From NCBI GenBank assembly GCA_041391785.1, contig JAWKNI010000007.1, positions 144,556 through 208,555 of the forward strand: 64,000 nucleotides of DNA. Direction: 5' to 3'. Source of the stretch: Flavobacteriales bacterium. GTDB taxonomy: Bacteria > Bacteroidota > Bacteroidia > Flavobacteriales_F > PHOS-HE28. The notes beneath the pieces are model-generated. The model saw only the letters and a program-made list of their open reading frames with translations, made no database searches and was not told where the DNA came from. The number at the start of each line of letters is the position of its first letter. The stretch's first letter is position 1. Both the position numbers and the translations under genes were made by a program. Of this stretch, positions 1 through 64,000 are shown in pieces.

Positions 1-2890
1 ATACCCATATCCTGTTGTGCCGACGTTACCTCCATTGGTCACGACCGTGGCGGTGCCGTCGCACGCCGCGAAGCAGATGGCATCGGTCACGGTGACGATC
101 GGTATGATCGCATCCGTGAAGATCACGGTCACCGTGTCCTCTGCTGCGCATCCATCGGGTGAGGTCACGCTCCATGTCAGCACATAGGCACCGCCGCTGC
201 TTGCGACCACGCCTGTGGTGGGTGCTGAAGCATCCTCGAAGGTGATGCCCACAGGTGCTGACCATGACCCTGAACTCCACGCACCTGTTGCATTCAAGGC
301 ATAGCTCAGATCACAACTAACCGCATCGGGTCCGGCATCGGGAGGTGCCACAACGAAGATGGTCGCTGTTGCACTGGCGCTCGCATCGGGGCATGGCAGG
401 ACGCCGAAAACCGTGTAGGTATACATGCCCGGCGGATCCGTGGACGGATCGAATGATCCACTGCTGGGCACCCCCCCGGGTCCGGTCCACGACCCGCCGA
501 CCATGGGGTCACCACCAAGGATGTCGATCAATTGTATCGGTGCCGTCTCCGGGCACAAGGTGATCGTCCCATCGCTTCCAGCGTCCGGCAGTGTGTTCAC
601 GGCGACATCGACCACGGCACTCATTGCCGGGCAGGGCGCCATGCCCGGAACAGTATAGGTGTAAGCACCTGGTGTGTCCTCACCGATGCTGAACACACCT
701 TCCATGCTGCCATCCGGACCGTTCCATGTGCCACCAATGTCCGGCGCACCGCCCAACTCACCGTACAACAACAGCGGCGGGTCGTTGGAACACAAGGTGG
801 CCGCACCGTTCGTTCCGGGATCGACGGCCTGAACAACGGAGACACTGACCAGTGCTGTATCGTTGACGCATGGCGTGGGCACGACGATCACATATCGGTA
901 GCTCCCTGCGGGATGCATGGAGGGGTCGAATGTTCCAGTAAAGGGTGCGCCGCTGGGTTGCAACCAGATACCGCCTGCATCCGGACTTCCTTCAAGTTCA
1001 TTGTTCAGGTCGATCGCACCATCGCTACTGCACAATGTCACGGACCCATCCTGGCCGGCATCGGCGTCCAAAAGCACATTCACATTCACCATGGCCGATA
1101 CCGCCGGGCAGGGTGTGGGGCTTGCCAGTGTGTACACATACGTTCCGTTCGGGTCCGTTCCCGGAACGAAGGGCCCCTGGAACGCACCATCCGGACCTGT
1201 CCAAGCCCCACCGGGATCAGCACCGCCCAAGGCAGGGAACAGGTCTATCGGATCCCCGCTCACACACAGGTTCAAAGTGGCATCGGACCCAGGGAAAGAC
1301 GCTTCGGAAAGGCCGACAGTAACGATGGCCATTGCGGCCGGGCATGGTGCGGTCCCGTTCACCGTATAAATGTGATCACCAGCGAGGTCCACTGCCGGGT
1401 CGAAGGTCCCGTTGAACACACCTGCAGGACCGCTCCATGTTCCGTTCGCCGAGGGCGTTCCATTCAGGATGGTGAAGAGATCGATCGGCGCACCTGAAAC
1501 GCACAACTGGATCGTGGCGTTCCCACCCGCGTCCGGCGGTTCCACGACATCCACGGTGACCGTCGCACTCACGCTCATGCAGGGTGGTGGTACGCTGATG
1601 GTGTACGTGTAAACACCGCCGGGATCGGCCGCAGGGTCGAACGTGCCATTGAAGGGTGTACCGTTCGGTGTGGTCCAGCTGCCTCCCGGGTCCGGAGAGC
1701 CTTCGAGGCGCTGGAACAGATCCAACGGGTCGTCGGTGCGGCACAACATGGCATATCCGGGTCCGCCTGGATCCGGGATGTCCACGACCGTTACGATGAC
1801 CACAGCGGCATCATCCGGGCACGGTGCGGTTCCGGTCACAGTGTAGGTATATGCGCCAGGTGGCATTGAGGCCGGATCGAACAACCCACCGGGGATCGGT
1901 ACCGGGCCACTCCAAGTCCCGCTGGACTGCGGCGATCCGCCCAGCGCCGTGAAGAGATCGGCGGTAGGGCTGCTGATGCACTGCGTGGTGCTGCCGTCAT
2001 CACCGGCGTCCGGAGCTTGCACAACGTTCACTGTCACCGTAGAGCTCACATTCACGCAAGGAGGGGGCACATTGATCGTGTAGGTGTAAATGCCACCGAT
2101 CATCGTTGCCGGGTCGAACATGCCGCCTATCACAGCGCTCGGGCCGCTCCACGATCCACCTGCATCCGGGGTCCCTCCAAGCTCGCTGTACAGATCGATC
2201 GGCGTGTTGCTCGCGCACAATGTTGAATTCCCCGGTGTACCGGCATCAGGTGCCGCGACCACATTCACGGTGACCGTCGCACTGGCGGAGGGGCAGGGAG
2301 CAGAACCGATCACCGTGTAGGTGTAGTCACCGGCGGTCATCGTGGCCGGATCGAAGAGCCCACCGATCACCGGTGAAGGTCCGGACCATGATCCACCGGC
2401 ATCCGGCGTGCCGTTCAGCGCGGCGAACAGGGAGGCGGAAGGACCGCTGATGCACAATGTGAGCGAACCATCCGTGCCTGCATCCGGTGGTTGCACAAGG
2501 GTGATCGTCACGGTGCTGCTGACGCTGGTGCACGGGGGCGGCACCGCGATGGTGTACGTGTACACACCAGCGAGATCCGCTGCCGGATCGAAGAGCCCAC
2601 CGGGCACGGCACTGGGCCCGGACCATGTTCCACCGGCATCGGGTGTGCCTGTGAGGATGGAGAACAGATCGACGCTGGCTGCGGAAGTGCAAAGCGTGAG
2701 TGCTCCGGGCGAACCGGGATCCGGATCAAGGACCACATTCACGGTGACCGTCGCACTGGCGGAGGGGCAGGGAGCAGAACCGATCACCGTGTAGGTGTAG
2801 TCACCGGCGGTCATCGTGGCCGGATCGAAGAGCCCACCGATCACCGGTGAAGGTCCGGACCATGATCCACCGGCATCCGGCGTGCCGTTC
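1..2890 (-). CDS. C-terminal continuation (partial; runs off window start) of the giant repeat adhesin. Uninterrupted frame of 79-aa Ig-like repeats, with a SprB-type repeat beginning at the window edge.
   Basis: Manual minus-strand translation is open from 2890 down to nt 1 (e.g. ...GAYTYTVPGMAPCPAMSAVVDVAVNTLPDAGSDGTITLC...; last residues DAICFAACDGTATVVTNGGNVGTTGYGY look like an SprB repeat). It is absent from the ORF track only because no stop lies inside the window. Repeats at 2281-2755 and 2755-2890 are spaced 474 nt (in frame). Confidence 0.7.
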
Positions 2891-4845
2891 CGGTGCGGCG
2901 AACAGGGAGGCGGAAGGACGCTGAATGCACAATGCGAGCGCCCCATCGGTGCCTGCATCCGGTGGTTGCACAAGGGTGACATCGTCACCGTGCTGCGGAC
3001 GACATGGTGCACGGGGGCGGCACACGATGTGTACGTGTACACACCAGCGAGATCCGCTGCCGGGTCGATCGAGCCCGCCGGGCACGGGCACTGGGCCGGA
3101 CCAGGTTCCGCCGGCATCAGGTGTAGCCTGTGAGGATGGAGAACAGATCGGCGCTGGCTGCGGAGTGCAAAGGGTGAGTGCTCCGGCGACCGGATCCGAC
3201 AGGACCACATTCACGGTGACCGTCGCACTGGCGAGGGGCAGGGCAGAACCGATCCCGTGTAGGTGTAGTCACCGGCGGCCATCGTGGCCGGATCGAAGAG
3301 CCCACCGATCACCGGTGAAGGTCCGGACCATGATCCACCGGCATCCGGCGTGCCGCCAAGTTGCCCCAGCAATGGCACGGGTGGACTTGTGCACATGCCC
3401 GTCGGTGCCTGCATCTGCCGGAGTGTTGATGGTGACGGTCACATCGGCGCTCTCATCGGGGCACGGCGCTGTGCCAGGGACGGTGTACGTGTAGACGCCG
3501 GGGTTCATGGTCGCTGGATCGACATACCACCGACCACTGCACTCGGTCCGCTCCAGGTTCCGCCTGCATCAGGCGTGCCACCGAGTTGCGCGAAGAGGTC
3601 CGCCGCACCATCGTTGGAGCAGAGGCGATCGCCCCGTCGGTCCCCGGATCGGGCGGTGTGTTGATCGTGACATCCACCGTGGCGGAGACATCGGGGCACG
3701 GAGCGGTACCGGCCACGGTGTACACGTAGGCACCGGAACTCATCGTTGCCGGGTCGATCGACCCGCCGACCACCGGGCTTGGGCCGCTCCAGGTTCCGCC
3801 TGCATCAGGTGTACCGCCGAGCTGTGCGAAGAGATCGGCAGGGGCATCGCTGCTGCACAGGGTGATGTTCCCATCGGTGCCTGCATCTGCCGGAGTGTTG
3901 ATGGTGACGGTCACATCGGCGCTCTCATCGGGGCACGGCGCTGTGCCAGGGACGGTGTACGTGTAGACGCCGGGGTTCATGGTCGCTGGATCGATCATAC
4001 CACCGACCACTGCACTCGGTCCGCTCCAGGTTCCGCCGGCATCAGGCGTGCCACCGAGTTGCGCGAAGAGGTCCGCCGCGCCATCGGTGGAGCAGAGGGT
4101 GATCGCCCCGTCGGTCCCCGGATCGGGCGGTGTGTTGATGGTGACATCCACCGTGGCGGAGACATCGGGGCACGGAGCGGTACCGGCCACGGTGTACACG
4201 TAGGCACCGGAACTCATCGTTGCCGGGTCGATCGACCCGCCGACCACCGGGCTTGGGCCGCTCCAGGTGCCGCCTGCATCAGGTGTACCGCCGAGCTGTG
4301 CGAAGAGATCGGCAGGGGCATCGCTGCTGCATAGGGTGATGCTCCCGTCGGTGCCTGCATCTGCCGGAGTGTTGATGGTGACGGTCACATCGGCGCTCTC
4401 ATCGGGGCACGGCGCGCTTCCATTCACGGTGTACGTGTAGACGCCGGGGTTCATGGTCGCTGGATCGATCATACCACCGACCACTGCACTCGGTCCGCTC
4501 CAGGTTCCACCGGCATCAGGCGTGCCACCGAGTTGCGCGAAGAGGTCCGCCGCAGCATCGGTGGAGCAGAGGGTGATCGCCCCGTCGGTCCCCGGATCGG
4601 GCGGTGTGTTGATCGTGACATCCACCGTGGCGGAGACATCGGGGCACGGAGCGGTACCGGCCACGGTGTACACGTAGGCGCCGGAACTCATCGTTGCCGG
4701 GTCGATCGACCCGCCGACCACCGGGCTTGGGCCGCTCCAGGTTCCGCCTGCATCAGGTGTACCGCCGAGCTGTGCGAAGAGATCGGCAGGGGCATCGCTG
4801 CTGCACAGGATGATGCTCCCATCGGTGCCTGCATCTGCCGGAGTG
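2281..4845 (-). repeat. Tandem near-identical 474-bp (158-aa, i.e. 2x79 aa) coding repeats inside the adhesin gene. Two families, units at 99-100% nucleotide identity.
   Basis: 2281-2416 is identical to 2755-2890 (136/136). Units at about 3640-4114, 4114-4588 and 4588-4845 encode the same 158 aa three times with 2-3 substitutions. More diverged 79-aa repeats continue on both sides (about 200..5330). Confidence 0.85.
2891..3640 (-). pseudogene. Frame-disrupted stretch of the same adhesin gene: at least four small indels inside near-identical repeat copies. Likely sequencing or assembly error, less likely genuine decay.
   Basis: The local copies differ from intact neighbours by 1-bp indels. 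Example: 3601-3640 vs 4075-4115 (agaggcgatcgcc vs agagggtgatcgcc). Example: 3515 (ggatcgacatacc vs ggatcgatcatacc). Example: 2891 (gccgttccggtgcggcg vs gccgttcagcgcggcg). ORFs 2801..3214 and 3269..3508 begin in the true repeat frame and then run into junk. Confidence 0.6.
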
Positions 4846-7736
4846 TTGACCAAAATGGTCAGTGTGGCCTCATTATTCGGGCAGGTACCCATGCCAAGGA
4901 CGGTGTATGTGTAAATACCACCCATGTGCACGGCTGGATCGAATCCGCCGGTGAACTCGGCGCCGCTAGGATCCGACCATTCGCCACCACCTTCGGGCGT
5001 ACCCCCGAGCTGCCCTTGCAATGGGAACGGTGCGTCCGTCGCGCATACCATGATGCTGTTGTCCGTGCCGGCGTTCGGCGGCGTATCCTCAGTGACCGCG
5101 ACCGTTGCTGTCGCATTCGGGCAGGGAGCCATCCCGGTCACCGTATAGGTATACGTACCGGGTGCATGCACCGCCGGGTCATAGGTTCCAGGGAAGGCTC
5201 CGCTTGGTCCGCTCCACGTTCCACCGGCCATCGCCCCTCCGCCCAGTAGTGGGAACAAGTCCTGTGCGCCATCGCTGCTGCACACGGCCAGGCTGGTGGG
5301 TGTCCCCGCGTTGGGCAATGCCGAAACAGCCACAGTTACGGTGGAACTCACCGGCGCACCGCACGCTCCTGCGCCTCCCACCGTGTAGGTGTAAACACCG
5401 ATCGGATCGACCCCTGGCATGAAGTTCCCTGAATGGGCCGCTCCGCCCGGGGCCGTCCAGGTCCCACCGGCCGTTGGCGTGCCACCCAGTGCTGCGAACA
5501 ATGCGGTGGCCGGGGCATCCGCGCACAGCACCACAGAGCCGTCCGTTCCTGCATCACCGGATTGATCCACTGTGATCGTCACACAATCCGTTGAACTGCA
5601 GTCCGGGTGTCCGACCTGATGGACCGTTACGCAGTACTGGGTCGTTCCCGACACGGCGGCGATCGGGTTCGCGATGTTCGGATCGCTGAGGCCTGCGGTC
5701 GGCGACCAGCTGTACACATAGGCACCGCCCGGGCAATTCGCCACACCTGACCATGCCAACCCACCTCCGGGCCCCTGCGGCGATGCGTACAGCACACCAC
5801 CTGTCGCGTTGAAAAGGGTATACGATTGCTCTCCGTTGTAGATGTTACCGGTGGTATAGCTCACGGAAATGGTGCTGCCGGTCGATACCGGGATGTTCAC
5901 ACTTCCCTGCGAGCCTCCTGTCAGCCAGTACGAGGTGGATACACCATTCACAGTGATCACCACACGCGAGTTGTTCGAGCCCAGACCCAGGATGCCGGTC
6001 CAACCGTCGTTGGCCGAGTCGTACATCGTAAGCACGTACGTACAATTCGTGGGGAACCCGCCACTGACCACGCTTGCACCCAGCTGCACCGGCGTATTGC
6101 AGGTGCTCGCATCCGGTCCTGCGGAAACGACCGGCCCGGGGATGATGGTCACGGCGAGCGTCGTGTCGTAGTCACAACCGAAATTGTCCGTTACATGGAA
6201 GGTATAGTCGTAACTGCCGGTTGCGGGAGGCGTGACGCATGCCTGGCCACAATTCGCGCTTGTGCTGGAGATGTCCGGACCGGTCCAGTAACTGCTGTCG
6301 CAGGTCGCCCCATACACCGGTGTGAATTCGATCAGGTCGTCGTACAGCGAAGGGTCGAAGTCGATGCTCCAATCGCATACGAAACCATTGTCGGATGTCC
6401 ACAGGTCACAGATCTGCAAGGTCCAGGTGCCATTCAATTGCGATCCCAGCAGACCGTTCAGGTTGTTCAAGCTCTCGTAGGTACCGCTGGGCAATGTGCC
6501 GCCAGAGTTGTCCACCCAGGTGCCGTTCGTGGCCGTCGGACTGAAGCAATACTGAAAACAGGTGCCTTGCACATTGGGCGTATTGTCGTTGTCCACTGGA
6601 ATGCCCAGGAAGGTGTTACCTCCGTTCTGCTGATGCATCGTAACACTCTCGCCTGTAGGGCTGATGATGTTGACGACCAGGTCACCCATGTATGAATGTT
6701 CCATGTTGATGCAGATCGACAGCAGGTCATTCACCGAATTGAGTGTCTGGCCGGGGGCGAACTGCGTGAAGGTGATCTGTGAATCGAAGCACTCGCCAAC
6801 GTTGTCCGGCAGGAAGATGCCGCCACCCAGGTCCGTGTCCGGAAGTTCATTCCACGTTGTTCCTGTCACCACGCCATCAAGGCACAAGGTCTCACCCGCG
6901 CACCCGGTAAGGGTTCCCCCCGTCCCGGTGAAGGTCGGCGGTGTGCCCACCATGGTGACCAGATCCACGAGGTTCGTGCTGGCGCAGCCGTTGTCATCCA
7001 ACAGGTACAACTGTGCGGTGTAAGCACCAGGTTCCGCATACGTATGCGAAACGGAAGCACCTGCGTTGTTGAGGATCGTCCCATCCCCGAAGTCCCAACG
7101 ACGGGAGGCGATACCGAAACCGGGCGCGGCGAATGACCCACTGCTGTTGAATGTGACCGCTTCCCCCGGACAGATCAATTGCGCGCCGGCGCTTCCATGA
7201 GTGGCCACCGCCGTCGGGCGCTCGCAGGGCTGGTAACAGGTGATCGCTGCGGCGAATACCCCGAGCCCGGTGTTGTTCGAGTGAAAGACGATCGTCAGGC
7301 AGCCGGAGGGGTTGGATGCGGACGCCGAGATCACCTGCCCCTGCAGGCCATTGCCGGTCCAGTTGCCCATTGTCGGTGCCGCTGTACTGTTCCCATCGTG
7401 AATGGTCATGTTGTCGATCGGTGCAGCACCGTTCGTGGCCAGGTTGAAGGTGATCCAGTTCAGCGAGATGGCCCCACCGGGCGTATCCGGGCAGATCGTG
7501 TAGGTGATGTTCTCATTGTTCGAGTAGCCACCCGCGCCCTGCCCACCACTGTCCAACAGCGCCCCGGCGCATGTCGTGGCCGTTCCATTGAAAATGGTGA
7601 ATGCCTGGCCGTGGCAATGCGTCCAATGGCTTAGGAATGCCAAACCCGTGACCAGCAGGAACAGCAGTGGGCGCCGGTTCCGGATATTCTTTTGGAATAT
7701 GCTGTGGGACCTTTCCGCAGTGCTCTGGACAGGCAT
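3453..7736 (-). CDS. Giant secreted cell-surface repeat adhesin, N-terminal 1427 aa. Signal peptide, CUB-like domain, PKD domain, proprotein-convertase P-domain, then tandem 79-aa Ig-like repeats. Likely a T9SS type-B cargo whose CTD lies beyond the window.
   Basis: ATG at 7736 (the track's M1 at 7751 is TTG), followed by [38 protein letters not shown]...[10 protein letters not shown] is CUB-like. RWDFGDGT is [29 protein letters not shown]...[25 protein letters not shown] is a P-domain. Repeats follow of the form [12 protein letters not shown]...YTYTV..APCPD..A.V.VTIN. The ORF ends at 3453 only because of a frameshift near 3627. Confidence 0.8.
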
Positions 7737-7920
7737 TGTTCGCTTCCGCAACAGTGGTGGGAATGTTGAAAAGCGTGCGTAAAATAGTCTTCGTAACCGC
7801 CTGATCCACAGATGGGACCGCCTTTTGGACGAACACCCATTGGTTGATGATGGATCAAGGGGATCGAATGATGAATGCCTGCTTCGCGCAGGTGGAGTTA
7901 CCGATCATCGATCCACTGGA

Positions 7921-7946
7921 ACAAGAAAGGCCCTTGCATGAGGGCC
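7921..7946 (-). terminator. Intrinsic terminator after adhesin 2 (hairpin ggccct-tgcatg-agggcc, T-run on the minus strand).
   Basis: 6-bp GC-rich stem at 7929-7946. Minus-strand 3' flank is tttcttgt. Confidence 0.4.
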
Positions 7947-7969
7947 GTTCTTGATGATGGGAGGGAGGA

Positions 7970-10900
7970 CTACTTGACCAACGTCACATGGCCCACCAAC
8001 TCCTTTCTGGTCTCCGCTCCATCCACCTCGAAGCGTATGAGGTAGGGGAATACTCCTGGTGGTAGGATCTCGCCTCCGTTGTTTGCACTGCCCAGCCATG
8101 GCTGGTAGGGATCGGTGGTGGAATAGATCACCTGGCCCCAACGGTCGAAGACATACATCTCAAAATCACTGACAGCCGGCACGTTCGAGCTCATCCCCCA
8201 CGCATCATTGATCCCATCACCGTCCGGTGTGAATGCGTTCGGAACGTATGTGAAAAGAATATCATCGATCGTGATGTCGTGGCAGGTGGTGTCGACGCAC
8301 TGGTTCGTGTTCCAAGTCACCAGACAGACAGTGTACACCCCGGGTTCGCGGTCCGAGAACCGGAATTCGGTGTTCTGGTCGGTGGTGCTGAAGAGCCCCG
8401 CGATATCCCATTGGTAGCTGTTCGAGCCTGTCGAGGTGTTGAAGAAGCGGATCGTCGGATCGTTGATGTTCGCAGGGATCGGGCCCCAGGCGAAATCCGC
8501 TTCGACCGGTGGTGGGCCTGTTACGGTCACAGTGCCATCACCCGAACACCCATCGGCATTGCGGATCGAAACACTGTACACCCCCTCACAGGCATTCATC
8601 AATACCGCTTCCGGAGACCAGCTGGCCCCGGCATCATAGCTGTAACTCACCGCTTCGGTGTCCTGGATCTGTACCGTGCCATCACAATCCCCGGAACAGG
8701 TCACGGGTGTGCTTTGCACTGCATCGATCTCCAACTGCACAGGTTCCGAGATCACGACCGATGCGTCATTCGAGCAACCGTTGTCATCACTCACCGCAAG
8801 TCCGTAGGTGCCGGCGCACAACCCTGAAATGTCCATGAGTCCCGGGCCGGCATCTCCGTTGGACCAGGCATAGGAGAGGTCGGTCGCTGCATTACCACCA
8901 ATGACCGTGGCGCTGGCGGTTCCGTCACAGGCTGCGTTGCAGACGGCATCAGTCCATGTCAGGTCGATCACGATGGGGTCCGTCAGGGTCATTTGTACAC
9001 TATCAACAGTGTTGCAGAACGCACCATCGTTCTCCCGCCAGTAGAACCAATGTGTACCACCGCTTCCAACTGGAAGGGTCACAGTGGTCTGCGGAGCACC
9101 GGCATTTGCGAAGACAGCGCCCGCCGGCCCGGTCCATTGCCCCACACCGGTGTTGCCAGGGGTCGCATTCAGCCCGATGCTCAGCGTGCATGAGAAGTCC
9201 GGTTCACCTGCATCAGGAACACCGCAGCATGTGGGGTCGTTCGCAGGTATCACAGTGATATCCAAGGTCGCGTTCGCCACACAACCCGCAGGGCTCGTCA
9301 CGGTGTACACGTAAGTTCCCGAACTTCCGGTGGTGGGGTCGAAGGCATTGGGAATTACCGCACCGGTGGCCGTGGTCCAGGTGCCCCCCGCATCAGGGGT
9401 GCCGCCCAACGAGTCCGTCAGCTGTACGACCGAGGCCGTTGCACAGATGAGGAATGCAGCATCCGTCCCCGCATCGATGGAGGGATCCGGGCCGACCAGA
9501 ACACTGTCCACCACGGCGCATTCCGGATGGCCCACCGGATAAGCCGTCAGGTAGTACCAGGTCGGCGTCGTGGTATAGACTTCCGTGGTCAGGCTTGTGG
9601 GATCGGTAAGCCCGGTGGCCGGGCTCCACACGTATTCCGCAGCTCCGGTGCCGCCACCACAGGTTATCGTTCCGGAGTACAACTGCCCGTTCGACGGGCC
9701 ATTGCCCGATTGAAAAACGTTGTTCCCCTGGTCATTCAGCAGTATGAAGGAGTTCTGGTTGTTGTTCAACCCAAGTGGCGCACCGGTATAACTGATCGTG
9801 ATCGGAGCGCCGGCCGATACAGGTATGTTGAAGGTCGAGAATCCCCCGGCCGCCAGGGTGTATGTATTGGATGTACCGTTCACGACCACCATCACGCTGG
9901 CCTGGCCTAAGAGACCGCCCCATCCATCGTTGGCGGTGTCGAACAGGTTCAACACGTAGGTACAGTTGGCACTTCCGGCATTCAGCAACTGTCCGGCCAT
10001 GGGTTCAGGATCGCTGCAGAGAACGATGTCCGGACCGGCTTCGATCTCCAGCGGCTCCGCGATCGTGAAGGTCACCGTGGTATCGTAGGAGCAGCCGAAG
10101 TTGTCCGTAACGACGAATGTGTACTGATAGTCGCCAGGACCTGTGGGGGTCGCGGTAGCGCTCAGCGGGTCGTTCGGGTCAGTTGTGAGGAATGGTCCGG
10201 ACCACGCAGCCGAATCCGGTGTGGAGCCCATGATCGGAGTGAATTCGACAAGGTCCGGGTACAGGTCCGGGTCGAAGCTGATGTCCCAGTCGCACAGGGA
10301 GCCATCATCCGCGGCCCACAGGTCCACCACGGTGAACGTCCAGGTGCCATTCAATGGGCAACCAACGAAACCGTTCATCGGATTCTCGCTCTCGTAGGTC
10401 CCGGCCGGAAGGGTGATGTTCCCACCGTTGTCGTCCCAAGTGCCATTCGTCGCACTCGGGCTCCAGCAATATTCCCAGCACGTGCCGATCGTTCCGGTGC
10501 TGGGGTCGCCAAGATCCATTCCACCCCCTCCTTGTTGTGTGAAGGTGACGGATTGCCCGTTCGGACAACTCGCAGAGATCACCAGGTCCCCTACGAACGT
10601 GTGCTCTAAACTGGCGCAGATGGTCAACAGGTCGTTCACATCGAGCAACGTCTGCCCTGGGTCGAACTGCGTGAATACGATCTCGCTGGTGAAGGGCACG
10701 CCCTGCAGGTCCGGCAATTGGACCGAAGGCCCGAAGTTGTTCTCCGGTTCGCTGGACCATGTGGTGCCCGCTACTACGGCGGTGAGGTCGATGGTCGCAC
10801 CCAGACAGGTCTCGGTACTGCCCACCGTTCCTTCAAAGGTCGGTGTCGTGCTCACCAGTACCTGCAGGTCCACCAACTCGGAACTGACGCAGTTGTTGTC

Positions 10901-11587
10901 ATCCAACAAGGTCAACTGCACCACATATTCGCCCGGCTCGCTGAAGGAGTGTTGTGCATTCTGTGTGGAAGCGGTCGTGCCATCGTCGAAATCCCAGGTG
11001 TATTGGGTGATGTTGAAACCCATGGCGGCGAATGAGCCGGAACCATCGAACGAAACGACCTCATCAGTGCATACCAAAGCGGGTGCGGCTTCACTCATGA
11101 ACGCGACCGGTATCGGCCGCTCACACGGCTCGTAACACGTGATCACCGCAGCGAATACCCCGGTGCCCGTGTTGTTGGATGTGAATTGCACGGTAAGGCA
11201 ACCGGTCGGGTTCGTGGACGACCCGGAAGTGACCTGCCCCTGGAGGGAATTGCCACTGTAATCCCCGATCAACGGGGCGCTCGTGTTGTCCCCATCATAG
11301 ACCCGGATATGGTCGATCGGTGCTGTCCCGGCAGTGCTCAGGTTGGCGGTGATCCATTGCAAGGAGATCGCACCACCAGGTGTATCCGGACAAACGACAG
11401 CGGTGTAATTCTCATTGTTCCCATATCCACCTGCGCCCTGTCCACCGCTATCCAACAAGGCCCCTTCACAGGCATTTATCGCACCCTGATCGATCTGGTA
11501 GGTGGTCTGGGCCACAAGTTGGGTCGTGGCTGCAAATACCAGCACCGATGGAAAGATGCCTCGCAATTGGAATATCCGCTCGATCAT
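7970..11587 (-). CDS. T9SS type-B-sorted SprB-repeat adhesin (1205 aa). Signal peptide, CUB-like domain, PKD domain, P-domain, SprB repeats, and a gliding-motility-type C-terminal domain.
   Basis: ATG at 11587: MIERIFQLRGIFPSVLVFAATTQLVAQ is a signal peptide (the upstream 53 codons of the track ORF are unlikely). The N-terminal 350 aa are paralogous to the 3453..7736 protein ([17 protein letters not shown]...ITCYEPCERP, YTWDFDDGT, and the P-domain ...GTWTFTVVDLWAADDGSLCDWDISF). SprB repeats are present (DLSYAWSNGDAGPG...CAGTYGLAVSDDNGC). The C-terminus VPNAFTPDGDGINDAWG...FEMYVFDRWGQVIYST matches the T9SS type-B CTD (TIGR04131-like). Confidence 0.85.
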   Translation of the reverse strand: MIERIFQLRGIFPSVLVFAATTQLVAQTTYQIDQGAINACEGALLDSGGQGAGGYGNNENYTAVVCPDTPGGAISLQWITANLSTAGTAPIDHIRVYDGDNTSAPLIGDYSGNSLQGQVTSGSSTNPTGCLTVQFTSNNTGTGVFAAVITCYEPCERPIPVAFMSEAAPALVCTDEVVSFDGSGSFAAMGFNITQYTWDFDDGTTASTQNAQHSFSEPGEYVVQLTLLDDNNCVSSELVDLQVLVSTTPTFEGTVGSTETCLGATIDLTAVVAGTTWSSEPENNFGPSVQLPDLQGVPFTSEIVFTQFDPGQTLLDVNDLLTICASLEHTFVGDLVISASCPNGQSVTFTQQGGGGMDLGDPSTGTIGTCWEYCWSPSATNGTWDDNGGNITLPAGTYESENPMNGFVGCPLNGTWTFTVVDLWAADDGSLCDWDISFDPDLYPDLVEFTPIMGSTPDSAAWSGPFLTTDPNDPLSATATPTGPGDYQYTFVVTDNFGCSYDTTVTFTIAEPLEIEAGPDIVLCSDPEPMAGQLLNAGSANCTYVLNLFDTANDGWGGLLGQASVMVVVNGTSNTYTLAAGGFSTFNIPVSAGAPITISYTGAPLGLNNNQNSFILLNDQGNNVFQSGNGPSNGQLYSGTITCGGGTGAAEYVWSPATGLTDPTSLTTEVYTTTPTWYYLTAYPVGHPECAVVDSVLVGPDPSIDAGTDAAFLICATASVVQLTDSLGGTPDAGGTWTTATGAVIPNAFDPTTGSSGTYVYTVTSPAGCVANATLDITVIPANDPTCCGVPDAGEPDFSCTLSIGLNATPGNTGVGQWTGPAGAVFANAGAPQTTVTLPVGSGGTHWFYWRENDGAFCNTVDSVQMTLTDPIVIDLTWTDAVCNAACDGTASATVIGGNAATDLSYAWSNGDAGPGLMDISGLCAGTYGLAVSDDNGCSNDASVVISEPVQLEIDAVQSTPVTCSGDCDGTVQIQDTEAVSYSYDAGASWSPEAVLMNACEGVYSVSIRNADGCSGDGTVTVTGPPPVEADFAWGPIPANINDPTIRFFNTSTGSNSYQWDIAGLFSTTDQNTEFRFSDREPGVYTVCLVTWNTNQCVDTTCHDITIDDILFTYVPNAFTPDGDGINDAWGMSSNVPAVSDFEMYVFDRWGQVIYSTTDPYQPWLGSANNGGEILPPGVFPYLIRFEVDGAETRKELVGHVTLVK

Positions 11588-11701
11588 GAATGTCTTTCGA
11601 TGTATCCGGCACGTGCCGATGGGTGCAAAGATCGCCGCCCATGGCGACTCGTTCGTGTTGGTTCTGCCGTTAGGATGGGATCCCAACACAATTGGTTGCC
11701 T

Positions 11702-11737
11702 CACAAAAACGAAAAGAGCCCGGAATGCCGGACTCTT
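11702..11737 (-). terminator. Imperfect hairpin plus T-run downstream of the anti-sigma-like gene (possible attenuator ahead of adhesin 2).
   Basis: agagcccgg-aatg-ccggactct is a 9-bp stem with one mismatch. Minus-strand 3' flank is ttcgtttttg. Confidence 0.35.
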
Positions 11738-11758
11738 CTCGATCAATTCGTGATCGGC

Positions 11759-13012
11759 TCAGCGCAGCAGGCCGATCGTACCGTTGTATGATCCCCCGAG
11801 TTTTTCGCCGTCCTTCATTTCAACCATCCACATGTAGTCGCCAGTGGCACACATCTCGCCACGGTTGCCGATGCGCCCGTTCCACGGACGGGTGTGGTCG
11901 GAGGTCTCGTACACGAGCTGGCCGCTCTTCGCGTCGAAGATCGACAGGTGGAACTTGACCCCGAGGGTCTTCAAGGCCTCTGGGATGAACACATCCTCCA
12001 GACCATCTCCATTCGGGGAGAACGTGTCCTGCGCCAGAAGGTCATAATCATTATCGATCTTGATCTTCTGTTCGAACCGGTCCACGCAGCCGTTCTCATT
12101 CGTCACGGTCAGGGACACGGTGTAGGACCCTTTCTTCTTGAAGACATGGTCCGGATGGGCGATCGTTGAGGAAGTGCCATCCCCGAAGTCCCAGACGTGA
12201 TCGTGCCCGCCCTGGCTGCGGTTCTCGAAATGAACGGACGGGACCGTGTTGTCGTACTCCTGTTTCAAATGATTGAAGGCCGCATCGGGTGCTTCATGGA
12301 TCACGATCAGGTCAGAGGCGGGTTTGTTCTGGATATTGCCACCACCCATGGAGGAGTGGGACAGCATCACCTCGTACTTGCCGGCCTTGCTGAAGGTGTG
12401 CGAGGGCTTGGGCTTGTTCGAGAAACTGCCGTCACCGAAGTTCCAAAGGTGCATTCCGGTCCTGGGCATGTTCTCCACATCGAATTCGATGGTGGTACCG
12501 GGGCAACCTTCGGTGACACTGGGGCGGATCGAAACGGCCGTGCTCGCAGCCTCGGGTCCATCCGGACCGTCCGTGCCTGTGATCGCGGTCACCGCTACCG
12601 TCGAGGGCTTATCGTGCGACCCCTTCGATGGGGCCTTCGCCACGTCTTCATCGGCCGTGCTCATTCCCTCACCGGCATCCTTGGCCACCACCGGCTCTCC
12701 GTCCGCACTGCTGTCCAAGGCGCTAGGGGTCACAGACGCCGGCTCGATCTCCAGCTGTGGCGCCTGAATGACAGCGACCTCGCCACTGCCGACCGGGTCC
12801 GGCACCAACATCTGCAATGTGGTGGCAACGGCCAGGCCGCCTCCGAGCAGGAGGACGAATAGTGCCGCGGAAGAATGCCAGGAGGATCGCTTGTCCTCAT
12901 CCAGGCGTTTCTCCAACTGCGCCCAATCGGACGAGTTGTACGGCACCTCATACGGCTCCAAGGCCTCCTTCAACGACCGTTCAAATGCATCCTGACCCTT
13001 CATGTTCCTCAT
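11759..13012 (-). CDS. Single-pass membrane protein. 48-aa cytoplasmic N-terminus, TM helix, Ala/Pro/Ser-rich linker, two PKD domains, and a T9SS type-B C-terminal domain. Putative anti-sigma factor for the upstream ECF sigma.
   Basis: The start is 3 nt after the sigma-factor stop. AALFVLLLGGGLAVATTL is the TM helix. HLWNFGDGSFS and HVWDFGDGTSS are PKD motifs. The C-terminus FSPNGDGLEDVF...FHLSIFDAKSGQLVYETSD...WNG...GDYMWMVE is a type-B CTD. No ZAS motif. Confidence 0.7.
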   Translation of the reverse strand: MRNMKGQDAFERSLKEALEPYEVPYNSSDWAQLEKRLDEDKRSSWHSSAALFVLLLGGGLAVATTLQMLVPDPVGSGEVAVIQAPQLEIEPASVTPSALDSSADGEPVVAKDAGEGMSTADEDVAKAPSKGSHDKPSTVAVTAITGTDGPDGPEAASTAVSIRPSVTEGCPGTTIEFDVENMPRTGMHLWNFGDGSFSNKPKPSHTFSKAGKYEVMLSHSSMGGGNIQNKPASDLIVIHEAPDAAFNHLKQEYDNTVPSVHFENRSQGGHDHVWDFGDGTSSTIAHPDHVFKKKGSYTVSLTVTNENGCVDRFEQKIKIDNDYDLLAQDTFSPNGDGLEDVFIPEALKTLGVKFHLSIFDAKSGQLVYETSDHTRPWNGRIGNRGEMCATGDYMWMVEMKDGEKLGGSYNGTIGLLR

Positions 13013-13015
13013 CCA

Positions 13016-13615
13016 TTAGTGGAGCTTACGCTCCTGGGTAAGCAATTTCTTCAAGTTGTGCTTGGCCTTGGCAAGGTTGCTCTTCGATGTGCCGATGTTG
13101 ATCCCCAAAAGATCGGCGATCTCCTTGTGGGTCAACTCTTCGAATACGTAAAGGTTGAACACCGTCCTGTAGGCCGGTGTCAACTTCTGCATCGCATTGA
13201 TCACATCCGCAGGCTTCACCTCCCACTCCTGCTCCTGTTCCTCCTCCGCCAGGATATCCTCTTCATCCTGGTCGGCGAAATCCTCGATGCTCCGCTCTTC
13301 CCCCAACAGGAGATAGGAGTTCTTCGTTCGTCTGAAATGATCGATCGCCGTGTTCACCATGATCCGGCGTATCCATCCCTCGAAGGAACCGGCACGATTG
13401 AACTTATCCATGCTGCGGAAGACCTTGATGAATCCGTCCTGCAGGATATCCTTTGCCTGATCGGCATTCTTCGTGTACCGCAGGCACACGGCCATCATCT
13501 TGCCGTAGAACAATTCGTACACCCGCTGCTCATAGCGGCGATCACCGCGCAGACAACCATCGATCACCTCCGCGTAGGAACGCTCGGTGTTCTCCGTGTT
13601 GAGCCAGGACACCAT
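13016..13615 (-). CDS. RNA polymerase ECF-type sigma-70 factor (about 199 aa).
   Basis: Region 2 is ELFYGKMMAVCLRYTKNADQAKDILQDGFIKVFR. Region 4 is TPAYRTVFNLYVFEELTHKEIADLLGINIGTSKSNLAKAKHNLKKLL. ATG at 13615 chosen (MVSWLNTENTERS...). The track ORF extends to 13747 through poor sequence. Confidence 0.85.
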   Translation of the reverse strand: MVSWLNTENTERSYAEVIDGCLRGDRRYEQRVYELFYGKMMAVCLRYTKNADQAKDILQDGFIKVFRSMDKFNRAGSFEGWIRRIMVNTAIDHFRRTKNSYLLLGEERSIEDFADQDEEDILAEEEQEQEWEVKPADVINAMQKLTPAYRTVFNLYVFEELTHKEIADLLGINIGTSKSNLAKAKHNLKKLLTQERKLH

Positions 13616-13870
13616 CAGGCGTGGGCCGCTCTGCATATCGGTGGGTCTATCGACCGAACGAATGGACATGGATGACTGCAATGTAGCCATACTTGACGGT
13701 AAGACGCAAGATCCGGAAAAGGATGCCTGCCGCTTTCTACGTACCACTCCAGGGGACCTGCCAAGGTCGATCCCAAGGGCCAGCGGGATCGTTTACTTTC
13801 GTGCCGTCAAGTCGGTACATACGCGTACGGACAAGGATCTTCAACTCAATCCCTCAATCGTCAGTCAACT

Positions 13871-14812
13871 ATGAAAGTCACCGTGGTAGGGGCCGGAAAT
13901 GTCGGGGCGACATGTGCCGACGCCGTAGCCCGTTGGGAACTCGCCAATGAAGTGGTGCTGCTGGACATCAAGGAAGGTTTTGCGGAAGGCAAGGCCCTGG
14001 ATGTATGGCAGACGGCCCCGATCGCCCTCTTCGACAGCCGCATGACCGGCAGCACGAACGATTATTCCAAGACCGCCGGCAGTGACGTGGTGGTGATCAC
14101 CAGCGGTCTGCCCCGCAAACCGGGCATGAGCCGCGATGACTTGATCGCGACCAACGCGAACATCGTGAAGAGCGTAACGGAGAATGTGATCAAGCATTCT
14201 CCCGACTGCATCATCATCGTGGTGAGCAATCCACTGGACGTGATGACCTACTGTGCCTTTCTGAACAGCAAGTTCCCGGCTCAACGGGTATTCGGCATGG
14301 CCGGGATCCTGGACACCGCCCGGTACCGCGCTTTCCTGGCCACGGAGTTGGGGGTCAGTCCGAAGGATATCCAGGCGGTGCTGATGGGCGGGCACGGTGA
14401 TACCATGGTGCCGTTGCCTCGTTATACCACGGTAGGGGGCATTCCGGTAACTGAACTGATCGACAAGGAAAAATTGGATGCCATTGTGGAGCGGACCAAG
14501 AAGGGTGGCGGCGAGATCGTGAATCTGCTCGGTACATCCGCATGGTATGCTCCCGGCACCGCAGCCGCGCAAATGGTCGAGGCCATTGTACGTGATCAGA
14601 AGCGGGTCTTCCCCGTGTGCGCCTGGTTGCAGGGGGAATACGGACTGAATGACGTGTACCTGGGAGTGCCGGTGATCCTGGGGCGCAACGGGATCGAGAA
14701 GATCATCGAGTTGAAGCTGACCAAGGAGGAGATGGAACTGACACACGCCAGTGCAAAGGCGGTGAAGGAGGTGATGGATGTACTGGACAACATGAACAGT
14801 GTGACCGCCTGA
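13871..14812 (+). CDS. mdh: Malate dehydrogenase (LDH-like MDH family).
   Basis: MKVTVVGAGNVGATCAD...GGHGDTMVPL. 313 aa. Bacteroidota-type Mdh. Confidence 0.9.
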   Translation: MKVTVVGAGNVGATCADAVARWELANEVVLLDIKEGFAEGKALDVWQTAPIALFDSRMTGSTNDYSKTAGSDVVVITSGLPRKPGMSRDDLIATNANIVKSVTENVIKHSPDCIIIVVSNPLDVMTYCAFLNSKFPAQRVFGMAGILDTARYRAFLATELGVSPKDIQAVLMGGHGDTMVPLPRYTTVGGIPVTELIDKEKLDAIVERTKKGGGEIVNLLGTSAWYAPGTAAAQMVEAIVRDQKRVFPVCAWLQGEYGLNDVYLGVPVILGRNGIEKIIELKLTKEEMELTHASAKAVKEVMDVLDNMNSVTA

Positions 14813-14826
14813 AACGGTCCGAACGA

Positions 14827-14864
14827 ATGAAGAAGGCGTCCCTCGGGACGCCTTCTTCATTTTC
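14827..14864. terminator. Bidirectional intrinsic terminator between the convergent mdh and FG-GAP genes.
   Basis: Perfect 15-bp stem tgaagaaggcgtccc/gggacgccttcttca, followed by ttttcc. Confidence 0.6.
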
Positions 14865-14938
14865 CGTCGGCCGGCTGGTCCCTTTGGAACGGACCCCGGT
14901 TCTATCCCACGGTCGATCACCGGATCCCATCGATCGGG

Positions 14939-17200
14939 TCAACGCACCACCACCAGGCGCTGTGGAACGGAGATCCCACCGCTTTCCCAACTCACGAAGT
15001 ATACCCCACTGTTCAGCCCCCGCACGTCCATTCGTGTCAGGGCGGAGTTCGCACGGGTCCGCATCAATTCCTGGCCAAGTCCGTTGCGGATCACCCATGT
15101 GCCTGGGGCTGATGGGCCGTTCAACACAAGCTCCACGGTGTTCGTGGCTGGGTTCGGGATGATGCTGAAGAGTATTCCGGAACCATCTCTGGCACCACCG
15201 ACGCTCAGCAGGTCATCACTGCTCCAGTAGGACAGGCCGCCGCGCAGATTCCCGAGCACCATGTCAGGCTTGCCATCCCCATTGAAATCGAACAGGCAGG
15301 GCGCGGTACGCTCCCCTTCACGCAGGTCCATGAAGGTGCTGTCCAACAAGGTCCAGGTCCCGGTGGGGTCCTCCTCGATGCTTCCATAGTGGTACAACCA
15401 TCCGGATTCAGAGCCAAGTAGCATTTCCCGGTCACCGTCCACATTCCGGAAGAGTGCGGGCACGGAGTGGCCGGTCACGTTCGGTGCGACCACGGTCAGC
15501 ACACCACCAAGATCCTCCGTGATCAAGGTCCAGGTCGGTGCACTGGCCGAACCGGTATTGCGGTAGTAGTTCAGGTTCCCGTTCCGCTCGCCAATGATCA
15601 GGTCCTGCAGGCCATCCTCGTCGAGATCGGTGAACAATGGAGTCGCGAACTGACCCACATCGATCGCATCCCCAGTGCCGTCAACCACGTTGGCCTGTGC
15701 CAGTTGGAATTGGGCCACGGGGCCTGTGCTGATGTTCCTGTAGAAATGTATGCGACCCAGCAGGTCGCCGATGTACATGTCCATATCCCCGTCACCATCC
15801 AGATCGCTGAAGGCAGGATAGAAGGATGATCCGATCCCGCTGGAGCTGAGACCCATGTAGTCATCCGTAACGAATTCGAAGGCTGGCGCCAGGGCGGTGC
15901 CCGTATTCCTGTAGTAGGCCATCCTTCCACTGTACTGGTCAGGAGGGACGAAATAGCCATAATTGGATACCAGCAGATCCATCCTGCCATCGCCATCGGC
16001 ATCAAAGGCCACCGGGTAGGCCCCTTCACCGTGTTCAAGCATACGGTCCTGAAAGAGGTTCTGCTGCACGAATTCGAAGTCCGGGGCGGCATCCGTACCA
16101 ACGTTCCTGTAATACCACATGCTCGCGGTGTTGTGGGCCAGCGAAGTGGCACTCGGGCTGCAGATCAGGTCCCGTCTCCCATCGTTATCCACATCCTCAT
16201 AGTAGGCTCCGGGGAAGATGGCCAGGTCCACCGATTGGTCATCGCTCGGGAAGTCGGTATCCACCGCGGTCATGAAGGCGAGGTCCACCGTGCCACCATT
16301 GTACAAGCCCACAAGGTTGTTGTACGCGATGTCACCGATCAATAGATCCTTGTCCAGGTCCCCATCCAGGTCAAGTGCAAGCACGGTGCTGCCCGCGTGC
16401 GCTTCCGCCTTGGCGATGGCTGCCGCGATCTCTTCGTCATTCGTACCCATTTCAGGTGCCGGTACATTCGGTGAACAAGGCGCGTTCAACTCCACCGTGT
16501 TGTTGTTGGCGTTCTCCACGAAGGAACCCCAGCACTTGTTCCGAAGCTCGAACTTGAGGCTGTCGCACGTGCCATACAACTCCATGCTCAGGTTCTTGTG
16601 GTACTCCATCAGTGAACCGACCAGGCTGAAGGTCAGCAGGTCGAGGTCGCCGTCGCCATCCACGTCCTCGATCGCAGGCAGGTCGACGGCCGAGACGTAC
16701 AGGTTCACCACCAACGAGGCACCACTCGGGGATACGTAGTTGGAGAAGGTGCGGAAGGGAGCCGCTTGTTCGAATGCGATCCCATCCGGTCCACTGGTGT
16801 TCTTGTATACGGTGAAACCCGCGCTGGTGTAAGCGAAGATGTCCTCCTTGCCATCGCAGTTGTAATCCCGGAAGAGCACCCAATCGTGCAACTCCTTGAA
16901 CGGGTGAACGTCATCGTACTCGCGTGAGATCCGATACGCCATGGGACCGCTCGCACCGTTGTTCAGGAGCGTAATGAAAGAATTGCCGGAGCGATCGAAC
17001 AGGAAGAGGTCCTTCAGGCCATCCCCGTTCAGGTCGATATCGCTCACTTGAACGAAGTTCGCTCCCCCGGCCCAGGCAAGGTCCAATGTCTGGCCCTGGC
17101 GGGTCACCGGAACGGACCCGTCGAAATAGAGGTTCCATTGGGCCTGCACGGCCACGGACTGGACCACAAGGAGCGCGAAGAGCAGTGGGTTCTTGGACAT
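14939..17200 (-). CDS. FG-GAP/VCBS repeat (integrin-alpha-like) secreted protein with a T9SS type-A C-terminal sorting domain.
   Basis: ATG at 17200: MSKNPLLFALLVVQSVAVQAQ is a signal peptide. Repeated FDxDGDGxxDL motifs are FG-GAP-like. The C-terminus SIIPNPATNTVELVL...GVYFVSWESGGISVPQRLVVVR is a Por_Secre_tail. Confidence 0.8.
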   Translation of the reverse strand: MSKNPLLFALLVVQSVAVQAQWNLYFDGSVPVTRQGQTLDLAWAGGANFVQVSDIDLNGDGLKDLFLFDRSGNSFITLLNNGASGPMAYRISREYDDVHPFKELHDWVLFRDYNCDGKEDIFAYTSAGFTVYKNTSGPDGIAFEQAAPFRTFSNYVSPSGASLVVNLYVSAVDLPAIEDVDGDGDLDLLTFSLVGSLMEYHKNLSMELYGTCDSLKFELRNKCWGSFVENANNNTVELNAPCSPNVPAPEMGTNDEEIAAAIAKAEAHAGSTVLALDLDGDLDKDLLIGDIAYNNLVGLYNGGTVDLAFMTAVDTDFPSDDQSVDLAIFPGAYYEDVDNDGRRDLICSPSATSLAHNTASMWYYRNVGTDAAPDFEFVQQNLFQDRMLEHGEGAYPVAFDADGDGRMDLLVSNYGYFVPPDQYSGRMAYYRNTGTALAPAFEFVTDDYMGLSSSGIGSSFYPAFSDLDGDGDMDMYIGDLLGRIHFYRNISTGPVAQFQLAQANVVDGTGDAIDVGQFATPLFTDLDEDGLQDLIIGERNGNLNYYRNTGSASAPTWTLITEDLGGVLTVVAPNVTGHSVPALFRNVDGDREMLLGSESGWLYHYGSIEEDPTGTWTLLDSTFMDLREGERTAPCLFDFNGDGKPDMVLGNLRGGLSYWSSDDLLSVGGARDGSGILFSIIPNPATNTVELVLNGPSAPGTWVIRNGLGQELMRTRANSALTRMDVRGLNSGVYFVSWESGGISVPQRLVVVR

Positions 17201-17361
17201 GATCGATCGATATTCCGGGCAAAGTTCGTCACTTTCACTTCCCTTCACCATCCATTCCAACGACCGTCCACGGGCGCCCAAGGTTGGGTGGTCCGGACAC
17301 CATGCTGACCAACTCCGGCAAGGGTTCTTCCGAAGGGCCCGCTGGCGATGGGCAACAACGC

Positions 17362-17369
17362 TATATTTG
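17362..17369 (+). promoter_or_regulatory. Bacteroidota sigma-A -7 box (TAnnTTTG) upstream of secDF.
   Basis: TATATTTG lies 24 nt upstream of the secDF ATG. Confidence 0.4.
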
Positions 17370-17392
17370 CCGCCTCTTAAACGAAAACGGTC

Positions 17393-20300
17393 ATGCAGAA
17401 TAGAGGCGCGCTATGGATCTTCACCATTCTTCTGGCGCTCGCGTGCTTGTGGCAATTGTCCTTCTCATTGTTCACATCGCGATTGGAGACCAAAGCCCGC
17501 GTGGAAGCCGGCTATTCGGTGGATTCATTGCAGGAGGCCAACCCCGCCACGGCCGACCTGGACCGGGATTCGCTGGAGCTGATCTACGAGAACCGTTACC
17601 TCAGGGCGCACAGCGAGGATGAGATCTATCCCGTATTCGGTTACAGTTATGCCGAGTGCAAGGCACGTGAGATGAACCTGGGCCTTGATCTCAAGGGCGG
17701 TATGGCGGTCACTTTGGAAGTGAGCGTACCGGAATTGGTGGTGAACCTGAGCGAGAACAGCAAGGATCCCGCTTTCGTGCAGGCCATCGCGAACGCACGT
17801 GAACGGCAGAAGGATGCCACCTCCGATTTCATCACGCTATTCGGTGAGGAATACGCGAAGATCCCCGGCCGCGGCCCGCTCTCGGCCATCTTCTACACAC
17901 CCGAGCGCAAGGACATGTTCGATCGGGAAGGTTCGGATGAGGACTACCTGGCAGCATTGCGGAAAGAAGCGGATGCCGCGTTGAACAACACCGAACGTAT
18001 CATGCGGACCCGTATCGACAAGTTCGGTGTCGCACAACCGGTGATCCAGAAGCAGAGCTTCACCGGAAGGATCCAGATCGAACTCCCTGGTGTGAAGGAC
18101 AAGGATCGTGTGCGCAAGGTGTTGCAGAGCACAGCGAATCTTGAGTTTTGGGAGACGGTGGACAATGAGACCGTATTCCCGGTGTTGCAACAGGTCAATG
18201 ACCGCTTGGGTGCCATGGCTTCGAATGACACCACCGTGGCCGCCGATGGAGGGTTCGGGCGCACCCTTTCCACCGGCGTTGAGGTGAAGGGTGCTTCCAC
18301 CGGCGTGGAGAGCAGTGTGATCGGATTCCTGGAGAGCAATGCCCCTGTGGACAAGACGACTTGGTTCAACTTCGACCGGGTGACGTTCGCCAGTGGCAGT
18401 GCGGATCTGGTGCCGGACAGTTCCGATGAGCAACTGTCCAACCTGGTGGAGATCCTGAAAGCCTACCCGGAGGTTCGCCTGAAGATCGGTGGCTACACCG
18501 ATAATACCGGGAATGATGCGGCCAACTTGAAGCTCTCTCAGGATCGTGCGGATGCTGTGCGCAATGCACTGGTCGCAAAAGGGGTCGCAGGTGACCGCCT
18601 TGAAGCAGAAGGGTACGGGTCGCAGCATCCGGTCGCGGACAATGCCACGGCTGAGGGCCGTGCGCAGAACCGCCGCATGGCGCTACGTGTGCTGGCCACC
18701 GGAGCCGATACCGCCACTGCCGTGACCGACTCTGCAGAGGTGGATACCACCAATGCCGAAATGACCGAAGCCGAGCGTGCCGAATTGCTGCGCAAGAACC
18801 CGTTGTTCGCATTGCTGCAGCCCACCAACCAGGCTAAAGGACCGGTCGTGGGCAGTGCACGTGTTGCCGATACGGCGCAGGTGAACACCATGCTCCGCTC
18901 GGCCACCATGCGGTCCTTGTTGCCTGCCGATACGCGCCTCGCCTGGAGTGCAAAACCACAGACATTCGACCTGCAGGATGGGGGCAAGGCACAGTTCCTC
19001 AGCCTGTATGCATTGAAGGTCCCGCGCGGTGGAAAGCCGCGACTGGACGGGAGTTCCATCGTGAATGCGAACCAGGATTTCGATGTGAAGGGCGAGGTCG
19101 AGGTGTCCATGCAAATGAACCCTGAAGGTGCCCAGACCTGGAAGCTGATGACCGGTGAGAACGTGGGACGACAGGTGGCCATCGTGCTGGATGACCTGGT
19201 GTACAGCGCGCCGGTCGTGCAGACCGAGATCGCGGGTGGGCGCTCCACCATCTCCATGGGTTCCGGTGACCTGAACAAGCAGATCCAGGAGGCGGATGAC
19301 CTTGCGAACATCCTGAAGGCAGGGGCCCTTCCTGCTCCGGCACGGATCATCGATGAGACCGTCGTTGGACCGTCCCTCGGCAAGGACAACGTGAACAAGG
19401 GGTTGATGTCCTTCGGCATCGCCCTCCTCATGGTGCTCATCTACATGGTTCTCTACTATGCCCGCGCTGGTTGGGTGGCCGATCTGGCCCTCATCGTGAA
19501 CCTGTTCGTGCTGGTGGGAGCCCTTGCCTCGTTGCAGGCGGCTCTTACGTTGCCGGGCATCGCAGGTATCGTGCTTACCATGGGTATGGCCGTGGATGCA
19601 AACGTGCTCATCTACGAACGCATTCGGGAGGAATTGCGCCATGGCAAGATGATCAAATCGGCTGTGGACCTCGGATACAAGGGCGCCATGTCGGCGATCA
19701 TCGACTCCAACGTGACGACCTTGATCATCGCTGTGATCCTGTTGATCTTCGGCTCCGGACCGGTGCAAGGCTTCGCCACCACCCTGGGGCTTGGTATCCT
19801 CACCTCCCTGTTCACAGCCCTCTTCCTTTCACGCATGATCATCACCGGTTTGCTGGAGAAGGGCAAGGACTTCAAGGTGTGGAACAACTGGAGCAAGAAC
19901 GTGTTCGTGGGAGCGAACTACGACTTCATGAGCAAGCGGAAGTATTTCTACGCCTTCAGCGGGGTGATCATCGCGGCGGGCATCTTCTCCATGGTCACGA
20001 ACGGCTTCAACTGGGGCGTGGATTTCAGCGGTGGCCGTACCTACGTGGTGAAGTTCACCGATGGTGTGGATGTCGAAAGCGTCCGTTCCGCGTTGGAACC
20101 CAATTTCGTGACGGATGAGGGTGTGCAGAGCACCGTGAACGTCAAGACCTATGGCAGCGACCGCCAGATGAAGGTGACCACCAACTTCCTCTCCACCGAG
20201 GGTGGGACCGAGGTGGATGCCGTTGTGGATGAACGCCTGAATACCGGCCTGGCCACCTTGGGCAACGATTACGAGATCACCGAATCCCGCAAGGTGGATC

Positions 20301-20848
20301 CGACCATCAGCGATGACATCAAGACCAATGCGGTCACCTCCTTGGTCATCGCCCTTGCGCTCATCTTCGTTTACATCGCCTTCCGGTTCCGTAACTGGCA
20401 GTTCGGTCTTGGTGGCCTGCTGAGCCTGGTGCACGATGCATTGATCGTACTCGGCCTGTACTCCCTGCTGTACAAGGTGATGCCGTTCTCCATGGAGATA
20501 GACGAAGCGTTCATCGCTGCGATCCTGACGGTGATCGGTTACTCCATCAACGATACCGTGGTCGTGTACGACCGTATCCGAGAGTACCTGGGAGATCACA
20601 AACGGGAGGCTTATTCGGTGGTGATCAACAAGGCCATCAACTCCACCCTGGGCCGTACAATGAACATCTCGTTGACCACCTTGTTGGTGCTCTTCGTGAT
20701 CTTCTTCTTCGGCGGTGTTTCCATCAAGGGCTTTGTCTTCGCATTGTTGGTCGGTATCGGCGTCGGTACCTATTCCTCCGTATTCGTTGCCAGCGCCATT
20801 GTTACGGACCTGTTGAAAGGCAAGGACCCCGCAAGGACGGGCCAATAG
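17393..20848 (+). CDS. secDF: Protein translocase subunit SecDF (fusion), 1151 aa, with an OmpA-like peptidoglycan-binding domain inserted in the SecD periplasmic P1 region.
   Basis: SecD motifs are present (RIDKFGVAQPVIQKQSFTGRIQIELPGV; TM bundle LIYMVLYYARAGWVADLALIVN...). The SecF part follows (FVGANYDFMSKRKYFYAFS...). Residues about 322-440 carry a classic OmpA C-terminal domain (VTFASGSADL...IGGYTDNTGNDAANLKLSQDRADAVRNALVAKGV...NRRMALRV). Confidence 0.9.
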   Translation: MQNRGALWIFTILLALACLWQLSFSLFTSRLETKARVEAGYSVDSLQEANPATADLDRDSLELIYENRYLRAHSEDEIYPVFGYSYAECKAREMNLGLDLKGGMAVTLEVSVPELVVNLSENSKDPAFVQAIANARERQKDATSDFITLFGEEYAKIPGRGPLSAIFYTPERKDMFDREGSDEDYLAALRKEADAALNNTERIMRTRIDKFGVAQPVIQKQSFTGRIQIELPGVKDKDRVRKVLQSTANLEFWETVDNETVFPVLQQVNDRLGAMASNDTTVAADGGFGRTLSTGVEVKGASTGVESSVIGFLESNAPVDKTTWFNFDRVTFASGSADLVPDSSDEQLSNLVEILKAYPEVRLKIGGYTDNTGNDAANLKLSQDRADAVRNALVAKGVAGDRLEAEGYGSQHPVADNATAEGRAQNRRMALRVLATGADTATAVTDSAEVDTTNAEMTEAERAELLRKNPLFALLQPTNQAKGPVVGSARVADTAQVNTMLRSATMRSLLPADTRLAWSAKPQTFDLQDGGKAQFLSLYALKVPRGGKPRLDGSSIVNANQDFDVKGEVEVSMQMNPEGAQTWKLMTGENVGRQVAIVLDDLVYSAPVVQTEIAGGRSTISMGSGDLNKQIQEADDLANILKAGALPAPARIIDETVVGPSLGKDNVNKGLMSFGIALLMVLIYMVLYYARAGWVADLALIVNLFVLVGALASLQAALTLPGIAGIVLTMGMAVDANVLIYERIREELRHGKMIKSAVDLGYKGAMSAIIDSNVTTLIIAVILLIFGSGPVQGFATTLGLGILTSLFTALFLSRMIITGLLEKGKDFKVWNNWSKNVFVGANYDFMSKRKYFYAFSGVIIAAGIFSMVTNGFNWGVDFSGGRTYVVKFTDGVDVESVRSALEPNFVTDEGVQSTVNVKTYGSDRQMKVTTNFLSTEGGTEVDAVVDERLNTGLATLGNDYEITESRKVDPTISDDIKTNAVTSLVIALALIFVYIAFRFRNWQFGLGGLLSLVHDALIVLGLYSLLYKVMPFSMEIDEAFIAAILTVIGYSINDTVVVYDRIREYLGDHKREAYSVVINKAINSTLGRTMNISLTTLLVLFVIFFFGGVSIKGFVFALLVGIGVGTYSSVFVASAIVTDLLKGKDPARTGQ

Positions 20849-20949
20849 GGCGCTCCATTTCATGATGCGCTTCCTCCCAGGACGGAGGGAGCGCGTCGTG
20901 CTTTCCGGCTCTCGGACACCGACCGTTGAGTGGATACCTTTGCAGCCCC

Positions 20950-21231
20950 ATGCCGGTCCCCCTCATCTTCGATATCAGTGGTGGCGAATTCATCGTCGTC
21001 CTTCTCTTCGTGCTGCTCTTCTTCGGGGCGAAGGGAATCCCGGACATCGCACGTTCCATGGGGCGTGCATTGCGGCAGGTGCGCGATGCGAGCAACGAAG
21101 TGCAGCGCGAGATCAATAAGGGCGCGCACGAGGTGAGACGGTCCATGGAGGAGCAGCGGCGCACTCTCGAGTCCCGTCCGACCACTCCTCCTGTAGCGCC
21201 CCCACCGCCGCCTTCCGACACCAGGGAGTGA
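20950..21231 (+). CDS. tatA: Twin-arginine translocase subunit TatA/E family (93 aa).
   Basis: GEFIVVLLFVLLFFGAKGIPDIARSMGRALRQV is a TM plus amphipathic helix. Pro-rich tail. ATG at 20950 (the track M1 at 20926 is TTG). Confidence 0.75.
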   Translation: MPVPLIFDISGGEFIVVLLFVLLFFGAKGIPDIARSMGRALRQVRDASNEVQREINKGAHEVRRSMEEQRRTLESRPTTPPVAPPPPPSDTRE

Positions 21232-21409
21232 ATCGTCCCCTTCAGTGTGGATCCTGGTCCTGGCTTGCCCTGAAGCTGGGGCTGGACCTTGTTCAAATAT
21301 TTTTCCTGACGGGTGCATTCCGGGGGGGGTGTTCAAAGAAAAACCACCATTTTACATCAACGCCCCCCTTCGCTGATATACCTTCGCGCCAGAAAATACC
21401 CAAAGATCC

Positions 21410-23602
21410 ATGGTCACCCCCCGAATTCGCGCAAAGGCACTGGAGGAAGTGCTTGGCCGGCAACCGAAGTTCACCGAAACACCCGGCCAGAAGATCTCCG
21501 ATTACTTCGGTGCGAACGTGTTCAACGATGATGCCATGCGCATGTTCCTCACCGAGGAGGCATGGTACGCCGTACGCCAGGCAAGCCTGCATGGCCATCG
21601 TATCGATCGCAAGTTGGCGGACCAGGTGGCCAGTGGCATGAAGGAATGGGCCGCGTCCAAAGGCGCCACCCATTACACGCACTGGTTCCAGCCGCTTACC
21701 GGACTGAGTGCCGAAAAGCACGACGCTTTCTTCGAACCGATCGGTGGCGGGCGAAGCATCGAGCGGTTCGACGGTGGATTGCTCGTGCAGCAGGAACCTG
21801 ATGCCAGCAGCTTCCCGAACGGAGGGATACGCAACACCTTCGAGGCGCGCGGCTACACCGCCTGGGACCCGAGCAGCCCCGCGTTCGTGATCGGCCGTAC
21901 GCTGTGCATCCCAACCATCTTCATCAGCTACACGGGTGAGGCACTGGATTACAAGATGCCGTTGCTCCGTGCCATCCACGCCGTCGATCGGGCCGCGACG
22001 GAGGTCTGTCAGTACTTCGACAAGGATGTGACGAAGGTGAATGCCACGTTGGGCTGGGAGCAGGAGTATTTCCTCATCGACAAGGCCCATTACTTCGCCC
22101 GTCCGGACATCATGATGAGCGGTCGCGCCCTCTTCGGGCATCTGCCCGCCAAGGGCCAGCAGCTGGAGGACCATTACTTCGGCAGCATCCCGGACCGCGT
22201 GCGTGCCTTCATGCGCGATTTCGAAACAGAGGCACTCATGCTGGGTATTCCCGTGAAGACCCGGCACAACGAAGTGGCCCCCAACCAGTTCGAATGTGCG
22301 CCGGTCTTCGAAGAGCTGAACCTGGCCGTGGACCACAACGTGCTGCTCATGGATGTGATGGAGAAGACCGCTCAGAAGCACGACTTCAGGGTGCTGCTGC
22401 ACGAGAAGCCTTATGCCGGAGTGAACGGTAGTGGCAAGCACAACAACTGGAGCCTGGCCACCAACACCGGAAGGAACCTGCTCCGGCCGGCCAAGACCCC
22501 GAAGGAGAACCTGCAATTCCTCACGTTCTTCGTCAACACGATCAAGGCCATACACACCCATGCCGATGTGCTGCGGGCCAGCATCGCCAGCGCCGGCAAC
22601 GATCACCGGTTGGGGGCCAACGAGGCGCCGCCCGCCATCATCTCGGTCTTCATCGGTGAGCACCTCAGCCAATTGCTGGACGGATTGGAGAAGAACATCA
22701 AGGGTGCCATGACGCCGGATCGCAAGACCGAGCTCAAACTGGATATCGGGCGCATCCCCTCGGTGATGCTGGACAACACCGATCGCAACCGCACCAGCCC
22801 CTTCGCCTTCACTGGCAACAAGTTCGAGTTCCGTGCGGTGGGCAGCAGCGCCAACTGCGCCGGACCGATGACCGTGTTGAACACCATCGTCGCATCGCAG
22901 CTGCGCGCCTTCAAGAAGGACGTCGATGCGCTCATCGCCAAGGGCATGAAAAAGGATGAGGCGATCCTTAGGGTGTTGCGCGACCTCATCGCCACCAGCA
23001 AGCCGATCCGATTCGAAGGGAACGGATACGGGGAGGAATGGGTGAAGGAGGCAGGGAAGCGTGGCTTGAGCAACATCAAGGATACCCCACGTGCACTCGA
23101 TGTTTGGGCAAGACCGGATACGGCCGCACTCTTCGCGGAGATGGAGGTGATGAGCCCGGTGGAGACCGAGGCCCGGCACGAGATCATGTTGCACAACTAC
23201 ACGCTGAAGATCCAGATCGAGAGCCGTGTGGCCGGTGACCTGGCGCAGAACCATGTGATCCCCACGGCCATCACCTACCAGAACCGCCTCATCGAGAATG
23301 TCCGCGGATTGCGCGATGTACTGTCCAAGGGAAAGGCCGACCTTGCCACTTCCACCCAGGTCGCCCTGATCGAGGAGATGAGCGAGCACATCGCGGCCAT
23401 CAAGGTCGCTGTGGATGCCATGATCGAGGCGCGGAAACAGGCCAACACCATCGAGGATGTAAGGGAGAAGGCCATCGCGTATTGCGACAAGGTGAGGCCG
23501 TATTTGGAACGCCTGCGCTACCACTCGGACAAACTGGAACTGCTCGTGGATGATGAGCTATGGCCCCTTCCCAAGATGCGGGAGCTGCTCTACACCCGTT
23601 GA
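21410..23602 (+). CDS. glnA: Glutamine synthetase type III (730 aa).
   Basis: The N-terminus aligns with Bacteroides GSIII (...ISDYFGANVFNDDAMRMFLTEEAWYAVRQ...ATHYTHWFQPLTG...). Length is typical for GSIII. Confidence 0.9.
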   Translation: MVTPRIRAKALEEVLGRQPKFTETPGQKISDYFGANVFNDDAMRMFLTEEAWYAVRQASLHGHRIDRKLADQVASGMKEWAASKGATHYTHWFQPLTGLSAEKHDAFFEPIGGGRSIERFDGGLLVQQEPDASSFPNGGIRNTFEARGYTAWDPSSPAFVIGRTLCIPTIFISYTGEALDYKMPLLRAIHAVDRAATEVCQYFDKDVTKVNATLGWEQEYFLIDKAHYFARPDIMMSGRALFGHLPAKGQQLEDHYFGSIPDRVRAFMRDFETEALMLGIPVKTRHNEVAPNQFECAPVFEELNLAVDHNVLLMDVMEKTAQKHDFRVLLHEKPYAGVNGSGKHNNWSLATNTGRNLLRPAKTPKENLQFLTFFVNTIKAIHTHADVLRASIASAGNDHRLGANEAPPAIISVFIGEHLSQLLDGLEKNIKGAMTPDRKTELKLDIGRIPSVMLDNTDRNRTSPFAFTGNKFEFRAVGSSANCAGPMTVLNTIVASQLRAFKKDVDALIAKGMKKDEAILRVLRDLIATSKPIRFEGNGYGEEWVKEAGKRGLSNIKDTPRALDVWARPDTAALFAEMEVMSPVETEARHEIMLHNYTLKIQIESRVAGDLAQNHVIPTAITYQNRLIENVRGLRDVLSKGKADLATSTQVALIEEMSEHIAAIKVAVDAMIEARKQANTIEDVREKAIAYCDKVRPYLERLRYHSDKLELLVDDELWPLPKMRELLYTR

Positions 23603-23624
23603 TATCAGTGGGATGTACTGCTGC

Positions 23625-23660
23625 GGAGGAGGGGCCTTGAACCCCTCCTCCCTTTTATTT
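23625..23660 (+). terminator. Intrinsic terminator after glnA.
   Basis: 10-bp stem ggaggagggg/cccctcctcc, loop ccttgaa, then ttttattt. Confidence 0.65.
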
Positions 23661-23740
23661 CCGGGGGCTGTTGGGCAATGATGGATCTGCTTATCTTCGC
23701 CCGGACCTCAAAAAGAACGGACCATTTTCATCACCACCAG

Positions 23741-25750
23741 ATGACGATACGGAAGATCCTGGCCTCCCTCTCATTGGCCCTGCTGTGCACCACCAGCGCC
23801 ATGGCGCAAAGCAAATTGGCCGAGGAGGCCGATGAGGCGTTCAACAAGGGGTTCTATTTCAATGCGATAGAACTGTACAAGAAGGCCTACACCGTGGAGA
23901 AGAAGGCCAGCGACAAGGCTGCGCTCATCTTCAAGGTGGCCGAGAGCTATCGGGCTCTGGGCGATCCCCAGCAGAGCGAGGTGTGGTACGACAAGGCCAA
24001 CAAGGCCCAGTACACCGATCCGATAACCTACTACTGGATCGGAGAAGCATTGAAGCAGCAGGGCAAGTACCCCGAGGCGATCGCGGCCTACAACCGTTAC
24101 AAGGAGAAGAAACCCGGGGATGCCCGCGCCGATGCGAGCATCGCTGCCTGCCAGATGGCCCAGAAGTGGAAGGACAGCCCCACCCGCTACAGCGTGGACC
24201 CTGAAGTGCTGCTGAACACACCGGAGTATGAGTTCACGCCGGCCTTCGCGGACAAGAAGAACGAAAGTATCGTCTTCACCAGCACCCGCTCCGGCGCCAG
24301 CGGAACGGAAACGGACCAGATCATCGGTACTTCGTTCAGCGATCTCTTCGCCAGCACCCGTGACCGGTTGGGCAAGTGGAGCGAGCCGGTGAAACTGCCC
24401 ACGGAATTGAACACGTTCGGGAATGAGGGCGCGCCCATCTTCAACAGCAAGCGCAACCTGATGTACTTCACGCGTTGCCCGATGGAAAAGAAGAAGGTCT
24501 ATGGGTGCGACATCTGGGTGAGCAAGAAAGTGGGCAACAATTACAGTGCACCGGAAATGCTGGCCCTGAAGCCGAATGCAGGCAAGGATGATACCCTGAC
24601 CGTGGGTCATCCGGCGCTTTCCCCGAACGACGATGTGCTGGTCTTCGCCAGTGACATGAAACTGCCCGGCAGCAAGGGCGGCAAGGACCTGTATTATGTG
24701 AAACTGGACAAGGACGGCAAGCCGGTCGGCTCACCCGTGAACCTGGGGGCGGAGATCAACACCTCCAAGGATGAGCTGTTCCCATTCATCCGGCAGGATG
24801 GCAGCCTCTACTACTCCACCACGGGCCTTGCCGGCATGGGTGGCATGGACATGTTCCGAGCGGAAAAGTCCGGCGACAACTCCTGGACCGCTCCGGATAA
24901 CCTGAAAGCACCGTTGAACAGCGCTTCGGATGATTTCGGGATCATCTTCGATGGTGAGAACGACCGAGGGTTCTTCACCAGCAACCGCCCCGGTGGCAAG
25001 GGACAGGATGACATCTGGCGCTTCTTCATGCCGGACATGGAGTTCGCATTGCAAGGGACCGCTTATGACAAGTCGACCGGACAGCCGCTTTCCGGTGCGA
25101 AGATCTCGGTGGTCGGCACCAATGGAAGCAATTTCAGCGCCCTCACCGACGACAATGGCGGCTTCAGTTTTGCGGAGAACGGTAATGACCGGTACATCAA
25201 GGAGAACACCAGCTACAGCATCCTTGCAGAGAAAGAGGGCTACCTCGTGGTGAAGGATCAGGTGACCACTGTGGGCCTGAACGAAAGCACGACTTTCGTG
25301 AAGGAGTACTTCCTGCAACCGGCGAACAAGGATGTGACGATCAAGCTGCCTGAAGTTCAATATGACCTGGGCAAGTATGCGTTGCGTGAGGAAGGCAAGG
25401 ACTCCCTGGAGACCCTCTATCAGACGCTCATCGACAACCCCACGATCGTGATCGAGCTTTCCGCACACACGGACTCACGGGACAGCGATGCCCGCAACAT
25501 GGTGCTTTCACAGAACCGTGCACAGAGCTGCGTGAACTACCTGGTGACCAAGGGTATCGATCCTGCGCGGATGGTGCCCAAAGGTTATGGCGAGTCGAAA
25601 CTGCGGATCACGGACGCCCAGATCAAGGCCATGAAAACGAAAGAGGAGCAGGAGGCCGCGCACCAGCAGAACCGACGCACCGAGTTCCGCGTGCTCAGCT
25701 GGGACTATGTGCCGAAGGAAGGAGGTGGAGAACCGACCCCGAACAATTAG
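23741..25750 (+). CDS. OmpA-family outer-membrane/periplasmic protein. Signal peptide, TPR repeats, TolB-like beta-propeller, carboxypeptidase-regulatory-like domain, and a C-terminal OmpA domain.
   Basis: MTIRKILASLSLALLCTTSAMAQ is a signal peptide (ATG at 23741). TPR-like motifs (YFNAIELYKKAY, WYWIGEALKQQGKYPEAIAAY). C-terminal OmpA motif (IELSAHTDSRDSDARNMVLSQNRAQSCVNYLVTKGI...NRRTEFRVL). Confidence 0.8.
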   Translation: MTIRKILASLSLALLCTTSAMAQSKLAEEADEAFNKGFYFNAIELYKKAYTVEKKASDKAALIFKVAESYRALGDPQQSEVWYDKANKAQYTDPITYYWIGEALKQQGKYPEAIAAYNRYKEKKPGDARADASIAACQMAQKWKDSPTRYSVDPEVLLNTPEYEFTPAFADKKNESIVFTSTRSGASGTETDQIIGTSFSDLFASTRDRLGKWSEPVKLPTELNTFGNEGAPIFNSKRNLMYFTRCPMEKKKVYGCDIWVSKKVGNNYSAPEMLALKPNAGKDDTLTVGHPALSPNDDVLVFASDMKLPGSKGGKDLYYVKLDKDGKPVGSPVNLGAEINTSKDELFPFIRQDGSLYYSTTGLAGMGGMDMFRAEKSGDNSWTAPDNLKAPLNSASDDFGIIFDGENDRGFFTSNRPGGKGQDDIWRFFMPDMEFALQGTAYDKSTGQPLSGAKISVVGTNGSNFSALTDDNGGFSFAENGNDRYIKENTSYSILAEKEGYLVVKDQVTTVGLNESTTFVKEYFLQPANKDVTIKLPEVQYDLGKYALREEGKDSLETLYQTLIDNPTIVIELSAHTDSRDSDARNMVLSQNRAQSCVNYLVTKGIDPARMVPKGYGESKLRITDAQIKAMKTKEEQEAAHQQNRRTEFRVLSWDYVPKEGGGEPTPNN

Positions 25751-25810
25751 CCTCGACTTGAACGGAAGAGCATCCATCCCTGCGGTGGGTGCTCTTTCCA
25801 TTTCGTACCG

Positions 25811-26983
25811 ATGAGCTCCGATCGTTACACGCAGCGCGGTGTGTCCTCTGGCAAGGAGGACGTCCACAATGCCATAGCAGGTATCGATAAAGGCCTTTAC
25901 CCGAAGGCGTTCTGCAAGATCGTACCAGATGGACTGACCGGAAGCCCGGAGCATTGCCTGGTGATGCACGCCGATGGTGCCGGTACCAAGAGCGCGCTGG
26001 CCTATGCCTACTGGAAACGGACCGGTGACATCAGCGTGTGGCATGGCATTGCACAGGATGCCATCGTCATGAATCTGGACGATCTGTTGTGCGTCGGTGC
26101 AGTGGACAGGATCCTGCTGAGCAGCACGATCGGTCGGAACAAGCGCCTCATTCCAGGTGAAGTGGTCGCTGCCTTGATCGAGGGAACGGAGGTCTTCCTG
26201 GAGCGCATGCGCGGGCTTGGCATCGGCATCCGCAGCACGGGTGGTGAGACCGCCGATGTAGGTGATCTTGTGCGGACCGTGATCGTGGACAGCACGGTCG
26301 TTTGCCGTATGCGGCGGGACGAAGTGATCGACAACGCCCGCATCGCCGCCGGGGACGTGATCGTGGCCCTTGCCAGTGATGGACAGGCTTCCTACGAAGA
26401 GGGCTATAATGCGGGCATGGGTAGCAATGGCCTCACCAGTGCACGGCATGATGTCTTCGCGCGGTCGCTGGCCTCGGAGTTTCCGGAGACCTACGATCAC
26501 GGAACACCACACGATCTGGTCTACAGCGGCCAGGCCGACCTTACCGACCCGCTGGAAGGAACGCCGGTGGACATGGGAAAGGCGGTGCTATCACCCACCC
26601 GGACCTATGCGCCCGTGGTGCGTGAGGTGTTGCGGCACCTGCGCAAGGAGATCCATGGCATGGTGCATTGCAGTGGCGGAGGCCAGACCAAGGTGCTGCA
26701 CTTCATCGACAAGTTGCGGATCGTCAAGGATAGCTTGCTTCCCGTTCCTCCATTGTTCCGGGCCATTCATCGCATGAGCGGCACCGATCCACAGGAGATG
26801 TACCGCGTTTTCAACATGGGGCATCGGTTGGAGTTCTATGTTCCTTCGGCCGTGGCGCCTGAGATCATTGCCATTGCAGCGTCCTTCGGGATCACTGGAC
26901 AGGTCGTTGGAAGGGTCGAGGATGCCCCGCGGAAGGAAGTGACGATCACCAGTGAACTCGGTTCCTTCACGTATTCAGCCTGA
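25811..26983 (+). CDS. AIR synthase-related (PurM-like superfamily) protein.
   Basis: PurM-like N- and C-domains (DGAGTKS...; GGGQTKVLHF). 390 aa. Matches the Bacteroidota 'AIR synthase related protein' family. Confidence 0.65.
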   Translation: MSSDRYTQRGVSSGKEDVHNAIAGIDKGLYPKAFCKIVPDGLTGSPEHCLVMHADGAGTKSALAYAYWKRTGDISVWHGIAQDAIVMNLDDLLCVGAVDRILLSSTIGRNKRLIPGEVVAALIEGTEVFLERMRGLGIGIRSTGGETADVGDLVRTVIVDSTVVCRMRRDEVIDNARIAAGDVIVALASDGQASYEEGYNAGMGSNGLTSARHDVFARSLASEFPETYDHGTPHDLVYSGQADLTDPLEGTPVDMGKAVLSPTRTYAPVVREVLRHLRKEIHGMVHCSGGGQTKVLHFIDKLRIVKDSLLPVPPLFRAIHRMSGTDPQEMYRVFNMGHRLEFYVPSAVAPEIIAIAASFGITGQVVGRVEDAPRKEVTITSELGSFTYSA

Positions 26984-26998
26984 CCGGAGATCCCCCGC

Positions 26999-28081
26999 AT
27001 GAGCGACCTGCTTTCGAAGCTATCGAGCCTTCACGACCGCCGCGAGGAGATCGGGAAGCAACTCGCGGACCCTAGCGTCATCGCCGATCGTCAGCGTTTC
27101 GTGGAGCTGAACCGCAGCTACCGCGACCTGGAGCCGGTCACCGCTGTCTTCCAACGTTACAAGCGTATGCACGACGATCTGGCGGGGGCGGAGGAGCTCC
27201 TTCGCCACGAAAAGGATCAGGAGATGTTGGCGATGGCCCGGGCCGAGCGGGAGGAATTACGGATCGCTATTGAAGCGATGGATGAGGAAGTGCGGATGAT
27301 GCTGGTGCCGAAGGACCCGAACGATGAACGCAACTGCACAATGGAGGTCAGGGCCGGTACCGGTGGGGATGAGGCCAGCCTCTTCGCAGGTGACCTGTAT
27401 CGCATGTACGCCCGATATTGTGAGGGGCGCGGATGGCGGATCGAAGTGGCCGATGTGAGCGAAGGCACCGCTGGTGGGTACAAGGAGGTCGTGTTCAATG
27501 TGATCGGGCAGGGAGCCTATGGGGTACTGAAGTTCGAGGCGGGGGTGCATCGGGTGCAGCGCGTGCCCGCGACCGAGGCCAGCGGAAGGATCCACACCAG
27601 CGCCGCCACGGTCACCGTGCTGCCCGAAGCCGAGGAATTCGATGTGGAGATCCGCGAGGCCGACGTGAAGATGGAGACCGCACGCAGTGGTGGTGCAGGT
27701 GGCCAGAACGTGAACAAGGTGGAGACCAAGGTCCGCCTGACGCACATCCCGACCGGAACGGTGGTGATGTGCCAGACCGAGCGCAGCCAGCTGGCGAACC
27801 GGTTGAAGGCCATGCAGATGCTACGGAACAAGTTGTACGAGGAAAAGGTGCACGCGGAACAGGTGGCCATGAGCGCACACCGCAAGAGCCAGGTGAGCAG
27901 TGGGGACAGAAGTGCCAAGATCAGGACCTACAACTTCCCGCAGAGCCGGGTGACCGACCACCGCATCGAGTTGACCGTTCATAACCTGAGCGAGGTGCTC
28001 AACGGCGATCTTCAGGAGATCATCGAAGCCCTGCAATTGGCCGATCGGACGGAGAAACTGCGGGAGGAAGCCGGGGTCTGA
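26999..28081 (+). CDS. prfA: Peptide chain release factor 1.
   Basis: GGQ motif ([25 protein letters not shown]). PAT tripeptide ([17 protein letters not shown]). Confidence 0.9.
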
Positions 28082-28163
28082 GCGGCCCGGTCCGTATGGG
28101 CCCGCTGATGCACCTTACCGCTCGCAAAGGACGTGTACAGAACTCTTTTGACCTTTGCCGCCG

Positions 28164-29006
28164 ATGACACGCAACGAACTGATCGCGACCATTCGCAACA
28201 AGGAGAGCCTGCTGTGCGTCGGCCTGGATACCGAGCCGCACCTCGTTCCCGAGCACTTCCGCCAGGAGAGCCATCCCGTGCGGGCCTTCAATGAGGCTAT
28301 CGTGGAGGTGACGCACGACCTGGCGGTGGCCTATAAGCTGAACCTGGCCTTCTACGAGGCGCTCGGCGATGGCGGATGGGCGGACCTGGAGGCCACGATC
28401 GCATACATCCGGAGCAAAGGAGATTCCTTCATCATCGCGGATGCCAAACGCGGGGACATCGGGAACACCGCCCGGAAATATGCGGAGGCTTTTTTCGATG
28501 GACTTGACATGGATGCGGTCACGGTCGCGCCATACATGGGTCGGGACAGTGTGACACCCTTCTTGGGGAGGCCGGGCAAATGGGCCGTGGTCCTGGGGGT
28601 GACCAGCAACGAAGGTGCGCTCGACTTCCAATACCTGAAGGTGAATGGAGAACGCCCCCTTTACGAGACCGTCATGCGGAAAGTATCCGCTTGGGGAACA
28701 TCTGAGGACACGATGTTCGTGGTCGGCGGCACACGCGCGGATGTGCTCGAACACGCTCGTTCCATATTGCCCGATCACTTCTTCCTGGTCCCGGGCATCG
28801 GTGCCCAAGGCGGTGACCTGGACCTGGTCCTGGAAAAGTGCATGACCGCGGAAGGTGGGCTGTTGATCAACAGTTCCCGGGGCATCCTGTTCGCCGGGGA
28901 AGGGAAGGAGGCGATCCCTGCCGCCCGGGCTGCCGCGCTCGACCTGCGATCGGCCATGGCAACAGCCATGCGACGGAAAGGAATTCTCACGGGAGGAATG
29001 GTGTAG
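28164..29006 (+). CDS. pyrF: Orotidine 5'-phosphate decarboxylase (long type-2 form).
   Basis: MTRNELIATIRNKESLLCVGLDTEP... matches PyrF type 2. ATG at 28164 (the track start at 28155 is TTG). Confidence 0.85.
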   Translation: MTRNELIATIRNKESLLCVGLDTEPHLVPEHFRQESHPVRAFNEAIVEVTHDLAVAYKLNLAFYEALGDGGWADLEATIAYIRSKGDSFIIADAKRGDIGNTARKYAEAFFDGLDMDAVTVAPYMGRDSVTPFLGRPGKWAVVLGVTSNEGALDFQYLKVNGERPLYETVMRKVSAWGTSEDTMFVVGGTRADVLEHARSILPDHFFLVPGIGAQGGDLDLVLEKCMTAEGGLLINSSRGILFAGEGKEAIPAARAAALDLRSAMATAMRRKGILTGGMV

Positions 29007-29036
29007 TTCGATCCCGGCCATATCTTATGGGGGGCG

Positions 29037-30458
29037 ATGTTGACGAAGAATCCATCGATCGCCATGGCCGCCATACGTACCAACACTTCTGTACCGTCCA
29101 AAAGGCATCGCGCGACCTACACGGTGGCTCGGGATGAGCGGATCACCAATGCCGATGTGATCCTGGACCCCGCCTTTCCCTATGGCGAGGACCTGCTTCA
29201 ATTCCTGTGGGAGGCGCAATTGTTCGATGGCCGGGACCTGCACACGACCGATGGGCGACCTGTGGCCGTGGTGCGTGCGGGAACGATCCAGCACAACAGT
29301 GGCCCGGACCTGATCGACGCGGCCATCCGACTGGAAGGACAGCTCTGGGCCGGGACCGTGGAAGTGCATTTGAGGGCCAGCGATTGGGACAGGCATGGCC
29401 ACCAGCACGATCCTGCCTACAACAGCGTCATCCTGCATGTGGTGTACCAGCATGACCGCGATGTGCGTACCGTGCGCGGGACCACCCCACCGACCGTTGC
29501 TCTTTCCGGCCGGATCGATCCCCTGCGCGTGGACCTGCATGCCACGCTGATGAAGGAGCGTGACCGTATCCCCTGTAAAGGGATGATACAACGCGCGCTA
29601 CCACCGGACCTTGACGGATGGTTGCACGAACTCATGCTGCAACGGGTGGAGCGGAAGGCTGCCGGAGTGATCGCTGCGTATGATGCATTGGGCAACGACC
29701 CTGCCGAGACGCTGTACTGCTCCCTGCTGCAAGGGTTCGGCCTCAAGGTGAATGCCGAGGCCTTTACCATGCTTGCTCGTTCGCTGCCTTTGCGTGTGCT
29801 GTCCAAATATCGCGATGACCCCATGCGTGTGGAGGCCCTGCTCTTCGGTCAGGCCGGAATGTTGCGTGTGGACCTCATCGATGCATACCCCCGGCTGTTG
29901 CAGCAGGAATATGCCGCGCTTGCAGGGTTGCACGGGCTTCATCCCATACCGACCTCCGTCTGGCGCTTCGCCCGGATGCGCCCCGCCGACCTGCCAACGG
30001 TCCGCATCGCGCAATTCGCCGGGCTTTTCACGGCATTGGATGGAGATCTGGGCGGACTGCTCTCCACCGATGATCCTGACGTACTCCTCGCCCGGTTGGA
30101 TGCCGGTACCTCTGACCATTGGAATACCCACTACGGCTTCGAACATGCTTCAGCGCCACGCGCCAAACGGCTGGGAGCTGCCACCGCAGAGCGCATCATC
30201 GCGAACACGGTCGTTCCTTACCTCTACGCCATGGGCCTCGTGCGTGCGGACGCTCTGCTCAAGGCGAAGGCACTGCGGTTGCTGGAGCGACTTCCGCCGG
30301 AAAGGAATGCCATCACCGCCGAATGGGAATCCTTGGGGGTAGCGCAGCGCCACGCCGGACAAAGCCAGGCGTTGATCGAATTGAGGAATCTGCACTGTGG
30401 GCAACGTGCTTGCTTATCTTGCGTCATCGGAATGGAACTGCTACGGTCCCCGAAATGA
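29037..30458 (+). CDS. DUF2851 family protein. Start uncertain: ATG 29037 or 29064, or GTG 29157.
   Basis: LQFLWEAQLFDGRDLHTTDGRPVAVVRAG...DWDRHGHQHDPAYNSVILHVV matches DUF2851, which commonly follows pyrF in Bacteroidota. About 40 extra N-terminal residues compared with typical members. Confidence 0.7.
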   Translation: MLTKNPSIAMAAIRTNTSVPSKRHRATYTVARDERITNADVILDPAFPYGEDLLQFLWEAQLFDGRDLHTTDGRPVAVVRAGTIQHNSGPDLIDAAIRLEGQLWAGTVEVHLRASDWDRHGHQHDPAYNSVILHVVYQHDRDVRTVRGTTPPTVALSGRIDPLRVDLHATLMKERDRIPCKGMIQRALPPDLDGWLHELMLQRVERKAAGVIAAYDALGNDPAETLYCSLLQGFGLKVNAEAFTMLARSLPLRVLSKYRDDPMRVEALLFGQAGMLRVDLIDAYPRLLQQEYAALAGLHGLHPIPTSVWRFARMRPADLPTVRIAQFAGLFTALDGDLGGLLSTDDPDVLLARLDAGTSDHWNTHYGFEHASAPRAKRLGAATAERIIANTVVPYLYAMGLVRADALLKAKALRLLERLPPERNAITAEWESLGVAQRHAGQSQALIELRNLHCGQRACLSCVIGMELLRSPK

Positions 30459-30685
30459 TCGAACGAACAAAGACGATCGTTGAGCGCCGCGTCTTCGGCG
30501 TGTGCCATTGGTGGGGGCAGAAGCTCAACATCAAGACGGAGCAGGTCCGCTTGTCCTTCATCTACCTCAGCTTCATCACCGCCGGGGCGAACCTCGTGGT
30601 CTACCTGATCATGGCGTTCATCCTACAGCACAAGGAGCGCATCAAGCGCCCGTTCGCGCGGAGGAGCTCGGTCTGGGAATTGTGA
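30455..30685 (+). CDS. PspC-domain membrane protein (76 aa).
   Basis: ERRVFGVCHWWGQKLNIKTEQVRLSFIYLSFITAGANLVVYLIMAFIL is a PspC domain. ATGA overlap with the DUF2851 stop. Confidence 0.65.
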   Translation: MIERTKTIVERRVFGVCHWWGQKLNIKTEQVRLSFIYLSFITAGANLVVYLIMAFILQHKERIKRPFARRSSVWEL

Positions 30686-30739
30686 CGCCCGGTCACTTGG
30701 CAAGCCCGGTGCACCGTAGTCCGGTTAGTTTAGCCGCCC

Positions 30740-31642
30740 ATGAAGATCTTGATCACCGGTAGCAACGGTCTACTGGGCCAGAAACTCGTTGAAGCATTGC
30801 GCAAGGACCCGACCATCGAGTTGGTCGCCACATCCCGCGGGGGCGACCGTACCCCACGCCCCTTGGGTGATCGGTACAGGCCGATGGACATCACGCAGCA
30901 GGCGGCCGTCGAAGCGGTGTTCAGCGATGTACGCCCCGACGTGGTCATCCATACCGCCGCCATGACGAATGTGGATGCCTGTGAACTCGACCATGCCGCC
31001 TGTACGCTGCAGAACGTGGTGGCCACCGGCCATTTGATCAAGGCTGCTGAGCGATGCCAGAGCCACTTCATCTTTCTGAGCACGGACTTCATCTTCGATG
31101 GGCTGAACGGACCATATCGTGAGACCGACGTTCCCGCCCCGTTGAGCTACTATGGACAAAGCAAGTTGGACGGAGAGCGCATGCTTTCCGCCTCCAAGTT
31201 GGATCGCTGGGCGATCGCGCGGACCATCATCGTTTACGGGGTGGCGGAAGGCCTGAGCAGGAGCAACGTGGTGCTTTGGGCGAAAGCTGCCCTGGAAAAG
31301 GGTTCGCCGATCAATGTGGTGGATGACCAGTGGCGCATGCCCACGCTGGCCGAGGACCTCGCCGACGGTTGCATCAGGATCGCGAAGCAAGGGGCCACGG
31401 GGATCTATCACCTTTCGGGCCCGGATGGCATGTCCATCCTCGAATTGGTCCAGCGCGTTGCGCGATACTTCGGACTGGATGCATCCATCGCCACCCGTAT
31501 TTCATCCGATCGCCTCGGGCAGCCCGCCCAACGGCCCCCGCGCACCGGTTTCATCCTGGAAAAGGCACGGACCGAGCTCGGATATGCACCCCGCTCATTC
31601 GAGGAAGGGCTTGCCGTGCTGTCCACCCGGATGCGGTCCTGA
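30740..31642 (+). CDS. rfbD: dTDP-4-dehydrorhamnose reductase family SDR.
   Basis: MKILITGSNGLLGQKL... is a Rossmann motif. RmlD-like length and motifs (300 aa). Confidence 0.75.
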   Translation: MKILITGSNGLLGQKLVEALRKDPTIELVATSRGGDRTPRPLGDRYRPMDITQQAAVEAVFSDVRPDVVIHTAAMTNVDACELDHAACTLQNVVATGHLIKAAERCQSHFIFLSTDFIFDGLNGPYRETDVPAPLSYYGQSKLDGERMLSASKLDRWAIARTIIVYGVAEGLSRSNVVLWAKAALEKGSPINVVDDQWRMPTLAEDLADGCIRIAKQGATGIYHLSGPDGMSILELVQRVARYFGLDASIATRISSDRLGQPAQRPPRTGFILEKARTELGYAPRSFEEGLAVLSTRMRS

Positions 31643-31707
31643 AGAAGTGCGGCGTTGATCCCGGCGGCTATCTTCGGAGCGGACTCTCCCGTTCGATCAT
31701 CGATCCC

Positions 31708-32655
31708 ATGGGAGGAGGCTTCAAACCACGCAGTGAACACTTCAAGGACCTGCTTTCACTGCACACCGGTGAACGGCGCGGTTTTCTGGTGCTTTGTGCC
31801 ATATTGTTGCTCCTTTCCTGTATCGCCGCGTACCTGAAGTTCTGGTATCGCCCCCCACCAGCGGACCTTGCTTCCTTGCACGCGGAGATGGAAGCATGGG
31901 TCGCGATACGCAACTCACAAGCGATGGCGGATACTGTTCCGCAGGGGGAGCTCTTCCCCTTCGACCCCAACACCATCGAACGCGAAGCGTGGATGCGCCT
32001 GGGGCTGTCGTCCCGGCAGGTGGATGGCATCGATCGATACAAAGCGAAGGGAGGTCGCTTCCGTGTGAAGAAGGACCTCGGTCGCATGTACAGCATTCGA
32101 CCGGAGCAGTATGACCGCATGGCGCCATTCATCCTGCTGCCTGATAGCTTCCCAAGGCGTAGTCACCCGGCACGCGTGCCGAAGCAATGGGAGACCGATC
32201 GAACGCGGTCCAATGTTCCGGCGCCTGCCGGCCCCGCGATCGAGCCGAAGGCAAGGGTCGAGCTCAACTCCGCGGATACCACCGCCCTGATCGGTCTTCG
32301 CGGCATTGGCCCTGCATTCGCGCGTGGCATCGTCAAGTACAGAACGATGCTGGGCGGGTACACCTCCCTGGAGCAGCTTTCCGAAGTGTACATCCTAAGG
32401 GACAAGCCCGATGCGGTCGAACGCATCAAGGCGGTGATCGACCTGGACCCTTCCATGGTTGATCGCATTCCGATCAATACATGCACGGTGGAGGCATTGG
32501 CCGCCCATCCGTATGCGCGCTGGCACCTGGCCAAGCCATTGGTCGCCTACCGGCAACAACATGGCCCATTCAAGACCTTGGAAGAGATCAAAGGATGCCT
32601 GGTCATTACCGACAGCATCTACCTGCGACTGGTCCCATACCTCTCATTGGAATAA
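31708..32655 (+). CDS. ComEA-like helix-hairpin-helix DNA-binding membrane protein (315 aa).
   Basis: N-terminal TM (FLVLCAILLLLSCIAAYL). Two HhH motifs (LIGLRGIGPAFARGIV; AHPYARWHLAKPLVAYRQQHGPFKTLEEI). ATG at 31708. The 126-codon upstream extension in the track overlaps rfbD out of frame. Confidence 0.7.
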   Translation: MGGGFKPRSEHFKDLLSLHTGERRGFLVLCAILLLLSCIAAYLKFWYRPPPADLASLHAEMEAWVAIRNSQAMADTVPQGELFPFDPNTIEREAWMRLGLSSRQVDGIDRYKAKGGRFRVKKDLGRMYSIRPEQYDRMAPFILLPDSFPRRSHPARVPKQWETDRTRSNVPAPAGPAIEPKARVELNSADTTALIGLRGIGPAFARGIVKYRTMLGGYTSLEQLSEVYILRDKPDAVERIKAVIDLDPSMVDRIPINTCTVEALAAHPYARWHLAKPLVAYRQQHGPFKTLEEIKGCLVITDSIYLRLVPYLSLE

Positions 32656-32730
32656 GGCCGCGATATGATCGACCATGCACCGATCGCCTCGATCACGTAA
32701 ACTTGTGCGCTTCCGTTCTCCCCACGCCCC

Positions 32731-33267
32731 ATGTCACTGAAGAACCGATTGGAGGCCGCCATCCGGGCGGTCCCGGATTTCCCCAAACCGGGCATCCTGT
32801 TCCGTGACATCACGCCTGTGCTTGAAGATCCGAAGCTTTGTGAAGCCTGTGTGGAAGGCTTCATGGAATCCTTGGGGAATACACGTATCGATGCCATCGC
32901 CGGGATAGAGAGTCGTGGGTTCCTGTTCGGAATGCCGCTGGCGATCGCCATGGGAGTGCCGTTCATCACCGTGCGCAAGAAGGGCAAGCTGCCATGGCGT
33001 ACCGTGAGCTACAAGTATGACCTTGAGTACGGTAGCGCTGAGGTGGAGATGCATACCGGAACGGTGACACCTGGCATGCACGTCCTGGTGCATGACGATC
33101 TGTTGGCCACCGGGGGCACCGCAGTGGCCGCGGCCGAACTGGTCCGTATGCAAGGTGGAACCGTATCCGGATTCAGCTTTCTCATAGAATTGGCTTTCCT
33201 TGCAGGCAGGGAGAAATTGCGCGCCTATGATGCGGACATCGTCCGTTTGATCACCTATACGAACTGA
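32731..33267 (+). CDS. apt: Adenine phosphoribosyltransferase.
   Basis: ...VLVHDDLLATGGTAVAAAELV is a PRPP-binding motif. 178 aa. Confidence 0.9.
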   Translation: MSLKNRLEAAIRAVPDFPKPGILFRDITPVLEDPKLCEACVEGFMESLGNTRIDAIAGIESRGFLFGMPLAIAMGVPFITVRKKGKLPWRTVSYKYDLEYGSAEVEMHTGTVTPGMHVLVHDDLLATGGTAVAAAELVRMQGGTVSGFSFLIELAFLAGREKLRAYDADIVRLITYTN

Positions 33268-34412
33268 TGGAATTCACCACCCCCAGGGACCGGACCATGA
33301 TACTGCAGGCCGTGCGCGACCTGTGCGAACGCGAACTGCGCCCTCACGTCATGGATTGGGATGAACGGCAGCACATGCCGATCGAACTCTTCAAGGAGCA
33401 CTTCGGTCCAGCCGGGATGCTCGGTGTGCTGGTGCCGGAAGAGTACGGCGGAGCAGGGCTCGGGTATCAGGATTACATCGGAACGATCATCGAAGTGGCC
33501 AGGATCTGCGGTAGTGTTGGACTGAGCGTTGCCGCGCACAACAGCCTCTGTACAGGGCATATCCTGCAGTTCGGAAGCCATGAGCAGAGATCGAACTGGC
33601 TGCCCAGGCTGGCCTCCGGTGAATGGCTTGGTGCATGGGCGCTGACGGAGCCCAACACCGGCAGCGACGCCATGCGCATGAAGTGCACCGCACGGAAGGA
33701 GGGGAATGAATGGGTCTTGAACGGGACCAAATGTTGGATCACACACGGCAAGAGCAGCGATGTGGTCGTGGTGATCGCCCGCACCGGCGAACTGCTTGAT
33801 AGCAAAGGCATGACCACCTTCGTGGTGGAACGCGGAACCCCGGGAATGAAGGCCGGCAAGAAGGAGAACAAGCTGGGCATGCGCGCAAGCGAGACCGCCG
33901 AGGTGATCTTCGAAGAATGCCGTGTACCCGCCGCGAACATACTGGGCAAGGAAGGAGAAGGCTTCAAACAGGCCATGAAGGTGCTCGATGGCGGACGCAT
34001 CAGCATCGCGGCCTTGAGCCTGGGGATCGCGAAGGGCGCGTTCGAGGCAAGCGTGAAATATGCCAAGGAGCGTGAACAATTCGGCAAACCCATCGCCGAA
34101 TTCCAGGCCATCGCATTCAAGCTGGCCGATATGGCCACGCGCATCGAGGCCGCTGAGCTCTTGACCCAACTGGCCGGCGATCTGAAGGATCGGCACCAGC
34201 CCATGACCACCCAAGGGGCCATGGCGAAGTACTATGCCAGTGAGGTGGCCACCTGGGCCAGCAACGAGGCCGTTCAGATCTTTGGAGGATACGGTTACAC
34301 GAAGGATTTTCCCGTCGAGAAGTTCTACCGCGACAGCAAGCTCTGCACCATCGGAGAAGGGACCAGTGAGATCCAGAAGGTGGTGATCAGCAGGAATGTG
34401 CTGCGCGAGTGA
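33267..34412 (+). CDS. Acyl-CoA dehydrogenase family protein.
   Basis: ACAD N-, middle and C-domains (GAWALTEPNTGSDA...; QIFGGYGYTKDFPVEKFYRDSKLCTIGEGTSEIQ). 1-nt overlap with the apt stop. Confidence 0.85.
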   Translation: MEFTTPRDRTMILQAVRDLCERELRPHVMDWDERQHMPIELFKEHFGPAGMLGVLVPEEYGGAGLGYQDYIGTIIEVARICGSVGLSVAAHNSLCTGHILQFGSHEQRSNWLPRLASGEWLGAWALTEPNTGSDAMRMKCTARKEGNEWVLNGTKCWITHGKSSDVVVVIARTGELLDSKGMTTFVVERGTPGMKAGKKENKLGMRASETAEVIFEECRVPAANILGKEGEGFKQAMKVLDGGRISIAALSLGIAKGAFEASVKYAKEREQFGKPIAEFQAIAFKLADMATRIEAAELLTQLAGDLKDRHQPMTTQGAMAKYYASEVATWASNEAVQIFGGYGYTKDFPVEKFYRDSKLCTIGEGTSEIQKVVISRNVLRE

Positions 34413-34500
34413 GCGTGAGATTTCGGTTCGTTCCTCGCTGTTTGCAACTTCCAACTCCCTCCTTATATTTGCGCCCCCTAAGCGAAAAGGAAACACGATC

Positions 34501-34692
34501 ATGCTGATCATCCCGGTCAAAGAAGGCGAGAGCATCGACAAGGCGCTCAAGAAGTTCAAGAAGAAGTTCGAGCGCACCCAGACGATGCGTCAACTACGTA
34601 AGCGCCAGAGCTTTACGAAGCCATCGGTGAGCCGCCGCAAGGAGTTGATCCGTGCAGCTTACAAGCTGACGCTGCAGACCGAGCAAGACTAG
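34501..34692 (+). CDS. rpsU: 30S ribosomal protein S21.
   Basis: MLIIPVKEGESIDKALKKFKKKFERTQTMRQLRKRQSFTKPSVSRRKE. ATG at 34501. Confidence 0.9.
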   Translation: MLIIPVKEGESIDKALKKFKKKFERTQTMRQLRKRQSFTKPSVSRRKELIRAAYKLTLQTEQD

Positions 34693-34755
34693 GTCCCTGA
34701 TCACTGCGTTCGAAGGCGAAAGGTCCATCAAGGACTTTTCGCCTTCTTTGTTAAG

Positions 34756-35646
34756 ATGCTGCGCGATCGGTTCCTGGACCACCTGACCTTCGAGAAACGC
34801 TACAGCCCGAATACCGTGGCCGCTTATGCCAGGGACATCGGTCAATTCGAGCGGTTCATCGCTGAGTTCGGGCTCAGTGCACCGGAGCAGGCGACCGACC
34901 GCACCGTTCGGGCATGGATGATGCGCCAGATGGAGGCCGGGGTAGGCCCGCGCAGTGTCAATCGAAAACTCAGTGCCTTGCGCTCCTTCTTCGCGTTCGC
35001 CCGCGTGGTGGGTGCGGTCACCACGGACCCCACTGCATCGGTCGACCCGCCCAGGACCCCCAAGCGGTTGCCCGAGTTCATTGAAGAGGAGCGTTTGCAG
35101 CGCATGTTCGATCATCTGGAGTGGCCAACAGGGTTCAAAGGCCGGACCCATCGCCTCATCCTGGAGCTGTTCTACGGAACCGGTATGCGCCTCGCGGAAC
35201 TGGTCGGGCTGCGCCATGGGGATGTCGACCTGGAGGCACGGACGATCAAGGTGCTGGGCAAACGGAACAAGGAGCGTATCCTTCCGATCGGCGATGCGCT
35301 GGCCGATGTCCTGCGCACGTACGGCGTGGAACGCACCGGCCTATTCGGCCCACCGGCGCCCACGGATCCCTTGGTCGTGGCCACGGATGGAACCCCGATG
35401 GCCCGCCGCACGATACAACGGTCGGTGAGGCACTATCTTAGTGGGGTGACCTCGCAACAGAAAAGAAGCCCGCACGTGTTGAGACACACCTTCGCGACCC
35501 ATATGCTGGAACATGGCGCGGACCTCAATGCCGTGAAGGAGATCCTGGGGCATGCCAACCTGGCCGCCACACAGGTCTATACCCACAATACCGTCGAGAA
35601 ACTCAGGAAAGTACATGCCCAGGCACATCCACGCGGTGGGGCCTAG
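34756..35646 (+). CDS. xerC: Tyrosine recombinase XerC/XerD family (chromosome dimer resolution).
   Basis: Catalytic motifs (HVLRHTFATHML; LGHANLAATQVYTH). Sits in the conserved Bacteroidota rpsU-xerC-hpf context. Confidence 0.85.
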   Translation: MLRDRFLDHLTFEKRYSPNTVAAYARDIGQFERFIAEFGLSAPEQATDRTVRAWMMRQMEAGVGPRSVNRKLSALRSFFAFARVVGAVTTDPTASVDPPRTPKRLPEFIEEERLQRMFDHLEWPTGFKGRTHRLILELFYGTGMRLAELVGLRHGDVDLEARTIKVLGKRNKERILPIGDALADVLRTYGVERTGLFGPPAPTDPLVVATDGTPMARRTIQRSVRHYLSGVTSQQKRSPHVLRHTFATHMLEHGADLNAVKEILGHANLAATQVYTHNTVEKLRKVHAQAHPRGGA

Positions 35647-35679
35647 GGTCGTTATCAACGCAAAACGAACGCAGCAACC

Positions 35680-35979
35680 ATGAACGTGAACGTGCATTCC
35701 ATCCACTTCGATGCCGATGTGAAACTGGTCGATTTCATCAAGGAGAAGATCGCCAAGCTTACCCAGTTCCATGATGGGATCCTATCGGGAGAGGTCTTCC
35801 TTCGCCTGGAACATGATGGCGAGAACAGGGAGAACAAGGTGGTGGAGATCAAGCTCGCGATCCCGGGCAATGACCTTTTCGCCAAGCGTCAAGGCAAGAC
35901 CTTCGAGGAAGCCACGGTGAGCACGGTCGAGGCCCTGCGCAACCAAGTGGAGCGGACCAAGGAGCGGGTGCGCAGCTGA
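35680..35979 (+). CDS. hpf: Ribosome hibernation promoting factor (HPF/RaiA).
   Basis: MNVNVHSIHFDADVKLVDFIKEKIAKL... 99 aa. Confidence 0.85.
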   Translation: MNVNVHSIHFDADVKLVDFIKEKIAKLTQFHDGILSGEVFLRLEHDGENRENKVVEIKLAIPGNDLFAKRQGKTFEEATVSTVEALRNQVERTKERVRS

Positions 35980-36011
35980 GCCGACCGGACCAAGGGACCA
36001 TCCCTGGAGGG

Positions 36012-36050
36012 AACGATGAGGCCACGGTGAATATCGTGGCCTCATCGTTT
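36012..36050 (+). terminator. Intrinsic terminator after hpf.
   Basis: Perfect 15-bp stem aacgatgaggccacg/cgtggcctcatcgtt with an 8-nt loop. Confidence 0.55.
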
Positions 36051-36146
36051 GGTGGGAATGGGAAACTTACTACATTTGCAGGCCCAATTCCGACCCTTCA
36101 GGGTGTCGGAGGAGGGTCGAAGTGTGTTCTTTTCCTTGTTGTACAG

Positions 36147-36219
36147 GCCAATGTAGCTCAGCTGGTAGAGCAGCTGATTTGTAATCAGCCGGTCGGGGGT
36201 TCGAGTCCCTTCATTGGCT
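36147..36219 (+). tRNA. tRNA-Thr (anticodon TGT).
   Basis: Cloverleaf folded by hand. Acceptor gccaatg/cattggc. Anticodon loop tttgtaa. Confidence 0.85.
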
Positions 36220-36234
36220 CCGTGAACTGGTCTA

Positions 36235-36320
36235 GGGGAGATACCCAAGCGGCCAACGGGGGCAGACTGTAAATCTGCTGGCTTACGCCTTCGTAGGTTC
36301 GAATCCTGCTCTCCCCACCA
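36235..36320 (+). tRNA. tRNA-Tyr (anticodon GTA), long variable arm, CCA encoded.
   Basis: Acceptor ggggaga/tctcccc. Anticodon loop ctgtaaa. Ends ...accaCCA. Confidence 0.85.
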
Positions 36321-36449
36321 TCCACGGAGCCTAGATGTCGCTTCCAGGCATCGAAAGATCGAAGAGAATCAGGACCATGACCGGTCCAGGGAGGTGAACG
36401 ACCCGGTGACCCGGTGAGGGACCTCCTCCCAGGTGTATCGGTTCAACAT

Positions 36450-36522
36450 GCGGGAGTAGCTCAGTTGGTAGAGCATCAGCCTTCCAAGCTGAACGTCGCG
36501 GGTTCGAGTCTCGTCTCCCGCT
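36450..36522 (+). tRNA. tRNA-Gly (anticodon TCC).
   Basis: Acceptor gcgggag/ctcccgc. Anticodon loop cttccaa. T-arm has G-U pairs. Confidence 0.85.
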
Positions 36523-36572
36523 CTACAGGTATCGGATCGAACGGTACCGGAATCAGGACAATTGGATCACCG

Positions 36573-36644
<72 letters not shown>

Positions 36645-36741
36645 CAACAGCGATACATGGCACTGGCTTACCGATGGTTTCGGAACGCCTTGTACAACGA
36701 AGTAACAGGACCAACAGAACAGGAACAACAACCGAAAGACA

Positions 36742-37929
36742 ATGGCAAAGGAGACATTCAAAAGGGACAAGCCCCACGTCAACATCGGCACCATTGGTCA
36801 CGTTGACCATGGCAAGACCACGTTGACCGCGGCCATTACCAAGGTTCTTGCTGACGCAGGACTTTCCGAAGCGCGCAGCTTCGATTCCATTGACAATGCG
36901 CCCGAGGAAAAGGAGCGTGGTATCACCATCAACACGGCGCACGTGGAGTACCAGACGGCCAACCGGCACTATGCCCACGTTGACTGCCCCGGCCACGCTG
37001 ACTATGTGAAGAACATGGTGACGGGTGCCGCCCAGATGGACGGCGCGATCCTCGTTGTGGCCTCCACCGATGGTCCCATGCCGCAGACGCGCGAGCACAT
37101 CCTGCTCGGTCGCCAGGTGGGCGTTCCCAAGCTGGTGGTGTTCATGAACAAAGTGGACATGGTGGATGACGCCGAACTCCTCGACCTCGTCGAAATGGAG
37201 ATCCGCGAACTCCTTTCCTTCTACGATTATGATGGTGACAACACCCCTGTGATCCGTGGCAGCGCCCTGGGCGGCCTGAACGGCGAAGCGCAATGGGTGG
37301 ATTCCATCATGAAGCTGATGGAAGCCGTTGACACCTGGATCCCCGTGCCTCCCCGCGAAGTGGAGAAGCCGTTCCTGATGAGCGTGGAGGACGTGTTCTC
37401 CATCACCGGTCGCGGTACCGTGGCCACCGGCCGTATCGAAACGGGCGTGGTGAAGACCGGCGATAACGTGGAGATCATCGGTATGCAGGAGGAGAAGATG
37501 ACCAGCACCTGCACCGGTGTGGAGATGTTCCGGAAGCTGCTGGATCGTGGCGAGGCCGGTGACAACGTGGGTCTTCTGCTCCGCGGCATCGAAAAGGACC
37601 AGATCCGCCGCGGCATGGTGATCGCTGCTCCGGGTAGCATCACCCCGCACACCGAATTCAAGGCTGAGATCTACGTGTTGAAGAAGGAAGAAGGTGGTCG
37701 TCACACCCCATTCCACAACAAGTACCGCCCCCAGTTCTACTTCCGCACAACGGATGTGACGGGCGAGATCACGATGGAAGCAGGACGTGAGATGATCATG
37801 CCTGGTGACAACGTGACCATCAGCGTGAAATTGATCGTTCCGATCGCCATGGACAAGGGCCTGCGTTTCGCCATCCGCGAGGGTGGACGTACCGTGGGTG
37901 CCGGCCAGGTGACCGAGATCATCAAGTAA
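36742..37929 (+). CDS. tuf: Elongation factor Tu.
   Basis: [33 protein letters not shown]... 395 aa. Confidence 0.95.
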
Positions 37930-37951
37930 GGACCATTCCCCGAGGAGGCAG

Positions 37952-37980
37952 GGCCGTCCCGCGCGAGCGGGACGGCCTTC
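37952..37980 (+). terminator. Terminator hairpin after tuf.
   Basis: Perfect 11-bp stem ggccgtcccgc/gcgggacggcc with loop gcga. No strong T-run. Confidence 0.45.
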
Positions 37981-38012
37981 GCCGCCAAAGGAGCAACGAT
38001 CACGAAAGACCT

Positions 38013-38088
38013 ACGGGTGTAGCTCAATTGGTAGAGCGAAGGTCTCCAAAACCTTAGGCTGCGGGTTCGATTCCTGCCACCCGTGCCA
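38013..38088 (+). tRNA. tRNA-Trp (anticodon CCA), CCA encoded.
   Basis: Acceptor acgggtg/cacccgt. Anticodon loop ctccaaa. Confidence 0.85.
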
Positions 38089-38103
38089 GCAAACAACCGA
38101 CCA

Positions 38104-38337
38104 GTGGCAAGCTTCAAGACATACATAAGCGAGAGCTACAACGAGCTCGTGCACAAGGTGAGTTGGCCCACTTGGAAGGACCTCCAGGCGAGCGCGATCG
38201 TGGTGCTGATCTCCGCGCTGATCATCTCCCTGATCATTTTCCTCATGGATTACATCTTCGGGGTGCAGAACATGGGGCAGGGGGATACGAACCCCTGGAA
38301 GGGCATGCTCGGTTTCATCTATAAACTGCTCCAGTAA
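38104..38337 (+). CDS. secE: Preprotein translocase subunit SecE (probable GTG start).
   Basis: FKTYISESYNELVHKVSWPTWKDLQASAIVVLISALIISLIIFLMDYIF. The track ORF start at 38083 overlaps tRNA-Trp. GTG at 38104 is the first start beyond the tRNA. Confidence 0.7.
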   Translation: MASFKTYISESYNELVHKVSWPTWKDLQASAIVVLISALIISLIIFLMDYIFGVQNMGQGDTNPWKGMLGFIYKLLQ

Positions 38338-38339
38338 CG

Positions 38340-38891
38340 ATGGCCGGGTCGACGAAGAAGTGGTATGTGGTCCGTGCGATCAGCGGCAAGGAGAAGAAGG
38401 TGAAAGAGCTGATCGATACGGAGATCCGCCGTTCGAACATGGGGACCTACGTTTCCCAGGTGCTCATCCCCATGGAGAAGTTCTTTCAGATCAGGGATGG
38501 CAAGAAGGTGAGCAAGGAGCGCAACTTCTTCCCCGGATATGTGCTGATGGAGGCGGACCTCACGGGAGAGATCGCGCACAGCATCAAGAACATGCCCAAT
38601 GTGATCGGCTTCCTTGGTGCGGAGAAGGGCGGTGAGCCTGTGCCACTGCGCCAGACGGAGGTGAATCGCATCCTGGGCACCGTGGATGAACTCGCTGATG
38701 CGGAGGAATCGAATCACAATCCCTACCACATGGGAGAGGGTGTGAAGGTGATCGATGGTCCCTTCAACGGCTTCAACGGTGTGATAGAAGAGATCAATGA
38801 GGAGAAGAAGAAGCTGAAGGTGATGGTGAAGATCTTCGGAAGGAAGACCCCGCTGGAACTGAGCTTCATGCAAGTCGAGAAAGAAGTGTAA
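38340..38891 (+). CDS. nusG: Transcription termination/antitermination factor NusG.
   Basis: NGN and KOW domains (KKWYVVRAISGKEKKV...; GEGVKVIDGPFNGFNGVIEEIN). Confidence 0.9.
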   Translation: MAGSTKKWYVVRAISGKEKKVKELIDTEIRRSNMGTYVSQVLIPMEKFFQIRDGKKVSKERNFFPGYVLMEADLTGEIAHSIKNMPNVIGFLGAEKGGEPVPLRQTEVNRILGTVDELADAEESNHNPYHMGEGVKVIDGPFNGFNGVIEEINEEKKKLKVMVKIFGRKTPLELSFMQVEKEV

Positions 38892-38978
38892 GGGCGGATC
38901 ACGATCCGCTCCAACGAAGAGCAAACCAGTCCGAGCCGACCGCGAGGAAAGCGTTAACAAGGACACAAATCAGGAACG

Positions 38979-39416
38979 ATGGCAAAGGAGATAGCAGCGC
39001 TCATCAAGCTGCAGATCAAGGGCGGAGCGGCCAACCCGTCGCCCCCCGTGGGCCCCGCACTCGGTGCGAAGGGCGTCAACATCATGGAGTTCTGCAAGCA
39101 GTTCAATGCGCGCACGCAGGACAAGGCCGGCAAGGTGCTTCCCGTGGTGATCAATGTCTACGCTGACAAGTCCTTCGACTTCGTCATCAAGACCCCACCT
39201 GCGGCCGTACAGATCATCGATGCGGCCAAGATCAAGGGCGGTAGCGGCGTGCCGCACAGCCAGAAGGTGGGTAGTGTGTCCTGGGACCAGATCAAGGCGA
39301 TCGCCGAGGACAAGATGCCCGACCTGAACTGCTTCACGATCGAAAGCGCCATGAGCATGGTGGCCGGTACGGCAAGGAGCATGGGTGTTACGGTGACCGG
39401 TGATAAACCATTCTGA
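38979..39416 (+). CDS. rplK: 50S ribosomal protein L11.
   Basis: [29 protein letters not shown]... Confidence 0.95.
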
Positions 39417-39426
39417 TCGAACTGTC

Positions 39427-40122
39427 ATGGCAACCCTTACGAAAAAGCGCAAAGCGGCCCTGGCCAAGTTCGACGCAGCCAAGGTCTACAGCCTCCCGGA
39501 GGCCACCGAGATCGTGAAACAAGTGAGCACCACCAAGTTCGACGCCACCGTTGACATCGCGGTGCGGCTGGGTGTGGATCCCAAGAAAAGCACCGAGATG
39601 GTGCGCGGTACGGTCAGCCTGCCGCACGGTACCGGTCGTGATGTGAAAGTGCTGGTGCTTGCGGACCCCGCCAAATGCGAGGAGGCCACTGCTGCCGGTG
39701 CCGACATGGCCGGCCTCGACGAATACGTGGAGAAGATCAAGAACGGCTGGACGGACGTGGATGTGATCATCTGCACCCCAGCCGTGATGGCGAAGGTCGG
39801 TGCGCTGGGCCGTGTGCTCGGACCACGTGGCCTGATGCCGAACCCGAAGACCGGCACCGTGACCATGGACGTTGCGAAAGCCGTGAAAGAGGTGAAGGCC
39901 GGTAAGATCGACTTCAAAGTGGACAAGGCAGGCGTGATCCATGCGGTGATCGGCAAGGCCTCCTTCGATGCGGCGAAACTCAGCGAGAACGCCCATGAGA
40001 TCCTGCAGACCCTGGTGAAGCTGAAACCCAGCACGGCCAAGGGTGCCTACATCAAGAGCATCAGCATCAGCAGTACAATGAGCCCGGGCGTACAGGTGGA
40101 TACCCGTACGGTAACGGTCTGA
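39427..40122 (+). CDS. rplA: 50S ribosomal protein L1.
   Basis: [16 protein letters not shown]... Confidence 0.9.
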
Positions 40123-40137
40123 TAACAGCACAGAACA

Positions 40138-40671
40138 ATGGCAACCCGTATCGAAAAGGACCAGGCGATCGACGTGCTGGTCGAAGAGATCAAGTCCACC
40201 AACGTGCTCTATCTGGCCGATACCTCGTCCATGGACGCGGAGGCGACGAGCAACCTGCGCAGGGCCTGCAACAAGGCGGGCATCCGCATGAAGGTGGTGA
40301 AGAACACCTTGCTGCAAAAGGCGATGGAACGCGTGGAAGGGAAGGATTACAGCGAGCTGATCCCGACCCTCGTGGGCCAGACCTCCGTGATGTTCGCGGA
40401 CAAGGGCAATGCACCGGCCAAGCTGATCAAGAGCCTGCGCACCAAGGAAAAGACGAAACCGGCCCTGAAGAGCGCCTGGATCGATGAGGCGGTCTTCATC
40501 GGGGACGATCAACTGGTGATGTTGACCGACCTGAAGGGCAAGGAAGAACTCATCGGCGAGATCATCGGCCTGCTCCAGAGCCCGATCAAGAACGTCATCA
40601 GCGGCCTGCAAGGCAGCGGTGGCCAGAAGATCGCCGGCCTGCTCAAGACCCTCGAAGAACGAGCCGCATAG
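40138..40671 (+). CDS. rplJ: 50S ribosomal protein L10.
   Basis: L10 family, 177 aa. Confidence 0.9.
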   Translation: MATRIEKDQAIDVLVEEIKSTNVLYLADTSSMDAEATSNLRRACNKAGIRMKVVKNTLLQKAMERVEGKDYSELIPTLVGQTSVMFADKGNAPAKLIKSLRTKEKTKPALKSAWIDEAVFIGDDQLVMLTDLKGKEELIGEIIGLLQSPIKNVISGLQGSGGQKIAGLLKTLEERAA

Positions 40672-40764
40672 TACCCCAAGGGCGTGAGAGTTCGTGCCCC
40701 GATAATAAGACCAAACGCGTTACGCACAGTCCGCTTCCCCGAACACAAGTAACAAACCCGAACA

Positions 40765-41142
40765 ATGGCAGACATCAAATCCCTAGGCGATCAGCTGGTG
40801 GGCCTCACCGTGAAAGAGGTCAACGAGCTCGCCACCTACCTCAAGGACGAATACAAGATCGAACCGGCAGCCGCTGCCGTGGCAATGGCCGCTGGCCCTG
40901 CTGCAGGTGGTGGTGAAGCCGCAGAAGCCAAGACCAGCTTCGACGTGATCCTGAAGTCCGGCGGCGCCAACAAACTGGCCGTCGTGAAACTGGTGAAGGA
41001 ACTCACCGGTCTGGGACTGAAGGAGGCGAAGGACCTCGTTGACGGCGCTCCCAAGCCGCTGAAGGAAGGCGTGTCCAAGGAGGACGCAGAGAGCCTGAAG
41101 CAGCAACTGACGGAAGCCGGCGCGGAAGTTGAGGTCAAGTAA
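40765..41142 (+). CDS. rplL: 50S ribosomal protein L7/L12.
   Basis: ...[67 protein letters not shown]. Confidence 0.95.
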
Positions 41143-41162
41143 GACCCCGATCGCGCTAGCGT

Positions 41163-41212
41163 CACAGCAGCACGGAGAGGCCCCAAGGCGGGCCTTTCCG
41201 GCTGTGCTGTGA
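41163..41212 (+). terminator. rplL-rpoB intergenic attenuator-type stem-loop.
   Basis: Nested inverted repeats cacagcagcac...gtgctgtg around ggccc-caaggc-gggcc. Same position as the known partial terminator in other bacteria. Confidence 0.4.
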
Positions 41213-41318
41213 TCACCACTTCGGTGGTGCACGGCTCCCGCCTCTCGTCCTGATCTCGGCGAGAACGGCGGATGAAGAAGTAGAGGTCCTTCGGTCGCAC
41301 TTCCCTACAATCGCACCC

Positions 41319-45140
<3,822 letters not shown>

Positions 45141-45159
45141 GCCACGGGTGAGCAACTGA

Positions 45160-49485
<4,326 letters not shown>

Positions 49486-49569
49486 CGCGATCCGGTAGCA
49501 TCGGGCGGCAAGTGGACCATCTGGACCGCTTGCCGCTCTTGGCTGACGCCCACCCCAAGAACACAGCAC

Positions 49570-49890
49570 ATGGCCGACGAGAAGGACCAACCCCGCCAGA
49601 ACCAACTGAACATCGAGATCAGTGAGGAAGTGGCCGATGGCATCTACAGCAACCTCGCCATCATCACCCATAGCAATTCGGAGTTCGTAGTGGATTTCGT
49701 TCGGGTCATGCCCGGCGTGCCCAAGGCGAAGGTCCGTTCACGCATCCTGCTTACACCGCAGCACGCCAAACGCCTGATGCGCGCATTGGCGGACAATGTC
49801 CAGAAGTACGAGAGCGTTCACGGACCCATTCGCGAAAGCGAGATGCCCGAGATCCCGATGAACTTCGGAGGGCCCACGGCGCAGGCCTGA
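49570..49890 (+). CDS. DUF3467 domain protein.
   Basis: IEISEEVADGIYSNLAIITHSNSEFVVDFVRVMPG... Conserved downstream of rpoC in Bacteroidota. Confidence 0.75.
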   Translation: MADEKDQPRQNQLNIEISEEVADGIYSNLAIITHSNSEFVVDFVRVMPGVPKAKVRSRILLTPQHAKRLMRALADNVQKYESVHGPIRESEMPEIPMNFGGPTAQA

Positions 49891-49910
49891 GTTGGATCGA
49901 CACGTTGTAG

Positions 49911-49942
49911 AAAGCCCTCAGACCGGGGGCTTTTTGCTTTTT
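49911..49942. terminator. Bidirectional intrinsic terminator between convergent genes.
   Basis: aaagccc-tcagaccg-gggcttt, followed by tttttgcttttt. Confidence 0.6.
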
Positions 49943-49973
49943 GAACGGCCTTGGATAGGTACTACGGCCTGCC

Positions 49974-50213
49974 TCAGAACCTCGAACGCTTGAGGCGATC
50001 GACCACCTGCCCATCGGCACATACCGCGTTCAGACGCCGTTCGATGTGCTTCTCGTAGCCGTCGCTGGCATAACCATGCCGGATCAGGTGCAGGTCAAGC
50101 AGCAATTCGTCCACGAGTTCCCAATGCGCCGCATCGATGCCATGTCCGGCGGGAAGTTTCTCATACTCACCTTGCACACTGTCGTATGCGTCCAACAGAG
50201 CGTGGTCGATCAT
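49974..50213 (-). CDS. Small hypothetical protein (79 aa), translationally coupled (ATGA overlap) to the upstream patatin-Omp85 gene.
   Basis: ATG at 50213 overlaps the TGA of the 50210..52492 gene. The track's longer 110-aa version overlaps that gene. Confidence 0.45.
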   Translation of the reverse strand: MIDHALLDAYDSVQGEYEKLPAGHGIDAAHWELVDELLLDLHLIRHGYASDGYEKHIERRLNAVCADGQVVDRLKRSRF

Positions 50214-52492
50214 TCGTGGGCTTTCTGGTTGAACAGGATGTAACCGAAGTTCAAGCTCCAGGCCCAGGGTTCGCGCAGGCCGTCGAAATAGCTCGTGTTG
50301 AACCATACCGGCCCGAGCGGACTTTGATAGATCAAGGAACCGGATGCGATGTAGGATCGTTCCGTGAAGGAGGGAGCGGTGATCGCCATGCCCTCTTCAT
50401 TCGGTACGATGGGTTCGTACGGTTGGAATACGTAGCCCTCCAGGCGCAGGTCGAAGCGGTTCCGTGCCACGGCGATGATCGTACGGATGCCACCGGCCAG
50501 GTACTTGGGTGCGCGGAATTCAGGGATGAAGTAGGTGCGGCTCTCCGGGGTGGGTTGGAAGGCCGGTGACCGGATGATGCTCTCCGTATAGTTCTCGAAC
50601 ATGGGCATGGTGCTGTACTGCCCTTCCACAAGGAACCCGAACTTGAACACCCCGCGCGGAAGGAAATACTGGTCCAGTGTCACTTTGGCCATACCCCAAT
50701 CATGGGCTTTCCGATAGGCTTTCGTGCCGCTTGCTTGCGTGGATCCCAGATCGGTCTCCTCATCTCCGGTGATGAAACGAACGGATGCGCTCAAGGCACC
50801 GCCGGCATTGGCATGCTGTTTCCGGTTCAGCGAATTCCGCTCAAGCAACAATCCCGATGTGAAATGGCGGAAGGAGGTGACATCCGCCGTGTCCTGTCCG
50901 GTGAAGTCGACGGTCTGGTAATAGCTGTCCTTGGTCTCGGCCATCTTTGCGTCGAACCGGAGCAGTCCTTTGTTGCCAAGGCCCATGCCGGCATTCAGCC
51001 CACCCCATGCCTCGCGGATCACCACGAAGGATGGCCTCACTTCATCGAAGAAGGTGGTGAAGCTCCGGAAATGGTCCCACCGATGAAGGGTGAAGACCGG
51101 TTCAAGGTAAAGTGGCACTGCGGTGGAGAGGTCCGCGCGGAGCTTGGCCTGCCCGGCGGTGTAGAATTTGCCGAAGTAAGAGTTCGCCTCCAACCGTGCC
51201 GAGGTGGATCCGAACAGGTTGTATCGCAGTCCGACCATGCCGGTATTGATGGGACGGGAGGAGAACATCCCACCGAAGGACACCTCCAGGTCCTTCTCGG
51301 TCTTCACGTAGATGTCCAGGTCGAAATGATCCGCGGCCTTGTCATAGGTGGCCTTCGGATACATCAACGCGATGTTCCGATCGGCGATCAGCCTGAAGTA
51401 CATCGGCTTCAAGCGATCCAAGGTGATCGTCCGGTCCCGTCTTTCAAGGGATCTGGCGATGTACCTGGTCTGTGATCTGGTCAGGCCATGGATCGAAATG
51501 TCACCCACCACCATCAACGGTGATCGCCTCCGAAAGGAAGCTCGCCTAGCCTGCACTTCTCCCTTCGGAGTTCGTCGTTGGATCTGTGCCAGGATCTCGG
51601 GCATGCGTTCCATGGCCGCTGTGTAACCATCGCGAATGGCCACACTGGGGTCGGAGAAATCGAAGAGTGTCGCAGTGGTCCTGGGTTCGATGATCACGCC
51701 GTTCTCACAGATCACCGAATAATCGGTGTGTTCCTGCATCATGGCCCTCAGTTGGCTGAGCAGGTCGTCCTCAGAGGGAGGCGCCGAGTTGTTCGCCACG
51801 TTGCTGCCGATGATGATGTCCGGCAGGAAATCGTTGTACATCACATCGCTCGGGAAGTTGTTGTAAAGCCCACCATCCATCATCAGGTGACCGTTCACGC
51901 TGATCGGTTTGAAATAGAACGGATAGCTCATGCTCGCCCGCACCGCCTGGGCCAGATCCCCCTTTCCGAAGACCACGGAACGCTGATCGGTCAGGTCCGA
52001 GGCCACGCACCGGTAGGGCACGAAAAGGCTGTCCATATCGTATCCGGCAAGGGCGCTGGCAGGCCCGAACGTGCGCATCTGTTCGAAATCGAGCAATGCA
52101 GGATTCCGGAAGTTGGTGGGCAGAGAGGTCTGCAATGCGGTGTCCAGGTCGAACTTCAAACTGATCAGGGAGGCATCCGGATGATCCTTTTTGAAGTGGT
52201 ATTCGAAATGCTCCTCGATCCCACCTTCCGCCATGATCTTGTACAGGTCCGTGCTGAACAGGGAATCCATTTCCCAGGGTGAAAGCCCGGCCGCATACAT
52301 TCCCCCGATAAGCGCTCCCATGCTGCTCCCCGTGATGTAATCGATCGGGATGTCGTTCTCCTCCAGGGCCTGGATGACACCGATATGGGTGAGCCCCACC
52401 GCCCCACCGCCGCTCAGCACGAGGCCTACACGCTGCCCGTGGACCACGGATAGCGCGCAAAGCAGCAGGAAGGAGAGGAGGGAACGCGGCAT
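50210..52492 (-). CDS. Patatin-like phospholipase with a C-terminal Omp85/BamA-type beta-barrel (PlpD-like).
   Basis: MPRSLLSFLLLCALSVVHGQ is a signal peptide (ATG at 52492). GLVLSGGGAVGLTHIGV...GSSMGALIG is the patatin GxSxG. The C-terminal half is the surface-antigen beta-barrel, ending ...SLNFGYILFNQKAHE. Confidence 0.85.
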   Translation of the reverse strand: MPRSLLSFLLLCALSVVHGQRVGLVLSGGGAVGLTHIGVIQALEENDIPIDYITGSSMGALIGGMYAAGLSPWEMDSLFSTDLYKIMAEGGIEEHFEYHFKKDHPDASLISLKFDLDTALQTSLPTNFRNPALLDFEQMRTFGPASALAGYDMDSLFVPYRCVASDLTDQRSVVFGKGDLAQAVRASMSYPFYFKPISVNGHLMMDGGLYNNFPSDVMYNDFLPDIIIGSNVANNSAPPSEDDLLSQLRAMMQEHTDYSVICENGVIIEPRTTATLFDFSDPSVAIRDGYTAAMERMPEILAQIQRRTPKGEVQARRASFRRRSPLMVVGDISIHGLTRSQTRYIARSLERRDRTITLDRLKPMYFRLIADRNIALMYPKATYDKAADHFDLDIYVKTEKDLEVSFGGMFSSRPINTGMVGLRYNLFGSTSARLEANSYFGKFYTAGQAKLRADLSTAVPLYLEPVFTLHRWDHFRSFTTFFDEVRPSFVVIREAWGGLNAGMGLGNKGLLRFDAKMAETKDSYYQTVDFTGQDTADVTSFRHFTSGLLLERNSLNRKQHANAGGALSASVRFITGDEETDLGSTQASGTKAYRKAHDWGMAKVTLDQYFLPRGVFKFGFLVEGQYSTMPMFENYTESIIRSPAFQPTPESRTYFIPEFRAPKYLAGGIRTIIAVARNRFDLRLEGYVFQPYEPIVPNEEGMAITAPSFTERSYIASGSLIYQSPLGPVWFNTSYFDGLREPWAWSLNFGYILFNQKAHE

Positions 52493-52545
52493 GGTGGATC
52501 CGGGTAGCGCAAAAGTAGGGCCGCCCTGCCCACCGGCCCGGCCGT

Positions 52546-53325
52546 TCACGGAAGCTTAAGACCGCGCACGTATTCCGGAAAGCGCCGCATGCGCGTGCCG
52601 TACCAACTGAAGAATTCACCGTCCACGAGCCGCACGGGGGTACCGGGACAGATCATGTTCAACTCGATAACGTGCTTCTCCTTGAACGGATAGGGTTCTG
52701 AAGAAAGGAGGATGATGTCCGGATCCGCCTCCGCCAACACGCTCGGTGTCACTTCCGGATACCTGGAGGTATGGCCGAGGAAGACATTGTCCAGCCCTGC
52801 GCGGTGCAACATGTCATTCACAAAGGTGTTGTGCCCTGCCGCCATGGACGGCGAGCGCCAGATGAGGTAGGCCACCGTCCTGCGCTGATCCTGCGGCCTC
52901 AGGGCTGCGAACTGCGTTTCGATCTCCTTGAGAAGGACCTCCGCGCGCGTTGAGGTCGCTGTAAGTGCACCGATCCGTTGGATCATGTCCATGGCACTCA
53001 CCAGATCCTGCACGTCGCTCATCCAGACCGGGTACTCCTTCTCGAGCAGTTCGATATCCTTACGCTCGTTCTCCTCCTTGTTGCCGATGATCAGGTCAGG
53101 TTTCAGCGTGTGCACCTTTTCGATGTCCACCTTCTTCGTGCCCCCCACGCGTGGCTTGGTACGGAACCACTCCTCCGGATGCACGCAGAATTTGGTGATG
53201 CCGACCACGCGCTCGCCCAGGCCAAGGTCGTGGAGCAGCTCGGTCTGGGAGGGGACGAGGGAGATGATGCGAACGGGATGCTCCGGCACGCGGACTGTGC
53301 GGTGCATCTGGTCGATCGAGACCAT
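52546..53325 (-). CDS. Periplasmic substrate-binding protein of the TroA/BtuF-like (helical-backbone) ABC family. No adjacent permease or ATPase.
   Basis: IISLVPSQTELLHDLGLGERVVGIT...LKPDLIIGNKEEN...DPDIILLSSEPYPFKEKH. Confidence 0.65.
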   Translation of the reverse strand: MVSIDQMHRTVRVPEHPVRIISLVPSQTELLHDLGLGERVVGITKFCVHPEEWFRTKPRVGGTKKVDIEKVHTLKPDLIIGNKEENERKDIELLEKEYPVWMSDVQDLVSAMDMIQRIGALTATSTRAEVLLKEIETQFAALRPQDQRRTVAYLIWRSPSMAAGHNTFVNDMLHRAGLDNVFLGHTSRYPEVTPSVLAEADPDIILLSSEPYPFKEKHVIELNMICPGTPVRLVDGEFFSWYGTRMRRFPEYVRGLKLP

Positions 53326-53333
53326 TCAGGATC

Positions 53334-54689
53334 CTATTTCAACTTCCCGATGATATCCTGCTTCGTGATGATCCCGAAGCCGTTCTGTAGTTCGACCAGC
53401 ACGGCAGGCGAACCGTTCCCGAGGCGCTTCGCCACATCTTCGAGCTGGGCATCCGGTCCGATCACCGGCAGGGCCGGGCCCATCACCACACGGGCTTTTT
53501 GGTGGCGCACCTCAGCATCCTCCAAGATCGCATCGAACAGGCGTGCATCGGTGATCGTACCGACCGGTTTTCCGCCTTCCATCACGGGCAATTGATCGAT
53601 GTTGTGCGCGCGCATCTTATCAATGGCGTTCAAAACGGGTTCATCGGCCTCGACACTCAGGAGCTGGAGGTCCTTGCCTTTGAGCAGATCGCCGGCGTTG
53701 GGTTTCTCCTCGACAAGGAAACCACGCTCGCGCATCCAGTCGTCATTGAACATCTTGCCGAGGTAGCGTGTGCCGTGGTCATGGAAGATCACCACGATCA
53801 CGTCCTCCGGTCTGAACCGGTCCTTGAGCTGCATCAGGCCTGCGATGGCAGCGCCCGCGCTATTGCCCACGAAGATCCCTTCATCGCGCACGATCTTCCG
53901 TGTGTAGATGGCGGCGTCGCGGTCGGTCACCTTCTCGAAGTGGTCGATCAGGTCCATGTCCACGCACTTGGGCAGGAAGTCCTCGCCGATGCCTTCGGTG
54001 ATGTAGGGGTAGATCTCGTTCTTGTCGAACTCACCCGTCTCCTTCAGTTTCTTGAACACCGATCCGTAGGTATCGATCCCCCAGACCTTGATCGCGGGGT
54101 TCTTCTCCTTCAGGTAACGGCCCGTGCCGCTGATGGTTCCCCCGGTGCCCACGCCCACGACCAGGTGCGTGATCCTGCCCTCGGTCTGCTCCCAGATCTC
54201 GGGTCCTGTGCTTTCATAGTGCGCCTGGGCGTTGCTCAGGTTGTCGTACTGGTTGGCCTTCCAGCTGTTCGGGGTCTCGTTCACCAGCCGGCTGGACACT
54301 GAGTAATAGGAGCGGGGGTCCTCCGGATCGACGTTCGTGGGGCAGACGATGACTTCGGCACCGAAGGCGCGCAATGCGTCGACCTTCTCCTTGCTCTGTT
54401 TGTCAGTGGTGGTGAAAATGCACTTGTAGCCCTTGATGATCGCTGCGATGGCCAGGCCCATGCCCGTGTTGCCGCTGGTGCCCTCGATGATGGTGCCACC
54501 GGGCTTCAGCAGCCCCGCTTTTTCGGCATCCTCCACCATCTTCAGGGCCATGCGGTCCTTGATGCTGTTGCCGGGGTTGAACGTTTCCACTTTGGCCAGG
54601 ACGGTGCCGGGTACCTCGCGGGTGATCTTGTTCAACTTCACCAACGGCGTATTCCCGATGGTGGTGAGGATGTTCTCGTGGATCTGCAT
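53334..54689 (-). CDS. Cystathionine beta-synthase (PLP-dependent CysK-like domain plus tandem CBS pair).
   Basis: NPGNSIKDRMAL...GTSGNTGMGLA. C-terminal CBS domains. 451 aa. Confidence 0.85.
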   Translation of the reverse strand: MQIHENILTTIGNTPLVKLNKITREVPGTVLAKVETFNPGNSIKDRMALKMVEDAEKAGLLKPGGTIIEGTSGNTGMGLAIAAIIKGYKCIFTTTDKQSKEKVDALRAFGAEVIVCPTNVDPEDPRSYYSVSSRLVNETPNSWKANQYDNLSNAQAHYESTGPEIWEQTEGRITHLVVGVGTGGTISGTGRYLKEKNPAIKVWGIDTYGSVFKKLKETGEFDKNEIYPYITEGIGEDFLPKCVDMDLIDHFEKVTDRDAAIYTRKIVRDEGIFVGNSAGAAIAGLMQLKDRFRPEDVIVVIFHDHGTRYLGKMFNDDWMRERGFLVEEKPNAGDLLKGKDLQLLSVEADEPVLNAIDKMRAHNIDQLPVMEGGKPVGTITDARLFDAILEDAEVRHQKARVVMGPALPVIGPDAQLEDVAKRLGNGSPAVLVELQNGFGIITKQDIIGKLK

Positions 54690-54740
54690 TGCGGCCGTGA
54701 AGGTAGGACAGTGGGCGCAGGGGGCGATGTGGGCACCGCG

Positions 54741-56351
54741 CTACGCGAAGCGGATCGCCCGCGCTGGAGCGATGCGCGATACATAAAGGCTTGGCAGCAC
54801 CATTGCGATGATGCACACCATCAAGGTGCCGATGTTGAGCAGCAGCAGCGGTCCGGGCTCCACGGCCACCGGCACGGCGTCCACATAGTAGCTCTCAATG
54901 GGAAGAGTGACCACCCCGAAACGATGTTGAACGGCACAGGCCAGCAGACCTAGTAGATCCCCGAGCAGAATACCGATGCCCAGGATGTAGGCGGCATCGA
55001 TCAGGAATATCGAACGGATCCTGCCATCACTCGTGCCCAGGGCCTTCAACACACCGATCATCGTGGTACGCTCCAGAATGATGATGAGCAAGGCAGAGGT
55101 CATGTTGATGATGGCCACCACGATCATGAGCACGATCACCACGATCACGTTGGTGTCCAACAATTCAAGCCAGGCGAAGATCTCCGGGAACCTGTCCCGG
55201 ACACTCAACGACCGCAGGCCTACATCGAGGTACTTCCGATAGACCAGATCATCCATGGCCATGAGGTCCTCGAACCGGTCCAATTCCACTTCGAAGCCAC
55301 CGCAATACTTGGTGTGGCTTCCCCCAGATCCACCGCGTTCCTTGATCGTTACCGATCGCACTTCAACATCGCCAACACCCCGGCTTGTTATCGGCGAGAA
55401 GGTCATCAGATCCGGTATGATGCGTACCCAAGCCGTATCGGGGATCGTGTGGTCGGCGTCATGCACCACGAGGATCACACGGTCGTTGAGCATAATTGAA
55501 ACTTCCAGCCAATGCGGCCCTTTACCCTTCCACTCGCGGCCCGGCCACTCGTACGTATAGATCCGATCACCACCGAATGCCAGTCCCTCCACCTTCACTT
55601 TGCCCCCGACAACGGTGTCGTTCACCAGTATCTCGGCTTTCAAACCCCATTGTGCGAAGCGCTGCAAGTGATCGATATCGACGTAGACCAGTTGATGGTC
55701 CAGTTGTTCCAATCCCGTTTCGTACAGCCCGGAAACCCTGAACTTCCGGGGGCGGATGTCATCGCGGTCCTTGACCAGGTAGACCGTGATCGTGTCGGAT
55801 ACACCAATGAGCAGCCGCTTGCTCAGGTATTTGGAGAGGAGGAGGTCGATAGGCCTACTGCTATCACCGATGGCGGGCAGCGATCCTTCGATCAGGTGTT
55901 CGGCTAGGAAGGTCCAGTCGTGATCCCTGCCCACGCCCTTCACCACCACGCCTTGGATGTCCTCATCCGTTTCGATGATCCCTGGTTTGGTGGCATAGAT
56001 CTGGATATGTGCGACCCCGGGTACTGTATCCAAAGAAGGGTAGAACGGTTGCGCTATGGCCACACGGGGTGTCTCTTTCGGGTCGGTCTGGCGCAGTGCG
56101 GTGATCTGCAGGTGCGATCCCGCTCCCGTTACCTTCGCACGCACCTCACGCTGAAAGCCGCTGGTGACCGCCACGGTAACGATCATGACCGCCATGCCCA
56201 GAACGATACCGATCACCGCGATGCCCACGATGGGGCGCGACAGTCGATGCATGCGATCCGTGTCCCCGGAACGAAGGATACGGCGGGCGACGAAATGGGC
56301 GAAGCTCACGAAGGGCGCGGTGCGTGTGGTGTTCGCGAAGATAGCGTGCAC
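54741..56351 (-). CDS. FtsX-family ABC transporter permease (MacB/LolE-like) with a large periplasmic domain. GTG start uncertain.
   Basis: N-terminal FVARRILRSG...IVGIAVIGIVLGMAVMIVTV and the C-terminal FtsX 4-TM bundle (...VLPSLYVSRIAPARAIRFA). Confidence 0.7.
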   Translation of the reverse strand: MHAIFANTTRTAPFVSFAHFVARRILRSGDTDRMHRLSRPIVGIAVIGIVLGMAVMIVTVAVTSGFQREVRAKVTGAGSHLQITALRQTDPKETPRVAIAQPFYPSLDTVPGVAHIQIYATKPGIIETDEDIQGVVVKGVGRDHDWTFLAEHLIEGSLPAIGDSSRPIDLLLSKYLSKRLLIGVSDTITVYLVKDRDDIRPRKFRVSGLYETGLEQLDHQLVYVDIDHLQRFAQWGLKAEILVNDTVVGGKVKVEGLAFGGDRIYTYEWPGREWKGKGPHWLEVSIMLNDRVILVVHDADHTIPDTAWVRIIPDLMTFSPITSRGVGDVEVRSVTIKERGGSGGSHTKYCGGFEVELDRFEDLMAMDDLVYRKYLDVGLRSLSVRDRFPEIFAWLELLDTNVIVVIVLMIVVAIINMTSALLIIILERTTMIGVLKALGTSDGRIRSIFLIDAAYILGIGILLGDLLGLLACAVQHRFGVVTLPIESYYVDAVPVAVEPGPLLLLNIGTLMVCIIAMVLPSLYVSRIAPARAIRFA

Positions 56352-57534
56352 CCTGTTGGTGGTCGGCGCGACCGCACAGTTCCAGTTGCCCAGTACGGCG
56401 GTCCTGTTGCCTCAACAGTCCAATGCGGTCGTGGTCGGTGCCGAACGCACAGGGAAGTATCTTCCATTGCTCTCCAGGAAGCGGGTGGCGATCGTGACCA
56501 ACAGGACCGGTCGGATCGGGAATGTATCATTGGTCGATTCGCTCATCGGTGCCAACGTGCAGGTGGTGAAGGTCTTCGCCCCGGAACATGGCTTCAGGGG
56601 TGATGCCGATGCCGGTGAGCACGTTGCGAACGGGAAGGATGAACGCACCGGCCTGCCGGTGGTTTCGCTGTATGGAAACAACAAGAAGCCCACACCCGAG
56701 CAATTGAAGGATGTGGACGTGATCGTCTTCGATATCCAGGATGTCGGGGTGCGGTTCTACACGTACATCAGCACACTGCACTACGTGATGGAGTCCGCGG
56801 CCGAGAATGGAAAGGAGGTGATCGTGCTGGACCGGCCGAACCCGAACGGATTCTATGTGGATGGGCCGTTGCTGGAGAAGAACCTGTCCTCGTTCGTCGG
56901 CATGCATCCGGTCCCATTGGTGCATGGGATGACCATTGGTGAATTCGCACGGATGATCAATGGTGAGTCCTGGTTGAAGCAGGGAAAACGATGTGCACTG
57001 ACAGTGATCCCGTGTGAGGGATACGATCACGATACGATCTACGAGCTGCCTGTACGTCCTTCGCCGAACCTGCCGAACATGGCAGCAGTGTACCTCTATC
57101 CATCTCTTGGCCTGTTCGAAGGGACCCTCGTCAGCGTGGGGCGAGGCACTGACCACCCGTTCCAATGCATCGGGTATCCCGGGAACCCACTGGGTCAATA
57201 CCACTTCACCCCGGCCTCAATGCCCGGTGCCAAGGAGCCGCCACATCTTGGCAAGGAATGCACAGGCCTCGACCTTCGGGAGTACGGCACCTTCCAGAGC
57301 CGGATGGACCGTTCGCTGCGGCTGCACTGGCTCATCGGCATGTACAAGGCATCTCCATATGGTCCGGGCTTCTTCACCCCATTCTTCGATCGGTTGGCCG
57401 GTACGACCCGCTTGCGTGAGCTCATCCTCGCTGGCGATGATGAGGAGAGCATCCGTGCGGGGTGGCGCCCGGGTGTGGAGGGTTTCCTGAAGATGCGCGC
57501 CAAGTACCTGCTTTATCCGGACCAAGCGCGCTGA
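56251..57534 (+). CDS. namZ: DUF1343 family exo-beta-N-acetylmuramidase (NamZ-like). Start uncertain.
   Basis: ...VAIVTNRTGRIGNVSLVDSLIGANVQVVKVFAPEHGFRGDADAGE...VIVFDIQDVGVRFYTYISTL... The track ORF start at 56164 is GTG and overlaps the divergent permease. The first ATG preceding the signal-peptide-like VVFAKIACTLLVVGATAQ is at 56251. Confidence 0.75.
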   Translation: MRSVSPERRIRRATKWAKLTKGAVRVVFAKIACTLLVVGATAQFQLPSTAVLLPQQSNAVVVGAERTGKYLPLLSRKRVAIVTNRTGRIGNVSLVDSLIGANVQVVKVFAPEHGFRGDADAGEHVANGKDERTGLPVVSLYGNNKKPTPEQLKDVDVIVFDIQDVGVRFYTYISTLHYVMESAAENGKEVIVLDRPNPNGFYVDGPLLEKNLSSFVGMHPVPLVHGMTIGEFARMINGESWLKQGKRCALTVIPCEGYDHDTIYELPVRPSPNLPNMAAVYLYPSLGLFEGTLVSVGRGTDHPFQCIGYPGNPLGQYHFTPASMPGAKEPPHLGKECTGLDLREYGTFQSRMDRSLRLHWLIGMYKASPYGPGFFTPFFDRLAGTTRLRELILAGDDEESIRAGWRPGVEGFLKMRAKYLLYPDQAR

Positions 57535-57567
57535 CCATGGCCGACCACGCCATGCAGGGATAACCTA

Positions 57568-58332
57568 TTGCAGGTGATCCCATTGAAATGGCCTGTGAGA
57601 ACACCACTTCTTTGCCTGGTCGCGGCTTTTGTGGCCTTTTTCGGAAGGGTCGCTGCCCAGGATGACCTCTTGTTGCACGATGACCTCTTCGTGATGGGCG
57701 ATGCCGGTGAGGACCCTTCACCGGACCTGAACAGATACGAACGGCTGAACCGGTCCCTGGGTGCGGATTCCGTTCGGATCTGCAACGGACAGCCTTGTAT
57801 CGGGTGGGTGGAGGACCTCTATCCGGACAGCTCGCTGAAGCACCGTGGTTACTATGATGCTGGGCTCCTTACCGTGTACAGGAATTACCACCCCAACGGG
57901 GTCTTGGAACGAGAATTCAAGGCGTTGGATGCGGTCAAGTCGATCATGAGGACGTACCACTCGAACGGGAATATCCGCTCAGAGGCGCGCTATGCGGACG
58001 GCATCCCTTACCGCTACGAGGATCATTATGTGGATGGCAAGCTTCGGTATGAGGAAGAGAAGCACCGGAAGGACCCGTACTACATCACAATGAACCTGTA
58101 TGCTGCAGATGGCCTGCCAGTAAGCACCCTTGAGCTCGTGGACAAGAAGAAGATAGAATTCACGCAGAAGGAATTCCACCCGGGCGGGGCATTGAAATGC
58201 TCGGGCCAGGCTCGGTACGATCGCAGCCGTATGGACACCCAACGGATCGGCACCTGGGTGTACTACGACACGGCCGGTGCGGTCATCAGGGAGGAGGATT
58301 ACGCTGACGGGAAGTTGGCCACCGTTCGCTGA
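57568..58332 (+). CDS. Secreted MORN-variant repeat protein (YwqK-family-like). TTG start.
   Basis: Signal-peptide-like PLLCLVAAFVAFFGRVAAQ. Repeats of the type G.YY..G.L...Y..Y.NG (HRGYYDAGLLTVYRNYHPNG; GTWVYYDTAGAVIREEDYADGK). Confidence 0.55.
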   Translation: MQVIPLKWPVRTPLLCLVAAFVAFFGRVAAQDDLLLHDDLFVMGDAGEDPSPDLNRYERLNRSLGADSVRICNGQPCIGWVEDLYPDSSLKHRGYYDAGLLTVYRNYHPNGVLEREFKALDAVKSIMRTYHSNGNIRSEARYADGIPYRYEDHYVDGKLRYEEEKHRKDPYYITMNLYAADGLPVSTLELVDKKKIEFTQKEFHPGGALKCSGQARYDRSRMDTQRIGTWVYYDTAGAVIREEDYADGKLATVR

Positions 58333-58350
58333 ACGATCGAACTGAAATGA

Positions 58351-58388
58351 GAAGCCCCGTGCGACAAGCGCACGGGGCTTCATCTTTT
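58351..58388. terminator. Bidirectional terminator between the convergent MORN-repeat gene and dnaK.
   Basis: 13-bp stem gaagccccgtgcg/cgcacggggcttc, followed by atctttt. Confidence 0.6.
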
Positions 58389-58403
58389 CGTCGTTCCTGG
58401 TGA

Positions 58404-60311
58404 TCAGTTCTTCTCGTCCTTCACTTCCTCGAAGTCAACATCCGTGACCTCCTGATCACCTGCACCAGCGGATGCGCCTCCTTGCGCCGCACCACCGGCT
58501 TGCGCTTCCTGTGCGGCCTTGTACATCTCTTCGCTGGCTGCACCGAAGACCGTGTTCAGTTCCGCCATCGCGCTGTCGATGCCTGCCATGTCCTGCGCGC
58601 CATGCGCGGTCTTGAGCTTACCGAGTGCGTCCTCGATCGGTTGTTTCTTGTCCGCCGGGAGTTTGTCGCCGAGTTCAGCCAGTTGCTTCTCGGTCTGGAA
58701 GATCAGGCTGTCCGCCTGGTTCAATTTGTCCACGCGTTCACGTGCCTCCTTGTCCGCATCGGCGTTGGCTTCGGCTTCCTTCTTCATCTTCTCGATATCC
58801 TCCTTGCTCAGCCCGCTGCTGGCCTCGATGCGAATGCTCTGTTCCTTGCCGGTGGCCTTGTCCTTTGCACTCACATGCAGGATGCCGTTGGCGTCGATGT
58901 CGAAGGTCACCTCGATCTGCGGCGTGCCTCGGCGTGCGGGCGGGATACCGTCCAGGTGGAACCGGCCGATGGTGCGGTTGCCGGCGGCCATGGGGCGCTC
59001 TCCCTGCAGTACATGGATCTCCACGCTGGGTTGGTTGTCGCTGGCAGTGCTGAAGGTCTCGCTCTTCTTGGTCGGGATCGTCGTGTTCGCCTCGATCAAT
59101 TTGGTCATCACGCCACCCATGGTCTCGATACCGAGGCTCAGCGGGGTCACATCCAGCAGGAGCACATCCTTCACTTCGCCGGTGAGTACGCCACCCTGGA
59201 TCGCGGCTCCGATGGCCACGACCTCATCCGGGTTCACGCCTTTGCTGGGCTCCTTGCCGAAGAATTTCTTCACGGCTTCCTGAATGGCAGGGATGCGGGT
59301 GCTGCCACCCACCAGGATCACCTCATCGATGTCGCTGGTCTTCAGTCCTGCGTTCTTCAATGCACTTTCGCAGGGGGCGATGGTGCGCTTGATCAAGGCA
59401 TCCGCCAACTGCTCGAATTTGGCACGCGTGAGACTGCGGACCAGGTGCTTCGGCATGCCGTTGACGGGCATGATGTACGGCAGGTTGATCTCGCTGCTGG
59501 TGGTGCTGCTCAATTCGATCTTGGCCTTTTCCGCAGCTTCCTTCAGGCGTTGCAGTGCCATGGGGTCCTTGCGCAGGTCCAGACCTTCATCGTTCTTGAA
59601 CTCCTCGGCAAGCCAGTCGATGATCACCTGGTCGAAATCATCACCGCCCAGGTGGGTGTCACCATCGGTGCTCTTCACTTCGAACACGCCATCGCCCAGT
59701 TCCAATACGCTCACATCGTGCGTGCCCCCGCCGCAATCGAACACCACCACTTTCTGGTCCTTGTGCTTCTTGTCCAGGCCGTAGGCCAGCGCTGCCGCGG
59801 TGGGTTCATTGATGATGCGGCGCACTTTGAGCCCGGCGATCTCACCGGCCTCCTTGGTTGCCTGCCGCTGCGCATCGTTGAAGTAGGCGGGTACCGTGAT
59901 GACGGCCTCACTCACACTTGTGCCGAGGTAGTCCTCAGCGGTCTTCTTCATTTTCTGAAGGACCATTGCGCTGATCTCCTGCGGGGTGTATTCCCTGTCG
60001 CCGATGGCCACGCGCGGCATTCCGCTGGCGCCTCGCACCACTTTGTACGGTACCCGCGCGATCTCTTTCGCATCCTCTTCGTAGGTGTTGCCCATGAAGC
60101 GCTTGATGGAGAAGATGGTATTCGTCGGGTTCGTGATGGCCTGGCGCTTGGCGGGGTCGCCCACTTTGCGCTCACCGCCTTCCACGAAGGCCACCACGCT
60201 CGGGGTGGTCCGCTTTCCCTCACTGTTGGCGATGACCACAGGTTCGTTGCCTTCCATCACGGCTACGCAACTGTTGGTCGTCCCCAGGTCTATCCCTATG
60301 ATCTTGCTCAT
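58404..60311 (-). CDS. dnaK: Molecular chaperone DnaK (Hsp70).
   Basis: [21 protein letters not shown]... 635 aa. Confidence 0.95.
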
Positions 60312-60401
60312 GATCTTGTTCGTTCTATTTGGTCAGGTCGAGCGCCCTACGTCAAGCGGTATGCCATCCGGCTTTTCGGTATGTCGGCCTGCCATCCATG
60401 C

Positions 60402-60428
60402 AAAAGCCCGCGTTGGTCGCGGGCTTTT
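60402..60428 (-). terminator. Intrinsic terminator after the lipoprotein gene.
   Basis: aaaagcccgcg-ttggt-cgcgggctttt is a 7-10 bp stem. T-run on both strands. Confidence 0.55.
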
Positions 60429-60451
60429 CTCATGTCAGATCGGCAGGTCCC

Positions 60452-61537
60452 TTAGTTGCAGCCGTATGGCGCCCCCACATTGAAGGCGGAACAGAACCGG
60501 CGGTTTCCGGTGAACTGCCCGTTGATCAGTTCGTTCAGGCTGGCATCGTTCAACGTCTTCCCCAGCAAACGCCCCCCGACATCTTTGTTGTATCGGCTCG
60601 CGAAGATGCCGTACGCACCATCCATGTTGGACCATGCGGGTCGGTCTTCGATGATCCCCGAAATGGGTTCGCTCAAGGAAAGGAACGTGTGGAAGTCATC
60701 GTTGGCGACAGTGAACAGGAATTCAAGCCCGGTGAACCGCCGTTGGTCCACCGAAGGGTCATCGGGGATCGCATTGGCCAGGCCGCTGTAGAAGGCTTGT
60801 CCATCTATGAGCAGGGACATGCCCTCGGTGCTTGCGGTGTTGGAGGAGACCCGGGAACCGATGCGCGTCGTAACGGTCTTCCGCAATGTGTCCGAACCCC
60901 TTATCTCATCATAGTTGAACCGGTAGAAGGCCTCGGTGCGCTTGCCGTCCAGGTTGCTGGTCCAGTTCAATTCGTACGCCCCATAGCCATTGGTGCCGTT
61001 CATGAAATTGGCCGGTACAGTCAGGCTCTGGTCGACCGTTTGGATCGAAAAGTCGTTCACGATGCTCGTGCTGCCCGTGATCCGCTCCCCTTTGATCTCG
61101 AGGTCGAGTTCATAAGTGCTGTTCTGGTCGAGGTACACCAGCACATTGCTTTGCGGGAGCAGATAGGTCTGGTTCTCGCGGAAATAGTACAACCGCTGGT
61201 CCGGGGAATAGAACGTGCCGGGCTCACGGTCGGTCAGCAGGGTGTCGTGCAAGGGAAAGGAGTCGACGCGGTTCCCATTCTGAATGCGGATCACCATGGC
61301 GCGTGTGATGTCCTCTCCATGGAATTCACTCGAGTCCGGTACCTGGGCATAGACCAAAGCATCCCCTTCGCCCAGGAAGGCCTTGTTGATCTTCACGAAA
61401 TGGATGCTGTCCCGCATGTTCAGCAGTCCATACACCACTGTGATGTTCTTGTATGGAGCATTGATGTCCAGGTCCGAACTGCACCCGAACAAGAGGGAGG
61501 CAGCGGTGAACAGAAAAAGGGCGCGTTTCATGACCAT
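60452..61537 (-). CDS. Predicted lipoprotein of unknown function (362 aa).
   Basis: [21 protein letters not shown] is a lipobox. ATG at 61537. The track start at 61558 is TTG and lies inside the putative -7 box. Confidence 0.6.
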
Positions 61538-61555
61538 GCGAGCCGGAGTGCTTTG

Positions 61556-61563
61556 CAAAGGTA
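61556..61563 (-). promoter_or_regulatory. Bacteroidota -7 box (TAccTTTG on the minus strand) upstream of the lipoprotein gene.
   Basis: Plus-strand caaaggta at 61556-61563 gives TACCTTTG on the minus strand. It sits about 19 nt upstream of ATG 61537. Confidence 0.35.
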
Positions 61564-61727
61564 TCTCAACTGTCGAACGGTCAAAGATAAGCGTGTCCGA
61601 TCGGCAAAGGGATGTGCTGTACCAACGGCCTGATCCCGGTCATTTCCGGTCATTCGGGCGAAGCTGCGGAAATGCTGTCCGTGCCGGTCAGCACTACCTT
61701 GCGCCCATTCGAACAACCGATGCCGCC

Positions 61728-62546
61728 ATGAGCACCAGAATGAAGGATATCAAGCGTGTGACCACCCACACCCTGCAAGAGCTCAAAGCCGGCGGGACCA
61801 AGATCGCCATGCTGACGGCCTACGACTTTTCGCTGGCAAGGTTGGTGGACGGTGCCGGCGTGGATGTGATCCTGGTGGGCGATAGTGCGAGCAATGTCAT
61901 GGCCGGCCATGAAACGACCCTGCCGATCACGTTGGACCAGATGATCTATCATGCATCCAGCGTGGTGCGTGGCGTACAACGGGCACTGGTCGTGGTGGAT
62001 CTGCCCTTTGGTACCTATCAGGGCAATACGAAGGGTGCGCTGAACTCCGCGATCCGCATCATGAAGGAGAGCGGGGCGCACGCCGTGAAGCTGGAAGGTG
62101 GGCGGGAGGTACTCGGGTCGGTGGAGCGCATCCTCACCGCCGGTATCCCGGTGATGGGGCACCTGGGCCTTACCCCACAGAGCATCTACAAGTTCGGTAC
62201 CTATGTGGTGCGCGCCAAGGAGCAGGAGGAGGCCGACCGGCTGCGGGAGGACGCGGTGCTGCTTGAGAAAGCAGGCTGCTTTGCGATCGTTGCGGAGAAG
62301 ATACCGGCCAAACTGGCCGCCGAGGTCGCAGCAAGTGTATCCATTCCGGTGATCGGAATCGGTGCCGGGGATGGCGTGGATGGACAGGTGCTTGTGTTGC
62401 ACGACATGCTCGGGATCAACAAGGAGTTCAACCCTCGCTTCCTGCGGCGCTATGCGGACCTGCACACGAGCATCACAGAGGCCGTTGAAGGGTACGTGAA
62501 GGATGTGCGGGCGAAGGCCTTCCCAAGTCCGGATGAACAGTATTGA
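61728..62546 (+). CDS. panB: 3-methyl-2-oxobutanoate hydroxymethyltransferase.
   Basis: ...[51 protein letters not shown]... ATG at 61728. Confidence 0.9.
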
Positions 62547-62550
62547 CCAT

Positions 62551-63297
62551 ATGGAGGTCGAGGACCTGTTCGAAGACCCATACCTGCTCATTGTCCACAA
62601 GCCCGCCGGCATGCCGGTGCAGCCGGACCTCACCGGTGATCGGTCCCTGCAGGAGGTGCTAAGTGCGCGCTTTCCACTCCGGCCACCCGTGCTGGTCAAT
62701 CGCCTGGACAGGCCCGTGAGCGGGGCGGTGCTGTTCGCGTATGACGAACAGGCCCTGGCTGCCATGAACAAGGCATTCCGGGAGCGGATTGTGGACAAGG
62801 TGTATTGGGCCATCGTGGAGGGGAGGATGGGATCATCCGTCCTGCAGCACCATACCGTGCACGACAAGCGGTCATTCAAGTCCCGGATCGTATCCGGGAA
62901 GGACGGCGACCGGGAGCTCGTCCTCCACGTCAGGAGCCTTGCCGATGGGGATCGATATACCCTGGTCGAACTCCGCCCGGAGGGCGGTGCGTTCCACCAG
63001 ATCAGGGCGCAGCTTGGTGCTTCCGGGCACCCCATCAAGGGTGATGTGAAGTATGGCGCGCGCCGCGGTGAGAAGGACAGGAGCATCGCACTGCACGCGC
63101 GTTCATTGGGTTTCGTGCACCCGTTGACGCATCGTGCGGTACTTGCGCAGGCTCCCGCTCCACGATCACCCCTTTGGCGAACCTTGCTTGATGCCGCAGA
63201 GGAAGGTCGAACGGAGCATGTTGCAGGAAGTCGGAACGATACGCGTATTTTCAGCGGCGACCCGGATCGACTTTCCCCGGGGTCCGATCCACCATGA
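62551..63297 (+). CDS. RluA-family pseudouridine synthase.
   Basis: DPYLLIVHKPAGMPVQ...LVNRLDRPVSGAVLFA is the catalytic Asp motif. ATG at 62551 chosen (62533 is also possible). Confidence 0.75.
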   Translation: MEVEDLFEDPYLLIVHKPAGMPVQPDLTGDRSLQEVLSARFPLRPPVLVNRLDRPVSGAVLFAYDEQALAAMNKAFRERIVDKVYWAIVEGRMGSSVLQHHTVHDKRSFKSRIVSGKDGDRELVLHVRSLADGDRYTLVELRPEGGAFHQIRAQLGASGHPIKGDVKYGARRGEKDRSIALHARSLGFVHPLTHRAVLAQAPAPRSPLWRTLLDAAEEGRTEHVAGSRNDTRIFSGDPDRLSPGSDPP

Positions 63298-64000
63298 ACA
63301 GGTTCCTACTCTCCCTCTTCGCCTCGATGGGCATCCTGATCTCAGCAGCCCAGGTCCTTGTCAGCGATTCGTTGCTCACTTCATTCACGGTCCAGGAGTT
63401 GTTGGACGCCGGTGTTGGGGGCGCTGAATACCCGGTGGAGGTGCATCGGTTGGTGTACAATACGGTCGATGCCCACGGAGCACCCACGCTCGCGAGTGGT
63501 GCCATTGTGGTGCCCGTTCAGAACGCTTGCTACCATGCATTGGCGGCATACATGCATGGCACGATCCTGAACCGGGAGGATGTACCGTCACGACTGAGCG
63601 GTGAGATCATCGTGGGGTACTTCCTTGGAAGCGCCGGTTACGTGGCCGTGCTGCCGGATTACCTGGGCCTGGGCGATGGTCCTGGAAGGCATCCGTATGT
63701 GCATGCCAGGTCCGAGGCCACTGCTTGTGTGGATATGCTGAGGGCGGCACGCGAGTATTGTGACCAGCACGGCACCTTGTTGAATGGACAACTCTTCCTG
63801 GCGGGTTATTCCCAGGGAGGGCATGCCTGCATGGCCACGCACAAGTACATTCAGGAGGAGGTGGGAGGGGAGTTCACCGTTACCGCCAGTGCCCCGTGCA
63901 GCGGTCCGTATGATGTGAGCGGGGTGCAGGCCGAGGTGATGGTGAGCCCTGATCCCTACCCGGCACCGTACTACCTGCCATATGTGATCTTTTCCTACGG
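63284..64000 (+). CDS. Secreted lipase/esterase (alpha/beta hydrolase), 5' partial; runs off the window end.
   Basis: MNRFLLSLFASMGILISAAQ is a signal peptide. GYSQGGHA is the nucleophile elbow GxSxG. No stop before the window end. Confidence 0.6.

Follow-up and report, generated by a model that had tools for sequence, protein, structure and literature searches.

A membrane protein best read as an anti-sigma factor carries a type-B-like T9SS sorting domain beside two adhesin genes in an uncultured flavobacterium

Gene content and transcription units of the locus

We analyzed a 64-kb stretch of DNA from an uncultured flavobacterium, referred to here as the window. Four co-oriented genes occupy one end of it, all on the minus strand, and encode a stress-type (ECF) sigma factor, a membrane protein, and two adhesins that we call adhesin 2 and adhesin 1 in the order of their genes (Table 1). 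An earlier note made from the sequence had described this arrangement together with the spacing of the sigma and membrane genes, and both descriptions are exact. The same note had characterized the hairpins ahead of the adhesin genes as weak, but judged by stem and T-run they are good intrinsic terminators. The hairpin that follows the membrane gene recurs at the matching position in most related loci and, as a predicted intrinsic terminator, closes the transcription unit of the sigma factor and its partner. With predicted terminators after both the membrane gene and adhesin 2, the locus comprises three transcription units and not one operon.

Table 1. Features identified in the window
Feature	Coordinates	Strand	Evidence or description
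ECF (group 4) sigma-70 factor	13016..13690	-	Pfam Sigma70_r2, Sigma70_r4_2, Sigma70_ECF; TIGR02937 superfamily
ECF-type promoter of the sigma gene (predicted)	13701..13728	-	AGGCATCC-N13-GCGTCTT
PKD/type-B-CTD membrane protein, single-pass	11759..13012	-	417 aa; starts exactly 3 nt past the sigma stop codon
Cytoplasmic 33-35-aa motif, putative sigma-binding module	12890..12994	-	Residues 7-41, FERSLK..LE.YEVPYNS.DWAQLE..L
Single transmembrane helix, N-in	12806..12874	-	Residues 47-69; AF2 helix and charge distribution
Disordered periplasmic linker, poorly conserved	12548..12805	-	Residues 70-155; pLDDT <50; gap-rich, variable alignment columns
Two PKD domains of the membrane protein	12053..12535	-	Pfam PKD_4, 92 bits in two segments
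Type-B-like T9SS sorting domain (CHU_C) of the membrane protein	11762..12031	-	Pfam CHU_C, 43.6 bits versus cut-off 27
Intrinsic terminator after the membrane gene	11710..11741	-	Terminator scan; 14-bp stem, 8 G-C pairs, then TTTTTGT
Sigma-type promoter-like site 5' of adhesin 2	11673..11700	-	GGCAACC-N16-CATCC; -35 box as in the sigma promoter
Adhesin 2, T9SS type-B cargo	7970..11587	-	1205 aa counted from the signal-peptide ATG; Pfam and NCBIfam domains
Terminator-like hairpin 3' of adhesin 2	7929..7946	-	Terminator scan; 6-7-bp stem
Conserved upstream elements of adhesin 1	7779..7833	-	TTCGTCCAAAA (7833..7823) and CTATTTTAC (7787..7779)
Adhesin 1, large paralog of adhesin 2	1..7736	-	ORF and frame tracing; continues past base 1 of the window

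Adhesin 2 has a mass of about 125 kDa and consists of a signal peptide, PKD and P_proprotein domains, Cys-rich SprB-like repeats, and a CHU_C C-terminal sorting domain (CTD), with an additional CUB-like match that is weak and under the Pfam cut-off. Its CTD scores above the cut-offs of both Pfam CHU_C (56.8 bits versus 27) and the NCBIfam type-B model TIGR04131 (43.2 versus 35), and orthologs with 44 to 57% identity over the N-terminal module occupy the equivalent position in related loci. Adhesin 1 totals about 2870 aa (about 290 kDa). As the earlier note recognized, it shares the N-terminal module of adhesin 2; this module makes up its first ~700 aa, and the paralogous N-terminal modules in related loci share 46 to 50% mutual identity; beyond the module, adhesin 1 continues in 79-aa repeats arranged as 474-nt double units. 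The CTD presumed to lie beyond the window is borne out by P0369, a protein 99% identical to the adhesin 1 product that reaches about 290 aa beyond the first base of the window and terminates in a CHU_C CTD. Between about 3650 and 2890 the reading frame of adhesin 1 is interrupted at least five times, and indels there are dense relative to the neighboring repeat units; these are probably assembly errors, and the ortholog in L001 is an intact CHU_C protein of 3664 aa. By inspection, both adhesins possess a cleavable Sec signal peptide. The masses do not reach the megadalton range that had been claimed, and only one of the supposedly giant pair is large. No window protein matches the Pfam SprB model at an E value of 0.01 or better; orthologs of adhesin 1 do carry PF13573 (SprB repeats).

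The sigma factor and the adjoining membrane protein

The sigma factor contains sigma-2 and sigma-4 domains only (Sigma70_r2, 60.5 bits; Sigma70_r4_2, 53.2 bits; TIGR02937, 103.9 bits), with neither region 3 nor region 1.1, as is characteristic of ECF (group 4) factors of about 170 to 230 aa. Within a maximal ORF of 13016..13747, translation likely starts at ATG 13690 (224 aa, conserved ATGGCT) or at 13615 (199 aa). The best 120 database matches are 72 to 91% identical. The sigma factor fits none of the curated ECF equivalogs, SigW, RpoE, and the GFO_1088/PG0214 family among them, and all NCBIfam equivalogs score far under their cut-offs (for example, NF058625 at 80.9 versus 130).

The conserved ECF-type promoter consensus upstream of the sigma gene, AGGCAWCC-N14-GCGTCT, joins an AAC-type -35 box to a CGT-type -10 box, the combination expected of a predicted ECF site. 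It is the sole strong match to the position weight matrix (PWM) across the window, at the full score of 25.1 of 25.1 bits. An equivalent promoter precedes the sigma gene in 29/29 related loci with a sigma gene in that scan, and also in the distant relatives L086-L088, where the membrane proteins are far more divergent and the sigma factor of L086 is 51% identical. The sigma factor is predicted to be autoregulated through this promoter.

The membrane protein has the placement of a class I anti-sigma factor, with its gene directly 3' of the sigma gene and a predicted terminator only after the second gene. It also has the predicted topology, since AF2 and the charge distribution, read from the sequence as K/R on the N-terminal side of the helix and D/E on the C-terminal side, place a single-pass protein with its N terminus inside. 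The cytoplasmic motif is nearly invariant in an alignment of 31 orthologs and is the best conserved part of the protein outside its domains. AF2 models two short helices in the N terminus (residues 9-18 and 27-39) and PKD beta-sandwiches with pLDDT mostly >90. With no Zn-binding HxxxCxxC or Cys/His motif in this N-terminal region, and with only these two short helices in about 45 cytoplasmic residues where the ASD/ZAS fold has four in about 80 to 90 aa, the N terminus is not a classical anti-sigma domain. Searches of the region with Pfam and NCBIfam models gave no match.

T9SS cargoes normally bear a cleavable signal peptide. The membrane protein has no cleavable Sec signal peptide and bears a signal anchor, comprising a 46-aa cytoplasmic segment and the transmembrane helix. 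The earlier note had assigned it the same type-B CTD as adhesin 2, which is supported by CHU_C; with TIGR04131, the membrane protein scores 31.8, just short of the cut-off of 35. The type-B hallmarks FSPNGDG, PWNG, G.Y.W, and the LLR end are retained, and the domain is modeled at a pLDDT of about 72 to 92. Over its last 100 aa it matches the adhesin CTDs at 27 to 32% identity, against 45% between the adhesin CTDs themselves. Because of this difference, and by the criterion in PMC12618676, the sequence suggests that the putative anti-sigma factor probably does not share the shuttle of the adhesins. No PorP/SprF gene lies 3' of the membrane gene or of adhesin 2 or among 20 further window ORFs, in a scan of the larger ORFs, and in L091 the orthologous large adhesin is likewise not followed by one. 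The locus also has no sprC, sprD, or sprF neighbors.

Conservation of the locus and distribution of the cytoplasmic motif

A search for synteny, which the earlier note had proposed as a check, recovered the order of sigma factor, PKD/CHU_C membrane protein, and one to three adhesin paralogs in uncultured Flavobacteriales, across about 30 GTDB species. The cultured isolate Flavobacteriales bacterium DA487 retains the arrangement despite a different upstream flank, and its membrane protein ortholog gives no Pfam CHU_C match at 1e-3. Adhesin paralogs follow the pair in about 28/31 loci, and the module is absent downstream in L022 and L025. The synteny does not extend to more distant relatives, which keep mdh, the sigma gene, and the membrane gene and have SiaC, an M4 peptidase, or another T9SS cargo downstream instead. 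The sigma/anti-sigma core is kept in >30 species, and the adjacency of the adhesins is lineage-specific.

The 33-aa motif recurs as 1 to 7 tandem copies before one transmembrane helix in 120 representative Bacteroidota membrane proteins. An ECF sigma gene lies directly 5' of the motif protein in every genomic context examined, and the two genes are separated by 1 to 15 nt or overlap in all relatives examined. Clustering of 96 members by their C termini distinguishes 52 with an outer-membrane barrel, 35 with PKD/CHU_C, and 8 with PorP/SprF; Pfam matches among these C termini include OMP_b-brl_2 in 39, CHU_C in 19, and PF11751 in 6, down to 1e-23. In the one PorP/SprF-class context that was read, the sigma gene is followed by the fusion protein and then by a small CHU_C protein overlapping it, a mirror image of the design in the window.

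The adhesin genes differ in what precedes them. A relaxed motif, GGCAWCC-N14-16-CRTCH, has three matches in the window versus 0.95 expected, and one is the site 5' of adhesin 2, which the strict PWM missed. This site has a spacer 1 to 2 nt longer than that of the sigma promoter, and CATC replaces CGTC. It is kept as GGCAAC(C)-N16-CATCA in the loci of 13 related species, within a surrounding spacer that does not align. The relaxed motif occurs in 16/53 adhesin-upstream regions (reverse strand, 2; shuffle mean, 1.2), counts that are not independent as the loci come from related species, and almost all of the 16 precede the first paralog. A similar site precedes an adhesin of DA487, and the second-position paralog of L017 has GGCAACG-N16-CGTCA. 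In most related loci, a TAnnTTTG-like Bacteroidetes housekeeping -7 box lies just 5' of the site; it is degenerate in the window and could be the actual adhesin 2 promoter. For adhesin 1, alignment of 16 ortholog upstream regions revealed the two elements listed in Table 1, with a degenerate copy of TTCGTCCAAAA about 21 nt further upstream, and no sigma-type motif was found 5' of adhesin 1 or its 15 orthologs in that alignment.

A possible link between sigma activity and type IX secretion

An anti-sigma factor is the best reading of the membrane protein, and the evidence points away from the earlier view of it as a third cargo or partner of the adhesins. An inhibitor-like protein with a T9SS tag suggests that gene control is wired to the secretion machine and reaches at least adhesin 2. 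We give an even chance to the specific reading that pairs an autoregulated ECF sigma factor with a membrane anti-sigma factor docking onto the T9SS type-B pathway, with the free sigma factor driving the operon and probably adhesin 2. The cytoplasmic N terminus of roughly 45 aa, with its one copy of the 33-aa helical motif, would probably hold the sigma factor. From the inner membrane, the disordered linker of about 90 aa would cross the periplasm, and the sorting domain would dock onto the type-B pathway at the outer membrane, either at the SprA translocon or at a PorP/SprF-type shuttle. How stable the anti-sigma factor is would then depend on the state of this pathway, probably through regulated proteolysis that frees the sigma factor. 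Free sigma factor would transcribe its own operon from AGGCATCC-N13-GCGTCTT and, in this lineage, probably also adhesin 2 from the weaker GGCAACC-N16-CATC promoter, while adhesin 1 is seemingly driven by other elements.

A family of secretion-coupled anti-sigma factors is probable, and no description of one was found in the searched literature. Only tentatively do we propose its full form, an envelope-spanning family in Bacteroidota with 1 to 7 motif copies inside and, outside, a fused barrel, a fused PorP/SprF shuttle, or a type-B CTD docked to such a shuttle. Sigma activity would then directly reflect the occupancy or function of the T9SS type-B cargo/shuttle pathway.

An ordinary envelope-stress sigma/anti-sigma pair strikes us as rather unlikely. 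The PKD and CHU_C-like domains would then form a periplasmic sensor with no involvement of the T9SS, and the adhesins would be independently transcribed genes kept nearby by lineage-specific synteny. The secDF, FG-GAP protein, and mdh neighborhood is syntenic across the clade, which makes adjacency weak evidence, and an ordinary pair would accommodate the other downstream genes of the distant relatives, the predicted terminators that isolate the two genes, the TIGR04131 score of the membrane protein, the distinct upstream elements of adhesin 1, and the housekeeping-type -7 box of most related loci. The sibling motif proteins with a bona fide PorP/SprF domain and an adjoining small CHU_C protein are nevertheless hard to explain without the T9SS. 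CHU_C is also well over the Pfam cut-off with its hallmark residues retained, GGCAAC-N16-CATC is conserved within an unalignable spacer, and the DA487 adhesins still adjoin the pair despite the changed flank.

We also consider it unlikely, and distinctly so, that the sigma factor mainly switches both adhesins on together as one functional module, which was the proposal of the earlier note. Its coupling of sigma factor to adhesins survives in the promoter-like site of adhesin 2 and not in adhesin 1, which lacks the motif and is separated by terminators. The frequent presence of adhesin paralogs after the pair and the sigma-type sites of adhesin 2, the DA487 adhesin, and the second L017 paralog would suit such a module, but most adhesin-upstream regions have no motif, adhesin 1 and its orthologs share a different conserved element, and the pair occurs with no adhesin module in L022 and L025 and with other neighbors in distant relatives. 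It is very improbable that the membrane protein is an ordinary PKD protein, secreted by the T9SS or displayed at the surface, that is co-transcribed with the sigma factor by chance and has an unusually long signal sequence as its N terminus: its PKD and CHU_C architecture is that of many T9SS cargoes and is shared by >1600 database proteins, and for most of the more distant PKD-CHU_C homologs in L035-L084 no relative of this sigma factor could be detected immediately upstream (L037 being the exception), but a conserved charged 46-aa segment before a 23-residue helix is unlike a signal peptide, up to 7 tandem copies before the helix in relatives are incompatible with one, and the motif is tied to an upstream ECF sigma factor across three unrelated C-terminal architectures.

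The proposed secretion-coupled anti-sigma factor has parallels in several known systems. FlgM, the anti-sigma factor of sigma-28, has an export signal for the flagellar secretion machine, and its sigma factor controls the late substrates of that machine; the membrane protein would likewise carry the signal of a secretion machine. Unlike the soluble FlgM, which is exported whole, the membrane-anchored protein would need cleavage or a tethered state. In the FecA-FecR-FecI system, an inner-membrane anti-sigma factor similarly extends through the periplasm to a transport machine in the outer membrane, and its proteolysis releases an autoregulated ECF sigma factor with a small local regulon (PMC9249621, PMC11637429). 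Unlike FecR, the membrane protein has no Pfam match to FecR (PF04773) or DUF4974 and no TonB box, and no TonB-dependent receptor or transducer is found within the locus. In the outer membrane it would have the T9SS type-B pathway as its partner, and in sibling proteins a barrel is fused to the anti-sigma factor itself.

In Porphyromonas gingivalis, the CTD protein PorA reports T9SS status to PorXY-SigP (PMC7712824, PMC12152298), and there too the connection from the secretion system or cell surface to an ECF sigma factor runs through a reporter protein with a T9SS CTD. PorA is secreted as a cargo in its own right, has a PorV-binding CTD, and signals through a two-component system that stabilizes SigP, whereas in the window a type-B CTD apparently lies within the anti-sigma factor, and neither PorX nor PorY is encoded between the sigma gene and the adhesin genes. 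The likely target in the window is a cargo gene, in contrast to the T9SS structural genes controlled by PorXY-SigP. Flavobacterium psychrophilum also uses ECF-type promoters (SM6) to drive T9SS genes (PMC9723704), and its THC0290_1774/1773 pair resembles ours by description as an autoregulated, T9SS-linked flavobacterial ECF sigma factor with a CGT-type -10 box. The SM6 targets are the T9SS components GldN and PorU, unlike the candidate cargo target here, and the architecture of the THC0290_1774/1773 anti-sigma factor is not described in PMC9723704.

The type-B CTDs on both adhesins and, by Pfam, on the anti-sigma factor recall SprB/SprF and other type-B cargoes of Flavobacterium johnsoniae (PMC12618676, PMC9143113), and like SprB the adhesins are large repetitive surface proteins. 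A PorP/SprF gene is typical of F. johnsoniae type-B cargoes and not obligatory, as 9/12 have one (PMC12618676), and the window adhesins, with no sprF-like gene downstream, are in this sense orphan cargoes. They lie outside the remFG-sprCDBF context of SprB, and their N-terminal CUB-like/PKD/P-domain module differs from its own; a gliding role is not indicated.

The 33-aa repeat, previously uncurated and now defined, marks putative anti-sigma factors across Flavobacteriales and would sharpen the annotation of many proteins labeled as PKD domain-containing or outer membrane beta-barrel. The PorXY-SigP-PorA system of P. gingivalis is almost the only account of how Bacteroidota match the output of T9SS cargo and of gliding or attachment adhesins to the secretion state. 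The coupling proposed here is testable, as the promoter motif of the sigma factor is defined, a candidate target adjoins it, and at least one carrier, DA487, is in culture. If the proposal is true, an anti-sigma factor with its own secretion signal, or siblings fused to a PorP/SprF shuttle, would be a simple and direct coupling device and a type IX analog of the FlgM checkpoint or of FecR-type surface signaling, with the window representing a cargo-mimic version that controls a type-B surface protein.

Genes and transcription units of the locus

The four genes in question are all encoded on the minus strand of the window, which has a G+C content of about 59%. The one-strand arrangement of sigma factor, membrane protein and two adhesins described in the earlier note is borne out together with its domains, and the membrane ORF starts exactly 3 nt past the sigma stop codon. 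In contrast to the weak hairpins that the note placed before the adhesins, a terminator scan gives good terminators. Because these follow the membrane gene and adhesin 2, the locus comprises three transcription units rather than one operon.

Features of the sigma/membrane protein/adhesin locus in window positions
Feature	Position	Strand	Basis or remarks
ECF sigma factor	13016..13747 (maximal ORF)	-	Sigma70_r2, Sigma70_r4_2, TIGR02937 superfamily matches
Sigma promoter	13728..13701	-	10 nt before conserved ATGGCT
Membrane protein, 417 aa	11759..13012	-	Two PKD domains and C-terminal CHU_C
Terminator after membrane gene	11741..11710		14-bp stem
Sigma-type promoter-like site upstream of adhesin 2	11700..11673	-	Footprinting of spacer
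Adhesin 2, 1205 aa from signal-peptide ATG	7970..11587	-	PKD, proprotein-convertase P domains, clear type-B CTD
Shorter terminator after adhesin 2	7946..7929		
Adhesin 1	Start 7736, off window edge	-	N-terminal module same as adhesin 2

The sigma factor has no match above cut-off to a curated NCBIfam equivalog. The C-terminal domain (CTD) of adhesin 2 scores 56.8 bits against CHU_C and 43.2 bits against TIGR04131, the NCBIfam type-B model. The membrane protein reaches 43.6 bits against CHU_C (cut-off, 27) but only 31.8 against TIGR04131 (cut-off, 35), so that the type-B CTD said to be common to the two proteins is clear in adhesin 2 and falls short of the NCBIfam model in the membrane protein. 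A CUB-like match in adhesin 2 is weak and below the Pfam cut-off, and a sequence search of this protein against the PDB matched only collagenase PKD domains. Adhesin 1 contains 79-aa repeats in 474-nt double units that are 93 to 97% identical. A database protein (P0369) that is 99% identical to the window product extends about 290 aa further and ends in CHU_C, indicating that adhesin 1 is about 2870 aa long with a type-B CTD, as had been presumed for the part beyond the window. At about 125 and 290 kDa, the adhesins are not the megadalton proteins they were taken for; they are orphan type-B cargoes and not SprB orthologues.

Between about 3650 and 2890, adhesin 1 switches reading frame five times or more. 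Compared with the neighboring near-identical repeat units, this stretch has two clean 1-nt deletions (~3626 and ~3522), followed by 460 nt with about 22 single-base indels in sequence that is otherwise 96.8% identical. A decaying pseudogene is the less likely explanation, as the indels fall within about 750 nt of near-identical repeat, many of them in homopolymer runs, and the 967 codons after the broken stretch are open. Moreover, rpoC, the essential gene for RNA polymerase beta', is likewise split between two frames in the window (45190..46407 and 46457..49021, +), which points to assembly indel errors and supports an artifactual origin. The orthologue in locus L001 is intact (3664 aa), and that in L091 (4926..13900; GCA_041391825.1) is divided into about seven ORFs, broken within the repeat region. 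We interpret the breaks in adhesin 1 as errors of the consensus within a repeat rather than decay.

Conservation of the sigma/membrane protein pair

More than 1600 homologues of the membrane protein are present in the database; the best 120 of them are full length and 53 to 66% identical (one is 100% identical). Comparing one genome per species, we found the same gene order in about 30 species of uncultured Flavobacteriales: secDF, an FG-GAP T9SS protein, a divergent mdh, the sigma factor, the membrane protein, and one to three adhesin paralogues with extra CHU_C proteins. The synteny of sigma factor, PKD/CHU_C membrane protein and adhesin that the earlier note proposed to search for is thus kept in these species. 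The housekeeping neighbors are equally syntenic, however, and gene order alone therefore proves little. Other cases are more informative. The cultured isolate DA487 retains the sigma factor (62% identical), the membrane protein (31% identical), a CHU_C protein and two adhesins behind a different upstream flank. In more distant members (L086, L088 and L089/90), mdh, the sigma factor and the membrane protein are retained, but the genes after them encode SiaC, an M4 peptidase and other T9SS cargo. It is the sigma/membrane protein pair that forms the conserved core; the adhesin neighborhood is lineage-specific.

Several neighboring genes deserve mention. In DA487, the gene immediately upstream of sigma encodes a stand-alone 133-aa response-regulator receiver (L034, 8884..9285); mdh has this position in the clade of metagenome-assembled genomes. 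The FG-GAP/VCBS-repeat protein beyond the divergent mdh (14939..17281, -), a conserved neighbor in about 28 related species, has a T9SS tail of type A (Por_Secre_tail, 28 bits), and no promoter of the sigma type was seen ahead of its gene. A gene at 23678..25750 (+), roughly 10 kb away from the sigma locus and following glutamine synthetase III, encodes a 690-aa protein with TPR, WD40-like PD40, CarboxypepD_reg and OmpA domains, an order that we take to be the one described for the T9SS component PorE. PorE in Porphyromonas gingivalis is a partner of PorP and of the type-B cargo PG1035.

Sigma promoter and candidate promoter elements of the adhesin genes

When the sigma-upstream regions of 30 genomes are aligned, an ECF-type promoter emerges, AGGCAWCC-N14-GCGTCT(T/A), whose distance from the conserved ATGGCT makes 13690 the likely sigma start codon. 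A more distant subclade has an equivalent site, GGCAACC-N15/16-CGTCT, 85 nt further downstream (L018 to L034, near 9350-9380). Some genomes carry both of these alternative positions, and the proximal copy in the window clade is degenerate (~13650..13618, -) and lies in an approximately 25-aa N-terminal extension of the sigma ORF. An ATG follows the -10 box by about 10 nt at either position, and the sigma mRNA would therefore be nearly leaderless. A position weight matrix of this promoter has one full-score match in the 64-kb window (25.1 bits; second best, 17.6), and all matches of at least 19.8 bits across 31 related loci, two of which lack the sigma gene, are located upstream of sigma. The weak 17.6-bit match lies at 32600..32572 (-) and has an AGGTCTT -10 box.

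The strict matrix has no match upstream of the adhesins in the window or the related loci. The adhesin 2 site was found post hoc by phylogenetic footprinting and a relaxed pattern, which makes it weaker evidence. Between the membrane gene and adhesin 2, one conserved block lies past the terminator, GGCAAC(C)-N16-CATC(A), in 13 related loci, its spacing exceeding that of the sigma promoter by 1 to 2 nt; an adhesin gene in DA487 has AAGCAACG-N15-CCGTCTC upstream of it. There are three occurrences of the pattern GGCAWCC-N14-16-CRTCH in the window against 0.95 expected, and two of the three are the sigma and adhesin 2 sites. A further weak match in the window (GGCATCC-N16-CGTCA; 30104..30077, -) is antisense to the ORF at 29037..30458 and thus probably a chance match. 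On the coding strand, the relaxed motif is present in 16 of 53 adhesin-upstream regions, compared to 2 on the reverse strand and a mean of 1.2 (maximum, 5) in shuffled sequences, these counts being non-independent as they come from related species. A further caveat on the adhesin 2 site is a TAnnTTTG-like housekeeping-type box just upstream of it in most related loci, which is degenerate in the window (TTCGTTTTTGT).

Adhesin 1 orthologues share other elements in place of the sigma-type site. Across 16 aligned loci, the upstream region contains a TTCGTCCAAAA box (7845..7823, -, in the window), preceded at a distance of about 21 nt by a degenerate copy, and a CTATTTTAC box (7787..7779, -) some 45 nt further downstream. 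Together these look like an activator site plus a Bacteroidetes -7 element. The suggested coupling of the sigma factor to adhesin expression is partly supported: it is plausible for adhesin 2 and unsupported for adhesin 1. ECF-type promoters have been described upstream of T9SS genes in Flavobacterium psychrophilum (PMC9723704).

A family of putative anti-sigma factors

The AF2 model of the membrane protein (31 sequences; mean pLDDT, 71.6) places two short helices at residues 9-18 and 27-39 and the transmembrane helix at 47-69; residues 70-155 form a disordered linker, after which come two confident PKD sandwiches and a C-terminal beta domain. A Foldseek search of the model against the PDB returned only generic Ig/PKD matches, the best to Aureispira GhpA fragments, and was uninformative for the CTD. 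The N-terminus is not a classical zinc anti-sigma domain. Searching the N-terminal 75 aa against 1.84 billion representatives identified 120 proteins with one to seven tandem copies of a motif of about 33 aa (L..FEVPYN..DW..LE..L) before a single helix; neither Pfam nor NCBIfam has a model covering this motif. Among 96 clustered motif proteins, 52 end in an outer-membrane beta-barrel (OMP_b-brl_2), 35 in PKD/CHU_C and 8 in PorP/SprF (PF11751; E-values down to 1e-23). An ECF sigma factor is encoded directly upstream in all contexts that could be read: one barrel, four PKD/CHU_C and one PorP/SprF type. Members of the largest class (P0241, P0248, P0253, P0255 and others; L085) have one to six repeats by profile, or up to seven stretches by phmmer, then the transmembrane helix, a low-complexity linker of about 200 to 270 aa in the sequences inspected, and the C-terminal barrel. 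On paper, both membranes would thus serve as anchors for a single polypeptide. In the PorP/SprF class, P0277, P0296, P0325, P0333, P0334 and P0356 have one to three motif copies and one transmembrane helix fused to PorP/SprF, and the P0277 gene sits between an ECF sigma gene and an overlapping 214-aa gene with a weak CHU_C match.

The analysis shows the gene pairing, the predicted topology, the domain classes of the wider family, and the promoter motifs with their conservation. The mechanism is inferred: the N-terminal motif would sequester the sigma factor and the type-B CTD would dock on the translocon or a PorP/SprF-like shuttle. Docking, or its failure, would alter the stability of the anti-sigma factor through proteolysis, and the freed sigma factor would drive adhesin 2 in this lineage besides its own operon. 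Several observations count against this mechanism: the CTD is below the NCBIfam cut-off, a signal anchor takes the place of a signal peptide, and no porP/sprF-like gene was found near the locus among the scanned window ORFs or after the large adhesin in L091, where ferredoxin and molybdopterin-dehydrogenase genes follow. A further point against it is that the anti-sigma CTD is only 27 to 32% identical to the adhesin CTDs, compared to 45% between the adhesins; this also argues against competition between the anti-sigma CTD and the adhesins for one shuttle. For CTDs with a common shuttle in Flavobacterium johnsoniae, identity exceeds 44% (PMC12618676).

Among described systems, the PorA-PorXY-SigP circuit of P. 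gingivalis comes closest in logic; in it, a CTD protein signals to an ECF sigma factor (PMC7712824, PMC12152298). [quoted passage not shown] FecR-type surface signaling, whose defining domains are absent here, and the FlgM checkpoint offer no more than functional analogies. PKD, CHU_C and gliding-type partners are not mentioned in the ECF classification paper (PMC7826278), and no anti-sigma factor carrying a T9SS sorting domain or a PorP/SprF domain turned up in the searchable literature, which leaves out most subscription journals. Most economically, the motif proteins can be read as an anti-sigma factor family whose far end is either fixed in the outer membrane or directed to it, two of the three classes using parts of the T9SS type-B cargo/shuttle system. 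The main interest of the locus lies in this probable secretion-coupled anti-sigma family.

Follow-up and report, generated by a model that had tools for sequence, protein, structure and literature searches.

A Dma-like candidate anti-sigma factor with a T9SS type-B cargo-like C-terminus in a Flavobacteriales bacterium

To our knowledge, the control of T9SS cargo and of gliding and adhesion gene expression in Bacteroidota is largely unknown beyond the PorXY-SigP system of Porphyromonas. The locus described here, located in a 64-kb stretch of DNA from a Flavobacteriales bacterium (hereafter the window, meaning the whole stretch that was analysed), raises this question in an unusual form: why should the gene placed directly after an ECF sigma factor gene encode a membrane protein that ends like a secreted T9SS cargo? 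A sequence-only reading of the window had described this protein as anti-sigma-like and had pointed out that an inner-membrane-anchored T9SS substrate would be a topological paradox. The family analysed here couples an ECF sigma factor to a protein resembling the secretion end of the adjacent cargo. This membrane protein most likely holds a stress-type ECF sigma factor inactive, and it may tie adhesin expression in this Flavobacteriales lineage to the T9SS machinery or to the outer membrane.

The sigma/anti-sigma operon and the anatomy of the 417-aa protein

The features of the operon are as follows.

11759..13012, minus strand: anti-sigma-like gene encoding 417 aa; the open reading frame is exact, and its description draws on Pfam and NCBIfam domains, homologues and an AlphaFold2 model
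12893..12991, minus strand: N-terminal motif, aa 8-40, predicted to be cytoplasmic and putatively sigma-binding; two helices around an invariant E-V-P-Y-N-S-x-D-W
12809..12874, minus strand: transmembrane (TM) helix, aa 47-68, predicted N-in; AlphaFold2 helix at 46-68, uncharged segment and positive-inside bias
12539..12808, minus strand: disordered linker rich in A, V, P, S, D and G, aa 69-158; pLDDT below 50 over residues 41-156
12047..12538, minus strand: a pair of PKD domains, aa 159-322; PKD_4 and PKD of Pfam each match two stretches, with pLDDT of 80-95
[quoted passage not shown]
13016..13615, minus strand: ECF sigma factor gene; TIGR02937 at 103.9 bits, Sigma70_r2 and r4_2; the start is uncertain, the frame being open to 13747 and homologues aligning from the M at 13615
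13701..13727, minus strand: putative ECF-type promoter of the sigma/anti-sigma operon, GGCATCC-N13-GCGTCTT, recognised by cross-species conservation
11710..11741, minus strand: intrinsic-terminator-like hairpin after the anti-sigma gene, with a 14-bp stem and a T-run; hairpin and TTTTTG are kept in 14 orthologous loci and in locus L084

Read from its start, the protein shows a conserved N-terminus of about 45 aa and one TM helix; a disordered linker (about 90 aa) then leads to two PKD domains, and the CHU_C / T9SS type-B domain forms the C-terminus. AlphaFold2 predicted helices at residues 5-18 and 27-39 and the TM helix at 46-68, followed by a disordered stretch (69-156), two beta-sandwich domains and the C-terminal domain. 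In profile searches the PKD_4 match reached an E-value of 2e-26, and PF13585 (CHU_C, a type IX secretion signal domain) scored 43.6 bits against a cut-off of 27 over aa 328-404; TIGR04131 (T9SS type B sorting domain), with 31.8 bits over aa 328-407, fell just below its cut-off of 35. Foldseek matches to PKD domains gave target-normalised TM-scores of 0.8-0.87, and the search of the whole model against the PDB returned only generic PKD/Ig tandem matches, including Aureispira GhpA, none of them CTD-specific. More than 1600 homologues were found, and the best 120 of them are all full length, so that chance is excluded. Full-length members are spread over about 40 Flavobacteriales/Bacteroidota species, and the only names that databases give to its proteins are "PKD domain-containing" and "gliding motility-associated". 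An open reading frame with one TM helix, PKD domains and a type-B CTD, as first described from the sequence, was thus borne out.

The conserved N-terminus is followed by an uncharged segment of 20-24 aa (19-29 aa over the full range, median 24). Lysine plus arginine number 3.1 in the 15 aa ahead of this segment and 0.9 behind it, a bias that points to an N-in anchor. The linker is unalignable among orthologues, where it varies both in length and in composition; across 48 sequences it measures 80-142 aa, with a median of 98. By our own estimate it would reach about 27-50 nm when fully extended, sufficient to span a periplasm.

The pairing with the sigma gene is tight. The TAA stop of the sigma gene lies 3 nt from the anti-sigma ATG at 13012, and across 33 loci the distance from stop to start ranges from -11 to +35 nt; the two genes are translationally coupled. 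An ECF sigma gene is found directly upstream of every full-length homologue for which upstream sequence exists (about 37 Flavobacteriales/Bacteroidota species, 27-66% identity), and the window sigma is 41-84% identical to these upstream sigmas. The promoter-like boxes before the sigma gene are kept in most of 21 aligned orthologous upstream regions and in L084, and the strict pattern occurs once in the window, at the sigma gene, against 0.19 occurrences expected. The terminator-like hairpin lies between the anti-sigma gene and the adhesin genes, and thereby groups the former with the sigma gene.

The N-terminal motif and its barrel-bearing relatives

Residues E22, V23, P24, N26, S27, D29 and W30 are invariant among 22 orthologues, and residues 10-34 form the most invariant part of the whole protein. 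Over this stretch, the differences at codon positions 1, 2 and 3 among 22 loci are 0.23, 0.17 and 0.45; residues 10-34 are therefore under coding constraint, and the N-terminus is translated. A profile search with the motif against 1.84 billion representatives retrieved 421 matches at E<=1e-3, and in relatives the motif occurs in 2-7 tandem copies, occupying up to about 290 aa, ahead of the TM helix. Among the top 150 motif-bearing representatives, 68 end in an outer-membrane protein (OMP) barrel and 33 in PKD/CHU_C, and the motif consensus is identical in both classes. Within the window, no further copies were found.

Known families do not describe this motif. No Pfam family matched aa 1-169 at E<=10, and no NCBIfam family lies over the N-terminus; the anti-sigma N-terminal families zf-HC2, RskA and FecR were without match in Pfam and NCBIfam, and so was DUF4974. 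In an NCBIfam scan of the barrel-type and multi-repeat relatives, the motif was again covered by no family, and the N-terminal profile found no structural relative among PDB sequences. Matches in the PDB to de novo TIM barrels, which are designed proteins, were discarded as chance hits through a short repeated "Y-x-S-D-D-W-x-x-L" string. Of the HMM searches proposed by the sequence-only reading, PKD was matched, TIGR04131 came out below cut-off and an anti-sigma N-terminal family was not matched. If the model is true, this sigma-associated motif of 33 aa, which neither Pfam nor NCBIfam contains, could allow hundreds of proteins now labelled "hypothetical" or "PKD domain" to be re-annotated as anti-sigma factors.

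The closest parallel is found in the Dma anti-sigma factors. Pardue and others showed experimentally that Dma1 spans both membranes, and its N-terminal 40 aa pull down the sigma factor (Pardue et al., 2024; PMC10927553). Dma and the window protein are alike in several respects, including: a gene placed right after an ECF sigma gene and co-transcribed with it; a short N-terminal region, predicted to be cytoplasmic in the window protein, a single TM helix and a long, disordered tether for the periplasm; a C-terminal module that goes, or in the window protein presumably would go, to the outer membrane; and restriction to Bacteroidota. The likeness of the N-terminus was judged against proteins of Dma architecture, carrying OMP_b-brl_2, and a profile of OMP-type N-termini aimed at Bacteroides Dma1 gave no match. 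Two OMP-type motif proteins were checked (loci L081 and L082), and both lie behind an ECF sigma 43-45% identical to the window sigma, with GGCAACC-N15-(A/T)CGTTTT at the same place before the sigma gene and hence the same GGCAACC -35 box. The Dma sigma belongs to ECF group 21; the window sigma was compared by its identity to the sigmas of these two OMP_b-brl_2-type loci and by the shared -35 box. Cluster members of ten OMP-type proteins are metagenome proteins and one protein from Saprospiraceae.

By analogy with the binding of Dma1(1:40) to Das1 (PMC10927553), the motif would bind the sigma factor. The anti-sigma reading gains support from the translational coupling, the conserved sigma pairing and the conserved N-terminus. 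The paradox, by contrast, was overstated: the same motif heads outer-membrane beta-barrel proteins behind a related ECF sigma, which is the published Dma architecture (PMC10927553), and such proteins, together with a Dma that spans both membranes, provide a precedent. Two differences from Dma remain. The defining 8-stranded barrel (OMP_b-brl_2) is absent from the window protein, in which Pfam finds two PKD domains and CHU_C and AlphaFold2 predicts beta-sandwich domains; with PKD-PKD-type-B-CTD in place of the barrel, the protein would reach the outer membrane by way of the T9SS and a PorP/SprF shuttle instead of BAM. Moreover, the neighbours of the window gene, presumably regulated by the sigma, encode giant adhesin-like proteins with type-B CTDs; in the Dma case NigD or vesiculation genes stand in their place. 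In the literature, no paper was found that describes a PKD-PKD-type-B-CTD variant of a Dma-like anti-sigma factor.

Neighbouring cargo genes and the cargo-like C-terminus

Downstream of the terminator-like hairpin, the following features were identified.

11672..11700, minus strand: second ECF-type promoter-like element, before cargo gene 1; GGCAACC-N15-CCATCCT in the window and GGCAACC-N15/16-GCATCAT in orthologues
7970..11587, minus strand: cargo gene 1, for a secreted protein of about 1205 aa with signal peptide, PKD, P-domain and type-B CTD; Pfam PKD_4, P_proprotein and CHU_C (56.8 bits), with TIGR04131 at 43.2 bits, above cut-off
1..7751, minus strand: cargo gene 2, giant and adhesin-like with PKD and P-domains; open reading frames 3453..7751 and 1..3210, split by an apparent frameshift, running off the window

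Homologues of cargo gene 1 lie downstream of the anti-sigma gene in most loci, and in most loci 1-3 giant type-B-CTD genes adjoin it; in L084, the CHU_C proteins encoded at the place equivalent to cargo gene 2 measure 874 and 3664 aa. Some loci with full-length homologues (L022, L035, L038 and L051) contain no adhesin homologue in the sequence available, and keep the sigma gene wherever upstream sequence exists. As for the promoter-like element before cargo gene 1, GGCAAC and CATCAT are kept in 14 aligned loci and the -35 box matches that of the sigma promoters; relative to the sigma's own promoter the -10 box differs, the spacing is off by 1-2 nt and the window copy is degenerate. In the window, relaxed promoter patterns occur no less often than chance would give, so that the argument for a cargo promoter is its conservation across species and not its rarity.

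The C-terminal module stands close to that of its neighbour. Residues 258-417 of the anti-sigma-like protein align end to end with the very end of the downstream bona fide cargo, that is, with its last PKD domain and CTD (29% identity, E 2e-23). The type-B CTD family has the consensus motif "NRWG"; the adjacent cargo reads "DRWG" at this point and the anti-sigma-like protein "AKSG". Together with a score below the TIGR04131 cut-off, this substitution suggests that the domain may serve for binding and may have ceased to be a secretion signal. Type-B CTDs are described to bind PorP/SprF-like outer-membrane proteins (PMC9143113, PMC12618676). A PorP/SprF gene adjacent to a type-B cargo gene is usual but not universal, and orphan substrates with a distant shuttle are known (PMC12618676); none was found among the large open reading frames of the window, nor within 10 kb in L084.

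Candidate mechanism and alternative readings

The reading that we favour, with a probability of roughly 0.55, makes the 417-aa protein a Dma-like anti-sigma factor that targets the outer membrane and has, where Dma carries its barrel, a cargo mimic of the form PKD-PKD-type-B-CTD. Its two-helix motif (aa ~5-40) would lie in the cytoplasm and sequester, at the inner membrane, the ECF sigma that is co-translated with it; the single N-in helix (aa 47-68) would be the anchor, and the disordered linker would cross the periplasm. At the outer membrane, the T9SS or a PorP/SprF-type shuttle would meet the PKD-PKD-type-B-CTD module, which is apparently paralogous to the secretion end of the giant adhesin-like cargo next to it. 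A change at this C-terminal end, whether engagement, translocation, cargo competition or surface contact, could then trigger cleavage of the linker and intramembrane proteolysis, and the freed sigma would act at its own promoter, GGCATCC-N13-GCGTCTT, and at the similar promoter before the type-B-CTD cargo genes. Regulated proteolysis, or the sensing of T9SS or PorP/SprF availability, had been put forward from the sequence, and is plausible. A difficulty for this reading is that the chain would have to stay threaded through or beside the T9SS translocon. The score below the TIGR04131 cut-off, the PorP/SprF gene sought in vain in the window and near the gene in L084, and the deviating promoter-like element before cargo gene 1 also count against it. 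If true, the recently discovered principle of the dual-membrane anti-sigma factor would extend from BAM-inserted barrels to the T9SS, and the protein would be a natural reporter for T9SS or shuttle engagement.

Other systems offer partial parallels. In the FecR/FecA/FecI system, an inner-membrane anti-sigma factor has a periplasmic end that talks to an outer-membrane protein; the window protein differs in lacking FecR, DUF4974 and zf-HC2 domains and a TonB-dependent transducer nearby, and its contact with a receptor would be through a secretion-signal domain. FlgM, the soluble anti-sigma factor of sigma-28, is exported whole by the flagellar type III system, and its sigma controls the late substrates of that machine. 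The likeness to FlgM is one of working principle only, an anti-sigma factor bearing the export signal of a machine, with no sequence relationship; the window protein is membrane-anchored, so its release would need proteolysis. Another example comes from Porphyromonas gingivalis, in which PorA (PGN_0123), a protein with a type-A CTD, passes a signal on to PorXY-SigP (PMC7712824). Here too a T9SS-CTD protein takes part in the control of an ECF sigma governing T9SS-related genes. However, PorA is a separate surface protein with a type-A CTD that works through a two-component system, whereas the window protein joins its CTD and a presumed sigma-binding domain in one polypeptide.

A stronger version of the favoured reading is possible, though we hold it only tentatively. 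The T9SS itself might engage and translocate the C-terminal module of the inner-membrane-anchored protein, so that one chain would run from the cytoplasm to the cell surface, or would be torn or cleaved by the pull of the motor. Sigma activity would then be a direct read-out of the T9SS or shuttle, forming a FlgM-like checkpoint for type-B adhesins on a Dma chassis. More generally, the N-terminal motif would be fused to "decoy substrates" of outer-membrane machines, namely barrels where the machine is BAM and CTDs where it is the T9SS.

Rather unlikely is an anti-sigma factor whose PKD-PKD-CTD part stays in the periplasm and is not a secretion substrate. Its CTD-like domain would be a sensor that binds a PorP/SprF-type shuttle from the periplasmic side, or else a chaperone or T9SS receptor of the neighbouring cargo, and the sigma would report cargo load or free shuttle capacity; RseA/DegS, which senses unassembled OMPs, provides the analogy. 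The anti-sigma evidence serves this alternative equally well, and the divergent CTD, under the TIGR04131 cut-off, and its close mimicry of the cargo C-terminus fit it; it also does not require a chain anchored in the inner membrane to pass through the outer one. Nevertheless, sister proteins that carry this motif have a terminal beta-barrel, which needs outer-membrane insertion, and the barrel of Dma1 gets there (PMC10927553). The linker, moreover, is far longer at its median than a sensor close to the inner membrane requires, and CHU_C, with its score above the Pfam cut-off, occupies the very end of the chain just as it does in true cargo.

That the protein has no effect on the sigma and helps the giant adhesins to assemble, as a membrane-anchored accessory or scaffold, appears very improbable. 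Such a tether could, for instance, recruit the PorP/SprF shuttle or the T9SS to export sites, and would account for a gene conserved beside 1-3 giant type-B-CTD genes and carrying their C-terminal module. The terminator, however, sets the gene apart from the adhesin genes and joins it to the sigma gene, the loci without adhesin homologues keep the sigma wherever upstream sequence exists, and the cytoplasmic motif is common to sigma-linked barrel proteins.

The least credible reading is that of an ordinary secreted type-B cargo in a cluster that the sigma merely regulates, its N-terminus being an extended cleaved signal peptide comparable to the ESPR of autotransporters: small residues (L-A-V-A-T-T) in the hydrophobic segment could suit a -3/-1 signal-peptidase site, an in-frame TTG at codon 33 would yield a classical-looking signal peptide, and the database annotations agree, but a translated, conserved N-terminus speaks against a signal peptide, the uncharged segment is of TM length and shows no conserved A-x-A pattern, up to seven motif copies precede it in relatives, the coupling to the ECF sigma is strict, and the motif also heads barrel-type proteins whose anti-sigma architecture is experimentally supported (PMC10927553). 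The internal TTG start with a plain signal peptide was itself rejected by the codon-position constraint on residues 10-34, and this constraint, the invariant residues and the repeated motif likewise speak against the cleaved signal peptide that would have undone the sequence-only reading.

Compared with T9SS type-B cargo of the SprB and Fjoh_3952 type (PMC9143113, PMC12618676), the window protein likewise has CHU_C at its very end and PKD before it. Such cargo carries a cleavable Sec signal peptide; the window protein has instead a conserved, predicted cytoplasmic domain and a membrane anchor, is small (417 aa) and scores below the TIGR04131 cut-off. Other T9SS substrates in the window are of type A, at 14939..17281, and of type B, at 7970..11587.

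Gene layout and coupling to the sigma factor

The sequence-only reading had described an anti-sigma-like protein with PKD domains and a type-B T9SS sorting domain (CTD), encoded directly downstream of an ECF sigma factor, and both the domains and the position were borne out. The 417-aa ORF begins 3 nt after the sigma ORF (TAA-tgg-ATG, minus strand), and its product is matched twice by PKD_4/PKD and at residues 328-404 by CHU_C (PF13585; 43.6 bits, cut-off 27), while the type-B model TIGR04131 gave 31.8 bits, slightly below its cut-off of 35. The divergent upstream neighbour of the unit is malate dehydrogenase, and the features of the unit are:

13727..13701, minus: ECF-type promoter-like element of the sigma operon, from cross-species conservation
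13016..13747, minus: ECF sigma ORF (TIGR02937, 103.9 bits; Sigma70_r2/r4_2)
11759..13012, minus: gene of the 417-aa protein
11741..11710, minus: strong hairpin with T-run, 3' of the stop codon of the 417-aa ORF
11700..11672, minus: cargo promoter-like element GGCAACC-N15-CCATCCT, counterpart of a box found at 14 loci
7970..11587, minus: first cargo gene, about 1205 aa, with signal peptide, PKD, P-domain and type-B CTD

Past the first cargo gene lies a larger paralogue that extends beyond the window edge. A second genome (locus L084, on a 2.3-Mb contig) has SecDF-OmpA, an FG-GAP protein, mdh, the sigma and the homologue of the 417-aa protein in that order, after which come three CHU_C proteins (1266, 874 and 3664 aa). 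Scanning a single genome per species gave 80 loci, and in every locus that covered the N-terminus and had upstream sequence (about 37) a homologue of the ECF sigma was located just upstream on the same strand, with identities of 27-64% for the 417-aa protein and 41-84% for the sigma. The distance from sigma stop to anti-sigma start ranged from -11 to +35 nt (33 loci), and in most of the sigma-paired loci the large cargo gene was represented downstream by 1-2 homologues. Proposed earlier from position and topology, the reading of the protein as an anti-sigma factor is well supported.

A conserved N-terminal domain and the Dma precedent

More than 1600 homologues were found, and the best 120 are full length throughout (400-455 aa, 53-66% identity) and come exclusively from "Flavobacteriales bacterium" MAGs or metagenome contigs; the family is widespread in environmental Flavobacteriales, almost all of its carriers being uncultured. 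In an alignment of 22 orthologues, L18, E22, V23, P24, N26, S27, D29 and W30 are invariant, the hydrophobic segment is conserved, the following ~100 residues are unalignable, and conservation is strong again in both PKD domains and the CTD. Orthologues at 27-33% identity still retain F-E-x2-h-K-x2-L-x2-h-E-h-P-[YF]-x4-W-x2-h-x3-L, followed by the TM segment. AlphaFold2 (22 sequences, mean pLDDT 64.8) predicted helices at residues 5-18 and 27-39, a TM helix at 46-68, no structure at 69-156, and then two confident beta-sandwich domains, whose PKD folds were confirmed by Foldseek, and the C-terminal domain. The linker measures 80-142 aa (median 98, n=48 sequences).

The sequence-only reading had itself allowed that the hydrophobic segment might be a cleaved signal peptide, an objection against which three results argue. 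Across the DNA of the 22 loci, residues 10-34 show differences of 0.23/0.17/0.45 at codon positions 1/2/3 and are therefore translated, a constraint that also rules out an internal start yielding a plain signal peptide. The uncharged segment has a median length of 24 aa (minimum 19), and K+R per 15 residues amounts to 3.1 ahead of it versus 0.9 behind, which indicates an N-in anchor. Together these data argue for a conserved, translated, predicted cytoplasmic domain followed by a membrane anchor.

When the N-terminal 71 positions were used as a profile in an exhaustive search, 421 representative proteins matched at E<=1e-3. When the top 150 were sorted by C-terminus, 68 ended in an OMP_b-brl_2 outer-membrane barrel, 33 in PKD + CHU_C and 49 otherwise, chiefly fragments; the motif consensus is near-identical in the barrel and CTD classes. 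Each of the two barrel-type members examined is preceded by an ECF sigma of 196 aa, 43-45% identical to that of the window over its full length. In many relatives of both types (P0122, P0130, P0137, P0143, P0195 and others) the 33-aa N-terminal motif occurs in 2-7 tandem copies ahead of the TM helix, so that one anti-sigma factor might bind several sigmas or other partners. Barrel-type relatives carry a second conserved element, R-R-R-h-x3-K-x2-E-A-A-h-h-L-L-L, between motif and TM helix, which is absent from the CTD-type family.

Dual-membrane anti-sigma factors (Dma) of Bacteroidota are OMP_b-brl_2-annotated proteins encoded alongside ECF21 sigmas; a cytoplasmic region at the N-terminus leads into a TM helix, a long disordered tether follows, and the C-terminus forms an 8-stranded barrel. 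Dma1(1:40) pulled down its partner sigma Das1, full-length Dma1 was found in membranes and its C-terminal fragments in outer-membrane vesicles, and signal-triggered proteolysis was proposed (Pardue et al., PMC10927553). By this published description of Dma1, the 417-aa protein shares the position after a sigma gene, a short, predicted cytoplasmic N-terminal region, a TM helix and a disordered tether, but carries a T9SS cargo module where Dma has its barrel. It thus appears to be a Dma-like anti-sigma factor in which the cargo module substitutes for the barrel. An inner-membrane-anchored T9SS substrate, previously seen as a topological paradox, has a precedent, because the Dma architecture is published. 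T9SS domains are mentioned in neither Pardue et al. (PMC10927553) nor the 2025 follow-up to it, and full-text literature searches found no paper joining an anti-sigma factor and a type-B CTD; this undescribed combination unites two active topics, trans-envelope signalling of the Dma type and the recognition of T9SS substrates.

Cargo mimicry, putative promoters and proposed mechanism

Residues 258-417 (last PKD and CTD) align with the final 160 residues of the first cargo product at 29% identity (E 2e-23), free of large gaps and reaching the C-terminal residue, and the C-terminal module mimics the adjoining cargo. PorP/SprF-like outer-membrane shuttles recognise type-B CTDs, and type-B cargo remains bound (PMC9143113, PMC12618676). 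No PorP/SprF gene was found among the large ORFs of the 64-kb window or, in L084, less than 10 kb from the gene; orphan type-B substrates served by a distant shuttle are known (PMC12618676).

Upstream of the sigma gene, GGCATCC-N13/14-GCGTCTT is kept in most of 21 aligned orthologous regions and also in L084, and more distant orthologues have GGCAACC-N14-GCGTCT near the sigma start codon. Its AAC/ATC-N16-CGT geometry is that of ECF promoters. Both barrel-type loci carry GGCAACC-N15-(A/T)CGTTTT at the equivalent place. At 14 loci GGCAAC(C)-N15/16-GCATCAT precedes the first cargo gene, directly past the conserved terminator, the L084 variant being AGCAAC...GGTCAC. In the window, the strict form of the sigma-gene pattern is present a single time versus 0.19 expected; a relaxed pattern is not statistically rare there. 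We infer that the same sigma may drive its own operon (autoregulation) and the cargo genes, the two kinds of element being unlike in -10 box and spacing.

A second conserved box, ATGGCTAYCTTG (~13679..13690, minus), is present in nearly all orthologous regions upstream of the sigma, 10-15 nt downstream from the ECF-type -10 box. Given its likeness to the -7 box of Bacteroidota promoters, TAnnTTTG / TAnnTTGY (names from PMC9723704), it might represent a second promoter of the housekeeping type. The stretch 7880..7965 (minus), past the first cargo gene, holds a further terminator-like hairpin (GGCCCT...AGGGCC plus T-run) and then AGGCATTC...CCATCATCA, which may be a third ECF-type promoter copy, with longer spacing, in front of the second cargo gene.

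In the model that we favour, at a probability of roughly 55%, the N-terminal motif would keep the sigma captive at the inner membrane, with the tether crossing the periplasm and the cargo-like module displayed at the outer membrane, to the T9SS or to its shuttle. Some change at that end would lead to proteolysis, and the freed sigma would switch on the operon together with the type-B adhesin-like genes. The basis of this model is purely computational, and it is directly testable. The main rival, less probable, retains the anti-sigma function with the CTD-like domain remaining periplasmic and sensing shuttle or cargo load. That the protein is purely an accessory of adhesin assembly is improbable, given the terminator after its gene and loci that retain the sigma but show no adhesin. 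The idea of an ordinary secreted protein whose signal peptide is extended, slightly less probable again, clashes with the coding constraint, tandem repeats, TM length and sigma coupling.

Other features of the window

The rpoC gene (RNA polymerase beta') appears as two ORFs, 45190..46407(+) and 46457..49021(+), one encoding Rpb1 domains 1-2 and the other domains 2-5, separated by a frameshift or stop. For an essential gene this is most likely an assembly error, and other frameshifts in the window should therefore be read with caution. ORFs 3453..7751 and 1..3210, both on the minus strand, look like the two parts of a single giant PKD/P-domain adhesin gene that a frameshift in the 3150..3480 region has interrupted; over this junction an adhesin-typical repeat (...DYTYT) runs on in another frame.

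SecDF (17393..20848, plus) is one 1151-aa fusion protein in which residues 331-427 form an OmpA-family (peptidoglycan-binding) domain, between the N-terminal P1 segment (SecD_1st, 199-254) and the P1 head subdomain (548-648); this fusion, unusual for SecDF, is also present in L084 (2280..5723). Two genes upstream of the sigma, 14939..17281(-) encodes a protein of 780 aa that combines FG-GAP/VCBS repeats with a type-A T9SS CTD (Por_Secre_tail) and whose position is conserved in L084, and the region is therefore rich in T9SS substrates of both types. ORF 58482..60455(+) matches PF10712 (NAD-GH), a family frequently annotated antisense to other genes, along its full length, and its strong negative AT skew hints at a real gene on the opposite strand.

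Follow-up and report, generated by a model that had tools for sequence, protein, structure and literature searches.

The SecDF protein encoded in a 64,000-nt stretch of DNA from a Flavobacteriales bacterium (GenBank assembly GCA_041391785.1; the whole stretch is referred to below as the window) carries a domain of the peptidoglycan-binding type within its moving periplasmic head, and this arrangement is undescribed. The same architecture recurs in one clade of uncultured Flavobacteriales and is not confined to the source genome. The initial annotation had proposed both the presence of this domain and its novelty, and the literature on SecDF/SecD-OmpA fusions, the SecDF P1 head in Bacteroidetes, DUF937-OmpA and PPase-OmpA yielded no paper describing it.

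Results

The Host Gene Is a Complete secDF in Its Usual Locus

The reading frame over secDF is uninterrupted, and the Pfam domains follow each other in the order SecD_1st, OmpA, SecDF_P1_head and SecD_SecF_C (Table 1). SecD_SecF_C (PF02355) scored 270 bits over two stretches, Sec_GG (PF07549) was also matched in two stretches, and two membrane halves with 12 TM helices were recognized, in agreement with the helices of the AF2 model. The NCBIfam equivalog of Bacteroidota SecDF (NF009585, 993 positions) scored 1199 bits (cutoff 1037), again in two stretches, the second of which pairs aa 436–1145 with profile positions 272–982. The best Foldseek matches of the SecDF model were the SecDF structures 5YHF, 5XAP and 3AQP, with E-values down to 1e-34. 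The P1 base and head are both present, since PF21760 and PF22599 exceed their cutoffs and the protein aligns with the P1 domain of Thermus thermophilus on either side of the insert: the SecD_1st region with residues 60–132, where LEFWET corresponds to the Thermus LEFRIV, and aa 544–665 with residues 153–269. The remainder of the P1 head that follows the insert was found in relatives lacking the module too.

The equivalents of the T. thermophilus Asp and Arg, D735 and R1088, were unchanged in 69 of 69 homologs, and the proton-path residues of the module-bearing SecDF are intact. The Thermus D340 is reportedly essential. Canonical SecDF (3AQP and 5YHF from T. thermophilus, 5XAP from D. radiodurans) shares with this protein the 12 TM helices, the P1 base and head, P4 and the proton-path Asp/Arg, whereas its solved structures are without a peptidoglycan-binding module and the protein studied here has a module of about 150 aa plus linkers in the P1 head.

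The gene order mdh / FG-GAP / secDF / tatA / GSIII was identical in genomes with and without the module, and this shared synteny indicates that the gene is in all probability the housekeeping orthologue of the organism. A specialized second secDF (a paralogue) was rejected on the basis of the loci compared, in which module-plus and module-minus genes occupy one syntenic slot. The tatA-like gene directly downstream keeps the same position in all related loci. No MotA-like gene was detected among the ten neighboring ORFs scanned, and scanning the window for Rfam families and tRNAs gave nothing relevant. The window also contains a PorE-like gene 3 kb downstream, with T9SS cargo genes close by.

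Table 1. Coordinates in the window of secDF, its parts and the adjacent tatA-like gene.
Feature	Position (nt)	Residues (aa)	Strand	Evidence
secDF gene, SecD/SecF fusion	17393..20848	1151 aa	+	ORF, Pfam, NF009585, Foldseek, synteny
SecD_1st, N-terminal part of P1 base	17987..18154	199–254	+	Pfam PF21760
Hinge strand LEFWET closing SecD_1st	18140–18157	250–255	+	Alignment to T. thermophilus
N-side linker, disordered	18224..18250	~278–286	+	AF2 pLDDT <50 at aa 280–284
N-terminal extension of module: beta-hairpin, helix, DKTTWFNFDR lead-in	18251..18382	287–330	+	AF2, conservation
OmpA-like fold	18383..18673	331–427	+	Pfam PF00691, PDB sequence matches, Foldseek
D370, in OmpA-like fold	18500–18502	370	+	
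R385, in OmpA-like fold	18545–18547	385	+	
NRR motif, in OmpA-like fold		426–428	+	
C-side linker, acidic, A/D/T/S-rich, disordered	18698..18766	~436–458	+	AF2 pLDDT <50 at aa 438–455
Rest of P1 head: clade-specific elaboration and Pfam P1_head	18767..19336	548–648 (PF22599)	+	Pfam PF22599
D735, equivalent of T. thermophilus SecDF D340 (TM4, proton path)	19595..19597	735	+	3AQP alignment, residue counting
R1088, equivalent of T. thermophilus SecDF R671 (TM11)	20654..20656	1088	+	3AQP alignment
tatA-like gene, directly downstream of secDF	20926..21231		+	Pfam TatA_B_E, E=1.3e-12

Extent and Predicted Fold of the Inserted Module

The OmpA match (PF00691) reached 80.1 bits (E=1.6e-22), three times the gathering cutoff of 27.2, and covered model positions 1–98 of 98, between SecD_1st and the P1-head domain. 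NCBIfam and PDB matches, together with an AF2 model of the module with a pLDDT of 92 and a pTM of 0.87, agreed with this identification. The location in the P1 head put forward earlier was also confirmed, as the LEFWET/LEFRIV alignment sets the insert at about residues 133–152 of Thermus SecDF, with the module some 30 residues beyond the base-to-head hinge and between disordered acidic linkers.

Compared with module-free relatives, the insertion extends over aa ~283–445 (nt 18239–18727) and stands in place of a low-complexity loop. The distance between two conserved anchors had a median of 304 aa in module-bearing and 168 aa in module-free sequences; the difference of about 136 aa matches the roughly 140 aa of extra length first estimated. 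The span originally assigned to the domain, 18358–18710, encloses the Pfam match, and the motifs quoted for it are read in the SecDF frame, but the span itself is out of frame. It also recognized the OmpA domain while missing a conserved N-terminal extension of about 40 aa: the inserted unit is a module of about 150 aa (aa 287–435) in which a beta-hairpin and a helix precede the OmpA fold. In the AF2 model this extension consists of strands at 287–291 and 297–301 and a helix at 305–315, all with high pLDDT, its motif G.E..L..F......DKTTWF.FDR is kept in SecDF-borne and free-standing copies, and in the PDB sequence search it aligned to the N-terminal region of YfiB. At about 10 aa, the linker on the N-side is short; among the 46 homologs it varies in length and its sequence is unconserved. 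The C-side linker has a median length of about 35 aa and is composed of 23% A, 16% D and 16% T.

The inserted domain is predicted to have the beta/alpha/beta/alpha-beta-beta fold of OmpA C-terminal domains. The module model superposed on solved peptidoglycan-binding domains (OmpA C-domain, Pal, TagL, YfiB) with an rmsd of 1.1–2.2 Å; Foldseek matched the OmpA of Capnocytophaga at 1.1 Å, and also the complexes of A. baumannii OmpA (AbOmpA) with DAP, 3TD4 and 3TD5, the latter being the AbOmpA-pentapeptide structure. MotB, PomB and TagL domains were among the sequence or fold matches. The PDB sequence matches comprised Rv0899/ArfA, YiaD, OprF, PA0833 and AbOmpA, the best of them (88 bits, ~45–50% identity over 100 aa) being the C domain of ArfA/Rv0899 of M. 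tuberculosis, YiaD of E. coli and PA0833 of P. aeruginosa. PA0833 and YiaD were among the best fold matches as well, with about 135 columns aligned, including part of the extension. ArfA, YiaD and PA0833 are OmpA-like proteins anchored in the inner membrane, free-standing and outside any translocon component, whereas the SecDF module is within one. PA0833 binds peptidoglycan in vitro (PMC5974059). Taken together, the HMM score, the predicted structure and the 46 independent homologous clusters leave no room for a chance match.

Ligand Residues and Selection

The module contains the motif TD..G....N..LS..RA, in which the Asp and the Arg are 15 residues apart. From the motif spacing and the AbOmpA sequence, D370 and R385 are presumably the counterparts of D271 and R286 of AbOmpA. 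In that protein, Asp271 and Arg286 bind diaminopimelate (PMC5974059). D370, R385 and the NRR motif were 100% conserved in the 166 copies compared (46 SecDF-borne and 120 others), and all the ligand residues stayed invariant in module sequences diverging down to 56% identity. The dN/dS ratio was 0.18 for the module, compared with 0.28 in the neighboring P1 region and 0.50 in the linkers; these values are rough, as dS (~1.3) approaches saturation. The 46 clusters and 23 species included no copy that was decayed or truncated. Purifying selection acts on the module where it is present.

Distribution and Origin of the Module

Module-bearing SecDF makes up at least 46 protein clusters and occurs in at least 23 GTDB species, all of them uncultured Flavobacteriales, and in 23 of the best 80 GTDB species loci. 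The sequences came from NCBI, JGI, ENA and Logan assemblies, mostly metagenomes, with contigs of up to 3.9 Mb. These carriers were already in public databases, unremarked and named only SecD or SecD/SecF fusion protein. The insertion is not common in Bacteroidota SecDF: the OmpA domain was missing from the SecDF of 74 of the 74 nearest module-free relatives, and the NF009585 profile contains none. A search of representatives clustered at 50% identity, a level at which the carrier clade merges, returned a single SecD-type entry (P0248, a 751-aa fragment), and its top ranks for the module were multi-repeat OmpA proteins.

In NJ trees, which are without bootstrap and blurred by recombination, the 46 SecDF-borne modules were monophyletic against the 120 others. 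Distances of module and core were correlated with r=0.53, compared to r=0.55 between the N-terminal and C-terminal parts of the core. The module in SecDF appears from these comparisons to have a single origin. A recent foreign acquisition was ruled out, as no GC or skew anomaly was observed at the module and its divergence follows that of the host gene. In the core tree, sequences with and without the module were interleaved, which rules out a clean module-plus clade.

Alleles With and Without the Module

Module-free alleles hold a length-variable, low-complexity loop of 45–80 aa at the insertion site. The closest comparison was offered by two contigs, L003 and L004, that are 97% identical over 23 kb and differ by exactly the module cassette, with ~545 nt in L003 and ~135 nt of unrelated sequence in L004. 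The L003 cassette is flanked by short DSL-encoding repeats (GACAGCCTG), and a simple deletion between them was rejected because the ~135 nt of the L004 allele are unrelated to either flank. Two more sister pairs, one member with and one without the module, were found at 89–92% nucleotide identity. The near-identity of P0010 and P0046 is due in part to a 2.6-kb recombination tract and does not reflect same-species status. Alleles with and without the module are swapped by short recombination tracts, and the module is an optional allele, dispensable for SecDF. Since its loss within a species was accompanied by no visible compensating change in the 23-kb neighborhood, SecDF function does not require the module, and any benefit from it is conditional.

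The Same Module on Other Hosts

In other Bacteroidota, the same module was found fused to the C-terminus of membrane pyrophosphatases and to DUF937 proteins, and it also occurs on small single-pass membrane anchors. The DUF937- and PPase-borne copies were 57–71% identical over about 90% of aa 283–445, the N-terminal extension included. The modules of DUF937-TM-OmpA and PPase-OmpA are sister to the SecDF-borne copies and share with them inner-membrane hosts and A/P/T-rich linkers; in those proteins the module is C-terminal, whereas in SecDF it is internal and joined to the host at both ends. The module represents a distinct, highly conserved OmpA-like subfamily, with a hairpin and helix extension, that is uncharacterized and unnamed.

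Discussion

These results are best explained, and probably so, by an ordinary SecDF to which an optional peptidoglycan-binding module, acquired once, was added, tying the P1 head to the sacculus. An ancestor of the uncultured Flavobacteriales clade would have gained the periplasmic module of about 150 aa a single time. Its landing site would be a surface loop of the P1 head, long, acidic and disordered, and the module would hang from the head on flexible linkers of ~10 aa and ~35 aa. D370 and R385 would bind the diaminopimelate-containing stem peptide, as in other OmpA-like domains, and this binding would tie the SecDF head, and with it the translocon, non-covalently to the sacculus. In this way the export site would gain a positional anchor or a fulcrum under the wall, while the transport chemistry would stay unchanged. 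Tethering to peptidoglycan by the module is suggested by the conserved ligand residues. The SecDF mechanism depends on a swing of the P1 head by ~100 degrees; against tethering, a wall-bound head might hinder this swing, and the linker on the N-side has only some 10 aa.

Other ion-driven or envelope-spanning inner-membrane machines also grip peptidoglycan with an OmpA-like domain carried on a flexible linker, namely the MotB/PomB stators and, by analogy, TagL/TssL of the T6SS. In these machines it forms the C-terminal part of a single-pass subunit, whereas in SecDF the domain is internal, lies in a loop of the moving head of a 12-TM RND-type protein and is dispensable; peptidoglycan anchoring of the MotB/PomB type is essential for function. 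Such a stator has a single N-terminal TM helix with the ion-binding Asp, then a plug or linker and the OmpA-like domain, and pairs with MotA/PomA. This type was ruled out for the present protein, a 12-TM SecDF with an internal domain, and the resemblance is one of principle only. PorE is, like this SecDF, a component of a Bacteroidota secretion machine with an OmpA_C-like domain, and its structure 6TOP was among the fold matches of the module, but PorE is an outer-membrane-associated lipoprotein that acts in a different secretion step. The OmpA_C-like domain of the T9SS protein PorE (PG1058) binds a peptidoglycan fragment (PMC7192894), and a further report describes this domain as essential for PorE function (PMC12773672).

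Alternatively, the module, with its OmpA-like fold retained, could be mainly a protein-protein interaction or regulatory element comparable to YfiB, and might bring a periplasmic chaperone, part of the T9SS or some other envelope factor to the site where the translocon releases its products. YfiB captures its partner through a conformational change of its N-terminal segment, and the alignment of the conserved extension with this region agrees with such a role, as does the T9SS context of the locus, with its PorE-like and cargo genes. The SecDF P1 head has also been proposed to recruit SurA and contact BAM (PMC9987972). Nevertheless, the diaminopimelate-binding Asp/Arg and NRR are invariant, and the occurrence of the module on hosts with no relation to one another (PPases, DUF937 proteins, simple membrane anchors) favors a generic ligand such as peptidoglycan over a SecDF-specific partner. 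Moreover, YfiB, on which this reading is modeled, is itself a peptidoglycan binder. An interaction element is for these reasons considered unlikely.

Slightly less likely still is that the module is an effectively neutral passenger, caught by chance in a permissive, disordered and hypervariable loop, spread by recombination and with no effect on export or the envelope. The length-variable, low-complexity nature of the insertion site, the recombination tracts at the locus and a presence or absence that varies within species and between sister species would all fit such a passenger. A neutral domain should degrade, however, and the copies are intact; besides, dN/dS is lower in the module than elsewhere in the region, and well below that of its own linkers, and its ligand residues resisted the divergence described above. 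Finally, an assembly chimera or a gene-calling error fusing an OmpA-family gene to secDF, to which the predominance of metagenome assemblies might point, is refuted by the single unbroken reading frame in the window, the recurrence of the architecture in 46 clusters from four sources and 23 GTDB species, the conserved junctions and the co-divergence of module and host gene.

Under the favored explanation of an ordinary SecDF with an optional tether, pinning the head to the sacculus might go further and form part of the functional mechanics, as a fulcrum or stator for the proton-driven stroke or as a means of fixing export sites, although we regard this extension as speculative and rather improbable. 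In the latter case, the sites would be held under the wall for hand-over to the outer-membrane and T9SS machinery. If the extension were true, the module on membrane pyrophosphatases would indicate that Bacteroidota generally anchor ion-driven inner-membrane machines to peptidoglycan, a habit unrecognized so far, and balancing or habitat-dependent selection would maintain both alleles within species.

SecDF is thought to swing its P1 head to pull or pass on emerging polypeptides. A recent proposal also gives it a role in bridging the periplasm towards chaperones and BAM (PMC6028853, PMC9987972). A SecDF head with a putative anchor is a natural experiment on how much freedom of the head the mechanism needs and on the placement of the export site relative to the wall, and it comes with a natural control, as the module is present in some and absent from others of a set of near-identical strains; in practice, its use is limited by the fact that all carriers are uncultured. 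In addition, the membrane pyrophosphatases and DUF937 proteins that bear this module point to an unstudied class of connections from the inner membrane to the wall among Bacteroidota.

An OmpA-like module in the P1 head of SecDF

All of the features examined as defining SecDF and the OmpA-like domain family were found in the SecDF encoded in the window, which has a G+C content of 59%. The initial annotation had placed an OmpA-like domain at nt 18358–18710, and these limits enclose a match to the full PF00691 model that scored far above the gathering threshold; the motifs then quoted are also present in the sequence. The region aa ~328–433 was additionally matched by YiaD-, LptF-, PA1041- and YfiB-type OmpA models in the NCBIfam search. 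NF009585, the NCBIfam equivalog for Bacteroidota SecDF (993 positions), matched with 1199 bits in two pieces, and since the second starts at aa 436 (profile position 272), the profile is broken exactly at the OmpA match. Unlike the window SecDF, this curated profile has no OmpA domain. D735 and R1088, the equivalents of Thermus D340 and R671, were invariant in 69 homologs.

Features of the window; numbers in brackets give the conserved gene order shared with related contigs
Feature	Position	Strand	Details
PKD/CHU_C genes (1)	3453–13012	-	Large PKD proteins with CHU_C ends
ECF-type sigma factor (2)
Malate dehydrogenase (3)
FG-GAP/T9SS-tail protein (4)	14939–17281	-	Opposite strand to secDF; Por_Secre_tail
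secDF ORF (5)	17393–20848	+	1151 aa
SecD_1st	aa 199–254		Pfam
OmpA PF00691	aa 331–427 (nt 18383–18673)		Pfam; E=1.6e-22, 80.1 bits (gathering score 27.2), full model 1–98
SecDF_P1_head	aa 548–648		Pfam
Sec_GG			Pfam
SecD_SecF_C			Pfam; 270 bits, two stretches
tatA (6)
Type III glutamine synthetase (7)
TPR-PD40-OmpA protein (8)	23678–25750	+	690 aa; TPR, PD40 (WD40-like), CarboxypepD_reg and OmpA domains
AIR-synthase-related gene (9)
Release factor gene (10)			PCRF/RF-1 domains
tRNA cluster	36147–38088	+	tRNA-Thr, Tyr, Gly, Thr, 395-aa ORF, tRNA-Trp
395-aa ORF	36742–37929	+	Within the tRNA cluster

Among the 120 best homolog clusters, PF00691 was detected in 46 (1126–1192 aa, 60–100% identity to the query), and the remaining 74 lacked it (930–1097 aa, mostly 1015–1065). 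In the alignment with module-free proteins, similarity to the query extended up to aa ~282 and resumed at aa ~445. The median span between the flanking anchors was 304 aa with the module versus 168 aa without it, and this net gain of 136 aa agrees with the extra length of about 140 aa estimated initially. When P1 was aligned to the T. thermophilus SecDF structure (3AQP), the hinge strand LEFWET (aa 250–255) fell on Thermus LEFRIV, and aa 258–270 and 544–665 corresponded to Thermus residues 120–132 and 153–269. This alignment places the insertion in the moving head subdomain, as first proposed, ~30 residues past the base-to-head hinge.

When full-length SecDF was modeled with AF2 (69-sequence alignment, mean pLDDT 76), aa 287–435 were confidently folded (block pLDDT 84–93) and bounded by stretches with pLDDT < 50 at aa 280–284 and 438–455. 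The inserted unit is an independent domain held on flexible linkers of ~10 and ~35 aa. At the same site, module-free relatives carry a repetitive, acidic, D/T/S/A-rich loop of variable length, roughly 45–80 aa, with DSLA/DTxA repeats in the proteins P0046, P0048, P0055, P0071, P0079 and P0106. In this clade, SecDF thus has an unusual, probably disordered appendage on its P1 head also where the OmpA module is lacking.

Nature of the module and its other hosts

The inserted unit exceeds the 97-aa Pfam domain, as ~40 residues upstream of the match are also conserved (G.E..L..F......DKTTWF.FDR) and form a beta-hairpin and a helix in the AF2 model. The similarity of this extension is the one observation that would suggest a YfiB-like, partner-binding role for the module. 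Modeled alone (66 homologs; pLDDT 92, pTM 0.87), the module found its best structural matches in peptidoglycan-binding OmpA-like domains, namely those of PA0833, OprF, YiaD, PorE, TagL, Pal and MotB, together with Capnocytophaga OmpA (rmsd 1.1 Å over 105 columns) and A. baumannii OmpA (AbOmpA) in complex with diaminopimelate and with a pentapeptide (3TD4, 3TD5). By sequence, the nearest solved relatives were the C domain of M. tuberculosis Rv0899/ArfA and E. coli YiaD, with 88 bits each. D370, R385 and NRR (426–428) were invariant in all 46 SecDF-borne and all 120 other copies of the module. From the motif and the 15-residue spacing, we take D370 and R385 to be equivalent to AbOmpA Asp271 and Arg286. 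In AbOmpA, these two residues bind diaminopimelate (PMC5974059).

Outside SecDF, a search with aa 283–445 alone matched a large family of small proteins annotated as "OmpA family" and spread over many phyla, with 57–70% identity over ~90% of the query length. A profile-free exhaustive search with the module returned 632 representatives at E < 1e-30; a word-indexed search with the 163-aa insert, which apparently favored short proteins, returned no SecDF, not even P0001, identical to the window protein. The commonest hosts were widespread, uncharacterized proteins of ~400 aa in which an N-terminal DUF937 domain is followed by a linker and a C-terminal module (P0250, P0251, P0257, P0258 and P0450–P0483; Saprospiraceae, Lewinellaceae and others). 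The closest non-SecDF copies, with up to 71% identity, were of two kinds: small proteins combining an A/P-rich linker with a single membrane helix at the N-terminus, and C-terminal fusions following the last helix of a membrane H+/Na+-pyrophosphatase (PF03030 + PF00691). The latter comprised dozens of Bacteroidota clusters (P0122, P0383–P0482), the listed sequences all being fragments, under the names Spirosoma, Ferruginibacter, Chitinophagales, Kaistella, Flavobacterium and Flavobacteriales. Judging from these hosts, the usual habitat of the module is the periplasmic face of inner-membrane proteins.

Genomic setting

Related contigs, with or without the module, had the same gene order as the window. 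For the loci compared, this shared synteny argues that secDF is a single, orthologous housekeeping gene rather than a specialized SecDF paralog. Within this order, gene content differed slightly: in several relatives (L001, 11831–12763; L003, 13825–14751), a Na_Ca_ex gene separates tatA from the gene for type III glutamine synthetase, and it is missing from locus L086 and from the window (21232–21409). The PKD/CHU_C and FG-GAP proteins, predicted type IX secretion cargo, flank the ECF-type sigma factor upstream of secDF. The tRNA cluster is an ordinary one, with a layout akin to that of the usual tuf region. The TPR-PD40-OmpA gene kept its position, three genes downstream of secDF, in all related loci; its four-domain architecture is the one reported for the T9SS component PorE (PMC12773672).

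Distribution and evolution of the module

All of the carriers found were uncultured "Flavobacteriales bacterium" MAGs, many of them from activated sludge and lakes, judging by isolate names. The module was present in 23 of the 80 best loci of the GTDB species set. SecDF-borne modules were monophyletic against 120 other copies, no compositional anomaly was detected in the module, and its mean divergence (0.30) was close to that of the SecDF core (0.31). Module and core distances correlated (r=0.53) about as well as those of the two core halves (r=0.55). These data fit a single old capture followed by co-evolution with SecDF.

Pairwise dN/dS was lowest in the module (0.18), higher in adjacent P1 sequence (0.28) and highest in the linkers (0.50), rough values given a dS of ~1.3. 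The module is under purifying selection, which contradicts the view of it as a neutral passenger; an artefact is excluded.

In the SecDF-core tree, module-plus and module-minus sequences were interleaved, and in three near-identical protein pairs the loop was the sole difference. L003 (GCA_020635725.1) and L004 (ERZ15185560) share 97% identity over 23 kb; where L003 has a ~545-nt segment with the module, L004 has ~135 nt of unrelated low-complexity sequence, and divergence is raised over a short distance at the left end of the swap. The other two pairs come from sister species with ~89–92% nucleotide identity. The tree and the pairs together show that the module is not a fixed trait but one optional form of a hypervariable loop; it is dispensable, and its alleles are swapped by homologous recombination. 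In one of these two pairs, L001 (~9985–12600) and L002, a 2.6-kb tract extending over the 3′ half of secDF plus tatA and the Na/Ca-exchanger gene was 98–100% identical in genomes otherwise ~89% identical, a sequence pattern that indicates recent inter-species homologous recombination at this locus.

Discussion

The carrier proteins were already in public databases, labeled only "SecD" or "SecD/SecF fusion protein". No description of a SecDF with an OmpA-like domain, of DUF937-OmpA or of PPase-OmpA was found in our full-text literature search, and no solved SecDF structure contains such a domain. The window SecDF is not a MotB-type stator; what the two would share is a principle, the grip on the wall by an inner-membrane machine that is driven by ions.

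SecDF is thought to bind the emerging chain with P1 and to draw on the proton gradient in moving it off SecY (PMC6028853), and recruitment of SurA and contact with BAM have been proposed for its periplasmic domains (PMC9987972). The module would bind the DAP-containing stem peptide of peptidoglycan and thereby tie the SecDF head and the surrounding translocon to the sacculus, the tether envisaged in the initial annotation. Anchored near the hinge on its two linkers, it could keep the machine under the wall while the head tip is not frozen. The function is inferred, the domain dispensable and every host uncultured. Natural controls with and without the module exist, and the head of SecDF would be a surprising site for a wall anchor.
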